Assembly: GCA_964016885.1 (NCBI GenBank)
Contig: OZ024744.1
Coordinates: 109,244,001-109,308,000, forward strand
Origin: Eledone cirrhosa
Lineage: Eukaryota
Direction: 5' to 3'
DNA length: 64,000 nt
Shown: piece after piece, positions 1-64,000 of the stretch
How the letters are laid out: each line of letters opens with the position of its first letter
How positions within the stretch are numbered: the first letter of the stretch is position 1
Notes under the pieces: model-generated
What the model was told of the DNA's origin: nothing
Databases searched by the model: none
Seen by the model: the letters and a program-made list of their open reading frames with translations, nothing else
Program-made: the position numbers and the translations under genes

Positions 1-3000
1 TCATCAGTGGTGTGGTAGATAACTACCAGACATAGACTGACCATGTTGTGTTGGTCACTACTGAGACCTCCTGTGTCATCAGTGGTGTGGTAGATAACTA
101 CCAGACATTGACTGACCATGTTGTGTTGGTCACTACTGAGACCTCCTGTGTCATCAGTGTTGTGGTAGATAACTACCAGACATTAACTGACCATGTTGTG
201 TTGGTCACTACTGAGACCTCCTGTGTCATCAGTGGTGTGGTAGATAACTACCAGACATTGACTGACCATGTTGTGTTGGTCACTACTGAGACCTCCTGTG
301 TCATCAGTGGTGTGGTAGATAACTACCAGACATTAACTGACCATGTTGTGTTGGTCACTACTGAGACCTCCTGTGTCATCAGTGGTGTGGTAGATAACTA
401 CCAGACATTGACTGACCATGTTGTGTTGGTCACTACTGAGACCTCCTGTGTCATCAGTGGTGTGGTAGATAACTACCAGATATTGACTGACCATGTTGTG
501 TTGGTCACTACTGAGACCTCCTGTGTCATCAGTGGTGTGGTAGATAACTGCCACCAGACATTGACTGACCATGTTGTGTTGGTCACTAATGAGACCTCCT
601 GTGTCACCAGTGGTGTGGTAGATAACTACCAGACATTGACTGACCATGTTGTGTTGGTCACTACTGAGACCTCCTGTGTCATCAGTGGTGTCGTAAATAA
701 CTACCAGACATTGACTGACCATGTTGTGTTGGTCACTACTGAGACCTCCTGTGTCATCAGTGGTGTGGTAGATAACTACCAGACATAGACTGACCATGTT
801 GTGTTGGTCACTACTGAGACCTCCTGTGTCATCAGTGGTGTGGTAGATAACTACCAGATATTGACTGGCCATGTTGTGTTGGTCACTACTGAGACCTCCT
901 GTGTCACCAATGGTATGGTAGATTACTACCAGACATTGACTGACCATGTTGTGTTGGTCACTACTGAGACCTCCTGTGTCACCAGTGGTGTGGTAGATAA
1001 CAAACCAGATATTGACTGACCATGTTGTATTGGTCACTACTGAAACCTCCTGTGTCATCAGTGGTGTGGTAGATAACTACCAGACATTGACTGACCATGT
1101 TGTGTTGGTCACTACTGAGACCACCTGTGTCATCAGTGGTGGTAGATAACTACCAGACATTGACTGACCATGTTGTGTTGGTCACTACTGAGACCTGTGT
1201 CATCAGTGGTGTGGTAGATAACTACCAGACATTGAGTGACCATGTTGTGTTGGTCACTACTGAGACCAGCTGTGTCACCAGTGGTGTGGTAGATAACTAC
1301 CAGACATAGACTGACCATGTTGTGTTGGTCACTACTTAGACCTCCTGTGTCATCAGTGTTGTTGTAGATAACTACCAGACATTGACTGACCATGTTGTGT
1401 TGGTCACTACTGAGACCTCCTGTGTCATCAGTGGTGTGGTAGATAACTACCAGACATTGACTGACCATGTTGTTGGTCGCTACTGAGACCTCATGTGTCA
1501 CCAGTGGTGTGGTAGATAACTACCAGACATAGACTGACCATGTTGTGTTGGTCACTACTTAGACCTCCTGTGTCATCAGTGTTCTGGTAGATAACTACAA
1601 GACATTGACTGACCATGTTGTGTTGGTCACAACTGAGACCTCCTGTGTCATCAGTGGTGTGGTAGATAACTACCAGATATTGACTGACCATGTTGTGTTG
1701 GTCACTACTGAGACATCCTGTCATCAGTGGTGTGGTAGATATCTACCAGATATTGACTGACCATGTTGTGTTGGTCACTACTGAGACCTGTGTCATCAGT
1801 GGTGTGGTAGATAACTACCAGACATTGACTGACCATGTTGTGTTGGTCACTACTGAGACCTCCTGTGTCATCAGTGGTGTGGTAGATAACTACCAGACAT
1901 TGACTGACCATGTTGTGTTGGTCAGTACTGAGACCTCCTGTGTCATCAGTGGTGTGGTAGATAACTACCAGACACTGACTGACCATGTTGTGTTGGTCAC
2001 TACTGAGACCTCCTGTCATCAGTGGTGTGGTAGATATCTACCAGACATTGACTGACCATGTTGTGTTGGTCACTACTGAGACCTGTGTCATCAGTGGTGT
2101 GGTAGATAACTACCAGACATTGACTGACCATGTGTTGGTCACTACTGAGACCTCCTATGTCATCAGTGGTGTGGTAGATAACTACCAGACATTGACTGAC
2201 CATGTTGTGTTGGTCACTACTGAGACCTGTGTCATCAGTGGTGTGGTAGATAACTACCAGACATTGACTGACCATGTGTTGGTCACTACTGAGACCTCCT
2301 GTGTCATCAGTGGTGTGGTAGATAACTACCAGACATTGACTGACCATGTTGTGTTGGTCACTACTGAGACCTCCTGTGTCATCAGTGGTGTGGTAGATAA
2401 CTACCAGACATTGACTGACCATGTTGTGTTGGTCACTACTGAGACCTGTGTCATCAGTGGTGTGGTAGATAACTACCAGATATTGACTGACCATGTTGTG
2501 TTGGTCACTACTGAGACCTCCTGTGTCATCAGTGGTGTGGTAGATAACTACCAGATATTGACTGACCATGTTGTGTTGGTCACTACTTAGACCTCCTGTG
2601 TCATCAGTGTTGTGGTAGATAACTACCAGATATTGACTGACCATGTTGTGTTGGTCACTACTTAGACCTCCTGTGTCATCAGTGGTGTGGTAGATAACTA
2701 CCAGACATTAACTGACCATGTTGTGTTGGTCACTACTGAGACCTCCTGTGTCATCAGTGGTGTGGTAGATAACTACCAGACATTGACTGACCATGTTGTG
2801 TTGGTCACTACTGAGACCTCCTGTGTCATCAGTGGTGTGGTAGATAACTACCAGACATTAACTGACCATGTTGTGTTGGTCACTACTGAGACCTCCTGTG
2901 TCATCAGTGGTGTGGTAGATAACTACCAGACATTGACTGACCATGTTGTGTTGGTCACTACTGAGACCTCCTGTGTCATCAGTGGTGTGGTAGATAACTA

Positions 3001-6000
3001 CCAGATATTGACTGACCATGTTGTGTTGGTCACTACTGAGACCTCCTGTGTCTTCAGTGGTGTGGTAGATAACTGCCACCAGACATTGACTGACCATGTT
3101 GTGTTGGTCACTAATGAGACCTCCTGTGTCACCAGTGGTGTGGTAGATAACTACCAGACATTGACTGACCATGTTGTGTTGGTCACTACTGAGACCTCCT
3201 GTGTCATCAGTGGTGTCGTAGATAACTACCAGACATTGACTGACCATGTTGTGTTGGTCACTACTGAGACCTCCTGTGTCATCAGTGGTGTGGTAGATAA
3301 CTACCAGACATAGACTGACCATGTTGTGTTGGTCACTACTGAGACCTCCTGTGTCATCAGTGGTGTGGTAGATAACTACCAGATATTGACTGGCCATGTT
3401 GTGTTGGTCACTACTGAGACCTCCTGTGTCACCAATGGTATGGTAGATTACTACCAGACATTGACTGACCATGTTGTGTTGGTCACTACTGAGACCTCCT
3501 GTGTCATCAGTGTTGTGGTAGATAACTACCAGATATTGACTGACCATGTTGTGTTGCTCACTACTGAGACCTCCTGTGTCATCAGTGGTGTGGTAGATAA
3601 CTACCAGACATTGACTGACCATGTTGTTGGTCGCTACTGAGACCTGTGTCACAAGTGGTGTGGTAGATAACAAACCAGATATTGACTGACCATGTTGTAT
3701 TGGTCACTACTGAAACCTCCTGTGTCATCAGTGGTGTGGTAGATAACTACCAGACATTGACTGACCATGTTGTGTTGGTCACTACTGAGACCACCTGTGT
3801 CATCAGTGGTGGTAGATAACTACCAGACATTGACTGACCATGTTGTGTTGGTCACTACTGAGACCTGTGTCATCAGTGGTGTGGTAGATAACTACCAGAC
3901 ATTGAGTGACCATGTTGTGTTGGTCACTACTGAGACCTGCTGTGTCACCAGTGGTGTGGTAGATAACTACCAGACATAGACTGACCATGTTGTGTTGGTC
4001 ACTACTTAGACCTCCTGTGTCATCAGTGTTGTTGTAGATAACTACCAGACATTGACTGACCATGTTGTGTTGGTCACTACTGAGACCTCCTGTGTCATCA
4101 GTGGTGTGGTAGATAACTACCAGACATTGACTGACCATGTTGTTGGTCGCTACTGAGACCTCATGTGTCACCAGTGGTATGGTAGATAACTACCAGACAT
4201 AGACTGACCATGTTGTGTTGGTCACTACTTAGACCTCCTGTGTCATCAGTGTTGTGGTAGATAACTACAAGACATTGACTGACCATGTTGTGTTGGTCAC
4301 AACTGAGACCTCCTGTGTCATCAGTGGTGTGGTAGATAACTACCAGATATTGACTGACCATGTTGTGTTGGTCACTACTGAGACATCCTGTCATCAGTGG
4401 TGTGGTAGATATCTACCAGATGTTGACTGACCATGTTGTGTTGGTCACTACTGAGACCTGTGTCATCAGTGGTGTGGTAGATAACTACCAGACATTGACT
4501 GACCATGTTGTGTTGGTCACTACTGAGACCTCCTGTGTCATCAGTGGTGTGGTAGATAACTACCAGACATTGACTGACCATGTTGTGTTGGTCAGTACTG
4601 AGACCTCCTGTGTCATCAGTGGTGTGGTAGATAACTACCAGACACTGACTGACCATGTTGTGTTGGTCACTACTGAGACCTCCTGTCATCAGTGGTGTGG
4701 TAGATATCTACTAGACATTGACTGACCATGTTGTGTTGGTCACTACTGAGACCTGTGTCATCAGTGGTGTGGTAGATAACTACCAGACAGTGACTGACCA
4801 TGTGTTGGTCACTACTGAGACCTCCTATGTCATCAGTGGTGTGGTAGATAACTACCAGACATTGACTGACCATGTTGTGTTGGTCACTACTGAGACCTGT
4901 GTCATCAGTGGTGTGGTAGATAACTACCAGACATTGACTGACCATGTGTTGGTCACTACTGAGACCTCCTGTGTCATCAGTGGTGTGGTAGATAACTACC
5001 AGACATTGACTGACCATGTTGTGTTGGTCACTACTGAGACCCCCTGTGACATCAGTGGTGTGGTAGATAACTACCAGACATTGACTGACCATGTTGTGTT
5101 GGTCACTACTGAGACCTGTGTCACCAGTGGTGTGGTAGATAAATACCAGACATTTACTGACCATGTTGTGTTGGTCACTACTGAGACCTCCTGTGTCATC
5201 AGTGGTGTGGTAAATAACTACCAGACATTAACTGACCATGTTGTGTTGGTCACTACTGAGACCTCCTGTGTCATCAGTGGTGTGGTAGATAGCTACCAGA
5301 CATTGACTGACCATGTTGTGTTGGTCACTACTGAGACCTCCTGTGTCATCAGTGGTGTGGTAGATAACTACCAGATATTGACTGACCATGTTGTGTTGGT
5401 CACTACTGAGACCTCCTGTGTCATCAGTGGTGTGGTAGATAACTGCCACCAGACATTGACTGACCATGTTGTGTTGGTCACTAATGAGACCTCCTGTGTC
5501 ACCAGTGGTGTGGTAGATAACTACCAGCCATTGACTGACCATGTTGTGTTGGTCACTACTGAGACCTCCTGTGTCATCAGTGGTGTGGTAGATAACTACC
5601 AGACATTGACTGACCATGTTGTGTTGGTCACTACTGAGACCTCCTGTGTCATCAGTGGTGTGGTAGATAACTACAAGACATTGACTGACCATGTTGTGTT
5701 GGTCACAACTGAGACCTCCTGTGTCATCAGTGGTGTGGTAGATAACTACCAGATATTGACTGACCATGTTGTGTTGGTCACTACTGAGACATCCTGTCAT
5801 CAGTGGTGTGGTAGATATCTACCAGATATTGACTGACCATGTTGTGTTGGTCACTACTGAGACCTGTGTCATCAGTGGTGTGGTAGATAACTACCAGACA
5901 TTGACTGACCATGTTGTGTTGGTCACTACTGAGACCTCCTGTGTCATCAGTGGTGTGGTAGATAACTACCAGACATTGAGTGACCATGTTGTGTTGGTCA

Positions 6001-9000
6001 CTACTGAGACCTGCTGTGTCACCAGTGGTGTGGTAGATAACTACCAGACATAGACTGACCATGTTGTGTTGGTCACTACTTAGACCTCCTGTGTCATCAG
6101 TGTTGTTGTAGATAACTACCAGACATTGACTGACCATGTTGTGTTGGTCACTACTGAGACCTCCTGTGTCATCAGTGGTGTGGTAGATAACTACCAGACA
6201 TTGACTGACCATGTTGTTGGTCGCTACTGAGACCTCATGTGTCACCAGTGGTATGGTAGATAACTACCAGACATAGACTGACCATGTTGTGTTGGTCACT
6301 ACTTAGACCTCCTGTGTCATCAGTGTTGTGGTAGATAACTACAAGACATTGACTGACCATGTTGTGTTGGTCACAACTGAGACCTCCTGTGTCATCAGTG
6401 GTGTGGTAGATAACTACCAGATATTGACTGACCATGTTGTGTTGGTCACTACTGAGACATCCTGTCATCAGTGGTGTGGTAGATATCTACCAGATATTGA
6501 CTGACCATGTTGTGTTGGTCACTACTGAGACCTGTGTCATCAGTGGTGTGGTAGATAACTACCAGACATTGACTGACCATGTTGTGTTGGTCACTACTGA
6601 GACCTCCTGTGTCATCAGTGGTGTGGTAGATAACTACCAGACATTGACTGACCATGTTGTGTTGGTCAGTACTGAGACCTCCTGTGTCATCAGTGGTGTG
6701 GTAGATAACTACCAGACACTGACTGACCATGTTGTGTTGGTCACTACTGAGACCTCCTGTCATCAGTGGTGTGGTAGATATCTACTAGACATTGACTGAC
6801 CATGTTGTGTTGGTCACTACTGAGACCTGTGTCATCAGTGGTGTGGTAGATAACTACCAGACAGTGACTGACCATGTGTTGGTCACTACTGAGACCTCCT
6901 ATGTCATCAGTGGTGTGGTAGATAACTACCAGACATTGACTGACCATGTTGTGTTGGTCACTACTGAGACCTGTGTCATCAGTGGTGTGGTAGATAACTA
7001 CCAGACATTGACTGACCATGTGTTGGTCACTACTGAGACCTCCTGTGTCATCAGTGGTGTGGTAGATAACTACCAGACATTGACTGACCATGTTGTGTTG
7101 GTCACTACTGAGACCCCCTGTGACATCAGTGGTGTGGTAGATAACTACCAGACATTGACTGACCATGTTGTGTTGGTCACTACTGAGACCTGTGTCACCA
7201 GTGGTGTGGTAGATAAATACCAGACATTGACTGACCATGTTGTGTTGGTCACTACTGAGACCTCCTGTGTCATCAGTGGTGTGGTAGATAACTACCAGAC
7301 ATTAACTGACCATGTTGTGTTGGTCACTACTGAGACCTCCTGTGTCATCAGTGGTGTGGTAGATAACTACCAGACATTGACTGACCATGTTGTGTTGGTC
7401 ACTACTGAGACCTCCTGTGTCATCAGTGGTGTGGTAGATAACTACCAGATATTGACTGACCATGTTGTGTTGGTCACTACTGAGACCTCCTGTGTCATCA
7501 GTGGTGTGGTAGATAACTGCCACCAGACATTGACTGACCATGTTGTGTTGGTCACTAATGAGACCTCCTGTGTCACCAGTGGTGTGGTAGATAACTACCA
7601 GCCATTGACTGACCATGTTGTGTTGGTCACTACTGAGACCTCCTGTGTCATCAGTGGTGTGGTAGATAACTACCAGACATTGACTGACCATGTTGTGTTG
7701 GTCACTACTGAGACCTCCTGTGTCATCAGTGGTGTGGTAGATAACTACCAGACATTGACTGACCATGTTGTGTTGGTCACTACTGAGACCTGTGTCATCA
7801 GTGGTGTGGTAGATAACTACCAGACATTGACTGACCATGTTGTGTTGGTCACTACTGAGACCTGTGTCATCAGGTGTGTGGTAGATAACTACCAGACATT
7901 GACTGACCATGTTGTGTTGGTCACTACTGACACCTCCTGTGTCATCAGTGGTGTGGTAGATAACTGCCACCAGACATTGACTGACCATGTTGTGTTGGTC
8001 ACTACTGAGACCTCCTAGTCACCAGTGGTGTGGTAGATAACTACCAGACATTGACTGACCATGTTGTGTTGGTCGCTACTGAGACCACCTGTGTCACCAG
8101 TGGTGTGGTAGATAACTACCAGCCATTGACTGACCATGTTGTGTTGGTCACTACGGAGACCTCCTGTGTCGCCAGTGGTATGGTAGATAACTACCAGACA
8201 TTGACTGACCATGTTGTGTTGGTCACTACTGAGCCCTGTGTCATCAGTGGTGTGGTAGATAACTACCAGACATTGACTGACCATGTTGTGTTGGTCACTA
8301 CTAAGACCTGTGTCACCAGTGGTGTGGTAGATAACTACCAGACATTAACTGACCATGTTGTGTTGGTCACTACTGAGACCTCCTGTGTCATCAGTGGTGT
8401 GGTAGATAACTACCAGACATTGACTGACCATGTTGTGTTGGTCACTACTGAGACCTCCCGTGTCATCAGTGGTGTGGTAGATAACTACCAGACATTGACT
8501 GACCATGTTGTGTTGGTCACTACTGAGACCTCCCGTGTCATCAGTGGTGTGGTAGATAACTACCAGACATTAACTGACCATGTTGTGTTGGTCACTACTG
8601 AGACCTCCTGTGTCATCAGTGGTGTGGTAGATAACTACCAGACATAGACTGACCATGTTGTGTTGGTCACTACTGAGACCTCTTGTGTCATCAGTGGTGT
8701 GGTAGATAACTACCACCAGACATTGACTGACCATGTTCTGTTGGTCACTACTGAGACCCCCTGTGTCATCAGTGGTGTGGTAGATAACTACCAGACATTG
8801 ACTGACCGTGTTGTGTTGGTCACTACTGAGACCTCCTGTGTCATCAGTGGTGTGGTAGATAACTACCAGACATTGACTGACCATGTTGTGTTGGTCACTA
8901 CTGAGACCTCCTGTGTCATCAGTGGTGTGGTAGATAACTACCAGACATTGACTGACCATGTTGTGTTGGTCACTACTGAGACCTGTGTCATCAGTGGTGT

Positions 9001-12000
9001 GGTAGATAACTACCAGACATTGACTGACCATGTTCTGTTGGTCCCTACTGAGACCTCCTGTGTCATCAGTGGTGTGGTAGATAACTACCAGACATTGACT
9101 GACCATGTTGTGTTGGTCACTACTGGGACCTCCTGTGTCATCAGTGGTGTGGTAGATAACTGCCACCAGACATTGACTGACCATGTTGTGTTGGTCACTA
9201 CTGAGACCTCCTAGTCACCAGTGGTGTGGTAGATAACTACCAGATATTGACTGACCATGTTGTGTTGGTCACTACTGAGACCTGTGTCACCAGTGGTGTG
9301 GTAGATAACTACCAGACATTGACTGACCATGATGTGTTGGTCACTACTGAGACCTCCTGTGTCATCAGTGTTGTGGTAGATAACTACCAGATATTGACTG
9401 ACCATGTTGTGTTGGTCACTACTGAGACCTCCTGTGTCATCAGTGTTGTGGTAGATAACTACCAGACATTGACTGACCATGTTGTGTTGGTCACTACTGA
9501 GACCTCCTGTGTCATCAGTGGTGTGGTAGATAACTACCAGATATTGACTGACCATGTTGTATTGGTCACTACTGAGACCTCCTGTGTCATCAGTGGTGTG
9601 GTAGATAACTACCAGACATTGACTGACCATGTTGTGTTGGTCACTACTGACACCTCCTGTGTCATCAGTGGTGTGGTAGATAACTACCAGACATTGACTG
9701 ACCATGTTGTGTTGGTCACTACTGAGACCTCCTGTGTCATCAGTGGTGTGGTAGATAACTACCAGACATTGACTGACCATGTTGTGTTGGTCACTACTGA
9801 GACCTGTGTCATCAGTGGTGTGGTAGATAACTACCAGACATTGACTGACCATGTTGTGTTGGTCACTACTGAGACCTCCTGTGTCATCAGTGGTGTCGTA
9901 GATAACTACCACCAGACATTGATTGACCATGTTGTGTTGGTCACTACTGAGACCTGTGTCATCAGTGGTGTGGTAGATAACTACCAGACATTGACTGACC
10001 ATGTTGTGTTGGTCACTACTGAGACCTCCTGTGTCATTAGTGGTGTGGTAGATAACTACCAGACATTGACTGACCATGTTGTGTTGGTCACTACTGAGAC
10101 CTCCTGTGTCATCAGTGGTGTGGTAGATAACTACCAGACATTGACTGACCATGTTGTGTTGGTCACTACTGAGACCTGTGTCATCAGTGGTGTGGTAGAT
10201 AACTACCAGACATTGACTGACCATGTTGTGTTGGTCACTACTGAGACCTCCTGTGTCATCAGTGGTGTGGTAGATAACTACCAGACATTGACTGACCATG
10301 TTGTGTTGGTCACTACTGAGACCTGTGTCATCAGTGGTGTGGTAGATAACTACCAGATATTGACTGACCATGTTGTGTTGGTCACTACTGAGACCTCCTG
10401 TGTCATCAGTGGTGTGGTAGATAACTACCAGATATTGACTGACCATGTTGTGTTGGTCACTACTTAGACCTCCTGTGTCATCAGTGTTGTGGTAGATAAC
10501 TACCAGATATTGACTGACCATGTTGTGTTGGTCACTACTTAGACCTCCTGTGTCATCAGTGGTGTGGTAGATAACTACCAGACATTGACTGACCATGTTG
10601 TATTGGTCACTACTGAGACCACCTGTGTCATCAGTGGTGTGGTAGAAAACTACCAGACCTTGACTGACCATGTTGTGTTGGTCACTACTGAGACCTGTGT
10701 CACCAGTGGTGTGGTAGATAACTACCAGACATTGACTGACCATGTTGTGTTGGTCACTACTGAGACCTCCTGTGTCATCAGTGGTGTGGTAGATAACTAC
10801 CAGACATAGACTGACCATGTTGTGTTGGTCACTACTGAGACCTGTGTCACCAGTGGTGTGGTAGATAACTACCAGACATTGACTGACCATGTTGTGTTGG
10901 TCACTACTGAGACCGCCTGTGTCATCAGTGGTGTGGTAGATAACTACCAGACATAGACTGACCATGTTGTGTTGGTCACTACTGAGACCTCCTGTGTCAT
11001 CAGTGGTGTGGTAGATAACTACCAGACATTGACTGACCATGTTGTGTTGGTCACTACTGAGACCTCCTGTGTCATCAGTGTTGTGGTAGATAACTACCAG
11101 ACATTAACTGACCATGTTGTGTTGGTCACTACTGAGACCTCCTGTGTCATCAGTGGTGTGGTAGATAACTACCAGACATTGACTGACCATGTTGTGTTGG
11201 TCACTACTGAGACCTCCTGTGTCATCAGTGGTGTGGTAGATAACTACCAGACATTGACTGACCATGTTGTGTTGGTCACTACTGAGACCTCCTGTGTCAT
11301 CAGTGGTGTGGTAGATAACTACCAGATATTGACTGACCATGTTGTGTTGGTCACTACTGAGACCTCCTGTGTCATCAGTGGTGTGGTAGATAACTGCCAC
11401 CAGACATTGACTGACCATGTTGTGTTGGTCACTAATGAGACCTCCTGTGTCACCAGTGGTGTGGTAGATAACTACCAGACATTGACTGACCATGTTGTGT
11501 TGGTCACTACTGAGACCTCCTGTGTCATCAGTGGTGTCGTAGATAACTACCAGACATTGACTGACCATGTTGTGTTGGTCACTACTGAGACCTCCTGTGT
11601 CATCAGTGGTGTGGTAGATAACTACCAGACATAGACTGACCATGTTGTGTTGGTCACTACTGAGACCTCCTGTGTCATCAGTGGTGTGGTAGATAACTAC
11701 CAGATATTGACTGGCCATGTTGTGTTGGTCACTACTGAGACCTCCTGTGTCACCAATGGTATGGTAGATTACTACCAGACATTGACTGACCATGTTGTGT
11801 TGGTCACTACTGAGACCTCCTGTGTCATCAGTGTTGTGGTAGATAACTACCAGATATTGACTGACCATGTTGTGTTGCTCACTACTGAGACCTCCTGTGT
11901 CATCAGTGGTGTGGTAGATAACTACCAGACATTGACTGACCATGTTGTTGGTCACTACTGAGACCTGTGTCATCAGTGGTGTGGTAGATAACTACCAGAC

Positions 12001-15000
12001 ATTGAGTGACCATGTTGTGTTGGTCACTACTGAGACCTGCTGTGTCACCAGTGGTGTGGTAGATAACTACCAGACATAGACTGACCATGTTGTGTTGGTC
12101 ACTACTTAGACCTCCTGTGTCATCAGTGTTGTTGTAGATAACTACCAGACATTGACTGACCATGTTGTGTTGGTCACTACTGAGACCTCCTGTGTCATCA
12201 GTGGTGTGGTAGATAACTACCAGACATTGACTGACCATGTTGTTGGTCGCTACTGAGACCTCATGTGTCACCAGTGGTGTGGTAGATAACTACCAGACAT
12301 AGACTGACCATGTTGTGTTGGTCACTACTTAGACCTCCTGTGTCATCAGTGTTGTGGTAGATAACTACAAGACATTGACTGACCATGTTGTGTTGGTCAC
12401 AACTGAGACCTCCTGTGTCATCAGTGGTGTGGTAGATAACTACCAGATATTGACTGACCATGTTGTGTTGGTCACTACTGAGACATCCTGTCATCAGTGG
12501 TGTGGTAGATATCTACCAGATATTGACTGACCATGTTGTGTTGGTCACTACTGAGACCTGTGTCATCAGTGGTGTGGTAGATAACTACCAGACATTGACT
12601 GACCATGTTGTGTTGGTCACTACTGAGACCTCCTGTGTCATCAGTGGTGTGGTAGATAACTACCAGACATTGACTGACCATGTTGTGTTGGTCAGTACTG
12701 AGACCTCCTGTGTCATCAGTGGTGTGGTAGATAACTACCAGACACTGACTGACCATGTGTTGGTCACTACTGAGACCTCCTGTCATCAGTGGTGTGGTAG
12801 ATATCTACCAGACATTGACTGACCATGTTGTGTTGGTCACTACTGAGACCTGTGTCATCAGTGGTGTGGTAGATAACTACCAGACATTGACTGACCATGT
12901 GTTGGTCACTACTGAGACCTCCTATGTCATCAGTGGTGTGGTAGATAACTACCAGACATTGACTGACCATGTTGTGTTGGTCACTACTGAGACCTGTGTC
13001 ATCAGTGGTGTGGTAGATAACTACCAGACATTGACTGACCATGTGTTGGTCACTACTGAGACCTCCTGTGTCATCAGTGGTATGGTAGATAACTACCAGA
13101 CATTGACTGACCATGTTGTGTTGGTCACTACTGAGACCCCCTGTGACATCAGTGGTGTGGTAGATAACTACCAGACATTGACTGACCATGTTGTGTTGGT
13201 CACTACTGAGACCTCCTGTGTCATCAGTGGTGTGGTAGATAACTACCACCAGACATTGACTGACCATGTTGTGTTGGTCACTACTGAGACCTCCTGTGTC
13301 ATCAGTAGTGTGGTAGATAACTACCAGACATTGACTGACCATGTTGTGTTGGTCACTACTGAGACCTCCTGTGTCATCAGTGGTGTGGTAGATAACAACC
13401 AGACATTGACTGACCATGTTGTGTTGGTCACTACTGAGACCTCCTGTGTCATCAGGTGTGTGGTAGATAACTACCAGACATTGACTGACCATGTGTTGGT
13501 CACTACTGAGACCTCCTGTGTCACCTGTGGTGTGGTAGATAACTACCAGACATTGACTGACCATGTTGTGTTGGTCACTACTGAGACCTCCTGTGTCATC
13601 AGTGTTGTGGTAGATAACTACCAGACATTGACTGACCATGTTGTGTTGATCACTACTGAGACCTCCTGTGTCATTAGTGGTGTGGTAGATAACTACCAGA
13701 CATTGACTGACCATGTTGTGTTGGTCACTACTGAGACCTGTGTCACCAGTGGTGTGGTAGATAACTGCCACCAGACATTGACTGACCATGTTGTGTTGGT
13801 CACTACTGAGACCTCCTGTGTCATCAGTGGTGTGGTAGATAACTACCAGACATTAACTGACCATTTTGTGTTGGTCACTACTGAGACCTCCCGTGTCATC
13901 AGTGGTGTGGTAGATAACTACCAGACATTGACTGACCATGTTGTGTTGGTCACTACTGAGACCTGTGTCATCAGTGGTGTGGTAGATAACTACCAGACAT
14001 TGACTGACCATGTTGTGTTGGTCACTACTGAGACCTCCTGTGTCATCAGTGGTGTCGTAGATAACTACCAGACATTGACTGACCATGTTGTGTTGGTCAC
14101 TACTGAGACCTGTGTCATCAGTGGCGTAGTAGATAACTACCAGACATTGACTGACCATGTTGTGTTGGTCACTACTGAGACCTCCTGTGTCATCAGTGGT
14201 GTGGTAGATAACTACCAGATATTGACTGACCATGTTGTGTTGGTCACTACTGAGACCTGTGTCACCAGTGGTGTGGTAGATAACTACCAGATATTGACTG
14301 ACCATGTTGTATTGGTCACTACTGAAACCTCCTGTGTCATCAGTGGTGTGGTAGATAACTACCAGACATTGACTGACCATGTTGTGTTGGTCACTACTGA
14401 GACCTCCTGTGTCATCAGTGGTGTGGTAGATAACTACCAGACATTGACTGACCATGTTGTGTTGGTCACTACTGAGACCTCCTGTGTCACCAGTGGTGTG
14501 GTAGATAACTACCAGTCATTGACTGACCATGTTGTGTTGGTCACTACTGAGACCACCTGTGTCATCAGTGGTGTGGTAGATAACTACCAGACATTGACTG
14601 ACCATGTTGTGTTGGTCACTACTGAGACCTCCTGTGTCACCAGTGGTGTGGTAGATAGCTACCAGACATAGTCTGACCATGTTGTGTTGATCACTATTTA
14701 GACCTCCTGTGTCATCAGTGTTGTGGTAGATAACTACAAGACATTGACTGACCATGTTGTGTTGGTCACTACTGACACCTCCTGTGTCATCAGTGGTGTG
14801 GTAGATAACTACCAGACATTGACTGGCCATGTTGTGTTGGTCACTACTGAGACCTGTGTCATCAGTGGTGTGGTAGATAACTACCAGACATTGAGTGACC
14901 ATGTTGTGTTGGTCACTACTGAGACCTGCTGTGTCACCAGTGGTGTGGTAGATAACTACCAGACATAGACTGACCATGTTGTATTGGTCACTACTTAGAC

Positions 15001-18000
15001 CTCCTGTGTCATCAGTGTTGTTGTAGATAACTACCAGACATTGACTGACCATGTTGTGTTGGTCACTACTGAGACCTCCTGTGTCATCAGTGGTGTGGTA
15101 GATAACTACCAGACATTGACTGACCATGTTGTTGGTCGCTACTGAGACCTCATGTGTCACCAGTGGTGTGGTAGATAACTACCAGACATAGACTGACCAT
15201 GTTGTGTTGGTCACTACTTAGACCTCCTGTGTCATCAGTGTTGTGGTAGATAACTACAAGACATTGACTGACCATGTTGTGTTGGTCACAACTGAGACCT
15301 CCTGTGTCATCAGTGGTGTGGTAGATAACTACCAGATATTGACTGACCATGTTGTGTTGGTCACTACTGAGACATCCTGTCATCAGTGGTGTGGTAGATA
15401 TCTACCAGATATTGACTGACCATGTTGTGTTGGTCACTACTGAGACCTGTGTCATCAGTGGTGTGGTAGATAACTACCAGACATTGACTGACCATGTTGT
15501 GTTGGTCACTACTGAGACCTCCTGTGTCATCAGTGGTGTGGTAGATAACTACCAGACATTGACTGACCATGTTGTGTTGGTCAGTACTGAGACCTCCTGT
15601 GTCATCAGTGGTGTGGTAGATAACTACCAGACACTGACTGACCATGTTGTGTTGGTCACTACTGAGACCTCCTGTCATCAGTGGTGTGGTAGATATCTAC
15701 CAGACATTGACTGACCATGTTGTGTTGGTCACTACTGAGACCTGTGTCATCAGTGGTGTGGTAGATAACTACCAGACATTGACTGACCATGTGTTGGTCA
15801 CTACTGAGACCTCCTATGTCATCAGTGGTGTGGTAGATAACTACCAGACATTGACTGACCATGTTGTGTTGGTCACTACTGAGACCTGTGTCATCAGTGG
15901 TGTGGTAGATAACTACCAGACATTGACTGACCATGTGTTGGTCACTACTGAGACCTCCTGTGTCATCAGTGGTATGGTAGATAACTACCAGACATTGACT
16001 GACCATGTTGTGTTGGTCACTACTGAGACCCCCTGTGACATCAGTGGTGTGGTAGATAACTACCAGACATTGACTGACCATGTTGTGTTGGTCACTACTG
16101 AGACCTCCTGTGTCATCAGTGGTGTGGTAGATAACTACCACCAGACATTGACTGACCATGTTGTGTTGGTCACTACTGAGACCTCCTGTGTCATCAGTAG
16201 TGTGGTAGATAACTACCAGACATTGACTGACCATGTTGTGTTGGTCACTACTGAGACCTCCTGTGTCATCAGTGGTGTGGTAGATAACAACCAGACATTG
16301 ACTGACCATGTTGTGTTGGTCACTACTGAGACCTCCTGTGTCATCAGGTGTGTGGTAGATAACTACCAGACATTGACTGACCATGTGTTGGTCACTACTG
16401 AGACCTCCTGTGTCACCTGTGGTGTGGTAGATAACTACCAGACATTGACTGACCATGTTGTGTTGGTCACTACTGAGACCTCCTGTGTCATCAGTGTTGT
16501 GGTAGATAACTACCAGACATTGACTGACCATGTTGTGTTGATCACTACTGAGACCTCCTGTGTCATTAGTGGTGTGGTAGATAACTACCAGACATTGACT
16601 GACCATGTTGTGTTGGTCACTACTGAGACCTGTGTCACCAGTGGTGTGGTAGATAACTGCCACCAGACATTGACTGACCATGTTGTGTTGGTCACTACTG
16701 AGACCTCCTGTGTCACCTGTGGTGTGGTAGATAACTACCAGACATTGACTGACCATTTTGTGTTGGTCACTACTGAGACCTCCCGTGTCATCAGTGGTGT
16801 GGTAGATAACTACCAGACATTGACTGACCATGTTGTGTTGGTCACTACTGAGACCTGTGTCATCAGTGGTGTGGTAGATAACTACCAGACATTGACTGAC
16901 CATGTTGTGTTGGTCACTACTGAGACCTCCTGTGTCATCAGTGGTGTCGTAGATAACTACCAGACATTGACTGACCATGTTGTGTTGGTCACTACTGAGA
17001 CCTGTGTCATCAGTGGCGTAGTAGATAACTACCAGACATTGACTGACCATGTTGTGTTGGTCACTACTGAGACCTCCTGTGTCATCAGTGGTGTGGTAGA
17101 TAACTACCAGATATTGACTGACCATGTTGTGTTGGTCACTACTGAGACCTGTGTCACCAGTGGTGTGGTAGATAACTACCAGATATTGACTGACCATGTT
17201 GTATTGGTCACTACTGAAACCTCCTGTGTCATCAGTGGTGTGGTAGATAACTACCAGACATTGACTGACCATGTTGTGTTGGTCACTACTGAGACCTCCT
17301 GTGTCATCAGTGGTGTGGTAGATAACTACCAGACATTGACTGACCATGTTGTGTTGGTCACTACTGAGACCTCCTGTGTCACCAGTGGTGTGGTAGATAA
17401 CTACCAGTCATTGACTGACCATGTTGTGTTGGTCACTACTGAGACCACCTGTGTCATCAGTGGTGTGGTAGATAACTACCAGACATTGACTGACCATGTT
17501 GTGTTGGTCACTACTGAGACCTCCTGTGTCACCAGTGGTGTGGTAGATAGCTACCAGACATAGTCTGACCATGTTGTGTTGATCACTATTTAGACCTCCT
17601 GTGTCATCAGTGTTGTGGTAGATAACTACAAGACATTGACTGACCATGTTGTGTTGGTCACTACTGACACCTCCTGTGTCATCAGTGGTGTGGTAGATAA
17701 CTACCAGACATTGACTGGCCATGTTGTGTTGGTCACTACTGAGACCTCCTGTGTCATCAGTGGTGTGGTAGATAACTACCAGACACTGACTGACCATGTT
17801 GTTTTGGTCACTACTGAGACCTCCTGTGTCATCAGTGGTGTGGTAGATAACTACCAGACATTGACTGACCATGTTGTGTTGGTCACTACTGAGACCTCCT
17901 GTGTCATCAGTGGTGTGGTAGATAACTACCAGACTTTGACTGACCATGTTGTGTTGGTCACTACTGAGACCTCCTGTGTCATTAGTGGTGTGGTAGATAA

Positions 18001-21000
18001 CTACCAGACATAGACTTACCATGTTGTGTTGGTCACTACTGAGACCGCCTGTGTCATCAGTGGTGTGGTAGATAACCACCAGATATTGACTGACCATGTT
18101 GTGTTGGTCACTACTGAGACCTCCTGTGTCATCAGTGGTGTGGTAGATAACTACCAGACATAGACTTACCATGTTGTGTTGGTCACTACTGAGACCTCCT
18201 GTGTCATCAGTGGTGTGGTAGATAACCACCAGATATTGACTGACCATGTTGTGTTGGTCACTACTGAGACCTCCTGTGTCATCAGTGGTGTGGTAGATAA
18301 CTACCAGACATTGACTGACCATGTTGTTGGTCGCTACTGAGACCTCCTGTGTCATCAGTGGTGTGGTAGATAACTACCAGACATTGACTGACCATGTGTT
18401 GGTCACTACTGAGACCTCCTGTGTCATCAGTGGTGTGGTAGGTAACTACCAGACATTGACTGACCATGTTGTGTTGGTCACTACTGAGACCTCCTATGTC
18501 ATCAGTGGTGTGGTAGATAACTATCAGACATTGACTGACCATGTTGTGTTGGTCACTACTGAGACCTCCTATGTCATCAGTGGTGTGGTAGATAACTACC
18601 AGACATTGACTGACCATGTTGTGTTGGTCACTACTGAGACCTCCTGTGTCATCAGTGGTGTGGTAGATAACTACCAGATGTTGACTGACCATATTGTGTT
18701 GGTCACTACTGAGACCTCCTGTCATCAGTGGTGTGGTAGATAACTACCAGACATTGATTGACCATGTTGTGTTGGTCACTACTGAGACCCCCTGTGTCAT
18801 CAGTGGTGTGGTAGATAACTACCAGACATTGACTGACCATGTTGTGTTGGTCACTACTGAGACCTCCTGTGTCATCAGTGTTGCGGTAGATAACTACCAG
18901 ACATTGACTGACCATGTTGTGTTGGTCACTACTGAGACCTCCTGTGTCATTAGTGGTGTGGTAGATAACTACCAGACATTAACTGACCATGTTGTGTTGG
19001 TCACTACTAAGACCTCCTGTGTCATCAGTGGTGTGGTAGATAACTACCAGCCATTGACTGACCATGTTGTGTTGGTCACTACTGAGACCTCCTGTGTCAT
19101 CAGTGGTGTGGTAGATAACTACCAGACATTGACTGACCATGTTGTGTTGGTCACTACTGAGACCTCCTGTGTCATCAGTGGTGTGGTAGATAACTACCAT
19201 ATATTGACTGACCATGTTGTGTTGGTCACTACTGAGACCTCCTGTGTCATCAGTGGTGTGGTAGATAACTGCCACCAGACATTGACTGACCATGTTGTGT
19301 TGGTCACTACTGAGACCTCCTGTGTCATCAGTGGTGTGGTAGATAACTACCAGCCATTGACTGACCATGTTGTGTTGGTCACTACTGAGACCTCCTGTGT
19401 CATCAGTGGTGTGGTAGATAACTACCAGACATTGACTGACCATGTTGTGTTGGTCACTACTGAGAACTCCCGTGTCATCAGTGGTGTCGTAGATAACTAC
19501 CAGACATTGACTGACCATGTTGTGTTGGTCACTACTGAGACCTGTGTCATCAGTGGTGTGGTAGATAACTACCAGACATTGACTGACCATGTTGTGTTGG
19601 TCACTACTGAGACCACCTGTGTCATCAGTGGTGTGGTAGATAACTACCAGACATTGAGTGACCATGTGTTGGTCACTACTAAGACCTGTGTCACCAGTGG
19701 TGTGGTAGATAACTACAAGACATTGACTGACCATGTTGTGTTGGTCACTACTGAGACCTCCTGTGTCATCAGTGGTGTGGTAGATAACTACCAGACATTG
19801 AGTGACCATGTTGTGTTGGTCACTACTGAGACCTCCTGTGTCATCAGTGGTGTGGTAGATAACTACCAGACATTGACTGACCATGTTGTGTTGGTCACTA
19901 CTGAGACCTGCTGTGTCACCAGTGGTGTGGTAGATAACTACCAGACATAGACTGACCATGTTGTGTTGGTCACTATTTAGACCTCCTGTGTCATCAGTGT
20001 TGTGGTAGATAACTACCAGACATTGACTGACCATGTTGTGTTGGTCACTACTGAGACCTCCTGTGTCATCAGTGGTGTGGTAGATAACTACCAGACATTG
20101 ACTGACCATGTTGTGTTGGTCACTACTGAGACCTGTGTCATCAGTGGTGTGGTAGATAACTACCAGACATTGACTGACCATGTTGTGTTGGTCACTACTG
20201 AGACCTCCTGTGTCATCAGTGGTGTGGTAGATAACTACCAGACATTGACTGACCATGTTGTGTTGGTCACTACTGAGACCTGTGTCATCTGTGGTGTGGT
20301 AGATATCTACCAGATATTGACTGATCATGTGTTGGTCACTACTGAGACCTCCTGTGTCATCAGTGGTGTGGTAGATAACTACCAGACATAGACTTACCAT
20401 GTTGTGTTGGTCACTACTGAGACCTCATGTGTCATTAGTGGTGTGGTAGATAACTACCAGACATTGACTGACCATGTTGTGTTGGTCACTACTGAGACCT
20501 CCTGTGTCATCAGTGGTGTGCTAGATAACTACCAGACATAGACTGACCATGTTGTGTTGGTCACTACTGAGACCCCCTGTGTCATCAGTGGTGTGGTAGA
20601 GAACTACCAGACACTGACTGACCATGTTGTGTTGGTCACTACTGAGACCTCCTGTGTCATCAGTGGTGTGGTAGATAACTACCAGACATAGACTGACCAT
20701 GTTGTGTTGGTCACTACTGAGACCACCTGTGTCATCAGTGGTGTGGTAGATAACTACCAGACATTGACTGACCATGTTGTGTTGGTCACTACTGAGACCT
20801 CCTGTGTCACCAGTGGTGTGGTAGATAGCTACCAGACATAGTCTGACCATGTTGTGTTGATCACTATTTAGACCTCCTGTGTCATCAGTGTTGTGGTAGA
20901 TAACTACAAGACATTGACTGACCATGTTGTGTTGGTCACTACTGACACCTCCTGTGTCATCAGTGGTGTGGTAGATAACTACCAGACATTGACTGGCCAT

Positions 21001-24000
21001 GTTGTGTTGGTCACTACTGAGACCTCCTGTGTCATCAGTGGTGTGGTAGATAACTACCAGACACTGACTGACCATGTTGTTTTGGTCACTACTGAGACCT
21101 CCTGTGTCATCAGTGGTGTGGTAGATAACTACCAGACATTGACTGACCATGTTGTGTTGGTCACTACTGAGACCTCCTGTGTCATCAGTGGTGTGGTAGA
21201 TAACTACCAGACTTTGACTGACCATGTTGTGTTGGTCACTACTGAGACCTCCTGTGTCATTAGTGGTGTGGTAGATAACTACCAGACATAGACTTACCAT
21301 GTTGTGTTGGTCACTACTGAGACCGCCTGTGTCATCAGTGGTGTGGTAGATAACCACCAGATATTGACTGACCATGTTGTGTTGGTCACTACTGAGACCT
21401 CCTGTGTCATCAGTGGTGTGGTAGATAACTACCAGACATAGACTTACCATGTTGTGTTGGTCACTACTGAGACCTCCTGTGTCATCAGTGGTGTGGTAGA
21501 TAACCACCAGATATTGACTGACCATGTTGTGTTGGTCACTACTGAGACCTCCTGTGTCATCAGTGGTGTGGTAGATAACTACCAGACATTGACTGACCAT
21601 GTTGTTGGTCGCTACTGAGACCTCCTGTGTCATCAGTGGTGTGGTAGATAACTACCAGACATTGACTGACCATGTGTTGGTCACTACTGAGACCTCCTGT
21701 GTCATCAGTGGTGTGGTAGGTAACTACCAGACATTGACTGACCATGTTGTGTTGGTCACTACTGAGACCTCCTATGTCATCAGTGGTGTGGTAGATAACT
21801 ATCAGACATTGACTGACCATGTTGTGTTGGTCACTACTGAGACCTCCTATGTCATCAGTGGTGTGGTAGATAACTACCAGACATTGACTGACCATGTTGT
21901 GTTGGTCACTACTGAGACCTCCTGTGTCATCAGTGGTGTGGTAGATAACTACCAGATGTTGACTGACCATATTGTGTTGGTCACTACTGAGACCTCCTGT
22001 CATCAGTGGTGTGGTAGATAACTACCAGACATTGATTGACCATGTTGTGTTGGTCACTACTGAGACCCCCTGTGTCATCAGTGGTGTGGTAGATAACTAC
22101 CAGACATTGACTGACCATGTTGTGTTGGTCACTACTGAGACCTCCTGTGTCATCAGTGTTGCGGTAGATAACTACCAGACATTGACTGACCATGTTGTGT
22201 TGGTCACTACTGAGACCTCCTGTGTCATTAGTGGTGTGGTAGATAACTACCAGACATTAACTGACCATGTTGTGTTGGTCACTACTAAGACCTCCTGTGT
22301 CATCAGTGGTGTGGTAGATAACTACCAGCCATTGACTGACCATGTTGTGTTGGTCACTACTGAGACCTCCTGTGTCATCAGTGGTGTGGTAGATAACTAC
22401 CAGACATTGACTGACCATGTTGTGTTGGTCACTACTGAGACCTCCTGTGTCATCAGTGGTGTGGTAGATAACTACCATATATTGACTGACCATGTTGTGT
22501 TGGTCACTACTGAGACCTCCTGTGTCATCAGTGGTGTGGTAGATAACTGCCACCAGACATTGACTGACCATGTTGTGTTGGTCACTACTGAGACCTCCTG
22601 TGTCATCAGTGGTGTGGTAGATAACTACCAGCCATTGACTGACCATGTTGTGTTGGTCACTACTGAGACCTCCTGTGTCATCAGTGGTGTGGTAGATAAC
22701 TACCAGACATTGACTGACCATGTTGTGTTGGTCACTACTGAGAACTCCCGTGTCATCAGTGGTGTCGTAGATAACTACCAGACATTGACTGACCATGTTG
22801 TGTTGGTCACTACTGAGACCTGTGTCATCAGTGGTGTGGTAGATAACTACCAGACATTGACTGACCATGTTGTGTTGGTTACTACTGAGACCACCTGTGT
22901 CATCAGTGGTGTGGTAGATAACTACCAGACATTGAGTGACCATGTGTTGGTCACTACTAAGACCTGTGTCACCAGTGGTGTGGTAGATAACTACAAGACA
23001 TTGACTGACCATGTTGTGTTGGTCACTACTGAGACCTCCTGTGTCATCAGTGGTGTGGTAGATAACTACCAGACATTGAGTGACCATGTTGTGTTGGTCA
23101 CTACTGAGACCTCCTGTGTCATCAGTGGTGTGGTAGATAACTACCAGACATTGACTGACCATGTTGTGTTGGTCACTACTGAGACCTGCTGTGTCACCAG
23201 TGGTGTGGTAGATAACTACCAGACATAGACTGACCATGTTGTGTTGGTCACTATTTAGACCTCCTGTGTCATCAGTGTTGTGGTAGATAACTACCAGACA
23301 TTGACTGACCATGTTGTGTTGGTCACTACTGAGACCTCCTGTGTCATCAGTGGTGTGGTAGATAACTACCAGACATTGACTGACCATGTTGTGTTGGTCA
23401 CTACTGAGACCTGTGTCATCAGTGGTGTGGTAGATAACTACCAGACATTGACTGACCATGTTGTGTTGGTCACTACTGAGACCTCCTGTGTCATCAGTGG
23501 TGTGGTAGATAACTACCAGACATTGACTGACCATGTTGTGTTGGTCACTACTGAGACCTGTGTCATCTGTGGTGTGGTAGATATCTACCAGATATTGACT
23601 GATCATGTGTTGGTCACTACTGAGACCTCCTGTGTCATCAGTGGTGTGGTAGATAACTACCAGACATAGACTTACCATGTTGTGTTGGTCACTACTGAGA
23701 CCTCATGTGTCATTAGTGGTGTGGTAGATAACTACCAGACATTGACTGACCATGTTGTGTTGGTCACTACTGAGACCTCCTGTGTCATCAGTGGTGTGGT
23801 AGATAACTACCAGACATAGACTGACCATGTTGTGTTGGTCACTACTGAGACCCCCTGTGTCATCAGTGGTGTGGTAGAGAACTACCAGACACTGACTGAC
23901 CATGTTGTGTTGGTCACTACTGAGACATCCTGTGTCATCAGTGGTGAGGTAGATAACTACCAGACATTGACTGACCATGTTGTGTTGGTCACTACTGAGA

Positions 24001-27000
24001 CATCCTGTGTCATCAGTGGTGTGGTAGATAACTACCAGTTATTGACTGACCATGTGTTGGTCACTACGGAGACCCCCTGTGTCACCAGTGGTGTGGTAGA
24101 TAACTACCAGACATTGACTGACCATGTTGTGTTGGTCACTACTGAGACCTGTGTCATCAGTGGTGTGGTAGATAACTACCAGACATTGACTGACCATGTT
24201 GTGTTGGTCACTACTGAGAAATCCTGTGTCATCAGTGGTGTGGTAGATAACTACCAGACATTGACTGACCATGTTGTGTTGGTCACTACTGAGACCTCCT
24301 GTGTCATCAGTGGTGTGGTAGATAACTACCAGACATTGACTGACCATGTTGTGTTGGTCACTACTGAGACCTCCTGTGTCATCAGTGGTGTGGTAGATAA
24401 CTACCAGATGTTGACTGACCATATTGTGTTGGTCACTACTGAGACCTCCTGTCATCAGTGGTGTGGTAGATAACTACCAGACATTGATTGACCATGTTGT
24501 TGTTGGTCACTACTGAGACCTCCTGTGTCATCAGTGGTGTGGTAGATATCTACCAGACATTGACTGACCATGTTGTGTTGGTCACTACTAAGACCCCCTG
24601 TGTCATCAGTGGTGTGGTAGATAACTACCAGACATTGACTGACCATGTTGTGTTGGTCACTACTGAGACCTCCTGTGTCATCAGTGTTGCGGTAGATAAC
24701 TACCAGACATTGACTGACCATGTTGTGTTGGTCACTACTGAGACCTCCTGTGTCATCAGTGGTGTGGTAGATAACTACCAGATGTTGACTGACCATATTG
24801 TGTTGGTCACTACTGAGACCTCCTGTCATCAGTGGTGTGGTAGATAACTACCAGACATTGATTGACCATGTTGTGTTGGTCACTACTGAGACCCCCTGTG
24901 TCATCAGTTGTGTGGTAGATAACTACCAGACATTGACTGACCATGTTGTGTTGGTCACTACTGAGACCTCCTGTGTCATCAGTGTTGCGGTAGATAACTA
25001 CCAGACATTGACTGACCATGTTGTGTTGGTCACTACTGAGACCTCCTGTGTCATTAGTGGTGTGGTAGATAACTACCAGACATTAACTGACCATGTTGTG
25101 TTGGTCACTACTAAGACCTCCTGTGTCATCAGTGGTGTGGTAGATAACTACCAGCCATTGACTGACCATGTTGTGTTGGTCACTACTGAGACCTCCTGTG
25201 TCATCAGTGGTGTGGTAGATAACTACCAGACATTGACTGACCATGTTGTGTTGGTCACTACTGAGACCTCCTGTGTCATCAGTGGTGTGGTAGATAACTA
25301 CCATATATTGACTGACCATGTTGTGTTGGTCACTACTGAGACCTCCTGTGTCATCAGTGGTGTGGTAGATAACTGCCACCAGACATTGACTGACCATGTT
25401 GTGTTGGTCACTACTGAGACCTCCTGTGTCATCAGTGGTGTGGTAGATAACTACCAGCCATTGACTGACCATGTTGTGTTGGTCACTACTGAGACCTCCT
25501 GTGTCATCAGTGGTGTGGTAGATAACTACCAGACATTGACTGACCATGTTGTGTTGGTCACTACTGAGACCTCCCGTGTCATCAGTGGTGTCGTAGATAA
25601 CTACCAGACATTGACTGACCATGTTGTGTTGGTCACTACTGAGACCTGTGTCATCAGTGGTGTGGTAGATAACTACCAGACATTGACTGACCATGTTGTG
25701 TTGGTCACTACTGAGACCACCTGTGTCATCAGTGGTGTGGTAGATAACTACCAGACATTGAGTGACCATGTGTTGGTCACTACTAAGACCTGTGTCACCA
25801 GTGGTGTGGTAGATAACTACAAGACATTGACTGACCATGTTGTGTTGGTCACTACTGAGACCTCCTGTGTCATCAGTGGTGTGGTAGATAACTACCAGAC
25901 ATTGAGTGACCATGTTGTGTTGGTCACTACTGAGACCTCCTGTGTCATCAGTGGTGTGGTAGATAACTACCAGACATTGACTGACCATGTTGTGTTGGTC
26001 ACTACTGAGACCTGCTGTGTCACCAGTGGTGTGGTAGATAACTACCAGACATAGACTGACCATGTTGTGTTGGTCACTATTTAGACCTCCTGTGTCATCA
26101 GTGTTGTGGTAGATAACTACCAGACATTGACTGACCATGTTGTGTTGGTCACTACTGAGACCTCCTGTGTCATCAGTGGTGTGGTAGATAACTACCAGAC
26201 ATTGACTGACCATGTTGTGTTGGTCACTACTGAGACCTGTGTCATCAGTGGTGTGGTAGATAACTACCAGACATTGACTGACCATGTTGTGTTGGTCACT
26301 ACTGAGACCTCCTGTGTCATCAGTGGTGTGGTAGATAACTACCAGACATTGACTGACCATGTTGTGTTGGTCACTACTGAGACCTGTGTCATCTGTGGTG
26401 TGGTAGATATCTACCAGATATTGACTGATCATGTTGTGTTGGTCACTACTGAGACCTCCTGTGTCATCAGTGGTGTGGTAGATAACTACCAGACATAGAC
26501 TTACCATGTTGTGTTGGTCACTACTGAGACCTCATGTGTCATTAGTGGTGTGGTAGATAACTACCAGACATTGACTGACCATGTTGTGTTGGTCACTACT
26601 GAGACCTCCTGTGTCATCAGTGGTGTGGTAGATAACTACCAGACATAGACTGACCATGTTGTGTTGGTCACTACTGAGACCCCCTGTGTCATCAGTGGTG
26701 TGGTAGAGAACTACCAGACACTGACTGACCATGTTGTGTTGGTCACTACTGAGACATCCTGTGTCATCAGTGGTGTGGTAGATAACTACCAGACATTGAC
26801 TGACCATGTTGTGTTGGTCACTACTGAGACATCCTGTGTCATCAGTGGTGTGGTAGATAACTACCAGTTATTGACTGACCATGTGTTGGTCACTACGGAG
26901 ACCCCCTGTGTCACCAGTGGTGTGGTAGATAACTACCAGACATTGACTGACCATGTTGTGTTGGTCACTACTGAGACCTGTGTCATCAGTGGTGTGGTAG

Positions 27001-30000
27001 ATAACTACCAGACATTGACTGACCATGTTGTGTTGGTCACTACTGAGAAATCCTGTGTCATCAGTGGTGTGGTAGATAACTACCAGACATTGACTGACCA
27101 TGTTGTGTTGGTCACTACTGAGACCTCCTGTGTCATCAGTGGTGTGGTAGATAACTACCAGACATTGACTGACCATGTTGTGTTGGTCACTACTGAGACC
27201 TCCTGTGTCATCAGTGGTGTGGTAGATAACTACCAGATGTTGACTGACCATATTGTGTTTGTCACTACTGAGACCTCCTGTCATCAGTGGTGTGGTAGAT
27301 AACTACCAGACATTGATTGACCATGTTGTTGTTGGTCACTACTGAGACCTCCTGTGTCATCAGTGGTGTGGTAGATATCTACCAGACATTGACTGACCAT
27401 GTTGTGTTGGTCACTACTAAGACCCCCTGTGTCATCAGTGGTGTGGTAGATAACTACCAGACATTGACTGACCATGTTGTGTTGGTCACTACTGAGACCT
27501 CCTGTGTCATCAGTGTTGCGGTAGATAACTACCAGACATTGACTGACCATGTTGTGTTGGTCACTACTGAGACCTCCTGTGTCATTAGTGGTGTGGTAGA
27601 TAACTACCAGACATTAACTGACCATGTTGTGTTGGTCACTACTAAGACCTCCTGTGTCATCAGTGGTGTGGTAGATAACTACCAGCCATTGACTGACCAT
27701 GTTGTGTTGGTCACTACTGAGACCTCCTGTGTCATCAGTGGTGTGGTAGATAACTACCAGACATTGACTGACCATGTTGTGTTGGTCACTACTGAGACCT
27801 CCTGTGTCATCAGTGGTGTGGTAGATAACTACCATATATTGACTGACCATGTTGTGTTGGTCACTACTGAGACCTCCTGTGTCATCAGTGGTGTGGTAGA
27901 TAACTGCCACCAGACATTGACTGACCATGTTGTGTTGGTCACTACTGAGACCTCCTGTGTCATCAGTGGTGTGGTAGATAACTACCAGCCATTGACTGAC
28001 CATGTTGTGTTGGTCACTACTGAGACCTCCTGTGTCATCAGTGGTGTGGTAGATAACTACCAGACATTGACTGACCATGTTGTGTTGGTCACTACTGAGA
28101 CCTCCTGTGTCATCAGTGGTGTCGTAGATAACTACCAGACATTGACTGACCATGTTGTGTTGGTCACTACTGAGACCTGTGTCATCAGTGGTGTGGTAGA
28201 TAACTACCAGACATTGACTGACCATGTTGTGTTGGTCACTACTGAGACCACCTGTGTCATCAGTGGTGTGGTAGATAACTACCAGACATTGAGTGACCAT
28301 GTGTTGGTCACTACTAAGACCTGTGTCACCAGTGGTGTGGTAGATAACTACAAGACATTGACTGACCATGTTGTGTTGGTCACTACTGAGACCTCCTGTG
28401 TCATCAGTGGTGTGGTAGATAACTACCAGACATTGAGTGACCATGTTGTGTTGGTCACTACTGAGACCTCCTGTGTCACCATTGGTGTGGTAGGTAACTA
28501 CCAGACATAGACTGACCATGTTGTGTTGGTCACTATTTAGACCTCCTGTGTCATCAGTGTTGTGGTAGATAACTACCAGACATTGACTGACCATGTTGTG
28601 TTGGTCACTACTGAGACCTCCTGTGTCATCAGTGGTGTGGTAGATAACTACCAGACATTGACTGACCATGTTGTGTTGGTCACTACTGAGACCTGTGTCA
28701 TCAGTGGTGTGGTAGATAACTACCAGACATTGACTGACCATGTTGTGTTGGTCACTACTGAGACCTCCTGTGTCATCAGTGGTGTGGTAGATAACTACCA
28801 GACATTGACTGACCATGTTGTGTTGGTCACTACTGAGACCTGTGTCATCTGTGGTGTGGTAGATATCTACCAGATATTGACTGATCATGTTGTGTTGGTC
28901 ACTACTGAGACCTCCTGTGTCATCAGTGGTGTGGTAGATAACTACCAGACATAGACTTACCATGTTGTGTTGGTCACCACTGAGACCTCCTGTGTCACCA
29001 TTGGTGTGGTAGGTAACTACCAGACATAGACTGACCATGTTGTGTTGGTCACTACTGAGACCTCCTGTGTCATCAGTGGTGTGGTAGATAACTACCAGAC
29101 ATTGAGTGACCATGTTGTGTTGGTCACTACTGAGACCTCCTGTGTCACCATTGGTGTGGTAGGTAACTACCAGACATAGACTGACCATGTTGTGTTGGTC
29201 ACTATTTAGACCTCCTGTGTCATCAGTGTTGTGGTAGATAACTACCAGACATTGACTGACCATGTTGTGTTGGTCACTACTGAGACCCCCTGTGTCATCA
29301 GTGGTGTGGTAGAGAACTACCAGACACTGACTGACCATGTTGTGTTGGTCACTACTGAGACATCCTGTGTCATCAGTGGTGTGGTAGATAACTACCAGAC
29401 ATTGACTGACCATGTTGTGTTGGTCACTACTGAGACATCCTGTGTCATCAGTGGTGTGGTAGATAACTACCAGACATTGACTGACCATGTTGTGTTGGTC
29501 ACTACTGAGACCTCCTGTGTCATCAGTGGTGTGGTAGATAACTACCAGACATTGACTGACCATGTTGTGTTGGTCACTACTGAGACATCCTGTGTCATCA
29601 GTGGTGTGGTAGATAACTACCAGTTATTGACTGACCATGTGTTGGTCACTACGGAGACCCCCTGTGTCACCAGTGGTGTGGTAGATAACTACCAGACATT
29701 GACTGACCATGTTGTGTTGGTCACTACTGAGACCTCCTGTGTCATCAGTGGTGTGGTAGATAACTACCAGACACTGACTGACCATGATGTGTTGGTCACT
29801 ACTGAGACATCCTGTGTCATCAGTGGTGTGGTAGATAACTACCAGATATTGACTGACCATGTTGTGTTGGTCACTACTGAGACCTCCTGTGTCATCAGTG
29901 GTGTGGTAGATAACTACCAGACACTGACTGACCATGATGTGTTGGTCACTACTGAGACATCCTGTGTCATCAGTGGTGTGGTAGATAACTACCAGATATT

Positions 30001-30478
30001 GACTGACCATGTTGTGTTGGTCACTACTGAGACCTCCTGTGTCATCAGTGGTGTGGTAGATAACTACCAGACATTGACTGACCATGTTGTGTTGGTCACT
30101 ACTGAGACATCCTTTGTCATTAGTGTTGTGGTAGATAACTAAAAAGCAGAGATTGACTGACTATGTTGTGTTGGTCACTACTGAGACCTCCTGTGTCATT
30201 AGTGGTGTGGTAGATAACTACCAGACATTGACTGACCATGTTGTGTTGGTCACTACTGAGACCTCTTGTGTTATCAGTGGTTTGGTAGATAACTACCACC
30301 AGACATTGACTGACCATGTTGTGTTGGTCACTACTGAGACCTCCTGTGTCATCAGTGGTGTGGTAGATAACTACCAGACATAGACTTACCATGTTGTGTT
30401 GGTCACTACTGAGACCTCATGTGTCATTAGTGGTGTGGTAGATAACTAAAAAGCAGAGATTGACTGACTATGCTGTGT
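1..30478. repeat. 75-bp tandem satellite array (about 400 monomers, runs off the left edge)
   Basis: Continuous copies of TCATCAGTGGTGTGGTAGATAACTACCAGACATTGACTGACCATGTTGTGTTGGTCACTACTGAGACCTCCTGTG with 72/73/78-bp indel variants and recurrent substitutions. The last units (about 30110-30478) are more diverged. No unique spacers. Confidence 0.99.
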
Positions 30479-30727
30479 CCTCATACCGAGGACAGACCTC
30501 ACAATGAGCCACAGGGTGACAACACCAAGGTACTGATAAAAAGCCATGACAAACATGGACCAGTGATGATTACGTAATATACTGCCATGAAAGAGAACTC
30601 ATCAACGCATTATTTGTGACCCAGTAAGGTTAATTGGGATTTCTTAATTTTTTTTCATTATCATGCTATATTTATTTTAACGATCATTCTTACACTTGTT
30701 ATATACATTACAATCCTTTTAATAATC

Positions 30728-30846
30728 GTTTCTACTTTAGGCACAAGGCCAGCAATTACCCAGTGCATTACTGGTACTTTATTTTATCGACCCCGTAAGG
30801 ATGAAAAGCAAAGTCAACCTCGGCGGGATTTGAACTCAGATCGTAA
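30728..30846 (-). mobile_element. tRNA-derived SINE, family A (Meta-like core), head truncated
   Basis: Minus strand has B-box GAGTTCAAATCC, core CTTTCATCCTTACGGGGTCGATAAAATAAAGTACCAG and tail GGCCTTGTGCCTAAAGTAGAAAC. Nine copies in this window. Confidence 0.85.
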
Positions 30847-30945
30847 AAATAAATTCTCTTGTTTATTAATCTCCGAATGACAAAAAATTGAATCCGTTAC
30901 TTAAACTCTGGGTGCCTTTGCTACTGAGACTATGCAATAATAATT

Positions 30946-31124
30946 GTTTCTACTTTTTGGCACAAGGCCAGCAAACACCCCCAGTGCATTACTGGTTCTT
31001 TATTTTATCGATCCCGTAAGGATGAAAGGCAAAGTTAACCTCGGCGGGATTCGAACTCAGAATGGCAAGGACCGTAACTCTATGCGTCAAAGTATCGAGT
31101 CCGACCCTCTACCGATACTACCAA
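30946..31124 (-). mobile_element. tRNA-derived SINE, family A
   Basis: A-box-like TTGGTAGTATCGGTAGAG, B-box GAGTTCGAATCC, same core and tail as the other copies. Confidence 0.88.
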
Positions 31125-31133
31125 TGTAATAAT

Positions 31134-31320
31134 TGTTTCTACTTTTGGCACAAGGCCAGCAATTATTCCAGTGCATTACTGGTACTTTATTTTATCGACT
31201 CCGTAAGGATGAAAGGCAAAGTTATCCCCGGCGGGATTTGAACTCAGACCATAAAGGGCTGTGACTCTTTTCTGCGAAGCATGGCATCCAACCCTCTACC
31301 GATATTGCCAATCTACAGCC
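31134..31320 (-). mobile_element. tRNA-derived SINE, family A
   Basis: Full head (TTGGCAATATCGGTAGAG ... GAGTTCAAATCC), core and tail; tandem with the preceding copy. Confidence 0.88.
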
Positions 31321-32042
31321 CCTTGCCAATCCACCAGGTTTGCCTATATTTACGGTCAATGAAAGGCTAACAAGAAACAAGATCACTCAAGTTCTCTGAG
31401 TCAACTTACCGAAACAAACTATCCAAAGATTCATACGAAATTGTATAATTGAATATATTGTAATATCCTGCGACCATTACGCAGGATATTATAATATATG
31501 AATCTCTCTCTAAACATAGCAGTAGAATGGGACGTAGTGCCACACATTCGTCCGTCACAATTTTTACTGTTTAATCAGGGAAAGCGATGTAAAAAGTTAT
31601 CTCCCCTACATCTTATACGAGTTATTTCCCTTTAACTGCGTCTGATTTAACGTTCTGCACATATTAGAAATAGCAGCTGAATCGACGGACAATCGCATTA
31701 CGCCGTGTTAAAAATACGAAAGTTACCAATCGCCTTCTGCAGATGAAGACAACAGCCATCATCATGTACGTGATTATATCATCAACAGCAGAAACGACAA
31801 TCGAAGCAAGATCAGTAACTTTCCTAGCTGATAAATATTTGAGCCTCATACAGCTAACGTGTTAATGAGAGAATGAAACATTTCATACTCGCACAAATAT
31901 GTTCATATCACAAAAACTCTACATCTTCTTAGATTCACTGTTCTGAATTAAGTACACTAGTCGGGCCTTAATAAGTGCTAATAAAATGAATCTACTAAGC
32001 TTGTATAATCCACATACATTGACGGCATGTTACAGATCATAT

Positions 32043-32895
<853 letters not shown>

Positions 32896-32899
32896 TCTT

Positions 32900-34660
32900 A
32901 GATAACCAAAAGCCTAGAGATCTTCAAGGTGGCAGACAACATCAGACAGCTATTAAGTAAAAGTATGAAGTCCTGGGAAACAGCTAACATCAGATGGAGA
33001 ATCCCCGGGAGGCGTGAAGATCAAGAGAGGTGTCTTCCAAGGAGATAGTTTGTTCCCTTTGTTGTTTGTCCTTACCCTCATACCCTTGTCCTTCATATTG
33101 CGAAAAGTGAGAGCAGGATACAAGCTGGGAAGAGGAGAGCTTACCATCCTCTCATGGACGATCTCAAACACTTTGGGAAAAGTGAGAAGGAGTTGGATGT
33201 GCTTGTTGACACTGTCCGTATATTCAGCAATGATATATGTATGGAATTTGGTGTTGATAAGTGTGGAGTCCTAGTGATGAAGAGGGGCACATTGAACAGA
33301 AGCAACGGAATCCAGGTACCAACAGGTGAGATCATAAAGGAAATTGACACTGAAGAGGGATACAAATATTTGGGTGTTCTGGAGGCAGATGACATCAAGA
33401 ACAAAAAATGAAGGAATTGATAAAATCTGAATTCATAAGGAGAGTAAGGAACATACTAAAATCACATCTAAATAGTAGAAATGCCATAAGCGCAGTAAAT
33501 TCCCGAGCTGTGTATATTATTAGGTACAGTGCGGGAATTCTGAAATGAAATGTTACTAAACAAAAAGAAATGGATAGGAAGACTAGGAAGCTATTGACTA
33601 TCTACAACATGTTCCACAAGAGGAGTGATGTCGATAGACTCTACTTAAGGAGATCTGAAGGTGGAAGAGGTCTTATCAGCATAGAGGACTGTGTTCAGGT
33701 GGAGAAAAACAACCTACACAAATACGTGACTGACAGTAGGGAGCCAATGCTCAAAATTGTACTGAAGGAGAGGACAATAGACCAGGGGATGTCCAAGGAG
33801 GAAATAACAACAAAGGGGCAGAGCAACCTTCATGAAAAATCCCTTCATAGTACCTTTTTTTTGTTAAAAAAACGGAATTCAGAGATCCACAGACATGGAA
33901 CTGGTTAAAAAGAGGAGACCTTAAAAAAGCTACAGAAGGAATGCTAATGGCTGCGCAAGAGCAGGCCCTCAGAACGAAGTGGGTGAAACACCATATTGAC
34001 AAGGAGGAGGCTAGCTCACTGTGTAGGATCTGTGGAGAGAGAGAGGAGACTGTGGCTCACATTGTATCTGAGTGTAAACAGCTAACCCAGACTCACTATA
34101 AAGGCTGGAGACATGATGTGATGGGCAGGGTGATCCACTGGCACCTATGCAAAGTAAATAATTTACCACATTCTGAGAAGTGGTATGAGCATAAGCCAGA
34201 GTCGGTGATAGAAAACGATCAGGTGAAGGTGCTGTGGGATTTTAGGATACAGACGGACAAGAAATTAGAACAGGCTTGACCTGGTGGTTTTTCACAAGGA
34301 AACAAGATTGTGCCTGATTGTAGATGTAGCCTGCCCATTTGACACGAGAGTGCAAGAAAAGGAGAAAATTAACTGATACCAGGATTTAAAATGAGAATTA
34401 AATAGGATTTGGAACTGTCAAGAGATCAAGGTCGTCCCGATTGTCATAGGAACACTAGGTACTATCTCAAAGAGTTTCCAAGGATGGTTAAAGAAAATTA
34501 GTCGAGCCACCTTTTTTGGATCACTTCAAAAGGCATGCTTGCTGGGAACAGCTAGAACCCTGCGATACGTCCTGAATATCTGAGGCTGCAGGTAACGCCT
34601 TGATTTTCGTTTGAACAAACTTTCCAGTTAAATAACATCAATGACTGAGACTTCAAGAAA
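32900..34660 (+). pseudogene. 5'-truncated R4/Dong-type non-LTR retrotransposon relic (RT + CCHC + RLE)
   Basis: GVFQGDSL, MDDLK, MEFGVDKC, YKYLG, DVDRLYL..EGGRGL, AAQEQAL, CRICGEREETVAHIVSEC, RHD, LWDFRIQTD and terminal GTARTLRYVLNI*, spread over several frames with stops. Confidence 0.93.
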
Positions 34661-34700
34661 ATAACAACAACAACAACAAAAACAGCAGCAGCAACAATAA

Positions 34701-35028
34701 TTGTTTCATTTGTTGGCCACAAGGGCCGACATATAGGGGACAATACAATTGATGGGGACAGTGGGGTTTTTACACAAATATCGAGTAAAGAAATAGTAAA
34801 ACAATTGGTTTCTTCTTGACCCAGGACAGCAGCTGTCAAAGAGACGAACTGTGGAAAGATTTCTCTCACAAACGGCAATCACACCTATTCACCACCTAGG
34901 CAGTGTATCTGGAGATGTCGCAGCTTTAGCGCATGTTTGCGCATCATTAGCTACGGCATGCCTAGCCCTCTATGCAGAGGATGCTGGCAGCAATTGGATC
35001 GCCTCACCAACGGAACCTGTCCCCTCCA
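34701..35028 (-). pseudogene. Tx1-clade LINE 3' fragment with internal deletion
   Basis: Minus strand matches ORF2 57090-57300 (CCQHPL..GMP..LMMRKHAL; PFVREIFPQFVSL) joined to a 3' end CCCTTGTGGCCAACAAATGAAAC resembling 58257-58279. AAT repeats on both sides. Confidence 0.82.
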
Positions 35029-35051
35029 AATAATAATAAAAATTAATAATG

Positions 35052-35235
35052 GTTTCTAGTTTAGGCACAAGGCCAGCAATTGCCCAGTACATTACTGGTA
35101 CTTTATTTTATCGACCCCGTAAGGATGAAAGGCAAAGTTAACCTCGACGGGATTTGAACTCAGACTGTAAAGGGACATAACTATGCTAGAAAGCATGGCG
35201 TCCAACCCTCTACCGATACTGCCAATTCCCCGCCC
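35052..35235 (-). mobile_element. tRNA-derived SINE, family A
   Basis: Full head, core and tail, flanked by AAT repeats. Confidence 0.9.
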
Positions 35236-35265
35236 TTATAATAATAATAAAAAATAATAATAATG

Positions 35266-35378
35266 GTTTCTACTTTAGACACAAGGCCAGTAATTTTGGG
35301 GGAGGTGAAGTCGATCAAATCGACCCAGTGCATCACTGGTACTTTATTTTATCGATCCCGTAAGGATGAAAGGCAAAG
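35266..35378 (-). mobile_element. tRNA-derived SINE, family A variant, 3' half
   Basis: Core and tail present, with an extra hairpin GTCGATCAAATCGAC absent from the other copies; head missing. Confidence 0.8.
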
Positions 35379-36892
35379 CTTTCTCCATTGAAGAAAACGG
35401 GTGCCGACGAGGTTCATATGGTTGTAAAGATCAACTCTTGATTAATCGTATGATCCTTTTAGAACTGTCATAATAAACACAGAAATCTCAGTTCTTCATG
35501 GATCAACTTCAAAAAAAGCCTTTGACAGCATACCGCACTCATGGATTCTGAAATCACTGGACATCTTCAAAATCTCACCTGTGATCTCAAACTTCCTGAA
35601 ACACAATATGTCATTATGGAACACACATCTCCAATTATTTCATTCCAATGGAGTACTAAGTTCTAACAATATTAACATCAACTGTGACATTTTCCAGGGT
35701 GACTCACTTTCTCCCTTAATTTTTTTGCGTAGCTTTAATACCCCTTACATCTGAACTTAATAAAACAGGGTACGGTTACAACATTGACAAGAAAATAAGC
35801 GACCTATTTTATATGGAGGGTTTAAAGCTATATTGCAAAGACAATAACGAGCTTGAAGGCCCTTTACGGACAGTAAAAACATTTAGTGGTGACATCAGGA
35901 TGGAGTTTGGACTTGATAAGTGTGACAAGGCCACTTTCAATAAAGGGAGGCTTATCAACTCAACTCAGTTGAATTAGATGCTGAAACAGTCATAAAAGAA
36001 CTTGAACAGGAACAAACCTATAAATACTTAGGCATTAATGAGGGCTGTGGCATACAGCATGCAAGTATGAAAGAGAGGATAAGGAAGGAATGTTACAGGA
36101 TAGTACGTGCAGTTCTGAGATCAGAACTAAATGCTCATAACAAGGTGTTAGCCATAAATTCCTTGGCAGTCCCAGCTGTCACTTATAGCTTCGGTGTGTT
36201 GAACTGGAATATGAGTGAAATTAAAAGAAACAACACTAAAATCCGTAAGTTACTGACCTGTAATAGGATGCACCACCCGAAAGCAGATGTGGATCGTCTT
36301 TACCTTCCTAGACCTCAAGGAGGCCGTGGTCTGATCCAATTGGAATTTACCTACAAGACCACCACTATTGGACTGGCCAAATACTTTGAAACAACAAACG
36401 ACTGTATGCTGAAACTTGTTGAAAAGCATGAGAGAAATAAGAAGCTTCATTCTATCTTGAAGGAGAGCAAAACATATGCTACTGATCTTGTGTTGATACC
36501 CAGGTTGAACAGACTGAGGAAATTGTTGCAATTGTTGCTGCTAAGCACATAAAATTAATGGCAAAAGCAAAAGGGCAAGGACAATTAGCATCAAATTTGG
36601 AGCAGAAACTTCTGCATGGCAAACATGTGGCCCGCAACAAACAAGCTGATGTTGATCAAAAGCACACCCATCAGTAGCTACATAGCTCAGGGCTAAAGGC
36701 AGAGAGTGAAGGCTTCATCTTAACTGCCCAAGATCAAATCTTACTGACTCGGAATTATCAGGCCAATGTGAGGTTGAAACAGTGGACCACCTAGTTTCTG
36801 GATGTAAAGTTTTAGCCCTAACAGAGTACAAATATAGACAGAGTTGGCCAATATCTACACCGGGTAATATGTCGACATTATAAAATCAAAGC

Positions 36893-37067
36893 GCAGTGGA
36901 TTGGCAGTATCGGTAGAGGGCCGGACGCTATGCTATGCTTTGCAGCAAAGAGTCTGAGTTCAAATCCCGCCGATGTTAACTCTGCCTTTCATCCTTACGG
37001 GATCGATAAAATAAAGTACCAGTAATACACTGATTTAATTGCTGGCTTTGTGCCAAAAGTAGAAACA
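36893..37067 (+). mobile_element. tRNA-derived SINE, family A, with 16-bp target-site duplication
   Basis: Full SINE flanked by ATTATAAAATCAAAGC (36877-36892) and ATTACAAAATCAAAGC (37068-37083), inside the Dong reading frame. Confidence 0.93.
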
Positions 37068-37499
37068 ATTACAAAATCAAAGCTGAAGACAAGTGGTACA
37101 ATCATCACCTGAGGCTGTAACTGAAGGAGAAAAAGTAACAGGAATTTCCTGTACATACTGACAGGACCATAAAAGCAAATAGACCTGACATCATTGTAAA
37201 AGACCAACATAACAAGGTCTGTTTATTGATAGATATGAGCATCCTATGTGATCACAATATCTCGGCAAAAGAATTTGACAAGCTACGAAAATATAAAGAT
37301 CTGCTTATTGAAATGGAGAAAATGTGGCAATACCAGTGATTGTGGGGGGACTGGGAATGATCAAGAAAGGAACAGAAGAGTATTTGAGAATGATTCCTGG
37401 TTTACCCTCTCTGCAAGAGGTGCAAAAAATTGTTTTGACTGGTACTGCACACGTATTGAGAAGAGCACTATCTCTGTGAGAATGATATCCCTCCTTGTA

Positions 37500-37723
37500 T
37501 GGATGTGTGTGTATGTGTATATATGTGTATAGGTATGTGTATGTATTTGTATCTCTGTGTATGTATGTGTGTGTACGTTTGTGTGTGTACATTTTTATGT
37601 CTGTGTGTGTATGAGTGTGTATATACATAGATGTGTGTGGATGTGTGGTTGTGTATATGTGTGTATGTATGTGTATGTTTGCGTATGTGTGTATGTGTGT
37701 GTGTGAGTATATATGTATATGTA

Positions 37724-37757
<34 letters not shown>
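37500..37757. repeat. Degenerate (TG)/(TATG)/(TA) microsatellite
   Basis: Direct reading. Confidence 0.95.
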
Positions 37758-38187
37758 GCTTATGCTGACCAGGACAACCATGTTGCTTGCTTATTTCCTT
37801 TCTTTGGTTTGCTTTTATCCTTCTATGTTGTCACTTGTCCCCCTCGCTTTACGCGATTTACTGGTCCCAATAACTTTTTTTAGTTATTGTTCGCACCAAC
37901 CTGAGGTATTTGATTTTTAATGCGATGAAATACCAATGATGGTTGGAAAATCACTGACGAAGGACTATTTTTATCATATGTAACCCATGTGCAACCACGC
38001 AGTATTCTTCTTTCTTCTCATGTTTTTTTATATATATATATATATATTTAATTTTTTTCAAGCTGTAAGTTATAATCAATGTGGTGTGTTAACTGGCTTA
38101 CCAAGGTATACAGTGGCTTTATTTGCCCTAGGTGTCAGGAAGACACTCGGCATATATCAGAAACAATACTGAAGGGAAAGGAAAAAC

Positions 38188-38447
38188 AATAATAATAATA
38201 ATAATAATAATAATCAGCACCATCATCATCATCATCATCATCATCACCACCACCATCATGATCATCACAATCATCATCAACATTATCAACATCACCATCC
38301 TCCTCCTCCTCCTCCTCATCATCATCATCATCATCATCATCACCATCGCCATCACCATCATCATCATCATCATCATCATGAACATCATCAACATCAACAT
38401 CATCATCATCATCATCATCGTCGTCATCATCTTTACAATCATCATCA
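38188..38447. repeat. Compound (AAT)n(CAT)n microsatellite
   Basis: Direct reading; explains the poly-Met and poly-Ile ORFs. Confidence 0.97.
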
Positions 38448-38449
38448 TT

Positions 38450-39270
38450 TTATAAAAGTAATGAAAATCGCTGATATTAAATCAACGAACTTAGGCCAAC
38501 GTCTAACTCACTCAATGACTCTGCCAAACCACAGTAATGTAGCTGCAATAAGCTGTTCAGAGGCCACACACTTAGTTAATATCAGATACAGTGGCTGTGT
38601 TTTGGTAGAGAATATCAGCTACAGTAGTATCTGATATACAGTAGAGAATATCAGATACAGTAGTATCTGATATACTGTAGAGAATATCAGATACAGTGGC
38701 TGTGTTTTGGTAGAGAATATCAGATACAGTAGTATCTGATATACTGTAGAGAATATCAGATACAGTGGCTGTGTTTTGGTAGAGAATATCAGATACAGTA
38801 GTATCTGATATACTGTAGAGAATATCAGATACAGTGGCTGTGTTTTGGTAGAGAATATCAGATACAGTAGTATCTGATATACTGTAGAGAATATCAGATA
38901 CAGTGGCTGTGTTTTGGTAGAGAATATCAGATACAGTAGTATCTGATATACTGTAGAGAATATCAGATACAGTAGTATCTGATATACTGTAGAGAATATC
39001 AGATACAGTAGTATCTGATATACAGTAGAGAATATCAGATACAGTAGTATCTGATATACAGTAGAGAATATCAGATACAGTAGTATCTGATATACAGTAG
39101 AGAATACCAGATACAGTAGTATCTGATATACAGTAGAGAATATCAGATACAGTGGTTGTGTTTTGGTAGAGAGAAAGGTAAAAAATCTCTTCATAAAAAT
39201 CTCATAACTTCACAAATGCCGATATTAGATCCTCAATGTTGAGAAAATCACGTAATATCAGCAGATATTT
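38450..39270. repeat. Unclassified dispersed repeat, copy 1 (hosts a minisatellite)
   Basis: TATAAAAGTAATGAAAATCGCTGATATTAAATCAACG...GCTGTTCAGAGGCCACAC...TTTTGGTAGAGAGAAAGGTAAAAA...TCACGTAATATCAGCAG is collinear with 40705-41212. Confidence 0.8.
38578..39172. repeat. Two-unit minisatellite (36-bp palindromic unit A and 33-bp unit B)
   Basis: A = AGAGAATATCAGATACAGTAGTATCTGATATACWGT, B = AGAGAATATCAGATACAGTGGCTGTGTTTTGGT; order B A A B A B A B A B A A A A A A B. Confidence 0.97.
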
Positions 39271-39710
39271 ACGTAACGGGGCTGTTACACTGATCAGCAG
39301 GTGGTCCAAGTCATAAGGTAAGTCTATAGAGTGTGTTATAGCCATTACTACTGGACAAGCTATCTAGTAGTCTTTGCTATTCTCATAAACTGTTTCTAAT
39401 GAGAGAGAATTCTATCTCAGACTAGAATACGTAGTTTGGCGGTTGAATTCAAACAAAAGAATTCGCGCCGCACAAAGAACTCAACTAGCTACCCTTATAT
39501 ACCCGTATATACATACATACAGACATACATACATAAACTCAACGAGGTTTATGCATATATACATATATACACAAGCAAATAATAACTGATTTGTGATGCA
39601 AAGTCGAACATTCAATACTCAATATTTAATATTAGGAAATCTAAACAAGAAATATTGAAAAGTCTAACTTTAAATACTGGAGATTCAAATCAACGCAGCT
39701 GGGGCTATAA

Positions 39711-39993
39711 TCCATATACTACTAAAACTCTGGGATTGCTCGCGTGCTTGTCTGTGATGTAATACAACCAAAAGGGCACATAATGGGAAAATACTTTGAA
39801 AGAAAGTTGACTCTGAAATGGGAATACAAATGGAATAAAACAAGTTTCGCGTAAATTGAAGCGCGGGTTCCCGAGATATGGGGGGGGGGGGGTCCGGGTA
39901 CCTTTATAAACAGAAGGAGAGAAAGAGATAGTGGTTGTGAGAGAGTAGATTGAAAGAGAGACATAGAGAGAGGGAGAGGAGACAGAGAAGGAG

Positions 39994-40059
<66 letters not shown>

Positions 40060-40153
40060 CGAGATGGCGTGTGTATATATATGTGTGTGTGTCTATGACC
40101 AGTGTATATAGATCGCAGACACCCACATATATGTATACACACACACATGCATA

Positions 40154-40184
<31 letters not shown>

Positions 40185-40704
40185 GTAAAGTTATATTTAA
40201 AATTGTTGGGTTACAACTAGTAAATATTTATAACTGATATAAAAGCACTCGACAAATATTTGGAGTATATTTACAATATTAAATAAATGGAAAACTATAT
40301 TTATAAAACCATATTTATTTCATTATATATATTTCGGGGATATCATATTAACAATATGCTATGCCTTCATCAGACAAAATACAATATAAACAGTTTTATA
40401 GATAAATATATTCGACATACCGTAATAAACATCAACTAATATTGTATATATATATATATATATATACACACACATTTACACACACATATACACACACATT
40501 TATATATATACATACACACACGTATATAAACACACATGTATATATATACATACACACACGTATATATATATGGGCCTTCCAGTTTCATTTCACATTATAT
40601 ATATGTCTGTGTATATTTCAATTATTTAAAAATTATCTTTAAGTGAACAAGTTTTAAAAAATATTTTGAAGTGAACGTGACCCAACGGGTCACAGGTGGG
40701 CTAG
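39711..40704 (+). mobile_element. Probable non-autonomous Helitron
   Basis: 3' end: perfect hairpin GTGACCC-AAC-GGGTCAC (40677-40693), then 7 nt, then CTAG followed by T. Candidate 5' end A|TCCATATACTACTAAAAC at 39711 gives the canonical A|T target without a TSD. The 5' boundary is less certain than the 3'. Confidence 0.6.
40302..40400 (-). ncRNA. Type I hammerhead ribozyme (degenerate stem II)
   Basis: Minus strand: UAUUUUGU-CUGAUGA-[A GG C AUA G CAUAUU guu AAUAUG A UAU C CC C]-GAAA-UAUAU-AUA^AUGAAAUA. Stem I is 8 bp (two G.U), extended by AUAUU/AAUAU and UAUAAAAC/GUUUUAUA. Confidence 0.75.
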
Positions 40705-40935
40705 TATAATATAAAAGTAACGAAGATCGCTGGTATTAAATCAACGTTCTCCAGCCAACGTCTAGCTCACTCAATGAATCTCCGAATTTCAGTAATGCAG
40801 CTGCAATCAGCTGTTCAGAGGCCACACATTTAGTTAATAGCAGATATGGTGGCTGTGTTTTGGTAGAGAGAAAGGTAAAAATCTCAACTCCTAGACGATA
40901 TTGTTTCTGTGTAATATAACTTCACTAATAGATAG

Positions 40936-40967
40936 ATTTCTTTATTAGCCACAAGGGCGCACAAGAC
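40936..40967 (-). mobile_element. About 32-nt Tx1-like 3'-terminal stub with 9-bp TSD
   Basis: Minus strand CCCTTGTGGCTAATAAAGAAATC matches the Tx1 3' end at 58257-58279; flanked by AATAGATAG at 40927-40935 and 40968-40976. Confidence 0.7.
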
Positions 40968-41011
40968 AATAGATAGTACATCCGCAATGTTCTGAAAGTC
41001 ACGTAAATATC

Positions 41012-41190
41012 GTTTCTACTTTAGGCACAAGGCTAGCAATTACACAGTGCATTACTGGTACTTTATTTTATCGATCCCGTAAGGATGAAAGGCAAAGTTA
41101 ACCTCGACGGGATTTGAACTCAGACCGTAAAGGGGGGGGGTAATTATGCTAGAAAGCATGGCGTCCGACCCTCTACCAATACTGCCAATT
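41012..41190 (-). mobile_element. tRNA-derived SINE, family A
   Basis: Full head, core and tail; flanked by GTAA(A)TATC; the empty site is visible at 39252-39260. Confidence 0.9.
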
Positions 41191-41225
41191 CACTGTAATA
41201 TCAGCAGGTATTAAGAGCAATAACT

Positions 41226-41386
41226 GTTTCTACTTTAGGCACAAGGCCAGCAATTACCCAGTGCATTACTGGTACTTTATTTTATCGACCCCGTAAGGAT
41301 GAAAGGCAAAGTTAACCTCGGCGGGATTTGAACTCAGATCGTAAAGGGACGTAACTATGCTGGAAATCATGGCGTCCGACCCTCTA
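41226..41386 (-). mobile_element. tRNA-derived SINE, family A
   Basis: B-box, core and tail intact; extreme 5' end missing. Confidence 0.88.
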
Positions 41387-41545
41387 TCCGAACCTTGTCT
41401 TCAGAACATAAACACATTTTAAATCATGTCACTTAGGTAGGATTAGATCAAGCGTGAAAAACATACCAATAATTTTACCAAAATGAAATCATTGTGGGTA
41501 TCAGCCAGAAAGGACCCAATATATTTTCTGTTACCAAACACAGCT

Positions 41546-41736
41546 GCGGTTGGATTGGCAGTATCGGTAGAGGATCAGACGCCATGCTTTGCAGCAAAGA
41601 GTTACGGCCCTTTATGGTCTGAAATCAAATCCCGCCGATGTTAACTTTGCCTTTCATCCTTACGGGGGTCGATAAAATAAAGTACCGGTAATACACTGGG
41701 GGATAATTGCTGGCCTTGTGCCAAAAAGTAGAAACA
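41546..41736 (+). mobile_element. tRNA-derived SINE, family A
   Basis: TTGGCAGTATCGGTAGAG head, core GCCTTTCATCCTTACGGGG.TCGATAAAATAAAGTACC, tail GGCCTTGTGCC..GTAGAAAC. Confidence 0.9.
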
Positions 41737-42078
41737 ATTATTACAAAAGGTTTTACAAGACGGGTATTTAACAAAAAAAAACCTTTAAGATGAAAGGGAG
41801 ATAACTCACATCTAGCTTGTGTGTATTAATACACAGAAGATCTCCAATTATATGTGAAATATTTACTATATTAAGAAAAATAATTATTTAAATATCATTA
41901 GGCTATTATTAAAGATTAGAATCTTTAATAATTTCTGTAAGTTTACCATGTCTGTAAGTGGGAGGAGAGAATCCAGCCTAAGTGACCAATGAAAAAGGTT
42001 TTATTTGTGAGAGGAGGAATTACCGCTGATGAAAACCCACTTAATTTATGTATTGTGGATAGGGGAGGGGGAAGGTGA

Positions 42079-42115
<37 letters not shown>

Positions 42116-42433
42116 TAGATGGGAAGGAAGAGAGAAGGAACTCAGGCGAAAGCGACCAGATATGATAAGATATTGTTGAATGTTAGGGTGGCTGGAGACA
42201 GGGTGTTGTAAGGGGTTGGAGTTACAAGGAGAGTGGATAGAGAGATTATAAGATCAGATGTTATGCTAGTCGGGGTGGTATTACAGGTACACACACACGC
42301 ACACACACACACATGCACACACACACACACACGCACGCACGCACACACATAAACACACACACACACACACACGCACGCACTCACACACATTTGTATGACA
42401 TACATACATACATACATACATACATACATACAT

Positions 42434-43026
42434 GGTGGCTGCCAACTCGTTTTCGAGTACGGCCACTACTTTATATCCATGTAGGAGAACCCCTACCGAT
42501 GCGCTGAACGAGTGTGACTTTTTAGTCCAGCCAGCGACTTGAAAACTCTAGTACAAACACTACACTTGTGACAATTATTGACACATAGTGCTTTGCAGTT
42601 GGTACCATGTGACGACAAGTGCAGAGAGATCTCGAGATATAAAGCAATGCCTGTGCCGTGAAGCTTTTATAGTGAGCAAAGGCACTGCACAAAGCCAGTC
42701 CCACTGTCTTAACCAAGATGATATTTACCAAAAAGAAGAACAAGTCAACATCATTGGATACCATCAGGGTTGCAGGTGTTATATCAGAGTTTTCCTTCTC
42801 CTAGAATTCTGCCTTGACAAAGGCTAAGGGGTCATCTCTCCCAGTGATTTTGGATGGCCATTGACTCTTAAGAGCTCCTTTGCCCTTTGACAGGTTTTGT
42901 TTTTAGTCCTGCAGGATGTCCAAAGTCACCCTCCTCATCAAGAAACCTTGGTGGGGTTGCCAGTTTAGTCGCCAACGACCCGACCATGAGACAGGTTGTA
43001 CTGGGATACATGTTACCAGTAGCACC
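42434..43026 (-). mobile_element. About 590-bp non-autonomous RTE derivative (5' UTR joined to 3' end)
   Basis: Minus strand carries CTAGGAGAAGGAAAACTCTGA (a motif I recall from RTE 5' UTRs), a terminal finger CSVCTRVFKSLAGLKSHTRSAH* similar to the RTE end at 51950-52015, and a 3' hairpin GTGGC..CTCG-AAAA-CGAG..GCCAC. (ATAC)n on both sides. Confidence 0.7.
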
Positions 43027-43487
43027 ATACATACATACATACATACATACATACATACATACATACATACATACATACATACATACAAGCGAGGGGGAGA
43101 AAAGTATAGAATGTGCGTCTGTATATGTGCCTATGGGTGTATGTATGTGTATGTGCATGTATATGTGTGTACGTGTGTGTATTTGTGTGTATCTAATTAG
43201 ACAACAGTTACATAACTTGCTCAACAAGTTTCCCTTATAATCCTATTTTCTTGAACACACAAGAAAGAAATACAAACAAAACTGCCGCCATTAACCAGAA
43301 CTTATTTCCTCCGTTTGTATCTTGTTTCTACACCAATTTTAACCCACCCGAGCAATGTACCTCAAATCACGTCTAAAACGCAGTTACCTGAGGAGCCAAC
43401 TATGGCCATATGGCGTAGTTGCTCTAGATGAGACAAATATTAACCACCCCTGCATCCCTGTCTTCAAGACATATTGTATAATGTATG

Positions 43488-43785
43488 ATGCCACATGGCT
43501 CAGTGGTTCAGGTGTTCGGCTCACAAACGTAAGGTCATGATTTCCATTCCCGGCGATGTTTTATTCTTTGATTAAGAGACATTTTACGTTGCTCCAGTCC
43601 ACTAAACTGGCAAAAAGGTATTGTACCTGTAATTTGAAGGCCCAGATTTGTCACATTCTGTGACACACTTAATCTTCCAGAGAACTACGTTGAGAGTACA
43701 CGTGCCTGTGGAGTGTTCACTCACTTGCACCTTAAGTTCTGTTGATTGTATAACTGGAAGACTGATCGCCGAAACTGACGGGGGT
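43488..43785 (+). mobile_element. Old tRNA-derived SINE, family B (CORE-like)
   Basis: A-box TGGCTCAGTGG, degenerate B-box, CORE-like ACGTTGCTCCAGTCCACT..CTGGCAAAAA; an inverted homologue follows. Confidence 0.7.
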
Positions 43786-43819
43786 CTAAAATTGGATAAT
43801 ATAGTCATAGATACAATGA

Positions 43820-44045
43820 GTGTTTCTGTCGTTCGATCAACGTAATAACTTGCTTGAGTATTCCACATCCACGTGTACCCTTAATGTAAGGATATTCAGT
43901 GTTTCATAGTATGTCATAACGATGTTCCTTCGAATTACAGATACAATTAATGTTTGTCAGCTGAGTGGACTGGATCGAAAATAATGTCTCTGGGCCAGGG
44001 ATACTTCGCGCCATTGAGAATCGAACTCACGACTTTAGGTTAGGG
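43820..44045 (-). mobile_element. Old tRNA-derived SINE, family B, tail-to-tail with the previous copy
   Basis: Minus strand B-box GAGTTCGATTC, TCCAGTCCACTCAGCTG and GTACACGTG..TGTGGA blocks shared with 43488-43785. Confidence 0.65.
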
Positions 44046-44076
44046 TGGCTCCTTTGAATTGCAACTACAGTTTACC

Positions 44077-44192
44077 CGACGGGCTTCCAAACAGTTTCTG
44101 TCTACATAAGTTCACTTACAAGATATCTTTTAGTTGGATTGAATCAGGTACCTAATGATATGGGAATCAAACTTCTTTACCATTTGGTCATG
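44077..44192 (-). mobile_element. Degenerate SINE fragment, family C
   Basis: Minus strand GGTAAAGAAGTTTGATTCCCA...GTAGACAGAAACTGTTTGGAAGCCCGTC, recalled as an abundant octopus SINE; heavily decayed. Confidence 0.5.
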
Positions 44193-44326
44193 TGACATCA
44201 ACTGTTAATTAGTGGTACAGTGACATCAAACACAAACTAATATTTCTGAATTAATGGTATATCGTCGAACCAACACCACCACCACCACCACCACCAACAC
44301 CACCACCACCACAATCACCAACACCA

Positions 44327-47300
44327 TCGACCCTATCGAATGCTTTCGATTGATCTAAATTGATCAGTTCCCCACCGAAGCCAGGTTTACACCCTACCCT
44401 CGCTATGGTGTATCGCATGAGGTGGAGGTTGTCGTCTATGGACCTGGCTGGGATTGCACAAGTTTGCGCCTCCCCAACCAAATCCTCGACGACAAGCGCC
44501 AATCTCTTTGCTAACACCTTGGCCAAAATCTTAAACTCTGTGTTGAGCTGAGTTATGGGCCTGAAGTTGTCTAATGTATCCCTCTTGTTCTCGTCTTTCC
44601 TTATCAGCGTCACCACTCCCCTGCTCACAGAACTGGGAATACTCCCATTCTGCTGCCAGTTGCAGTAAAGTGCTTCGAGGAGTTCGGAGAACAAATCTGG
44701 CATATTTACGTAAAGCTCGTAGGGCAGGCCATCCAAACCGGGTGACTTGCGCCTTATGCAGCCGACAAGGCCGTCCTGAATTTCGGCTAAAGTAATCGGC
44801 CTTTCGCAGCGCTCAGCGTCGACCGTCGAGATGCGCGGCAAGCCGTCAAGGTAGGGACTGAAATCCGCTACTCTCTCTCTCTGACTTGTCACTCTCCCCG
44901 AACAACCGAGCAAAGTGCTCGCGAAAGGCCTCACACATCCGCTTGGAATCGCTTATCTCGTGTCCGTCTCGGTCCGCCAAAGACCTAATTGTGGTTTTAT
45001 TACCACGCTGCGCCTCCATAACGTGGGCTCATCTAACAACTTTGGTTCCCTCGTTTCTCAGCGCACGCGCCTTAGCTCTGACAATTCAACCTTCGTGTTT
45101 CGCGTTGAAGAAATGGTCTAATGCCATTCTCGCCGTTAGCACGTCAGTTGCAATGCCACTACAAATAGCCTCGTCTAACTTATCTACCAGCTGCCCCTCC
45201 TTTCTATTTTTCTCTAACGCTAGTTCTTTGCTGAACTCTATCGAAGTTACTCTAATCTCTCTTTTGAGAGCCCCCCACCATCTGTTGTTGCTGATCCCCC
45301 CTGTCAAATTTTGCTTAACTAAATTGTTGACTCGGTCCCTGTAAGCCTTACGTGCCGGAAATGACATGTTCAGCTTCCAGTAACCCGGTCCCAACCTACG
45401 CGTTTTATCTAGGTCGACCGTACAGATCACAAATTTGTGATCTGAATAGGCGACCGTTTTAAAAAGTGGGCAGCCTACACTATTTCTATCTATTTTCCTA
45501 ATGAAGATCCTGTCTATATACGATCTAGATGACCCCATTCGGTTGGTCCATGTCCATACTGGCACATTGGGGAAATCTAGTCGATACCTGTCAGACAGTT
45601 GGAACTGGCTGAGTAGGTGCTTGAGGCTTTTGCACCCCCCGCTCCTATCGGCTACTCCCACACAATCCCAGCGTGCGTCTAAGATGCCATTCCAGCCCCC
45701 CGCTAACCGTAAAGGGCGAGACGTACCCAGAAAGGTCTCCAGGCGCCTAAAGATGTCCGGTCGTCCGGCCCCTGTAGGGGCGTAGACGGCCAGCAGTCTA
45801 AAGGCACCACCTTCGCTACTGCTCACATCCAAGACCACCAACTTACCGTCCGGGTCCCGGAAGATCGACCTTACCTCGAGATCCAGTCCTTTCCTAAACA
45901 GCACTGCCACCCCACCCCCCATCATTCCCGGTCTGCTAACAGATGCGAAGATCTGATAGTCGTTGAAAATGGGGGCTAGTGCGCGCGTGTCGGAAATTCT
46001 GGTCTCGCTGACGGCAGTCACATCCATTTCCAGCGACCTGAGGTCGTTGAGCAGGCGACCCTGCTTCCAGGGTGACCCAGGCCGCGAACATTTAAACTTC
46101 CTACTCTTAATATGGCTATATTGGTAAGCTAAGAGAGAGAGGGAAGGTTTACTTACCTCCCGGGGTCTTGTGAAGGTCGGGTGGTTCGACCTCCATGGTT
46201 GGTGGGGGTTTCTTTTGGGAACCCCTTTAAAAGTCTTGATGTGGGTTTCACATTCGGGGTTCCCACGTCTTGAGGAAAGCTCTCTCGAATTTCTTTGTAG
46301 GAATTGAGTCACATTCGGACCAGAAGCAAATCTTCTGGCACGCAAAATTAACTCATTTCAAAAATCTCCCCCTCTGTTTGAATGTCCTCGCTTCGTGCTA
46401 AGAGTGCCGTTAGTTTATCGTTGGCCCTTCTGACAAGCACGAAGTTTTTAACATTTTGTTGGTGTGGTTTTATTTGTTTTCGTTTTGGTGACTGTGGTGG
46501 TGATGGTTTTGGTGGTGTTGTTTCGGGTATGTCTGTGTTTGTTGTAGGTGTGGTGTCTGAAATTTCAAGTATCTGTGTGTTTATTTGTACTTGTGTTTGT
46601 TTAGGTTGTTTGCGTTTCGGGGATTGTGGAGGTGGTGTCGATGTTGCTGTTAGTGATGATGTTATTGGGGAAGTGTTTGCGTTAGTGGTGTTTGTATTTT
46701 TTGTTGTGTATGTTTTTCTGTTTTGTTAGGGCTTTTTTTTTGTGAGTTTTCTCTGGTTTTTTTTTGCACTTTTGGGTTTTCCTTCATCTTCGCTGCTGGA
46801 AGACAAAGGTTCTGTGGGTGTGAATGTCTCTGTGTCTGTGTGTGCGTTTATTGTTTTGTCTATGTGTATAATTGGGAGGGGGAGGGGGAGTGGGAGAGCT
46901 TTCCTCGTTTTCCCCTTGGATTGGTTTTGGTGTTGGTGGTGATCCGGCTATTTTTGATGTTGGTGTCCGTGTTTTTGTTGGTGTTGTTTTTGGTGGTGGT
47001 GGTGCAGCTTTCTGTGCTGACACTGGCGTTGGCAACAAAGGAGGTTTGCGACCCCCTGCATTTTTGCGCTGAGGGTAGAAGGCTTGCAGATGCGTTGCTT
47101 CCCCGCAGACGAAGCAGCGTGGCCTTCTTCCGTCAATGATTAGTTGGATTGTTGTCCCGTCCTGCAGACGGGCAAAATCCGGGATGTTGTTCATGTCATC
47201 CGGTTTCATTTGGAGAAGAATCTCCAAATCCATTCCGGACCAGTCCTCTCTCTCTGTCCTTTTGATATCCAGGAGGGTAGTGTCTGTCCCCTCCTCGATT

Positions 47301-48332
47301 ACGCATCCCAGCAGCCACCATATGTTCATTCCTGGTGGGATGCTGGGAATGCGGACCTTTACTGTCCTTTTAGCCATGTAGGACGGGTGCATGATAATGC
47401 GTTCCGTTCTGCAGGGGGTCACCGAGTGCTTAATAGCGAGGGCCTCGGTTTTGAACAGTACCGAGATGGTACCGAACTGCTTGGCTTTTGCTTTGTACTC
47501 TATGTTACTTTCGTAGACTCCAAAGCAGCCTCGACCCCTGCTTGGCTGGCAAGTTCCACTTTTCGTGTCTGCACCGAAATGCATCGAAAGAACACCGTCC
47601 TCCTTTGCATGGCCGCTATTGCCTCGTCCGGGATGGTCATGTTTGCCCAGGATTTCTCCCGTTTAATTAGCCTCCACGCTTTGGCCAACTGTTCGTCTTT
47701 ATCGCTAATATCAATATCAATATTCAATAAGCGCTTTGTTTTTGCTGTTGCTGCAGCAAATGTGGTGCTTCTGATGCTCTTATTGTTGGTGTTGTTCTTG
47801 CTGTTGTTATTGGTGTTGTTGTTGTTGTTTTGTTTGTTGATGCTGTTGCCACCGCCATCTGTGTTTACATTGAAGCTGTCGGTGTTATTGTCGTTATTGC
47901 TCCGAGTTGCTGTTGTGGTGGTGGTGGCGGTGGTGGTGATGTCGTTTTCAGATGATACTGCTGCTATGGCAGAAGGTTGTGATGGTAGCTTTTGAGTTTT
48001 GCCTTCACATTCAGTAGAGTGGATGACAGGCATGACTGTAGCCGTCGTAGTCGTGGTGAAATCTGCAGTGGCTGCTTTAAACTTTTGACCTGAACGTTGT
48101 TTACCGTTTCAAGGTCGAAAATTTCCATAATTTTTTTTTAAAGATTTTTTTCGAAGTTTTAAAAAATAAATCTGAATATTCGGGATTAAAACCCGAATAT
48201 TGAGAGGTATCCCACTCTTTAAATCAAGATGTGTACCTTAAGTTTCGTTAACGACAAGAAAATACAAAAAATGACACTTTAAAACAGCTTAAAGTTACGA
48301 ACCTTTTCCCCCGCAGATTTGTACTGTCTTCA

Positions 48333-48338
<6 letters not shown>
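44327..48338 (-). mobile_element. Tx1-clade LINE, 5' end present, 3' end lost, frameshifted
   Basis: ORF1 pieces (47500-48033; 46784-47584 with IDGRRPRCFVCGEATHLQAF), APE endonuclease (45086-~46110: SETR, VYAP, IDRIF, SDH) and RT N-half (PGLDG, FRPITQLN, DQSKAFDRVD) ending at a (GGT)n tract. 5' flank is (TTA)n. Confidence 0.95.
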
Positions 48339-48420
<82 letters not shown>

Positions 48421-48421
48421 C

Positions 48422-48449
<28 letters not shown>

Positions 48450-48460
<11 letters not shown>

Positions 48461-49023
48461 TGTATATATAGTGTATTTTGCAATACACTGTATGCTTAAT
48501 TAAAAGCATTTTGAAGACCATACGCTATTGTTTTAAAGTAGCGACAACGACGCTTACTTAAATTTTCAGCAAACAAGGTCTTCAAAATGCATTTAATTAA
48601 GCATACAGTGTATTGCAAAATACACTATATATACAATCATATATATATCGCTATTTCAGAGCACCAATTCCAATTTTCAATTTCTACTGGACCGACAACC
48701 GCTCTGTATAATCAGTTCCTGATTATTACTGGAATTCTATAAGAATCCAACACACATAATTTTCAGCAAACAGGGAGAGTGAGCTTTGATAAGTACCAAC
48801 AAGTACGAAACAGAGAGAGTGAGCTTTGCTAAGTACCAACAAGTACGAAACAGAGCTCTGTCAGCTTATCTCCCCTTGTTTGCTGAAAATTTAAGTGAGC
48901 GACATTGTCGCTACTTTAAAACAATAGCGTATGGTCTTCAAAATGCTTTTAATTAAGCATACAGTGTATTGCAAAATACACTATATATACACTCATATAT
49001 ATATCGCTATTTCAGAGCACCAA

Positions 49024-49027
<4 letters not shown>
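48450..49027 (+). mobile_element. Hammerhead-containing non-coding element: about 356-nt partial tandem with 5' inverted segment (retrozyme/Penelope-like)
   Basis: 48577-48670 is repeated at 48933-49027 (offset 356). 48450-48578 is the reverse complement of about 48874-49002. Hammerhead in the middle; (TA)n on both sides. Confidence 0.75.
48758..48891 (+). ncRNA. Type I hammerhead ribozyme, U3-A8 core variant, with 40-nt internal duplication
   Basis: GUGAGCU-UUGAUAA-GUAC caacaa GUAC-GAAA-(40-nt duplication carrying UUGCUAA)-CAGAGCUCUG-UC^AGCUUAU. Stem I continues GGGAG/CUCCC and AAUUUUCAGCAAACA/UGUUUGCUGAAAAUU. Confidence 0.82.
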
Positions 49028-49053
<26 letters not shown>

Positions 49054-49066
<13 letters not shown>

Positions 49067-49982
49067 TCAATTTCCAATTGTAGGAATCCTATAATGAAAC
49101 GAGACGTCCGTCTGGGAATAGATATATTCGATATGTCTCATATGAAATAATACAGCCAATTTTCCACGCAATACTTTTAGTTAGCACCCCGAACGCATAA
49201 TTGGGAATATAATCACTTATTTCCTAATGTTTGTTGAGTGAGTTGGAATTTGGCCGGAGTATCGCTAAAAAGCTTTCTCCGATATTGTATTTATTTATTT
49301 ACTCTTGGCGCAGCAGATTTGAAATTCCCGGTATAAGGTTAGCATTTCTTTGTTTATTTTTTATATATGAATATTGATTGTTCCTTATATCTCATTCTGT
49401 TATTTTGCCCAAGAAAATATCTGTGTGTCATCAAATGTTGTACACACATAGATATTTTTTCAATTTCCAATTGAGTTCTTAGCACGTGGCCTGAATTCCT
49501 TTCAGAGTTCATTGTCATGCGCATGTATTGTTTTTTTGGCGGTAATTTACTTCCTCATTTTTGAATCAGTTTAAGCATTTCTTTAGAACTGCTGGACTGG
49601 CAACCTGACAGATACCTCAGGCACAGATGATGATTATCGCTAAATACTGATGTTGGTTAGATTATCAATATTAGTATTATTGGGGCACCCACTGATGAAT
49701 TATAGGAGCCCACTTGAATATATATCTATTGATGGTATACAAGCTCCTACATAAATTGGTATAATTTCACCCAAATTGTAGGAATCCTATAATGAAACGA
49801 GACGTCCGTCTGGGAATAGATATATTCGATATGTCTCATATGAAATAATACGGCCAATTTTTCCACGCAATACTTTTAGTTAGCACCCCGAACGCATAAT
49901 TGGGAATATACTCACTTATTTCCTAATGTTTGTTGAGTTAGAATTTGGCCGGAGTATCGCTAAAAAGCTTTCTCCGATATTG

Positions 49983-49988
<6 letters not shown>
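49054..49988 (+). mobile_element. Hammerhead-containing non-coding element: about 700-nt partial tandem (retrozyme/Penelope pLTR-like)
   Basis: About 215-bp direct repeat 49076-49290 / 49775-49988 (offset 698). TTTTCAATTTCCAATTG occurs at about 49064 and 49457. Flanked by (TA)n; no ORF. Confidence 0.72.
49688..49814 (+). ncRNA. Type I hammerhead ribozyme with canonical core and enlarged stem II
   Basis: CCCA-CUGAUGA-AUUAUAGGA[77 nt]UCCUAUAAU-GAAA-CG AGACGUC CG-UC^UGGG. All core nucleotides canonical, GUC triplet, predicted cut after 49810. Confidence 0.88.
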
Positions 49989-52015
<2,027 letters not shown>

Positions 52016-52114
52016 TTGCTATCGTGTGTGTGTGTGTAGGTGTGTTTGTGTGTGTGCGTGTGTGTATAAATATGTATATATATATTATTATTGTTATTAT
52101 TATTATTATTATTA

Positions 52115-52237
52115 CAGCTGCATTTATCTTGCTTTATGTTCATACGAGTTATCACCAAGTCACAACCAGTGACCTCAAGAGACAACAAGGTCCGCCATGT
52201 TCAAGAAAGAACATACATACTCACACATGCATCTTTA
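52115..52237 (-). repeat. 123-bp copy of the Dong 3' UTR (left member of a direct repeat with 58335-58457)
   Basis: Identical by eye to 58335-58457 apart from CAGCTG versus CAGTTG; (TTA)n on both sides. Confidence 0.95.
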
Positions 52238-52474
52238 TTATTATTATTATTATTATTATTGAATGCCATGGTTGACGGAGGCTCGGCTCTGTAAGGTATA
52301 GTAATTTTTAACCGTTAAAACAATTGTAAATTGTTTAAAACTTGAACCAAATTGTTGATAAAGACACCCTCCTCCTCGTGAGAGGGGTCTTTCTGTCCGT
52401 TATTTGGCCCTTCGGGGTTAAATAACCAGTTATTGGGGTTTTGTACCCAATATTCATTTTAAACAAAAAACAAC

Positions 52475-54574
52475 ATGGCTACGAAAAAGAAATTTCATAC
52501 GTCACTCCCACTCATTCCGTCTTCTTCTTCCTCAATCATCACTACAGCAGAGAGAAGATTGTCTCTCTCCCTCCCTTCTTTAAATGTGTCTCTCTCCCTC
52601 CCTTCTCTTTCGCAAGTGACGAAAGAAAAGAAAAGTCTCGTGCAAAGCGTGCAAGGTTTCTCCACGACGACGACGACAGCGACGAAACAGGTGTGCGGGA
52701 AATACGAAAACCCAGTTCATTCGTCTGACGTCAGGAATAATAGCAGTAGCAGCCGTAATAACAACAGCAACAGTGACAATGAAAACAACAGTAGCAGCCG
52801 CAACAGCATCACCAGCAGCATAAACAACAACAGCATTAGCAGCAGCAACACCAACAACAACCACAGCAACAGCGGCGGAGGCAGTAGTCGTAGTACCTGC
52901 AGCAACAACAAAAGTACCAGCAGCTCTGACGACAACAACAACAATAGCAGCAAAGAAAAACCAATCTCATTTGCAGGCATTGCGAAAAACTTGGAAACAA
53001 TCCTCATAACAAATGAGGAATTAGAGGAAGCGAAGAAGACGGTGACAAAGAATGGATACCGAGCAATCTGCAAGACAGCGGAAAAGTTTTTCGAAACCCA
53101 ACAGCACTGTACGGTCACGTACCGTACAGTAAGTACAAAATCCCGTAGGGTGGAAAGAGCCACAGAGGCTCAGATACAAAAAGCCTTGGGGTCTGTGTGG
53201 CAGCGGAAAACGCACATCACCCGAGGCAAAAAATATGCCACCGTAGAGGTACTTTTTGCCACACCCCAGGAGGCAAAGGCCCAATCAGTAGTGACCCTAA
53301 GGAGCGAGGAAATGGTGTTGGTGCCCTCCTACTGCGGGCAAAAAATTGTAAGGGTCAAACTGACCCACGTCCCCCCCGGAATGGCCCCTTCTTGGCTGGC
53401 CGCGTCTGACCTCGTCGGAATCGAGGACAAAACAACTGTACTGCAAGTACAGAAAAAAGTAAGAGAAGATTGGGTCGGCACCTCCATTGAGATGCTAATC
53501 CAAACCAACCAGGAGTGCATCGAAGCTATCCCGGATGTGATAGACTTCGATAACGGCACTCAACTGCCCATAAGTGTTGAGGGCAAACGCCCGAAATGCT
53601 TTCGCTGTGGATCGAAGACTCACCTCAGGGCCTTCTGCAACGAGAAGACCCTGAGAAAGGAGAAAACCCCCCTCCTTCCGAATCCGGCTCCACGGCTACC
53701 AGCAACAGGACAAGCGGCAACCAGGAACGATAGGTCCGTGGCACCCATACCCACTCCACGGAAATCAAAAACAGCAGCAGCAGTGGAAATATTAACAACA
53801 ACAACAGCAATACCAAATGCAGCTGCAACAGAGACTCCAGTGCAAACATCACCAACAACAAGTGAAAGAGTGGAGCTGGTACACCTCCCCGACCTCACAG
53901 AATCAGACATGGAGTGTGAGGTGGGAGAGGGATGGCAAAAGGTCGTAAGAAGACACAAACGCAGAAGCAGCGCATCGTCGCCTTTGAAAAGGGAGGAAAG
54001 AAATGAGAAAAGGGTAAAGTCTACTGCAAAGAGACCCACAGCAGCAACACCACCAACACCATCACCACCCACACTAGCACCACCATCACCACCGGCGACA
54101 ACCCCACCGCCAACAACACCTTCAACACCACCACCACAAGCACCAACATCGCAAACACAACAACAAAACACACACACCCAGCAACAACGACAAGAAAATA
54201 GCAGAACCACACCCCACCCCCAGAAAAACAAATGCACGGCAATAAATACACACAATAAGAAACTAATGACTTACATAATTGAACACACAGACATTTCACA
54301 ACAGGACTACATAATACCAGCACCAATCAAAACGCCAACTAACATAAGACTGCTAAAAATAGCACAGAAACAATACACAAACATTAAAACGAAATTCCCC
54401 AACGCAGTTGGTGATTTCAGGGACCTAGGAGGAACCATCAATCGAAGAGTATATTCAGACATTCTCTTAGAAGAGCCGACGACCAGCCGAAGGGACGATT
54501 CAACGGTCCCTTCACCAGACGATCAAGTGAAAAGGGATGTAAAAACCATCCCTCCTCTACCAAAAGTACGGTAA
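52475..54574 (+). CDS. Tx1 ORF1 nucleic-acid-binding protein (699 aa)
   Basis: Uninterrupted ORF; CCHC knuckle CFRCGSKTHLRAFC preceded by VEGKRP; Ser/Asn- and Pro/Thr-rich linkers; homologous to the minus-strand copies. Confidence 0.88.
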   Translation: MATKKKFHTSLPLIPSSSSSIITTAERRLSLSLPSLNVSLSLPSLSQVTKEKKSLVQSVQGFSTTTTTATKQVCGKYENPVHSSDVRNNSSSSRNNNSNSDNENNSSSRNSITSSINNNSISSSNTNNNHSNSGGGSSRSTCSNNKSTSSSDDNNNNSSKEKPISFAGIAKNLETILITNEELEEAKKTVTKNGYRAICKTAEKFFETQQHCTVTYRTVSTKSRRVERATEAQIQKALGSVWQRKTHITRGKKYATVEVLFATPQEAKAQSVVTLRSEEMVLVPSYCGQKIVRVKLTHVPPGMAPSWLAASDLVGIEDKTTVLQVQKKVREDWVGTSIEMLIQTNQECIEAIPDVIDFDNGTQLPISVEGKRPKCFRCGSKTHLRAFCNEKTLRKEKTPLLPNPAPRLPATGQAATRNDRSVAPIPTPRKSKTAAAVEILTTTTAIPNAAATETPVQTSPTTSERVELVHLPDLTESDMECEVGEGWQKVVRRHKRRSSASSPLKREERNEKRVKSTAKRPTAATPPTPSPPTLAPPSPPATTPPPTTPSTPPPQAPTSQTQQQNTHTQQQRQENSRTTPHPQKNKCTAINTHNKKLMTYIIEHTDISQQDYIIPAPIKTPTNIRLLKIAQKQYTNIKTKFPNAVGDFRDLGGTINRRVYSDILLEEPTTSRRDDSTVPSPDDQVKRDVKTIPPLPKVR

Positions 54575-54609
54575 GTGGTCTTTCCCATCTTTTCCACTCT
54601 ATTTTAAAC

Positions 54610-57600
54610 ATGACCTCACTCAGAATAGGCAGCATAAATGCGCGTGGCTTGGGGTCGTCACGGAAGCAGGGTCACCTGCTCAACGACCTCAGGTCACTAA
54701 ACATAGATGTAGTGCCCATCAGTGAGACCAGAATCTCCGAAGCACGGGCCTTCGCACCGATCTTCGGCGGCTACGATGTGTACGCATCTCCCAGCCGTCC
54801 TGGATCCGGTGGAGGAGTTGCTGTGCTTTTTCGGAGAGGTTTGGATCTCGCCATACGGGCCATCTTCCTGGACCCAGAGGGTAAGCTGGTGGTGCTGGAC
54901 GTGACCAGCGGAGACGGGCAAGCTTTCAGGCTAGTGGCCGTCTATGCCCCGACAGGAGCAGGGCGGCCTGATTTCTTCCGGCGTCTGGAGACCTTTCTTG
55001 GAACGTCCCGCTCTTTAGTGTTAGTGGGCGACTGGAACGGGATCTTAGATGCACGCTGGGACTGTGTGGGATTAGCGGATAGGGGTGGAGGGTGCAAGAG
55101 CCTCACCAACCTGCTCAGGCGTTTTGAACTGTCTGACAGGTACCGATTGGATTTCCCGAATGTGCCAATGTGGACTTAGACAAACCGCATAGGGTCATCC
55201 AGATCATATCTAGATAGAGTATTTTGTAGGGAAATAGATAGGTCTAGCATAGGCTGTCCACAATTCAAGATAGTCAGCTACACGGACCACAAATTCGTGA
55301 TCTGTGTGCTTGACTTAGATAGGCTTCATAGACGAGGACCCGGCTACTGGAAGCTAAACGCGTCCTTACCAGCGCGCAAGGCCTACAGAGACCGGATTAG
55401 CGAACTAGTTAAGCGGGCGTTGACGGGGGCCATCGTCAACAACAAGTGGTGGTTTGCTCTGAAAAGAGCGATTAGAATAGAATCGATTAGGTTTAGTAAG
55501 GCTTTAGCAATAGAGAAAAATAGAGCAGAGGGAGAACTAGTTAGAAAATTAGACGAGGCGCTTAGCAAAGGCATTGCGACCGACGTGCTTGCGGCGAAAT
55601 TGGCCCTTGACCAATTCTTCAATGCAAAGCACGAAGGCTGCGTTGTCAGAGCAAGGGTGCGTGCTCTCAGACACGAGGGGACGAAAGCCGTTCAATGGGC
55701 CCGAGTGGCGGAGGCGCGTCGTGGCAACAAAGCCACGATCCGGTCTTTGGTGGACCACGACGGGCGCATGCTACTCGATCCCGGGCAAATATGTGAAGCT
55801 TTTCAGCGACACTTCGCTCAGCTGTTCGGGGGCAGCGGTGGGCCGGGTAGAGGGATGGACTTTAGTGTCTACCTCGACGGACTGCCGCGGCTCTCGGCCA
55901 CTGAGGCGAAGTGTTGCGAAAAGCCGATAACAGCCGCTGAAGTAAGGGAGGCAATGACTGGCTGCACAAGGGGTAAATCGCCTGGTTTGGATGGTCTGCC
56001 CTATGAACTTTACGTACAGATGCCAGACTTGTTCGGAGGCCTCTTGGTGGACGTCTACTGCAACTGGCAACAGAACGGGAGAATTCCCAGTTCTGTGAGC
56101 CGAGGAGCGGTGGCACTGCTGAGAAAGGATCCGAACAAGGGGGATAACATAGATAATTTCCGGCCCATAACTCTGCTAAACACAGAGTTCAAGATGTTGG
56201 CCAAGGTGCTAGCAAAGAGGTTGGCGCTTGTCGTTGGTGGTCTGGTGGGAGAGGCGCAGACATGCGCCATTCCCGACAGATCCATCCACGACAACCTCCA
56301 CCTCATGCGATACATCATAGAGAGGGTAGCTAAGGAACCTGGCACGGGTGGGTCCTTGATCAATTTAGATCAGTCGAAAGCTTTCGATAGGGTCGACCAT
56401 CGTTACCTAGCGGCAGTCCTGAGGGCGGCTGGCTTTGGGCCCGTCTTCAGAGGCTGGATCGCTGCCATGCACAGCGACATCTGGTCTGTGGTGAGAGTGA
56501 ACGGTCACCTGTCGGAACCGTTCAACATCATGCGCTCGGTCCGCCAAGGATGTCCCCTCTCGTCCCTCTTGTACGTATTGACTCTCGAGCCATTACTGCA
56601 CAAACTGGAGACGTTGAGGGGAGTCCCGCGCGAACTAGGATGCGGAAGATCCGTGCCAGCATATGCGGACGATGTCACCGTAGTGGTGTCGAACGCCAAA
56701 CACATCGAGGCGATCGGCACTACACTAAGAGAATACGAAGCGGTGACAGGAGCAATGATCAACCAGGAAAAGTCAGTGGGCCTGCAGCTCGGCACCTGGA
56801 GAGGCAGGTCCATGCCGTCCAACAGCGTCGTCGGGCGCTGGAGAGCGGACCGGTTAAATTGCTAGGGGTCTGGTTCGATCCGGACCTCCAGACGGACAAA
56901 AACTGGGACGAGGTGACGAGCAGGGTGGCTTCTCTCACCCAGAAATGGGCGGAGAGGAAGCTATCCCTGAAAGGTCGAGCGGAGGTGGCTAACGCGTACA
57001 TCGCGTCTGTCATCTGCTACCGCCTGACCGTCGTACCTTGTCCTAAGCCTCGCCTGACTGCGCTGGAGCGTTTGCTCTTTCGCTTTTTGTGGAAGGGACG
57101 TGCTCCGATGGTCAGGCAGTCCATCTGTTGTCAACACCCGCTACGTGGAGGGATGGGCATGCCGTGGCTGATGATGCGCAGGCACGCGCTCAGGCTACGA
57201 CATCTCCACCTCTCCCTCGACGGTGATCAGGTGTGGTCGCCGTTTGCTAGACGCGTATTTCCCCAGCTCGTTTCCTTGACGGAGCTGCAGTCCTGGGTCA
57301 AGCGAAGACCGAGAGGGAGCGCCTGGAGACTGGAATGTCTTCAGGCGCTCACAGCCCTCGACCAATCGGGCAATGTGATCGGTGGAAACTCCACCTCGGC
57401 GTTCTATAGAGGATTAGTGGAGGGGAAGAGCGACGACGTACTTGGGGAAACTCTAGGCGTCGACGAAAATCAACTAGCCAATCTCTTCGGAAGAACTTTC
57501 GGGCCGGGGCCTATGGACAACTTCCAGAAATCTCTGGGCCTGGCAGTGCTACCGAGGAGCCTTGCCAGTTCGGGATAAACTCTACAGGCATGGAGGTGCC

Positions 57601-58029
57601 GTCAGCCGGGCATGTCCGAGATGCGCGCAGGGCGACGAAACCGTCCTGCACGCACTCGTCCAGTGTCCGAAAATTGATGACTTGTGGGTTTATGTCGAAC
57701 ACCTGCTGTCGCGTTTATGACGGATCCGGCTATCATCTGAGTCCATCGTGAGGATTGCCCCGCCCTCCTCCTTTAGCCGGGAAGGGCAGGCAGTTTTTAT
57801 CTGTCTGGTGGCCATGGCGAAAGAGATAGTATGGTGGACACGTTTGAAAGGGCTGAAGACGAGCACTTACCTCTTCGGTGATGCTCTGATTGACTTTTTC
57901 AAATTTCATTTGAAAAGGAAAATCAGAGTAGAGAGGGAAGTGCTCTCTTCCCAGCATTTTGTTGAAAGATGGGTGAGAGAAGCAAGAATGGCCCGAGTGA
58001 ATGGGCCTACTCTGAGTATATATCTGTAA
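54610..58029 (+). pseudogene. Tx1 ORF2 (APE endonuclease, reverse transcriptase, C-terminal CCHC), disrupted
   Basis: GSINARG, SETR, VYAP, GDWNG, PGLDG, FRPITLLN, DQSKAFDRV, RQGCPLS, AYADD, CPRCAQGDETVLHALVQC. Stops at 55177-55179 and 57718-57720; frameshifts near 56840 and 57540. Confidence 0.95.
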
Positions 58030-58292
58030 ATTAAAGGTGGAAAACTGGGAGAGGGCACTTGCCTTGGTGGTCAGGGTCATTGTGGCTTTTTGCTGGGCTT
58101 TCTACACAAATGTCCCTCCGAAGTCGCCCCCCTATTGGGGAATTTTTCATTGTTATTTTTTGTTACATCCTCTGTTTTTGTTTTTTACACGCAGAAATGC
58201 CCATTTGTACCGTCCTGCATTGTCCTGCACTGTCCTTAATGTCTACTTTATGTAAACCCTTGTGGTTAATAAAGAAATCATTATTATTATTA

Positions 58293-58334
<42 letters not shown>

Positions 58335-58335
<1 letters not shown>

Positions 58336-61300
58336 AGTTGCATTTATCTTGCTTTATGTTCATACGAGTTATCACCAAGTCACAACCAGTGACCTCAAGA
58401 GACAACAAGGTCCGCCATGTTCAAGAAAGAACATACATACTCACACATGCATCTTTAGTGTTTAGACTTTTGATGTACTTATATTGACAGAATCTTCCTT
58501 AGTATATGGGCAGTTCGCATTAGTACTATCTTTTGTATTTCTCCTATACGTGGGCTTCCTGGGATTTGCGATAAGTAATCATTAGACCACTTAGGTATCA
58601 TTCCCAGAGCGCCTACAACCAATTCTTTTGATGGGGCAGGTCAAAATGCTTACACATTATCCAATGTATGTATTGTGCAGCTCTGTCATGCCTGTTTAGG
58701 TATTCGGTTGGAGCTATAGGACTGCGCATTGAAATTATATGGTCAATGGTCTCTGGTTGTTTTTTGCATACACGGCATAATGGGCTGCATCCATTTTTTA
58801 TTATGTTGGCTTGGTGATTTCAGTCCAGAGGATGCCAAACACTGATGGGTTAAAGTTTTGTCAACATCAGGATTGTTAGCGCGCTCTGGGTATTTTCCAT
58901 ACAGAGGCTTTTCTTGCCATTTCTTAGCCAGTTTCTGTAGCAGTTCTTTCTTTGCAGTTACTTTTACCTGCTTTGCTTTTTCTGTGTTTTCCATTTCAGC
59001 AGTAAATGGGTCGTCTGAAATTTGTAGTCCATTACTGTATCTTTGTGCATCTTTTGTAATGGAATATGATCTTTTGATGCTTTCGTGTTTCAAAACGAGT
59101 TTGATCATCCAATCATGTGATTCCCTTAGATATGTAGATAATCCAATTGTTGCAGTTTTCAACGCAATGTCTAACTGGATTAACCCACGTCCTCCTTCTT
59201 TCCTAGGGAGATATATTCTATCTATATCTGCCTTAGGGTGATGCGTTCTGTGCATGGTTAAGAATTTTCGAATTTTTGTATCGAGCCTACGGATCTCTGT
59301 GCTTGACCAGTTGATGACATTGTAACTATAGGTTACTACTGGTATGGCAAGCGTGTTTATGGCATCGATCCTATTCCTTGCATTCAATTCCGTTCTTAAG
59401 ATTGCTCTTACTCTGCGGTAACATTCCTTCCTTATCCTTTCCTTCATTGTCGAGTGATTGATTCCGTCTCCTTCACAAACACCTAGATATTTGTAAGTTT
59501 TTTCTTGATCAAGTTCTCTTATCACGTTCCCCCGATCAAGATTAATGTCTGAACTCTTCAGCAGCTTTCCTCTGGTGAATGTTGCTTTGGCGCATTTATC
59601 TAGTCCAAACTCCATTTTAATGTCATCACTGAACTGCTCCACAGTGGATAATAGCCCTTGCAATTGTTCATCATTTTTTGCAAATAGTTTCAGGTCATCC
59701 ATGTAGAACAAGTGATTAATGGTTTTGTCATAGACTTTATATCCATGCTTTGTTTCATTGAGCATTTTACTTAATGATATAAGTGCGATGCAGAATAAAA
59801 GCGGTGATAAAGAGTCACCCTGAAAAATTCCACAATTAATATTAACTTCTCCAGCTTCCAGTGATTTTGTTTCACTATTCAAAGGGAGTGTCGTTCTCCA
59901 TGTCTTCATACTGAATGACAAAAACCTCCTGACAACGGGGGATATTTTGAAAATCTCTAAACATTTTTCAATCCAACTGTGTGGCAAACTATCGAATGCT
60001 TTTTTATAATCTATCCAAGCAATCGATAGATTTTTGTGTCTATTATGACAATCTTCCAGTATCATTTTGTTAACCAGAAGCTTATCCTTACAGCCATATG
60101 AGCCTCGTTTACACCCTTTCTGCTCAATGGGAAATAGGTCATTTGTTTTCAGGTGGTCATATGTGTATTCAGTTAGGACTGATGTTAAAATTTTATACAT
60201 TGTGGTCAAGCAAGTTAACGGTCTGAAATTTTTGGGATTGTTTGTCTCATCATTCTTCGGAAGCAGGAATGTAATGCAGCTAACTAGCCATGATGGTATC
60301 TTTTCTGGCTCCTTAACTATTTCATTGTAAAGTTGGGCTAACAGCTCATGAGACTCTGTGAAGGCATTTATCCAAAAGTTTTGTATTTTGTCTTTTCCTG
60401 GGGATTTCCATTTGCTAGTTTTTCTTAGAGCCAAGCGCAACTGTTCAACTGTTATATTCTCCCATATTTGTTCCTCAAGGTGAGCTGTATCTTTCATTTG
60501 TCTGTCTATCCATAGGGCATGTATGTTATGAACTTTTTCTTCGGCCCAGATCTTTTCCCAGAATTCTTGCACTTCCTCCTTGGGTGGTATTGATTTAGCA
60601 GTTATTGTTGACTTACCAATTTTTCTGTAGGAGTTTCTTTGGTTGTTTTTGAACATATTATTGTCCTTATAGAATCTAGATCGTTTTTCAAAGCGCCTTA
60701 TACGAGCAGCTTTGGCCGACACTTTTTGCTTGATTATTTCTATCAGCATGTCTATGTCACTTGTTGATTTTATACTGTACTTTTTGTTCAATTTTCTAAG
60801 TTTAGTTTGTTTAACATGTTCACCTACTTTATAGTTTGTTAACATTTCTATGTCAGATCGGAGAAGGTTTATTTGGCGATTGATGTTATCTTGCCAAGTA
60901 GATTTCTTGTGGGAATTCCTTTGTTTTTTCATCTTCACTCCACATAAGTGAGTGGTGACTTTAGCCGATGCATAATAGAGATGATTTAAATCAGTAATGT
61001 TTAGTTTATTTGTGATGATAATGTTTTTGAGAATTATGTTAGTCTTGTGTATTATCTTTTGGTTCTGTTTGGAGTTCTGGATCTTAGGGAGGGTGTCTCG
61101 TTGCCCCATGTCAGATTCTTTCATTTTCATCCATTCGATCATAATTTCATCCTTCAAGTTGGCAAGTTCATTCTCATTCATTTCTTTATCATTTACGATC
61201 TCATTATTTTCATTTGGAGTTTCATCTTGAGCATGCACTCCCTCCACTTTTTCGATCCTTTCTTTAATTTGTTCTGTTGCCAGTGATTCCGCCCCAACCC

Positions 61301-61912
61301 TGGGATTCGAAGTGTTACAATTTACCTCGTTTTCACTGACACATGTTTCATTTTCCCTTCGCTGACTTTGTGCTAATAGCTTGATCTGATCAATTTCTAT
61401 ATCAGTTAGTAACATTTTTCTTACAATATTTCTTCGTATATTGGCTAGTTTGTTACTGTCAATATAGCCTCTGTTTTCGGGATATTTCTTTTTCCAGTTG
61501 ATATATGTCTGTTCTGTATTCGATGTATTTGATGGGTAGTACATGGCAGTGTAGAAAGCCTCAAGGACTTCTTTATTATCTTCCCTTGACCATTTTTCTC
61601 TCTTTTTCTTTGGATTTCTTGGTGGTGAGCATGGAGGGCCAACAGTAGGAGTATTCCGGTTATGGCAGGTCTCCAGCTCCGAAGTGATGGGAAGGTTTGA
61701 ACCGTTAGCTGATTTTTCGACCCCAGTCTGGTTCCTCTCTGAGGGACGCGGCCCTTTTTTACCCGGGTGACGGCCGATCCGGTATGAGATTTTATCATTA
61801 GACATTTACTTTATTTTGTCGTGTTTTATCCTTATCCGCCAAGGGGTAATCATTTCGTGTTACCACTTCTAGAACCAAGACTAGAGGGGTCGTTCTCCCC
61901 TAGAGACACGGC
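58335..61912 (-). mobile_element. R4/Dong-type non-LTR retrotransposon, copy 1 (both ends present, two deletions)
   Basis: 107-nt 5' UTR directly after (TAA)n, single ORF, 3' UTR ending in (TAA)n. Relative to copy 2 it lacks 56 bp (at about 58815) and 268 bp (at about 58620). Confidence 0.95.
58743..61805 (-). CDS. R4/Dong polyprotein (N-terminal DNA-binding-like region + RT), truncated before the endonuclease
   Basis: REKWSREDN..W..KYP..KLANIRRNI, KSPGKD, FRPLTCL, QKGCKRGSYGCKD, WIDYKKAFDSLPH, GIFQGDSLSPLLF, HLFYMDDLKLF, HPKADIDRIYLPRKEGGRGL. Frame lost after GLKS. Confidence 0.9.
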   Translation of the reverse strand: MSNDKISYRIGRHPGKKGPRPSERNQTGVEKSANGSNLPITSELETCHNRNTPTVGPPCSPPRNPKKKREKWSREDNKEVLEAFYTAMYYPSNTSNTEQTYINWKKKYPENRGYIDSNKLANIRRNIVRKMLLTDIEIDQIKLLAQSQRRENETCVSENEVNCNTSNPRVGAESLATEQIKERIEKVEGVHAQDETPNENNEIVNDKEMNENELANLKDEIMIEWMKMKESDMGQRDTLPKIQNSKQNQKIIHKTNIILKNIIITNKLNITDLNHLYYASAKVTTHLCGVKMKKQRNSHKKSTWQDNINRQINLLRSDIEMLTNYKVGEHVKQTKLRKLNKKYSIKSTSDIDMLIEIIKQKVSAKAARIRRFEKRSRFYKDNNMFKNNQRNSYRKIGKSTITAKSIPPKEEVQEFWEKIWAEEKVHNIHALWIDRQMKDTAHLEEQIWENITVEQLRLALRKTSKWKSPGKDKIQNFWINAFTESHELLAQLYNEIVKEPEKIPSWLVSCITFLLPKNDETNNPKNFRPLTCLTTMYKILTSVLTEYTYDHLKTNDLFPIEQKGCKRGSYGCKDKLLVNKMILEDCHNRHKNLSIAWIDYKKAFDSLPHSWIEKCLEIFKISPVVRRFLSFSMKTWRTTLPLNSETKSLEAGEVNINCGIFQGDSLSPLLFCIALISLSKMLNETKHGYKVYDKTINHLFYMDDLKLFAKNDEQLQGLLSTVEQFSDDIKMEFGLDKCAKATFTRGKLLKSSDINLDRGNVIRELDQEKTYKYLGVCEGDGINHSTMKERIRKECYRRVRAILRTELNARNRIDAINTLAIPVVTYSYNVINWSSTEIRRLDTKIRKFLTMHRTHHPKADIDRIYLPRKEGGRGLIQLDIALKTATIGLSTYLRESHDWMIKLVLKHESIKRSYSITKDAQRYSNGLQISDDPFTAEMENTEKAKQVKVTAKKELLQKLAKKWQEKPLYGKYPERANNPDVDKTLTHQCLASSGLKSPSQHNKKWMQPIMPCMQKTTRDH

Positions 61913-61937
61913 TATTATTATTATTATTATTATTATT

Positions 61938-64000
61938 TGCATTTATCTTGCTTTATGTTCATACGAGTTATCACCAAGTCACAACCAGTGACCTCAAGAG
62001 ACAACAAGGTCCGCCATGTTCAAGAAAGAACATACATATTCACACATGCATCCTTAGTGTTTAGACTTGTGGTGTACTTATATTGACAGGATCTTCCTTA
62101 GTATATGGGCAGTTCCCATTAGTACTATCTTTTGTATTTCTCCTATACGCGGGTTTCCTGGGATTTGCGATAAGTAATCATAGACCCCTTAGGTATCATT
62201 CCCAGAGCGCCTACAACCACTGGTATTGTTTTAGTTCTCAATTTCCACATTTTTCCAATTTCTATCTCCAGGTCCTTATACTTGCTCAATTTTTCAAATG
62301 TTTTTATAGATACATTCTTGTCTATTGGAACAGACATATCAATTAGCAGGCATACCCTCCTTTGAAAGTCCTTCAATATTATATCAGGTCTATTTGCATT
62401 TATTTTTCGGTCTGTTTGGATGCTAAAGTTCCACAAGATTGAGATGTGATCTTTTTCAAGTATGGGAGGTGGTTGATGCTCCCACCAATTCTTTTGATGG
62501 GGCAGGTCAAAATGCTTACACATTATCCAATGTATGTATTGTGCAGCTCTGTCATGCCTGTTTAGGTATTCGGTTGGAGCTATAGGACTGCACATTGAAA
62601 TTATATGGTCAATGGTCTCTGGTTGTTTTTTGCATACACGGCATAATGGGCTGCACCCATTTTTTATTATGTTGGCTTGGTAATTTTTTGTTGGCAGACA
62701 CTGATCTTGTGCCGATATAATCAGTCCTTCAGTCTCCGATTTCAGTCCAGAGGATGCCAACCACTGATGGGTTAAAGTTTTGTCAACATCAGGATTGTTA
62801 GTTCGCTCTGGGTATTTTCCATACAGAGGCTTTTCTTGCCATTTCTTAGCCAGTTTCTGTAGCAGTTCTTTCTTTGCAGTTACTTTTACCTGCTTTGCTT
62901 TTTCTGTGTTTTCCATTTCAGCAGTAAATGGGACTTCTGAAATTTGTAGTCCATTACTGTATCTTTGTGCATCTTTTGTAATGGAATATGATCTTTTGGT
63001 GCTTTCGTGTTTCAAAACGAGTTTGATCATCCAATCATGTGATTCCCTTAGATATGTGGATAATCCAATTGTTGCAGTTTTCAACGCAATGTCTAACTGG
63101 ATTAACCCACGTCCTCCTTCTTTCCTAGGGAGATATATTCTATCTATGTCTGCCTTAGGGTGATGCATTCTGTGCATGGTTAAGAATTTTCGGATTTTTG
63201 TATCGAGCCTACGGATCTCTGTGCTTGACCAGTTGATGACATTGTAACTGTAGGTTACTACTGGTATGGCAAGCGTGTTTATGGCATCGATCCTATTCCT
63301 TGCATTCAATTCCGTTCTTAAGATTGCTCTGACTCTGCGGTAACATTCCTTCCTTATCCTTTCCCTCATTGTCGAGTGCTTGATTCCGTCTCCTTCACAA
63401 ACACCTAGATATTTGTAAGTTTTTTCTTGATCAAGCTCTCTTATCACGATCCCCCGATCAAGATTATTGTCTGAACTCTTCAGCAGCTTTCCTCTGGTGA
63501 ACGTTGCTTTGGCGCATTTATCCAGTCCAAACTCCATCTTAATGTCATCACTGAACTGCTTCACAGTGGATAATAGCCCTTGCAATTGTTCATCATTTTT
63601 TGCAAATAGTTTCAGGTCATCCATGTAGAACAGGTGATTAATAGTTTTGTCATAGACTCTATATCCATGTTTTGTTTCATTGAGCATTTTACTTAATGGT
63701 ATAAGTGCGATGCAGAATAAAAGCGGTGATAAAGAGTCACCCTGAAAAATTCCACAATTAATGTTAACTTCTCCAGCTTCCAGTGATTTTGTTTCACTAT
63801 TCAAAAGGAGTGTCGTTCTCCATGTCCTCATACTGAATGACAAAAACCTCCTGACAACGGGGGATATTTTGAAAATCTCTAAACATTTTTCAATCCAACT
63901 GTGTGGCAAACTATCGAATGCTTTTTTATAATCTATCCAAGCAATCGATAGATTTTTGTGTCTATTATGACAATCTTCCAGTATCATTTTGTTAACCAGA
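61938..64000 (-). mobile_element. R4/Dong-type retrotransposon, copy 2 (runs off the right edge)
   Basis: Closely similar to copy 1; its 3' UTR and 25-nt TAA tract abut the 5' end of copy 1. Confidence 0.95.
62143..63987 (-). CDS. R4/Dong polyprotein C-half: RT, CCHC knuckle, restriction-like endonuclease (partial)
   Basis: YMDD RT, CRVCKKQPETIDHIISMC, RHD, NRPDIILKD..LLIDMSVP..KLSKY. A 1-bp deletion near 62182 shifts the conserved tail (GTAHILRKILSI) out of frame. Confidence 0.9.
   Translation of the reverse strand: MILEDCHNRHKNLSIAWIDYKKAFDSLPHSWIEKCLEIFKISPVVRRFLSFSMRTWRTTLLLNSETKSLEAGEVNINCGIFQGDSLSPLLFCIALIPLSKMLNETKHGYRVYDKTINHLFYMDDLKLFAKNDEQLQGLLSTVKQFSDDIKMEFGLDKCAKATFTRGKLLKSSDNNLDRGIVIRELDQEKTYKYLGVCEGDGIKHSTMRERIRKECYRRVRAILRTELNARNRIDAINTLAIPVVTYSYNVINWSSTEIRRLDTKIRKFLTMHRMHHPKADIDRIYLPRKEGGRGLIQLDIALKTATIGLSTYLRESHDWMIKLVLKHESTKRSYSITKDAQRYSNGLQISEVPFTAEMENTEKAKQVKVTAKKELLQKLAKKWQEKPLYGKYPERTNNPDVDKTLTHQWLASSGLKSETEGLIISAQDQCLPTKNYQANIIKNGCSPLCRVCKKQPETIDHIISMCSPIAPTEYLNRHDRAAQYIHWIMCKHFDLPHQKNWWEHQPPPILEKDHISILWNFSIQTDRKINANRPDIILKDFQRRVCLLIDMSVPIDKNVSIKTFEKLSKYKDLEIEIGKMWKLRTKTIPVVVGALGMIPKGSMITYRKSQETRV

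Follow-up and report, generated by a model that had tools for sequence, protein, structure and literature searches.

The DNA analysed here, a window of 64,000 nucleotides from the genome of Eledone cirrhosa (NCBI GenBank assembly GCA_964016885.1, contig OZ024744.1, forward-strand positions 109,244,001 to 109,308,000), raises the question of what three hammerhead motifs, lying within 10 kb and each bordered by (TA)n, are and how they came to be there. An earlier note had read them as mutually unrelated type I hammerheads inserted in (TA)n, and this much stands: coordinates and strands are correct for all three (here E1, E2 and E3; Table 1), no significant cross-similarity was found between the elements (best E = 0.011), and the (TA)n flanks are real. 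We consider it likely that the hammerheads are parts of three separate retroelement insertions within TA microsatellites. In the accessible parts of the literature both kinds of element are already catalogued, namely Hydra-clade Penelope-like elements (PLEs) with hammerheads and a preference for (TA)n, and non-LTR retrozymes as PLE-linked non-autonomous elements, so that the window alone is ordinary. The families are newly seen, and do not appear in the accessible parts of PMC8557442, PMC7229834 or bioRxiv 10.64898/2026.07.22.740005; the hammerhead load of the genome is unusually high. The field asks by which enzyme the retrozymes of animals are mobilised, and whether the hammerheads in them cleave in vivo; on both questions this genome offers footprints, a PLE tail with inversion in E2 and, in E3, 5' ends that fall at the predicted cut site.

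Table 1. Features of the three insertions and their flanks (positions within the window).
Feature	Position	Strand	Basis or remark
(TA)17 at tailed end of E1	40151..40184		
E1, 5'-truncated 3' end of predicted autonomous Hydra-clade PLE	40185..40444	-	terminal identity to genome copies
E1 tail, ~89 nt	40273-40185	-	part of E1
E1 pLTR	about 40436-40274	-	part of E1
E1 type I hammerhead	40302..40400	-	predicted cut between 40324 and 40323
E1 inverted stub of short end, 8 nt	40437-40444	+	inferred from sequence
Second TA tract by E1	about 40445-40465		
(TAA)n preceding left TA tract of E2	48338-48366		
TA tract left of E2	48364..48457		
E2 inverted 5'-truncated copy, ending at short (untailed) 3' end	48458..48578	-	BLAST map of unit
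E2 direct part, partial upstream unit then full unit	48579..49029	+	BLAST map of unit
E2 type I hammerhead, U3-A8 core	48758..48891	+	predicted cut after 48862
E2 tail	49005-49029	+	end of direct part
TA tract between E2 and E3	49030..49058		~29 nt
E3 upstream partial unit, unit nt 491-701, only 3' half of hammerhead	49059..49283	+	BLAST map
~22-nt piece from further upstream in unit, preceding E3 partial unit	within 49059..49283	+	
E3 full 701-nt unit, non-coding, ending at single fixed 3' end of family	49284..49982	+	
E3 type I hammerhead, ~95-nt stem II domain	49688..49814	+	predicted cut after 49810
Long degenerate (TA)n at E3 3' end	49983..50621		

The parent of E1 is present in the genome. 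Nucleotides 7-258 of the E1 query are 100% identical to the termini of loci L101 and L102, and nucleotides 16-258 to that of L105, which carries a 576-aa RT-EN frame. The 745-aa frame of the parent holds YRDD at 360 (RT), then Y..YVG at 625 (GIY-YIG), with RWR at 45, DKT at 126, CNCRDRSKC at 604, CDLC at 702 and CKH at 729. These fit the definition of Hydra PLEs, which were described with, among others, Hydra-1_Obim of Octopus bimaculoides (Craig et al. 2021, PMC8557442, accessible in part) and which have a single ORF, an RT with C-terminal GIY-YIG-type nuclease and RW(R/K), DKT, CxCx5C, CxxC and CxH motifs; the hammerhead in the terminal repeat and the insertion into (TA)n are likewise common to both. 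A Pfam search of the protein returned no family, so the nuclease is assigned by its motifs and by resemblance to the published alignment. Identity to the nearest proteins in databases is 30-42%, and the family differs from Hydra-1_Obim in hammerhead and protein (supplement compared by eye). Relative to the Hydra PLEs of that source, its unit is longer (pLTR-ORF-pLTR spacing 3.77 kb at L098, against <3 kb, given as a tendency) because of a ~1.3-kb 3' UTR, its tail is ~89 nt against 30-40, and the family is young, with thousands of copies: identity is 95-100% in all 76 protein matches that were scored, open frames of ~745 aa being frequent among them, and a 27-nt E1 motif has 8,739 exact genome matches, of which many of those listed are paired, in inverted or direct orientation, at distances of up to ~4 kb. 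On these motifs and identities the E1 parent is a predicted young, autonomous Hydra-clade PLE. The idea of several non-autonomous families thus applies to E2 and E3, whereas E1 is the pLTR and tail of an autonomous element. Of the outcomes that the earlier note had allowed for, single-copy status is contradicted, all three being multi-copy, and identity with Penelope pLTRs was found for E1 only; linked RT/GIY-YIG frames were likewise found for E1, and none for E2 or E3 in 299 loci.

The E1 hammerhead is a canonical type I motif (C/U-UGA-N-G/A-A, GAAA and UH with three stems and an open stem I), with CUGAUGA at 40373-40367, GAAA at 40335-40332, stem III UAUAUA and a stem I of 8 bp on the minus strand. 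The base of its stem II carries an A.C or an extra A, because of which both strict motif scanners missed it. Among 91 copies the core reads CUGAGGA in 39, CUGAAGA in 25, CUGAUGA in 22, CUGACGA in 1 and otherwise in 4, leaving position 7 free. Its relatives show two-sided changes in 3/6 stem II pairs and 3/17 pairs overall, a count not above that of shuffles (71/500). All 11 inverted E1 insertions with both ends intact have, by eye, one tailed and one untailed end.

The same arrangement recurs in E2 without a coding body. The unit is 318 nt in the family, 34% GC, with a longest ORF of 32 aa; its hammerhead has stem III CAGAGCUCUG (plus strand) and conforms to the type I consensus as a U3-A8 variant, the family core UUGAUAA being found in 58/63 copies. 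Both-sided changes were found in 14/31 pairs, 3-8 included, against none in 500 shuffles, counts that, like those for E1, are not independent because the copies are related. An inverted part was present in 19/28 and 17/25 insertions and a direct tandem in 21/28 and 19/25. The family has two 3' ends ~30 nt apart, and all 12 inverted insertions with both ends intact show, by eye, one tailed and one untailed end. A related 310-nt family repeats this tail pattern in an inverted array of 5+12 units, 15 complete units of which are identical (L271). Since such a tail, which reaches from one RT start site to a second, is described as unique to PLEs (PMC11167929), and E2 combines it on one end with an inverted 5'-truncated copy, we hold with considerable confidence that a PLE mobilised it. 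Adjacent direct units have rare variants in common at 0.0023 per site against 0.0006 between insertions, although only 4/29 unit pairs do so.

Judged from its sequence, E2 is a non-coding tandem non-LTR retrozyme with compensatory changes across sister families, and the same can be said of E3. Both resemble the animal non-LTR retrozymes of Cervera and de la Pena (2020, PMC7229834) and Li, Clavereau and Pollet (2026, bioRxiv 10.64898/2026.07.22.740005), as far as the accessible parts of these sources go, in being low-GC repeats arranged head to tail, every unit having a single type I hammerhead, and in occurring scattered, singly or in short tandems, alongside autonomous PLEs. They differ in that E3 (701 nt) and its sister E3b (765 nt) carry a stem II domain of ~95 nt, that E2 has the U3-A8 core, and that both target (TA)n. 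The PLE tail and paired inversion of E2 were not found described for retrozymes in those parts, and the sequence kinship to PLE pLTRs considered by Li et al. was not found for E2 or E3 in 299 loci. Points in common with the minimal PLE hammerheads (Cervera and de la Pena 2014, PMC4209133) are a palindromic 15.2-16.2 region with predicted dimer action, one additional nucleotide behind A9 and the U3-A8 variant, reported there from Schistosoma Cercyon elements; E2 exceeds the minimal form, its monomeric stem III adding 4 bp to the 15.1-16.1 pair and its stem I being long and extended. A detail of the window copy that the earlier note overlooked is its variant core together with a 40-bp duplication (48768-48855), which gives two cores, UUGAUAA at 48786-48792 and UUGCUAA at 48826-48832, neither of them CUGANGA; the second has an A6C change present in 0/63 family copies, and the copy looks damaged.

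E3 adjoins E2 as the earlier note had it, both containing a partial upstream unit and a full one. The unit of E3 (34% GC, longest ORF 56 aa) has a canonical hammerhead with CUGAUGA at 49692-49698, stem III CGAGACGUCCG and a 4-bp stem I on the plus strand; the GACGUC palindrome noted before is there, within a stem III that as a whole is an imperfect palindrome. A 24-nt motif of its 3' end has 965 exact genome matches; no RNA was listed as carrying E3, which is uninformative as to its expression. In E3b the 10.1-11.1 pair is G-C (20/20) where E3 has A-U (59/59), and the palindromic stem III is retained as CGAUCG (16) or CGGCCG (4), so that compensatory changes separate the two families at 10.1-11.1, in stem I and in stem III. 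Adjoining inverted parts were seen in 0/27 and 0/27 insertions, and E3 has a single 3' end and no tail; only 2/88 insertions were flagged inverted, and these are two opposite-strand copies ~1.5 kb apart. On the tail and inversion feature E3 is therefore not classed as PLE-mobilised, although it behaves like a PLE partial tandem, and on balance we lean modestly towards a PLE for it as well. LINE clades of the R4/Dong or Tx1 type can target microsatellites, and a non-PLE LINE of this sort might have mobilised E3 while a PLE mobilised E2, a reading we regard as unlikely though worth keeping in sight: E3 lacks the adjoining inversion and tail of E1, E2 and the Neptune-type family, other LINEs are present in the window, and Dong-R4 and L1-Tx1 are listed as recently active in Octopus vulgaris (PMC13282606, accessible in part), whereas no LINE end matching the 3' module of E3 was found in the window or among 299 loci, and partial tandems that combine a fixed internal start with a type I hammerhead are characteristic of PLEs.

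The copies of E3 also bear on cleavage. Partial and full unit in the window have a rare variant in common, and over the families adjacent units have such variants in common at 0.0032 per site in E3 against 0.00011 between insertions, and at 0.0057 against 0.00004 in E3b; variants held in common within tandems also fit local duplication or conversion. The 5' ends of 11/88 E3 insertions fall at -3..+14 from the predicted cut site, against 1.7 expected and at most 5 in other 18-nt windows; three window sizes were tried, the narrowest (-3..+3) giving 3 against 0.66 (P = 0.03), and the idea arose on a sample partly overlapping the tested one. Together, variants and 5' ends at or just after the cut site suggest that the E3 hammerhead cleaves in vivo. 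The pile-up could instead reflect RT stalling at RNA structure or microhomology, an ATATAT at +9..+15, plus the 3 nt before it, taking 6 of these ends. For the Poseidon element PAc of Anolis, which has AT-rich targets and two internal RT starts that define its tail, as in the 3' ends of E1 and E2, RNA ends at the cut site were not seen (Frangieh et al. 2024, PMC11167929), in contrast to the genomic 5' ends of E3.

The hammerheads might, on the other hand, be structural relics or protein-binding folds, with uncleaved read-through RNA spreading and tandems arising by local duplication. In favour of this, no tested copy has the active fold as its predicted minimum-energy structure (for the three window motifs the active fold lies 5.4-10.6 kcal/mol above the minimum-energy monomer fold), the window copy of E2 looks damaged, and cleavage by published PLE hammerheads is weak or depends on protein. 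We nevertheless rate this as improbable, because the core is conserved while position 7 varies freely, positions 3 and 8 swap between U3-A8 and C3-G8, and the palindromes are preserved; moreover, the 5' ends of E3 accumulate at the predicted cut site, and the upstream units, truncated 5' at differing points, all keep one fixed 3' end.

In the model we favour, RT/endonuclease proteins of Penelope type are the likely agents that copy E2 and E3 in trans, the template being RNA predicted to be cleaved by their ribozymes. A tandem transcript would be cut at successive hammerheads to unit length, the hammerheads perhaps acting as dimers via palindromic stem III, and the unit-length RNA would probably be circularised. 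The PLE protein would then nick (TA)n and initiate reverse transcription from a fixed position inside the unit, E1 and E2 having two such positions, which would yield the tail, and could run round the unit to leave 5'-truncated, more-than-unit copies. As background, 8/9 Xenopus retrozyme dimers gave no cleavage in vitro (bioRxiv 10.64898/2026.07.22.740005, accessible in part), and the PAc hammerhead is dispensable for insertion in vitro (PMC11167929). Two PLE families of Hydra and Neptune type, both young, with intact frames and insertions in TA, are possible helpers, and their presence makes trans-mobilisation directly testable.

E2 and E3 might themselves be termini of autonomous PLEs with unsampled coding bodies, as E1 is; E1 too looked like a short TA-flanked element until its genome copies were examined, the loci examined were first or best matches, and about 20 hammerhead families exist. 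We give this little credence: 5' of full E2 and E3 units lies another unit's 3' end, an inverted copy or target DNA, E3 arrays reach four units in a row (L169), no unit ORF exceeds 56 aa, and PLE coding fragments neighbouring E3 terminate in a pLTR and hammerhead of their own. An autonomous element with E2 or E3 sequence was found in none of 299 loci, a set covering 600 kb of evenly spaced DNA as well as the termini of Hydra and Neptune elements. A chance origin of the motifs, from AT-rich DNA of low complexity, is scarcely credible and was rejected on copy number and covariation: although an Rfam search found none of the three at E <= 1, and the predicted folding of E1 and E3 is no more stable than that of shuffled sequences (z -0.51 and -1.51), window positions 30449-64000 hold 3 cores (two E2, one E3) against a mean of 0.12 and a maximum of 2 in 100 dinucleotide shuffles, the 600 kb hold 72 motifs against 0-2, exact copies number in the hundreds to thousands, and compensatory changes occur.

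Enrichment of TA at the flanks, proposed earlier as a check, is clear at the 3' ends of E1 (25/27), E2 (28/36, counts at its short end being inflated by the element's own TA run) and E3 (20/23, and 78/88 in a larger sample), against 12% in the same loci and 6.6% of 20-nt windows in evenly spaced DNA. The 72 motifs in 600 kb, from about 20 families, extrapolate to roughly 130,000-580,000 in 3.0 Gb, compared with 120,000 reported for the axolotl (PMC7229834, accessible in part), whose genome is listed at 28 Gb. Taken jointly, we hold only tentatively, at somewhat short of an even chance, that this is one of the densest animal hammerhead loads (about one per 8-15 kb, >100,000 motifs, at least 20 families), that E2 units record PLE enzymes rolling round circular non-coding RNAs, that E3 5' ends mark cleavage in vivo, and that E3 may use a second, inversion-free (TA)n route. 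The three motifs do lie within 10 kb as claimed, and we attribute their proximity to the accumulation of such insertions in TA tracts and to the high density of hammerhead repeats in the genome; such clustering is unremarkable here, at least two families occurring in 9/60 evenly spaced 10-kb stretches and at least three in 3/60.

The window (positions 109244001-109308000, C28, of a 3.0-Gb assembly) opens with a 75-bp satellite, a repeat of 25 codons in which, on either strand, stop-free frames of 420-670 codons run from one indel to the next, and which may be either a satellite or a coding repeat. It was rejected as a hammerhead: the minus strand carries CUGAUGA, but the consensus unit has no GAAA. 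Beyond 30448 the window consists of AT-rich DNA, microsatellites and LINE fragments, and it is here that the earlier note had placed three type I hammerheads, all of which were found, one in each of three TA-flanked elements that we call E1, E2 and E3. A structural scan of 30449-64000 returned three cores, where 100 dinucleotide shuffles averaged 0.12; E2 accounts for two of the three, a duplicated pair, and E3 for the other. A mismatched or additional base at the foot of stem II made the E1 hammerhead escape the scan, and this hammerhead was confirmed by hand and in genome copies. The core of E2 is UUGAUAA (U3-A8) rather than CUGANGA, and a 40-bp duplication in the window copy adds a second core, UUGCUAA, found in none of the 63 other E2 copies parsed. 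An Rfam scan of the window gave no hammerhead matches, only TA-driven microRNA noise, and the hammerhead fold, when forced on the window copies, lies 5.4-10.6 kcal/mol above the predicted monomer minimum. The elements had been called unrelated, and indeed they have no significant similarity to one another; a common origin was rejected on this ground.

Features of the window and of the loci (L-numbers) retrieved from the genome for comparison
Feature	Position	Strand	Remarks
75-bp satellite	1-30448		409 copies, 93% matches
Short interspersed repeat	30938-31312; 41012-41348		partial tandem
36/69-bp tandem repeat	38605-39153		
E1	40185-40444	-	hammerhead 40302-40400
LINE, first of two related	44251-48108	-	ORF1, endonuclease/exonuclease/phosphatase domain, RT; frameshifted
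E2	48458-49029		hammerhead 48758-48891 (+)
E3	49059-49982	+	hammerhead 49688-49814
RT fragment	50626-51795		starts directly after long TA tract 3' of E3
LINE, second of two related	52463-57578	+	ORF1, endonuclease/exonuclease/phosphatase domain, RT; frameshifted
1020-aa RT frame	58743-61805	-	ends near (ATT)n at 58280-58334
Neptune-type PLE family	L166:239-1200; L220-L239		very young; GIY-YIG domain, own hammerhead-like motif
Inverted array, 310-nt E2-related retrozyme	L271:3850-9330		5 + 12 units
556-bp-unit array	L276		most units carry a hammerhead; 0-14 differences from unit to unit

Targeting of (TA)n, proposed from the window alone, is borne out for all three families, since their 3' ends are TA-flanked far above background: (TA)4 follows 25/27 3' ends of E1, 28/36 of E2 (where counts at the short ends are raised by the element's own TA run) and 20/23 of E3, or 78/88 in a larger E3 set; among windows from the same loci the figure is 12%, and among those from evenly spaced DNA it is 6.6%.

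E1 is the terminal part of an autonomous Penelope-like element (PLE). Single-copy status, a possibility raised earlier, does not hold for it: a DNA search found three matches, a search artefact given that a pattern search with a 27-nt motif found 8,739 exact matches in the genome. Many among the 100 matches listed form inverted or direct pairs no more than about 4 kb apart, and in all twelve pairs retrieved, open frames or fragments lie between the repeats, as at L098, where two terminal repeats (pLTRs) and an ORF make up a pLTR-ORF-pLTR arrangement of 3.77 kb. The window copy is 100% identical to the termini of L101 and L102 (query nt 7-258) and of L105 (16-258). The parent protein has 76 scored genome matches, every one at 95-100% identity and many with open frames of about 745 aa; its best named relative, at 39% identity, comes from Argonauta hians, and a Pfam search with it gave no matches. 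E1 copies terminate at two sites about 89 nt apart, and in 91 copies of the hammerhead position 7 is free to vary while the remaining core is nearly fixed. Of the proposal that these are non-autonomous families, the part concerning E2 and E3 stands, while E1 copies have a coding parent; the opposite possibility, that all three are fragments of Penelope pLTRs, is true of E1 and unlikely for E2 and E3. The motifs of the parent protein (RWR, DKT, YRDD, CNCRDRSKC, the Y..YVG nuclease motif, CDLC and CKH) fit the Hydra clade as defined by Craig et al. 2021 (PMC8557442), where canonical hammerheads and (TA)n insertion are on record for Hydra elements and where Hydra-1_Obim is described from Octopus bimaculoides. 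The hammerhead and protein of Hydra-1_Obim, compared by eye, are unlike those of the E1 family, and the E1 unit exceeds the <3 kb stated there for Hydra elements. By these sequence comparisons E1 appears to be a new family within a clade already published, one from which an octopus member with a hammerhead and a (TA)n target was known.

E2, a non-autonomous element built of tandem units, bears the PLE signature. Its unit is 318 nt long with 34% GC and ORFs of at most 32 aa, and a 28-nt motif from it has 143 exact matches in the genome. Of the insertions, 19/28 and 17/25 contain an inverted part while 21/28 and 19/25 contain a direct tandem part, and the 3' ends fall at two sites about 30 nt apart. 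When inverted insertions with both ends intact were counted by eye, those with a broken end being excluded, one end was tailed (carrying an extra stretch) and the other untailed in 12/12 cases for E2 and 11/11 for E1, and the window copy of E2 has the same inverted, tandem and tailed build as its family. Frangieh et al. 2024 (PMC11167929) describe such a tail as unique to PLEs and show that it covers the distance from one RT start site to a second. Among 27 sequences of E2 and its sister families, which are related and hence non-independent, two-sided changes are seen at 14 of 31 pairs, a count matched in none of 500 shuffles; one of them is U3-A8 to C3-G8, and a U3-A8 core has been published for Schistosoma PLEs (PMC4209133). 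In the E2-related array at L271, the 15 complete units are identical, the tail is on one end only and TA lies on both sides; this identity is as expected from one RT pass, whether the template was a circle or a uniform array. The 5' ends of E2 cluster at +5..+20, and we left them out of the cleavage argument because the cluster coincides with E2's internal inverted repeat.

E3 is a non-autonomous tandem element as well, without the PLE signature. The unit measures 701 nt, with 34% GC and ORFs of at most 56 aa; a 28-nt motif from its hammerhead gave 563 exact matches and a 24-nt motif from its 3' part 965. Copies share a single fixed 3' end and are truncated 5' to variable extents, with more than one segment in 17/88 insertions and no adjoining inverted part among 27 + 27 insertions. 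A look for RNA runs containing E3 listed none, a result that counts neither for nor against its transcription. That E3 is the pLTR of a neighbouring Neptune-type element at L166, L161 and L148 was rejected, since each of those elements closes with a pLTR and hammerhead of its own ahead of E3. A sister family, E3b (765 nt), is 70-76% identical to E3; pair 10.1-11.1 is A-U in 59/59 E3 and G-C in 20/20 E3b sequences (taken by motif parsing, the MAFFT alignment being out of register past stem III), one stem I pair is changed, and stem III is still palindromic, as CGAUCG or CGGCCG. Rare variants are shared between adjacent E3 units at 0.0032 per site as against 0.00011 between different insertions, about 29 times as often, and 12 of 26 adjacent-unit pairs share one. 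Such sharing would fit the copying of a single unit; it also fits local duplication.

The 5' ends of E3 were placed relative to the predicted cleavage point in 88 insertions chosen by the 3' motif, with six natural units as reference; some upstream units of tandems were unchained and scored by the downstream unit (for example at L315, with an end at -1 by eye). Eleven ends lie at -3..+14, where the density of the flanks predicts 1.7 (P about 2e-6 by Poisson, uncorrected); no other 18-nt window holds more than 5, and two longer TA-like sites hold 0 and 2. An ATATAT run at +9..+15 accounts for part of this excess, and the narrowest window around the cut site holds 3 ends against 0.66 expected (P = 0.03). 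An earlier count had 0 ends at -3..+3 and 5 at -5..+10 (P = 0.11), using as reference the window unit, whose private variants distorted the refinement of the ends. Stalling of the RT at structure may have produced the excess; the ends hint at RNA templates that had been cleaved in vivo.

Set beside the observed families, structures, ends, targets and covariation of E1-E3, the mechanism we propose would begin with transcription of a tandem RNA, which would be cut at successive hammerheads, acting as dimers via the palindromic stem III, into units that are probably circularised. A GIY-YIG nuclease would nick (TA)n, reverse transcription would start internally, and copying would run beyond one unit, with 5' truncation. 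An essential role of cleavage is counted against by two results in vitro: 8 of 9 Xenopus retrozyme dimers were uncleaved (Li et al. 2026, bioRxiv 10.64898/2026.07.22.740005), and the PAc hammerhead was dispensable (PMC11167929). Mobilisation by a PLE is very likely for E2 and, for E3, plausible and somewhat favoured. The genome contains a young Neptune-type family with 150 scored matches at 97-100%, a tail of about 60 nt and TA flanks, and PLE families beyond the Hydra and Neptune types as well. In 299 loci we found no helper with the 3' end of E2 or E3 and no PLE sharing their sequence; PLEs abutting E3 stop at their own pLTR before it, and the only extra match to these 3' ends was another retrozyme family, that of L271. 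Another autonomous Hydra-type family, about 46-48% identical in RT, was seen at L245 and L285; its terminal repeats have a hammerhead with a U3-A8 core like that of E2, with no sequence match to E2.

The other retroelements of the window include two related LINEs that we take to be Tx1/L1-like, the first of which has the endonuclease/exonuclease/phosphatase Pfam match and has the (TAA)n(TA)n tract containing E2 next on its right. The 1020-aa RT frame, presumably R4/Dong-like, is grouped with fragments near 33049-36552 and 62768-63163, and the RT fragment beyond E3 is assumed to be RTE-like. The short interspersed repeat is common in the retrieved loci, often behind (TAA)n.

Judged by their sequences, E2 and E3 are probably new families of non-LTR retrozymes, non-coding tandem repeats with type I hammerheads that have already been proposed as non-autonomous PLE derivatives. 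All three families may already be catalogued in Repbase or Dfam. A literature search found no cephalopod retrozyme study or hammerhead census, although supplementary species tables could mention cephalopods, and an annotation of Octopus vulgaris repeats from 2026 (PMC13282606) uses neither "ribozyme" nor "hammerhead" in its main text. What the case adds beyond known kinds is modest and comes from the genomic footprints and from the density of hammerheads.

Density was sampled at even spacing in sixty stretches of 10 kb, of which C1-C3 supplied 40; large chromosomes are favoured in this sample. The stretches contain 72 hammerhead motifs, compared with 0-2 in ten shuffles, of about 20 families, with an exact palindrome at 15.2-16.2 in 48/72; 26 of the motifs come from two arrays. 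At least two families occur in 9/60 stretches and at least three in 3/60. With a descriptor that overlooks forms like the window's E1, extrapolation to the genome gives about 360,000 motifs (bootstrap 185,000-580,000), or 195,000 (130,000-265,000) with each family counted once per stretch; figures given by Cervera & de la Pena 2020 (PMC7229834) are up to 120,000 in axolotl and about 5,000 in mussel. More hammerhead-like motifs, with very long stem II domains (60-120 nt), were seen at L036, L040, L061, L142 and L155.

Follow-up and report, generated by a model that had tools for sequence, protein, structure and literature searches.

The window, that is, the whole 64-kb stretch of DNA analysed here, contains at positions 48758-48891 a predicted hammerhead ribozyme of type I with a U3-A8 core. 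In our judgement, this motif probably belongs to one copy of an abundant non-coding repeat of about 316 nt, likely a non-LTR retrozyme integrated by a Penelope-type element, and a 40-nt duplication inside this copy, likely caused by slippage, is predicted to weaken its cutting. We regard the locus as a transposon copy that is probably decaying; of greater interest is the family.

A sequence check placed the U3-A8 core UUGAUAA on the plus strand (48786-48792). GTAC occurs four times around it (48793-48796, 48803-48806, 48833-48836 and 48843-48846) and GTC occupies 48860-48862, so that C17 is at 48862 and the predicted cut lies just after it. The other elements of a type I core are present, namely a Watson-Crick 3-8 pair and GAAA at 48807-48810 or 48847-48850, and three helices can be drawn: an open stem I of 7 bp, a stem II of 4 bp with G10.1-C11.1 and a stem III of 4-6 bp. 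Stem I, for which the second copy of the duplication offers an alternative 5' strand (48819-48825 with 48863-48869), leads through an internal loop into the outer stem of 18 bp. The coordinates of all features are given in Table 1.

Table 1. Features of the hammerhead and of the insertion that carries it (positions in the window)
Feature	Position	Strand	Basis
Inverted, 5'-truncated copy of the 3' part, 131 nt, 97% complementary to 48874-49004	48448-48578	-	
Partial tandem, 3' end of the preceding unit, 98 nt, 97% identical to 48933-49030, spacing 356	48577-48674	+	
Full repeat unit, 356 nt (316 without the duplication), GC 36%, likely non-LTR retrozyme monomer	48675-49030	+	
Outer stem around the ribozyme, 18 bp	48758-48775 / 48874-48891	+	pair check, fold
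Stem I, 7 bp including two G-U	48779-48785 (copy 1) with 48863-48869	+	pair check
Intact core UUGAUAA, copy 1	48786-48792	+	sequence
Stem II GUAC/GUAC, 4 bp, 6-nt loop, G10.1-C11.1, and GAAA of copy 1	48793-48810	+	sequence, descriptor scan
Stem III 5' strand of copy 1; 6 bp possible with 48856-48861 across a 40-nt loop	48810-48815	+	pair check, descriptor
Second 40-nt copy, core UUGCUAA (48826-48832), A6C at 48829	48815-48854	+	alignment
Native stem III, perfect 12-nt palindrome 48850-48861, then C17	48850-48862	+	descriptor scan
Stem I 3' strand (48863-48869) and outer-stem 3' arm (48874-48891)	48863-48891	+	
Penelope-type tail, about 26-35 nt, then (TA)n; carried by the direct copies but not by the inverted copy	49005-49030	+	

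We scanned the window with a descriptor of type I hammerheads with a C3-G8 or U3-A8 pair (stem I of at least 5 bp, stems II and III of at least 4 bp, loops of up to 50 nt). In positions 30201-64000 it returned one locus, the hammerhead at 48786-48862, and in 100 dinucleotide shuffles of these 33.8 kb, on both strands, it returned none; no hammerhead was found in the satellite at 1-30300. The 141-nt hammerhead region folds with z = -8.4, and none of 200 shuffles was equally stable. A chance hairpin was rejected in view of the shuffles and of the family evidence given below. A looser U3-A8 match at 51041 was rejected: its stems have 3 bp, it lies inside a LINE ORF and it fails the stricter descriptors.

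A U3-A8 hammerhead had been proposed here by an earlier, sequence-only reading, and all of its coordinates are correct. The same reading took UUGAUAA for a functional covariant that keeps the 3-8 pair, in agreement with the natural U3-A8 variants that have been published (PMC3088659, PMC4209133). Indeed, natural U3-A8 hammerheads were reported by Perreault et al. in 2011, who cited earlier in vitro activity from Przybilski and Hammann (PMC3088659), and about 1,300 U3-A8 motifs are known in the Cercyon Penelope-like elements of Schistosoma mansoni (PMC4209133); since U3-A8 cores are already published, this central claim is not new. Its further statement was that standard CUGANGA searches miss such a core. 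The Rfam hammerhead families (clan CL00010) also gave no match at the gathering score in the whole window, Hammerhead_HH9 staying below its threshold of 52 bits with a score of 15.6 (E 0.86).

The limits first set for the feature were too narrow, as the hammerhead is part of an insertion that spans 48448-49030 and runs into (TA)n at both ends. A partial copy is joined head-to-tail to the full unit, and the inverted copy before it contains neither the hammerhead nor the last ~26 nt. The full unit folds with z = -9.6. There is no ORF in the insertion, where the longest stop-free frame has 66 aa. No second hammerhead-bearing copy of the ~316-nt family was found in the 64-kb window.

The unit has the sequence features of non-LTR retrozymes: a type I hammerhead, a length of 356 nt (316 nt without the duplication), a GC content of 0.36 and no ORF, the published units having ~170-400 nt and a GC content below 45% (PMC7229834). 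Head-to-tail junctions, another of their features, were seen in the window and in three of the sequencing runs described below (X1, X4 and X6). On the other hand, Li et al. 2026 define an active locus by two ribozymes, and here we observed one cut site, the partial and the inverted copies being devoid of ribozyme. Judged by its sequence, 48675-49030 is a monomer derivative rather than an active retrozyme locus.

The mode of insertion points to Penelope. Insertions of Penelope-like elements (PLEs) are recognised by a partial tandem, next to which a truncated copy lies inverted, by a tail on one side only and by (TA)n as the target (PMC8557442), the tail marking two start sites of reverse transcription (PMC11167929). 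All of these features were observed here, the target being a microsatellite, and the hammerhead is likewise located upstream of the two 3' ends; with 26-35 nt, the tail is rather short for the published range of 30-40 bp. In contrast to such insertions, the unit is about ten times shorter and lacks the ORF with reverse transcriptase (RT) and GIY-YIG domains of an autonomous PLE. No such partner was detected in the insertion or in the nine window ORFs scanned, of which four matched RVT_1, one Exo_endo_phos and one zf-RVT, the remaining three matching no family.

These hallmarks would also be expected if the unit were the pseudo-LTR (pLTR) of an autonomous PLE, left as a truncated remnant, and not an independent circle of 316 nt. 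U3-A8 hammerheads are known in the pLTRs of PLEs, mostly as single motifs (PMC4209133), and pLTRs and retrozymes are related (10.64898/2026.07.22.740005). However, in the window as in X1, X4 and X6, the tail end runs straight into the head of a unit and leaves no room for an ORF, and the longest frame is too short to speak for one. Moreover, the hammerhead has canonical stems (I of 7, II of 4 and III of 4 bp) with no linked ORF, unlike the minimal form of the Cercyon PLEs (stem II of 7-8 bp, stem I of 4-5 bp, no helix III; PMC4209133), with which it nevertheless shares, as with the variants of Perreault et al. (PMC3088659), the core covariation and the association with Penelope-type elements. 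A pLTR remnant is in our view unlikely.

Evidence for a family of retrozyme units came from sequencing runs. Four of the 12 matching runs were aligned on 48670-49025 at 80% likeness: X1 (3962 contigs) and X10 (5395 reads) from organism A, X4 (34 contigs) from organism B and X6 (10 contigs) from organism C. No aligned piece covers this entire stretch; X4 and X6 are runs with a small share of matches, their pieces having 80-157 nt and 1-12 differences. We observed that the ~316-nt repeat family is abundant and has one hammerhead per unit. Pattern scans of metagenome contigs and of viral contigs gave no match.

Conservation of the core among paralogues, which the sequence-only reading requires, was found. 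Of 733 X10 reads, 727 have A at position 48829, which is C in the window, and 6 do not; this apparent conservation is inflated by the clipping of divergent reads. The position is also A in 36 X1 contigs (1721 of 1797 in summed depth, about 4% not being A), in one X4 contig and in two X6 contigs. At least seven joints, carried by 173 X10 reads and counted among the best 14 of 48 joints, skip 37-60 nt in the duplicated part; for those joints whose intervening letters are known, the net loss is close to 40 nt. In addition, the X10 depth is ~185-260 over 48778-48825 and ~760-1120 over 48826-48873. The A6 at 48829, the joints that skip one copy and the drop in depth together indicate that the family state is one hammerhead with A6.

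The core apparently also occurs in a C3-G8 sister form. The loose-end consensus of 20 X1 contigs (agreement 0.79) gave CUGAGGA between the same stems, whereas that of 11 contigs gave UUGAUAA (agreement 0.82); with a canonical CUGAGGA in 20 contigs, the 3-8 pair appears to covary within the family. The core is conserved or covarying in the best 40 of 112 variant rows, among which two rows, the reversion to A6 and a base of loop II, fall within 48826-48862. One X1 contig, with a joint 48781-48842, has a mismatched C3/A8 core; it could be an intermediate of CpG decay from C3-G8 to U3-A8, or a dead copy.

The runs also bear on the ends of the unit. In X1, four contigs contain the head-to-tail junction at 49025->48672, with further ones nearby, and the junction was found in one X4 contig, in one X10 read and at a loose end of X6; full multimers were not seen because the records are short. 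Loose ends of X10 reads accumulate behind 49004 (278 reads) and behind 49024 (436 reads, adjoining the edge of the aligned stretch 48670-49025), and both lead into TA repeats. Two 3' ends about 26 nt apart correspond to the tail signature of Penelope (cf. PMC11167929). Two further patterns were set aside. Piles of X10 read ends at 48679, 48733/36 and 48951/54 were rejected as RNA ends, being AATT sites and likely restriction ends of a RAD library. Nor was the high 3' depth of X1 taken to prove 5' truncation, since copy number does not follow from summed contig depths and the depth of X10 is more uniform.

The proposed 40-nt duplication with a split core is real in the sequence: it is a tandem of period 40 (48775-48814 and 48815-48854), with the core UUGAUAA in the first copy and UUGCUAA in the second, and the two copies differ at a single site (A48789/C48829). 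The second copy was correctly described as having the full stem III and the GUC that ends at 48862 together with the A6C change, and it fails as a type I core at A6. The breakpoints fall on AAACAG microhomologies at 48768, 48808 and 48848, which suggests that the duplication arose by slippage; a second difference between the copies, given by a repeat finder, vanishes when the breakpoint is set on AAACAG. The divergence of 1/40 resembles the 3/98 and 4/131 among the other copies of the insertion, and the duplication is thus possibly of about the same age as the insertion, although these numbers are small. The duplication is likely a local slippage accident and not an evolved switch, and the hammerhead copy at 48758-48891 is likely a damaged one.

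The duplication occurs in none of the X1, X4, X6 and X10 records listed; X1, the best run, contains only half of the query words, so that organism A may differ from the species of the window and the absence there is no proof of uniqueness. An artefact of assembly or consensus, with a true locus that has one hammerhead, would account for this absence, and among the contigs and reads listed none spans the junction of the duplication, nor the whole stretch. Such an error is nonetheless very improbable: the copies differ at one base, the breakpoints fall on microhomology, the difference of 1/40 is like those among the other copies of the insertion, and the aligned runs are probably not from the assembled individual.

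We computed with ViennaRNA the constrained ensemble energies of the folds of 48758-48891 above the free ensemble at 37 °C; as this model omits the non-canonical pairs of the core and the contact between loops I and II, only the ranking of the folds is informative. The descriptor allowed two complete U3-A8 cores to be drawn across the duplication. In fold A, which is the one first proposed, GUAC of the first copy pairs with GUAC of the second, with a 46-nt loop II; in fold B, core 1 and its own stem II are combined with a 6-bp stem III (48810-48815/48856-48861) closed by a 40-nt loop. The energies were +8.4 kcal/mol for A, +5.2 for B and +11.6 for the A6C core. At 20 °C, they were +11.0, +6.7 and +14.0 kcal/mol, respectively. 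In longer and nascent contexts B was still the best, 3.2 kcal/mol under A, with the A6C fold at +8.2 to +9.4. The single-copy state is +2.5 kcal/mol above the ensemble, and the best active fold of the duplicated copy +5.2 kcal/mol, tertiary terms being outside the model. In the ground state, the start of each core is paired with GAAA or AGAG, which would block catalysis. From these models we predict that a core-blocking misfold dominates and that the duplication weakens self-cleavage. In a read-through RNA, 48448-48578 and 48874-49004 are predicted to form a 131-bp hairpin around the ribozyme, and the ranking of the U3-A8 folds is unchanged.

Several points of the sequence-only reading have to be adjusted in consequence. 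Stem III of the first copy is not simply interrupted, since 48810-48815 pairs perfectly over 6 bp with 48856-48861. A core can be rebuilt across the duplication as suggested, but the pairing of the two GUAC copies does not give the best fold, being 3.2 kcal/mol worse than fold B, and fold A would lose the native loop II. Active and inactive folds may compete, the competitor being a misfold that buries the core, whereas the A6C hammerhead is not a real competitor.

Could the duplication act as a conformational switch with a function, or create an active monomeric ribozyme as a pseudo-dimer in cis? Two complete cores are drawable across it, in fold B the native loop II is retained and stem III reaches 6 bp, and both folds use the intact core while the spare one bears A6C; in addition, minimal PLE hammerheads regained some cleavage when helix III was elongated (PMC4209133). 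However, the rescued folds (+5.2 and +8.4) are farther from the ground state than the single-copy one (+2.5), a single substitution in 40 nt hits either copy by chance, there is no host gene to regulate among the nine ORFs scanned and there is only one cut site. A functional switch is also unlikely because the duplication is present in none of the records listed. Taken together, we regard a switch or a working pseudo-dimer as quite unlikely.

We favour instead a retrozyme copy damaged by slippage, for which the following scheme can be proposed. According to published work on retrozymes and Penelope, multimeric transcripts of the family would be cut after GUC once per unit, and the monomers would be circularised by the host ligase (PMC7229834). 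The circles would be reverse-transcribed in trans from one of the two 3' start points and, as we infer here, integrated by a Penelope-like enzyme; reverse transcription in trans from two starts would leave a partial tandem, an inverted truncated copy and a tail in (TA)n, as the sequence has. A slip between AAACAG microhomologies would have doubled the 5' part of the ribozyme (48775-48854), with A6C arising afterwards in one of the duplicates. Residual cutting, if any, would most likely proceed through fold B, with core 1, stem II and the 6-bp stem III provided by the palindrome of the second copy, thereby mimicking in cis the dimer fold of hammerheads with a palindromic stem III. A monomer could not be released from this locus, which has a single cut site.

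Metazoan non-LTR retrozymes (Cervera and de la Pena 2020, PMC7229834), such as those of ~350-390 bp in Mytilus galloprovincialis, are the closest in architecture: they share with the present unit the type I hammerhead, a highly self-paired, ORF-less unit of ~300 nt and low GC, head-to-tail junctions and a palindromic stem III. The present unit differs by its U3-A8 core, apparently found beside C3-G8 in the family, by the single hammerhead-bearing unit at the locus and by the 40-nt internal duplication with A6C. Dimeric hammerheads, that of newt satellite 2 among them (PMC4209133, PMC7229834, PMC3088659), also have a palindromic stem III, and two copies extend the helix; here, by contrast, the partner is a half-copy 40 nt away within one unit, there is a single cut site, and the family is not characterised by the duplication. 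The A6C of the second copy is also found in the hammerhead of phage Bcep176 (PMC7151607), but the change seen in the present copy goes together with U3-A8, is either rare or private, and belongs to the least favoured fold. In another ribozyme, A6C lowered the rate to 3.6e-6 per min, compared with 0.3 per min, at 0.3 mM Mg2+; Mn2+ rescues the A6C hammerhead, which is impaired rather than dead (PMC7151607).

Li et al. derived retrozymes from the pLTRs of PLEs and left the mechanisms of mobilisation to future work, the word 'tail' being absent from the main text (10.64898/2026.07.22.740005). An autonomous element was proposed to integrate retrozymes, with PLEs as a "strong candidate" (PMC7229834). 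The giant squid genome has been noted to contain hammerheads (PMC6962438), and Octopus vulgaris has Penelope families that were active recently (PMC13282606). Among the literature matches listed (titles and abstract openings, mostly open-access; supplements may list further U3-A8 families), none deals with this family or with a tail signature of retrozymes.

A bolder reading, which we hold as possible but less than even, is that this is an undescribed retrozyme family of several species, in which C3-G8 and U3-A8 lineages coexist and copies have the two-start tail and inverted-copy footprint of Penelope, and that the present copy contains a chance-built cis pseudo-dimer that still cuts. If true, a family with this footprint would be direct mechanistic evidence that Penelope enzymes integrate retrozyme circles, a link so far argued from co-occurrence and from pLTR phylogeny. 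With the tail and the inversion as a footprint, who mobilises animal retrozymes becomes testable from sequence alone. The two core pairs, seemingly in one sequence background, would form a natural matched pair in which the cost of the 3-8 exchange is measurable, and the U3-A8 copies of the family escape standard CUGANGA and Rfam searches.

Elsewhere the window is rich in repeats; it appears to belong to an animal genome, and its landscape may resemble that of octopuses. Nearly half of it (1-30448) is a 75-bp satellite of about 409 copies with 93% matches. Dispersed SINE-like repeats of ~187 bp, 72-97% alike, on both strands and some in tandem pairs, occupy 30720-31312, 35044-35378, 36887-37071, 41003-41391 and 41551-41745. 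Two related LINE copies of opposite orientation (44254-47662, minus strand; 52463-57575, plus strand; 74% over 1.8 kb) each contain two frames, one ORF1-like and one for endonuclease/RT, interrupted by stops or frameshifts. On the minus strand, 58746-61805 contains a stop-free RT frame of 1020 codons and has a second copy at 62146-63999, 94% identical over 1.5 kb; this is a young non-LTR retrotransposon.

Right after the (TA)n of the insertion, 49076-49996 (plus strand) is an unrelated partial-tandem element with a unit of about 698 nt, a 227-nt direct repeat (49076-49301/49774-49996, 95.6%) and an end in (TA)n. Inside it, a canonical CUGAUGA lies at 49692; the accompanying stem II has 9 bp and a structured loop of 77 nt, stem III has 3 bp and a loop that is nearly palindromic, GUC ends at 49810, and stem I has 4 bp. 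This candidate has no Rfam match, one comparable match was found in 200 shuffles, its active fold is at +9.3 kcal/mol and a decoy 5' strand of stem II, without core, stands just before its GAAA. The element is possibly another Penelope-type hammerhead element.
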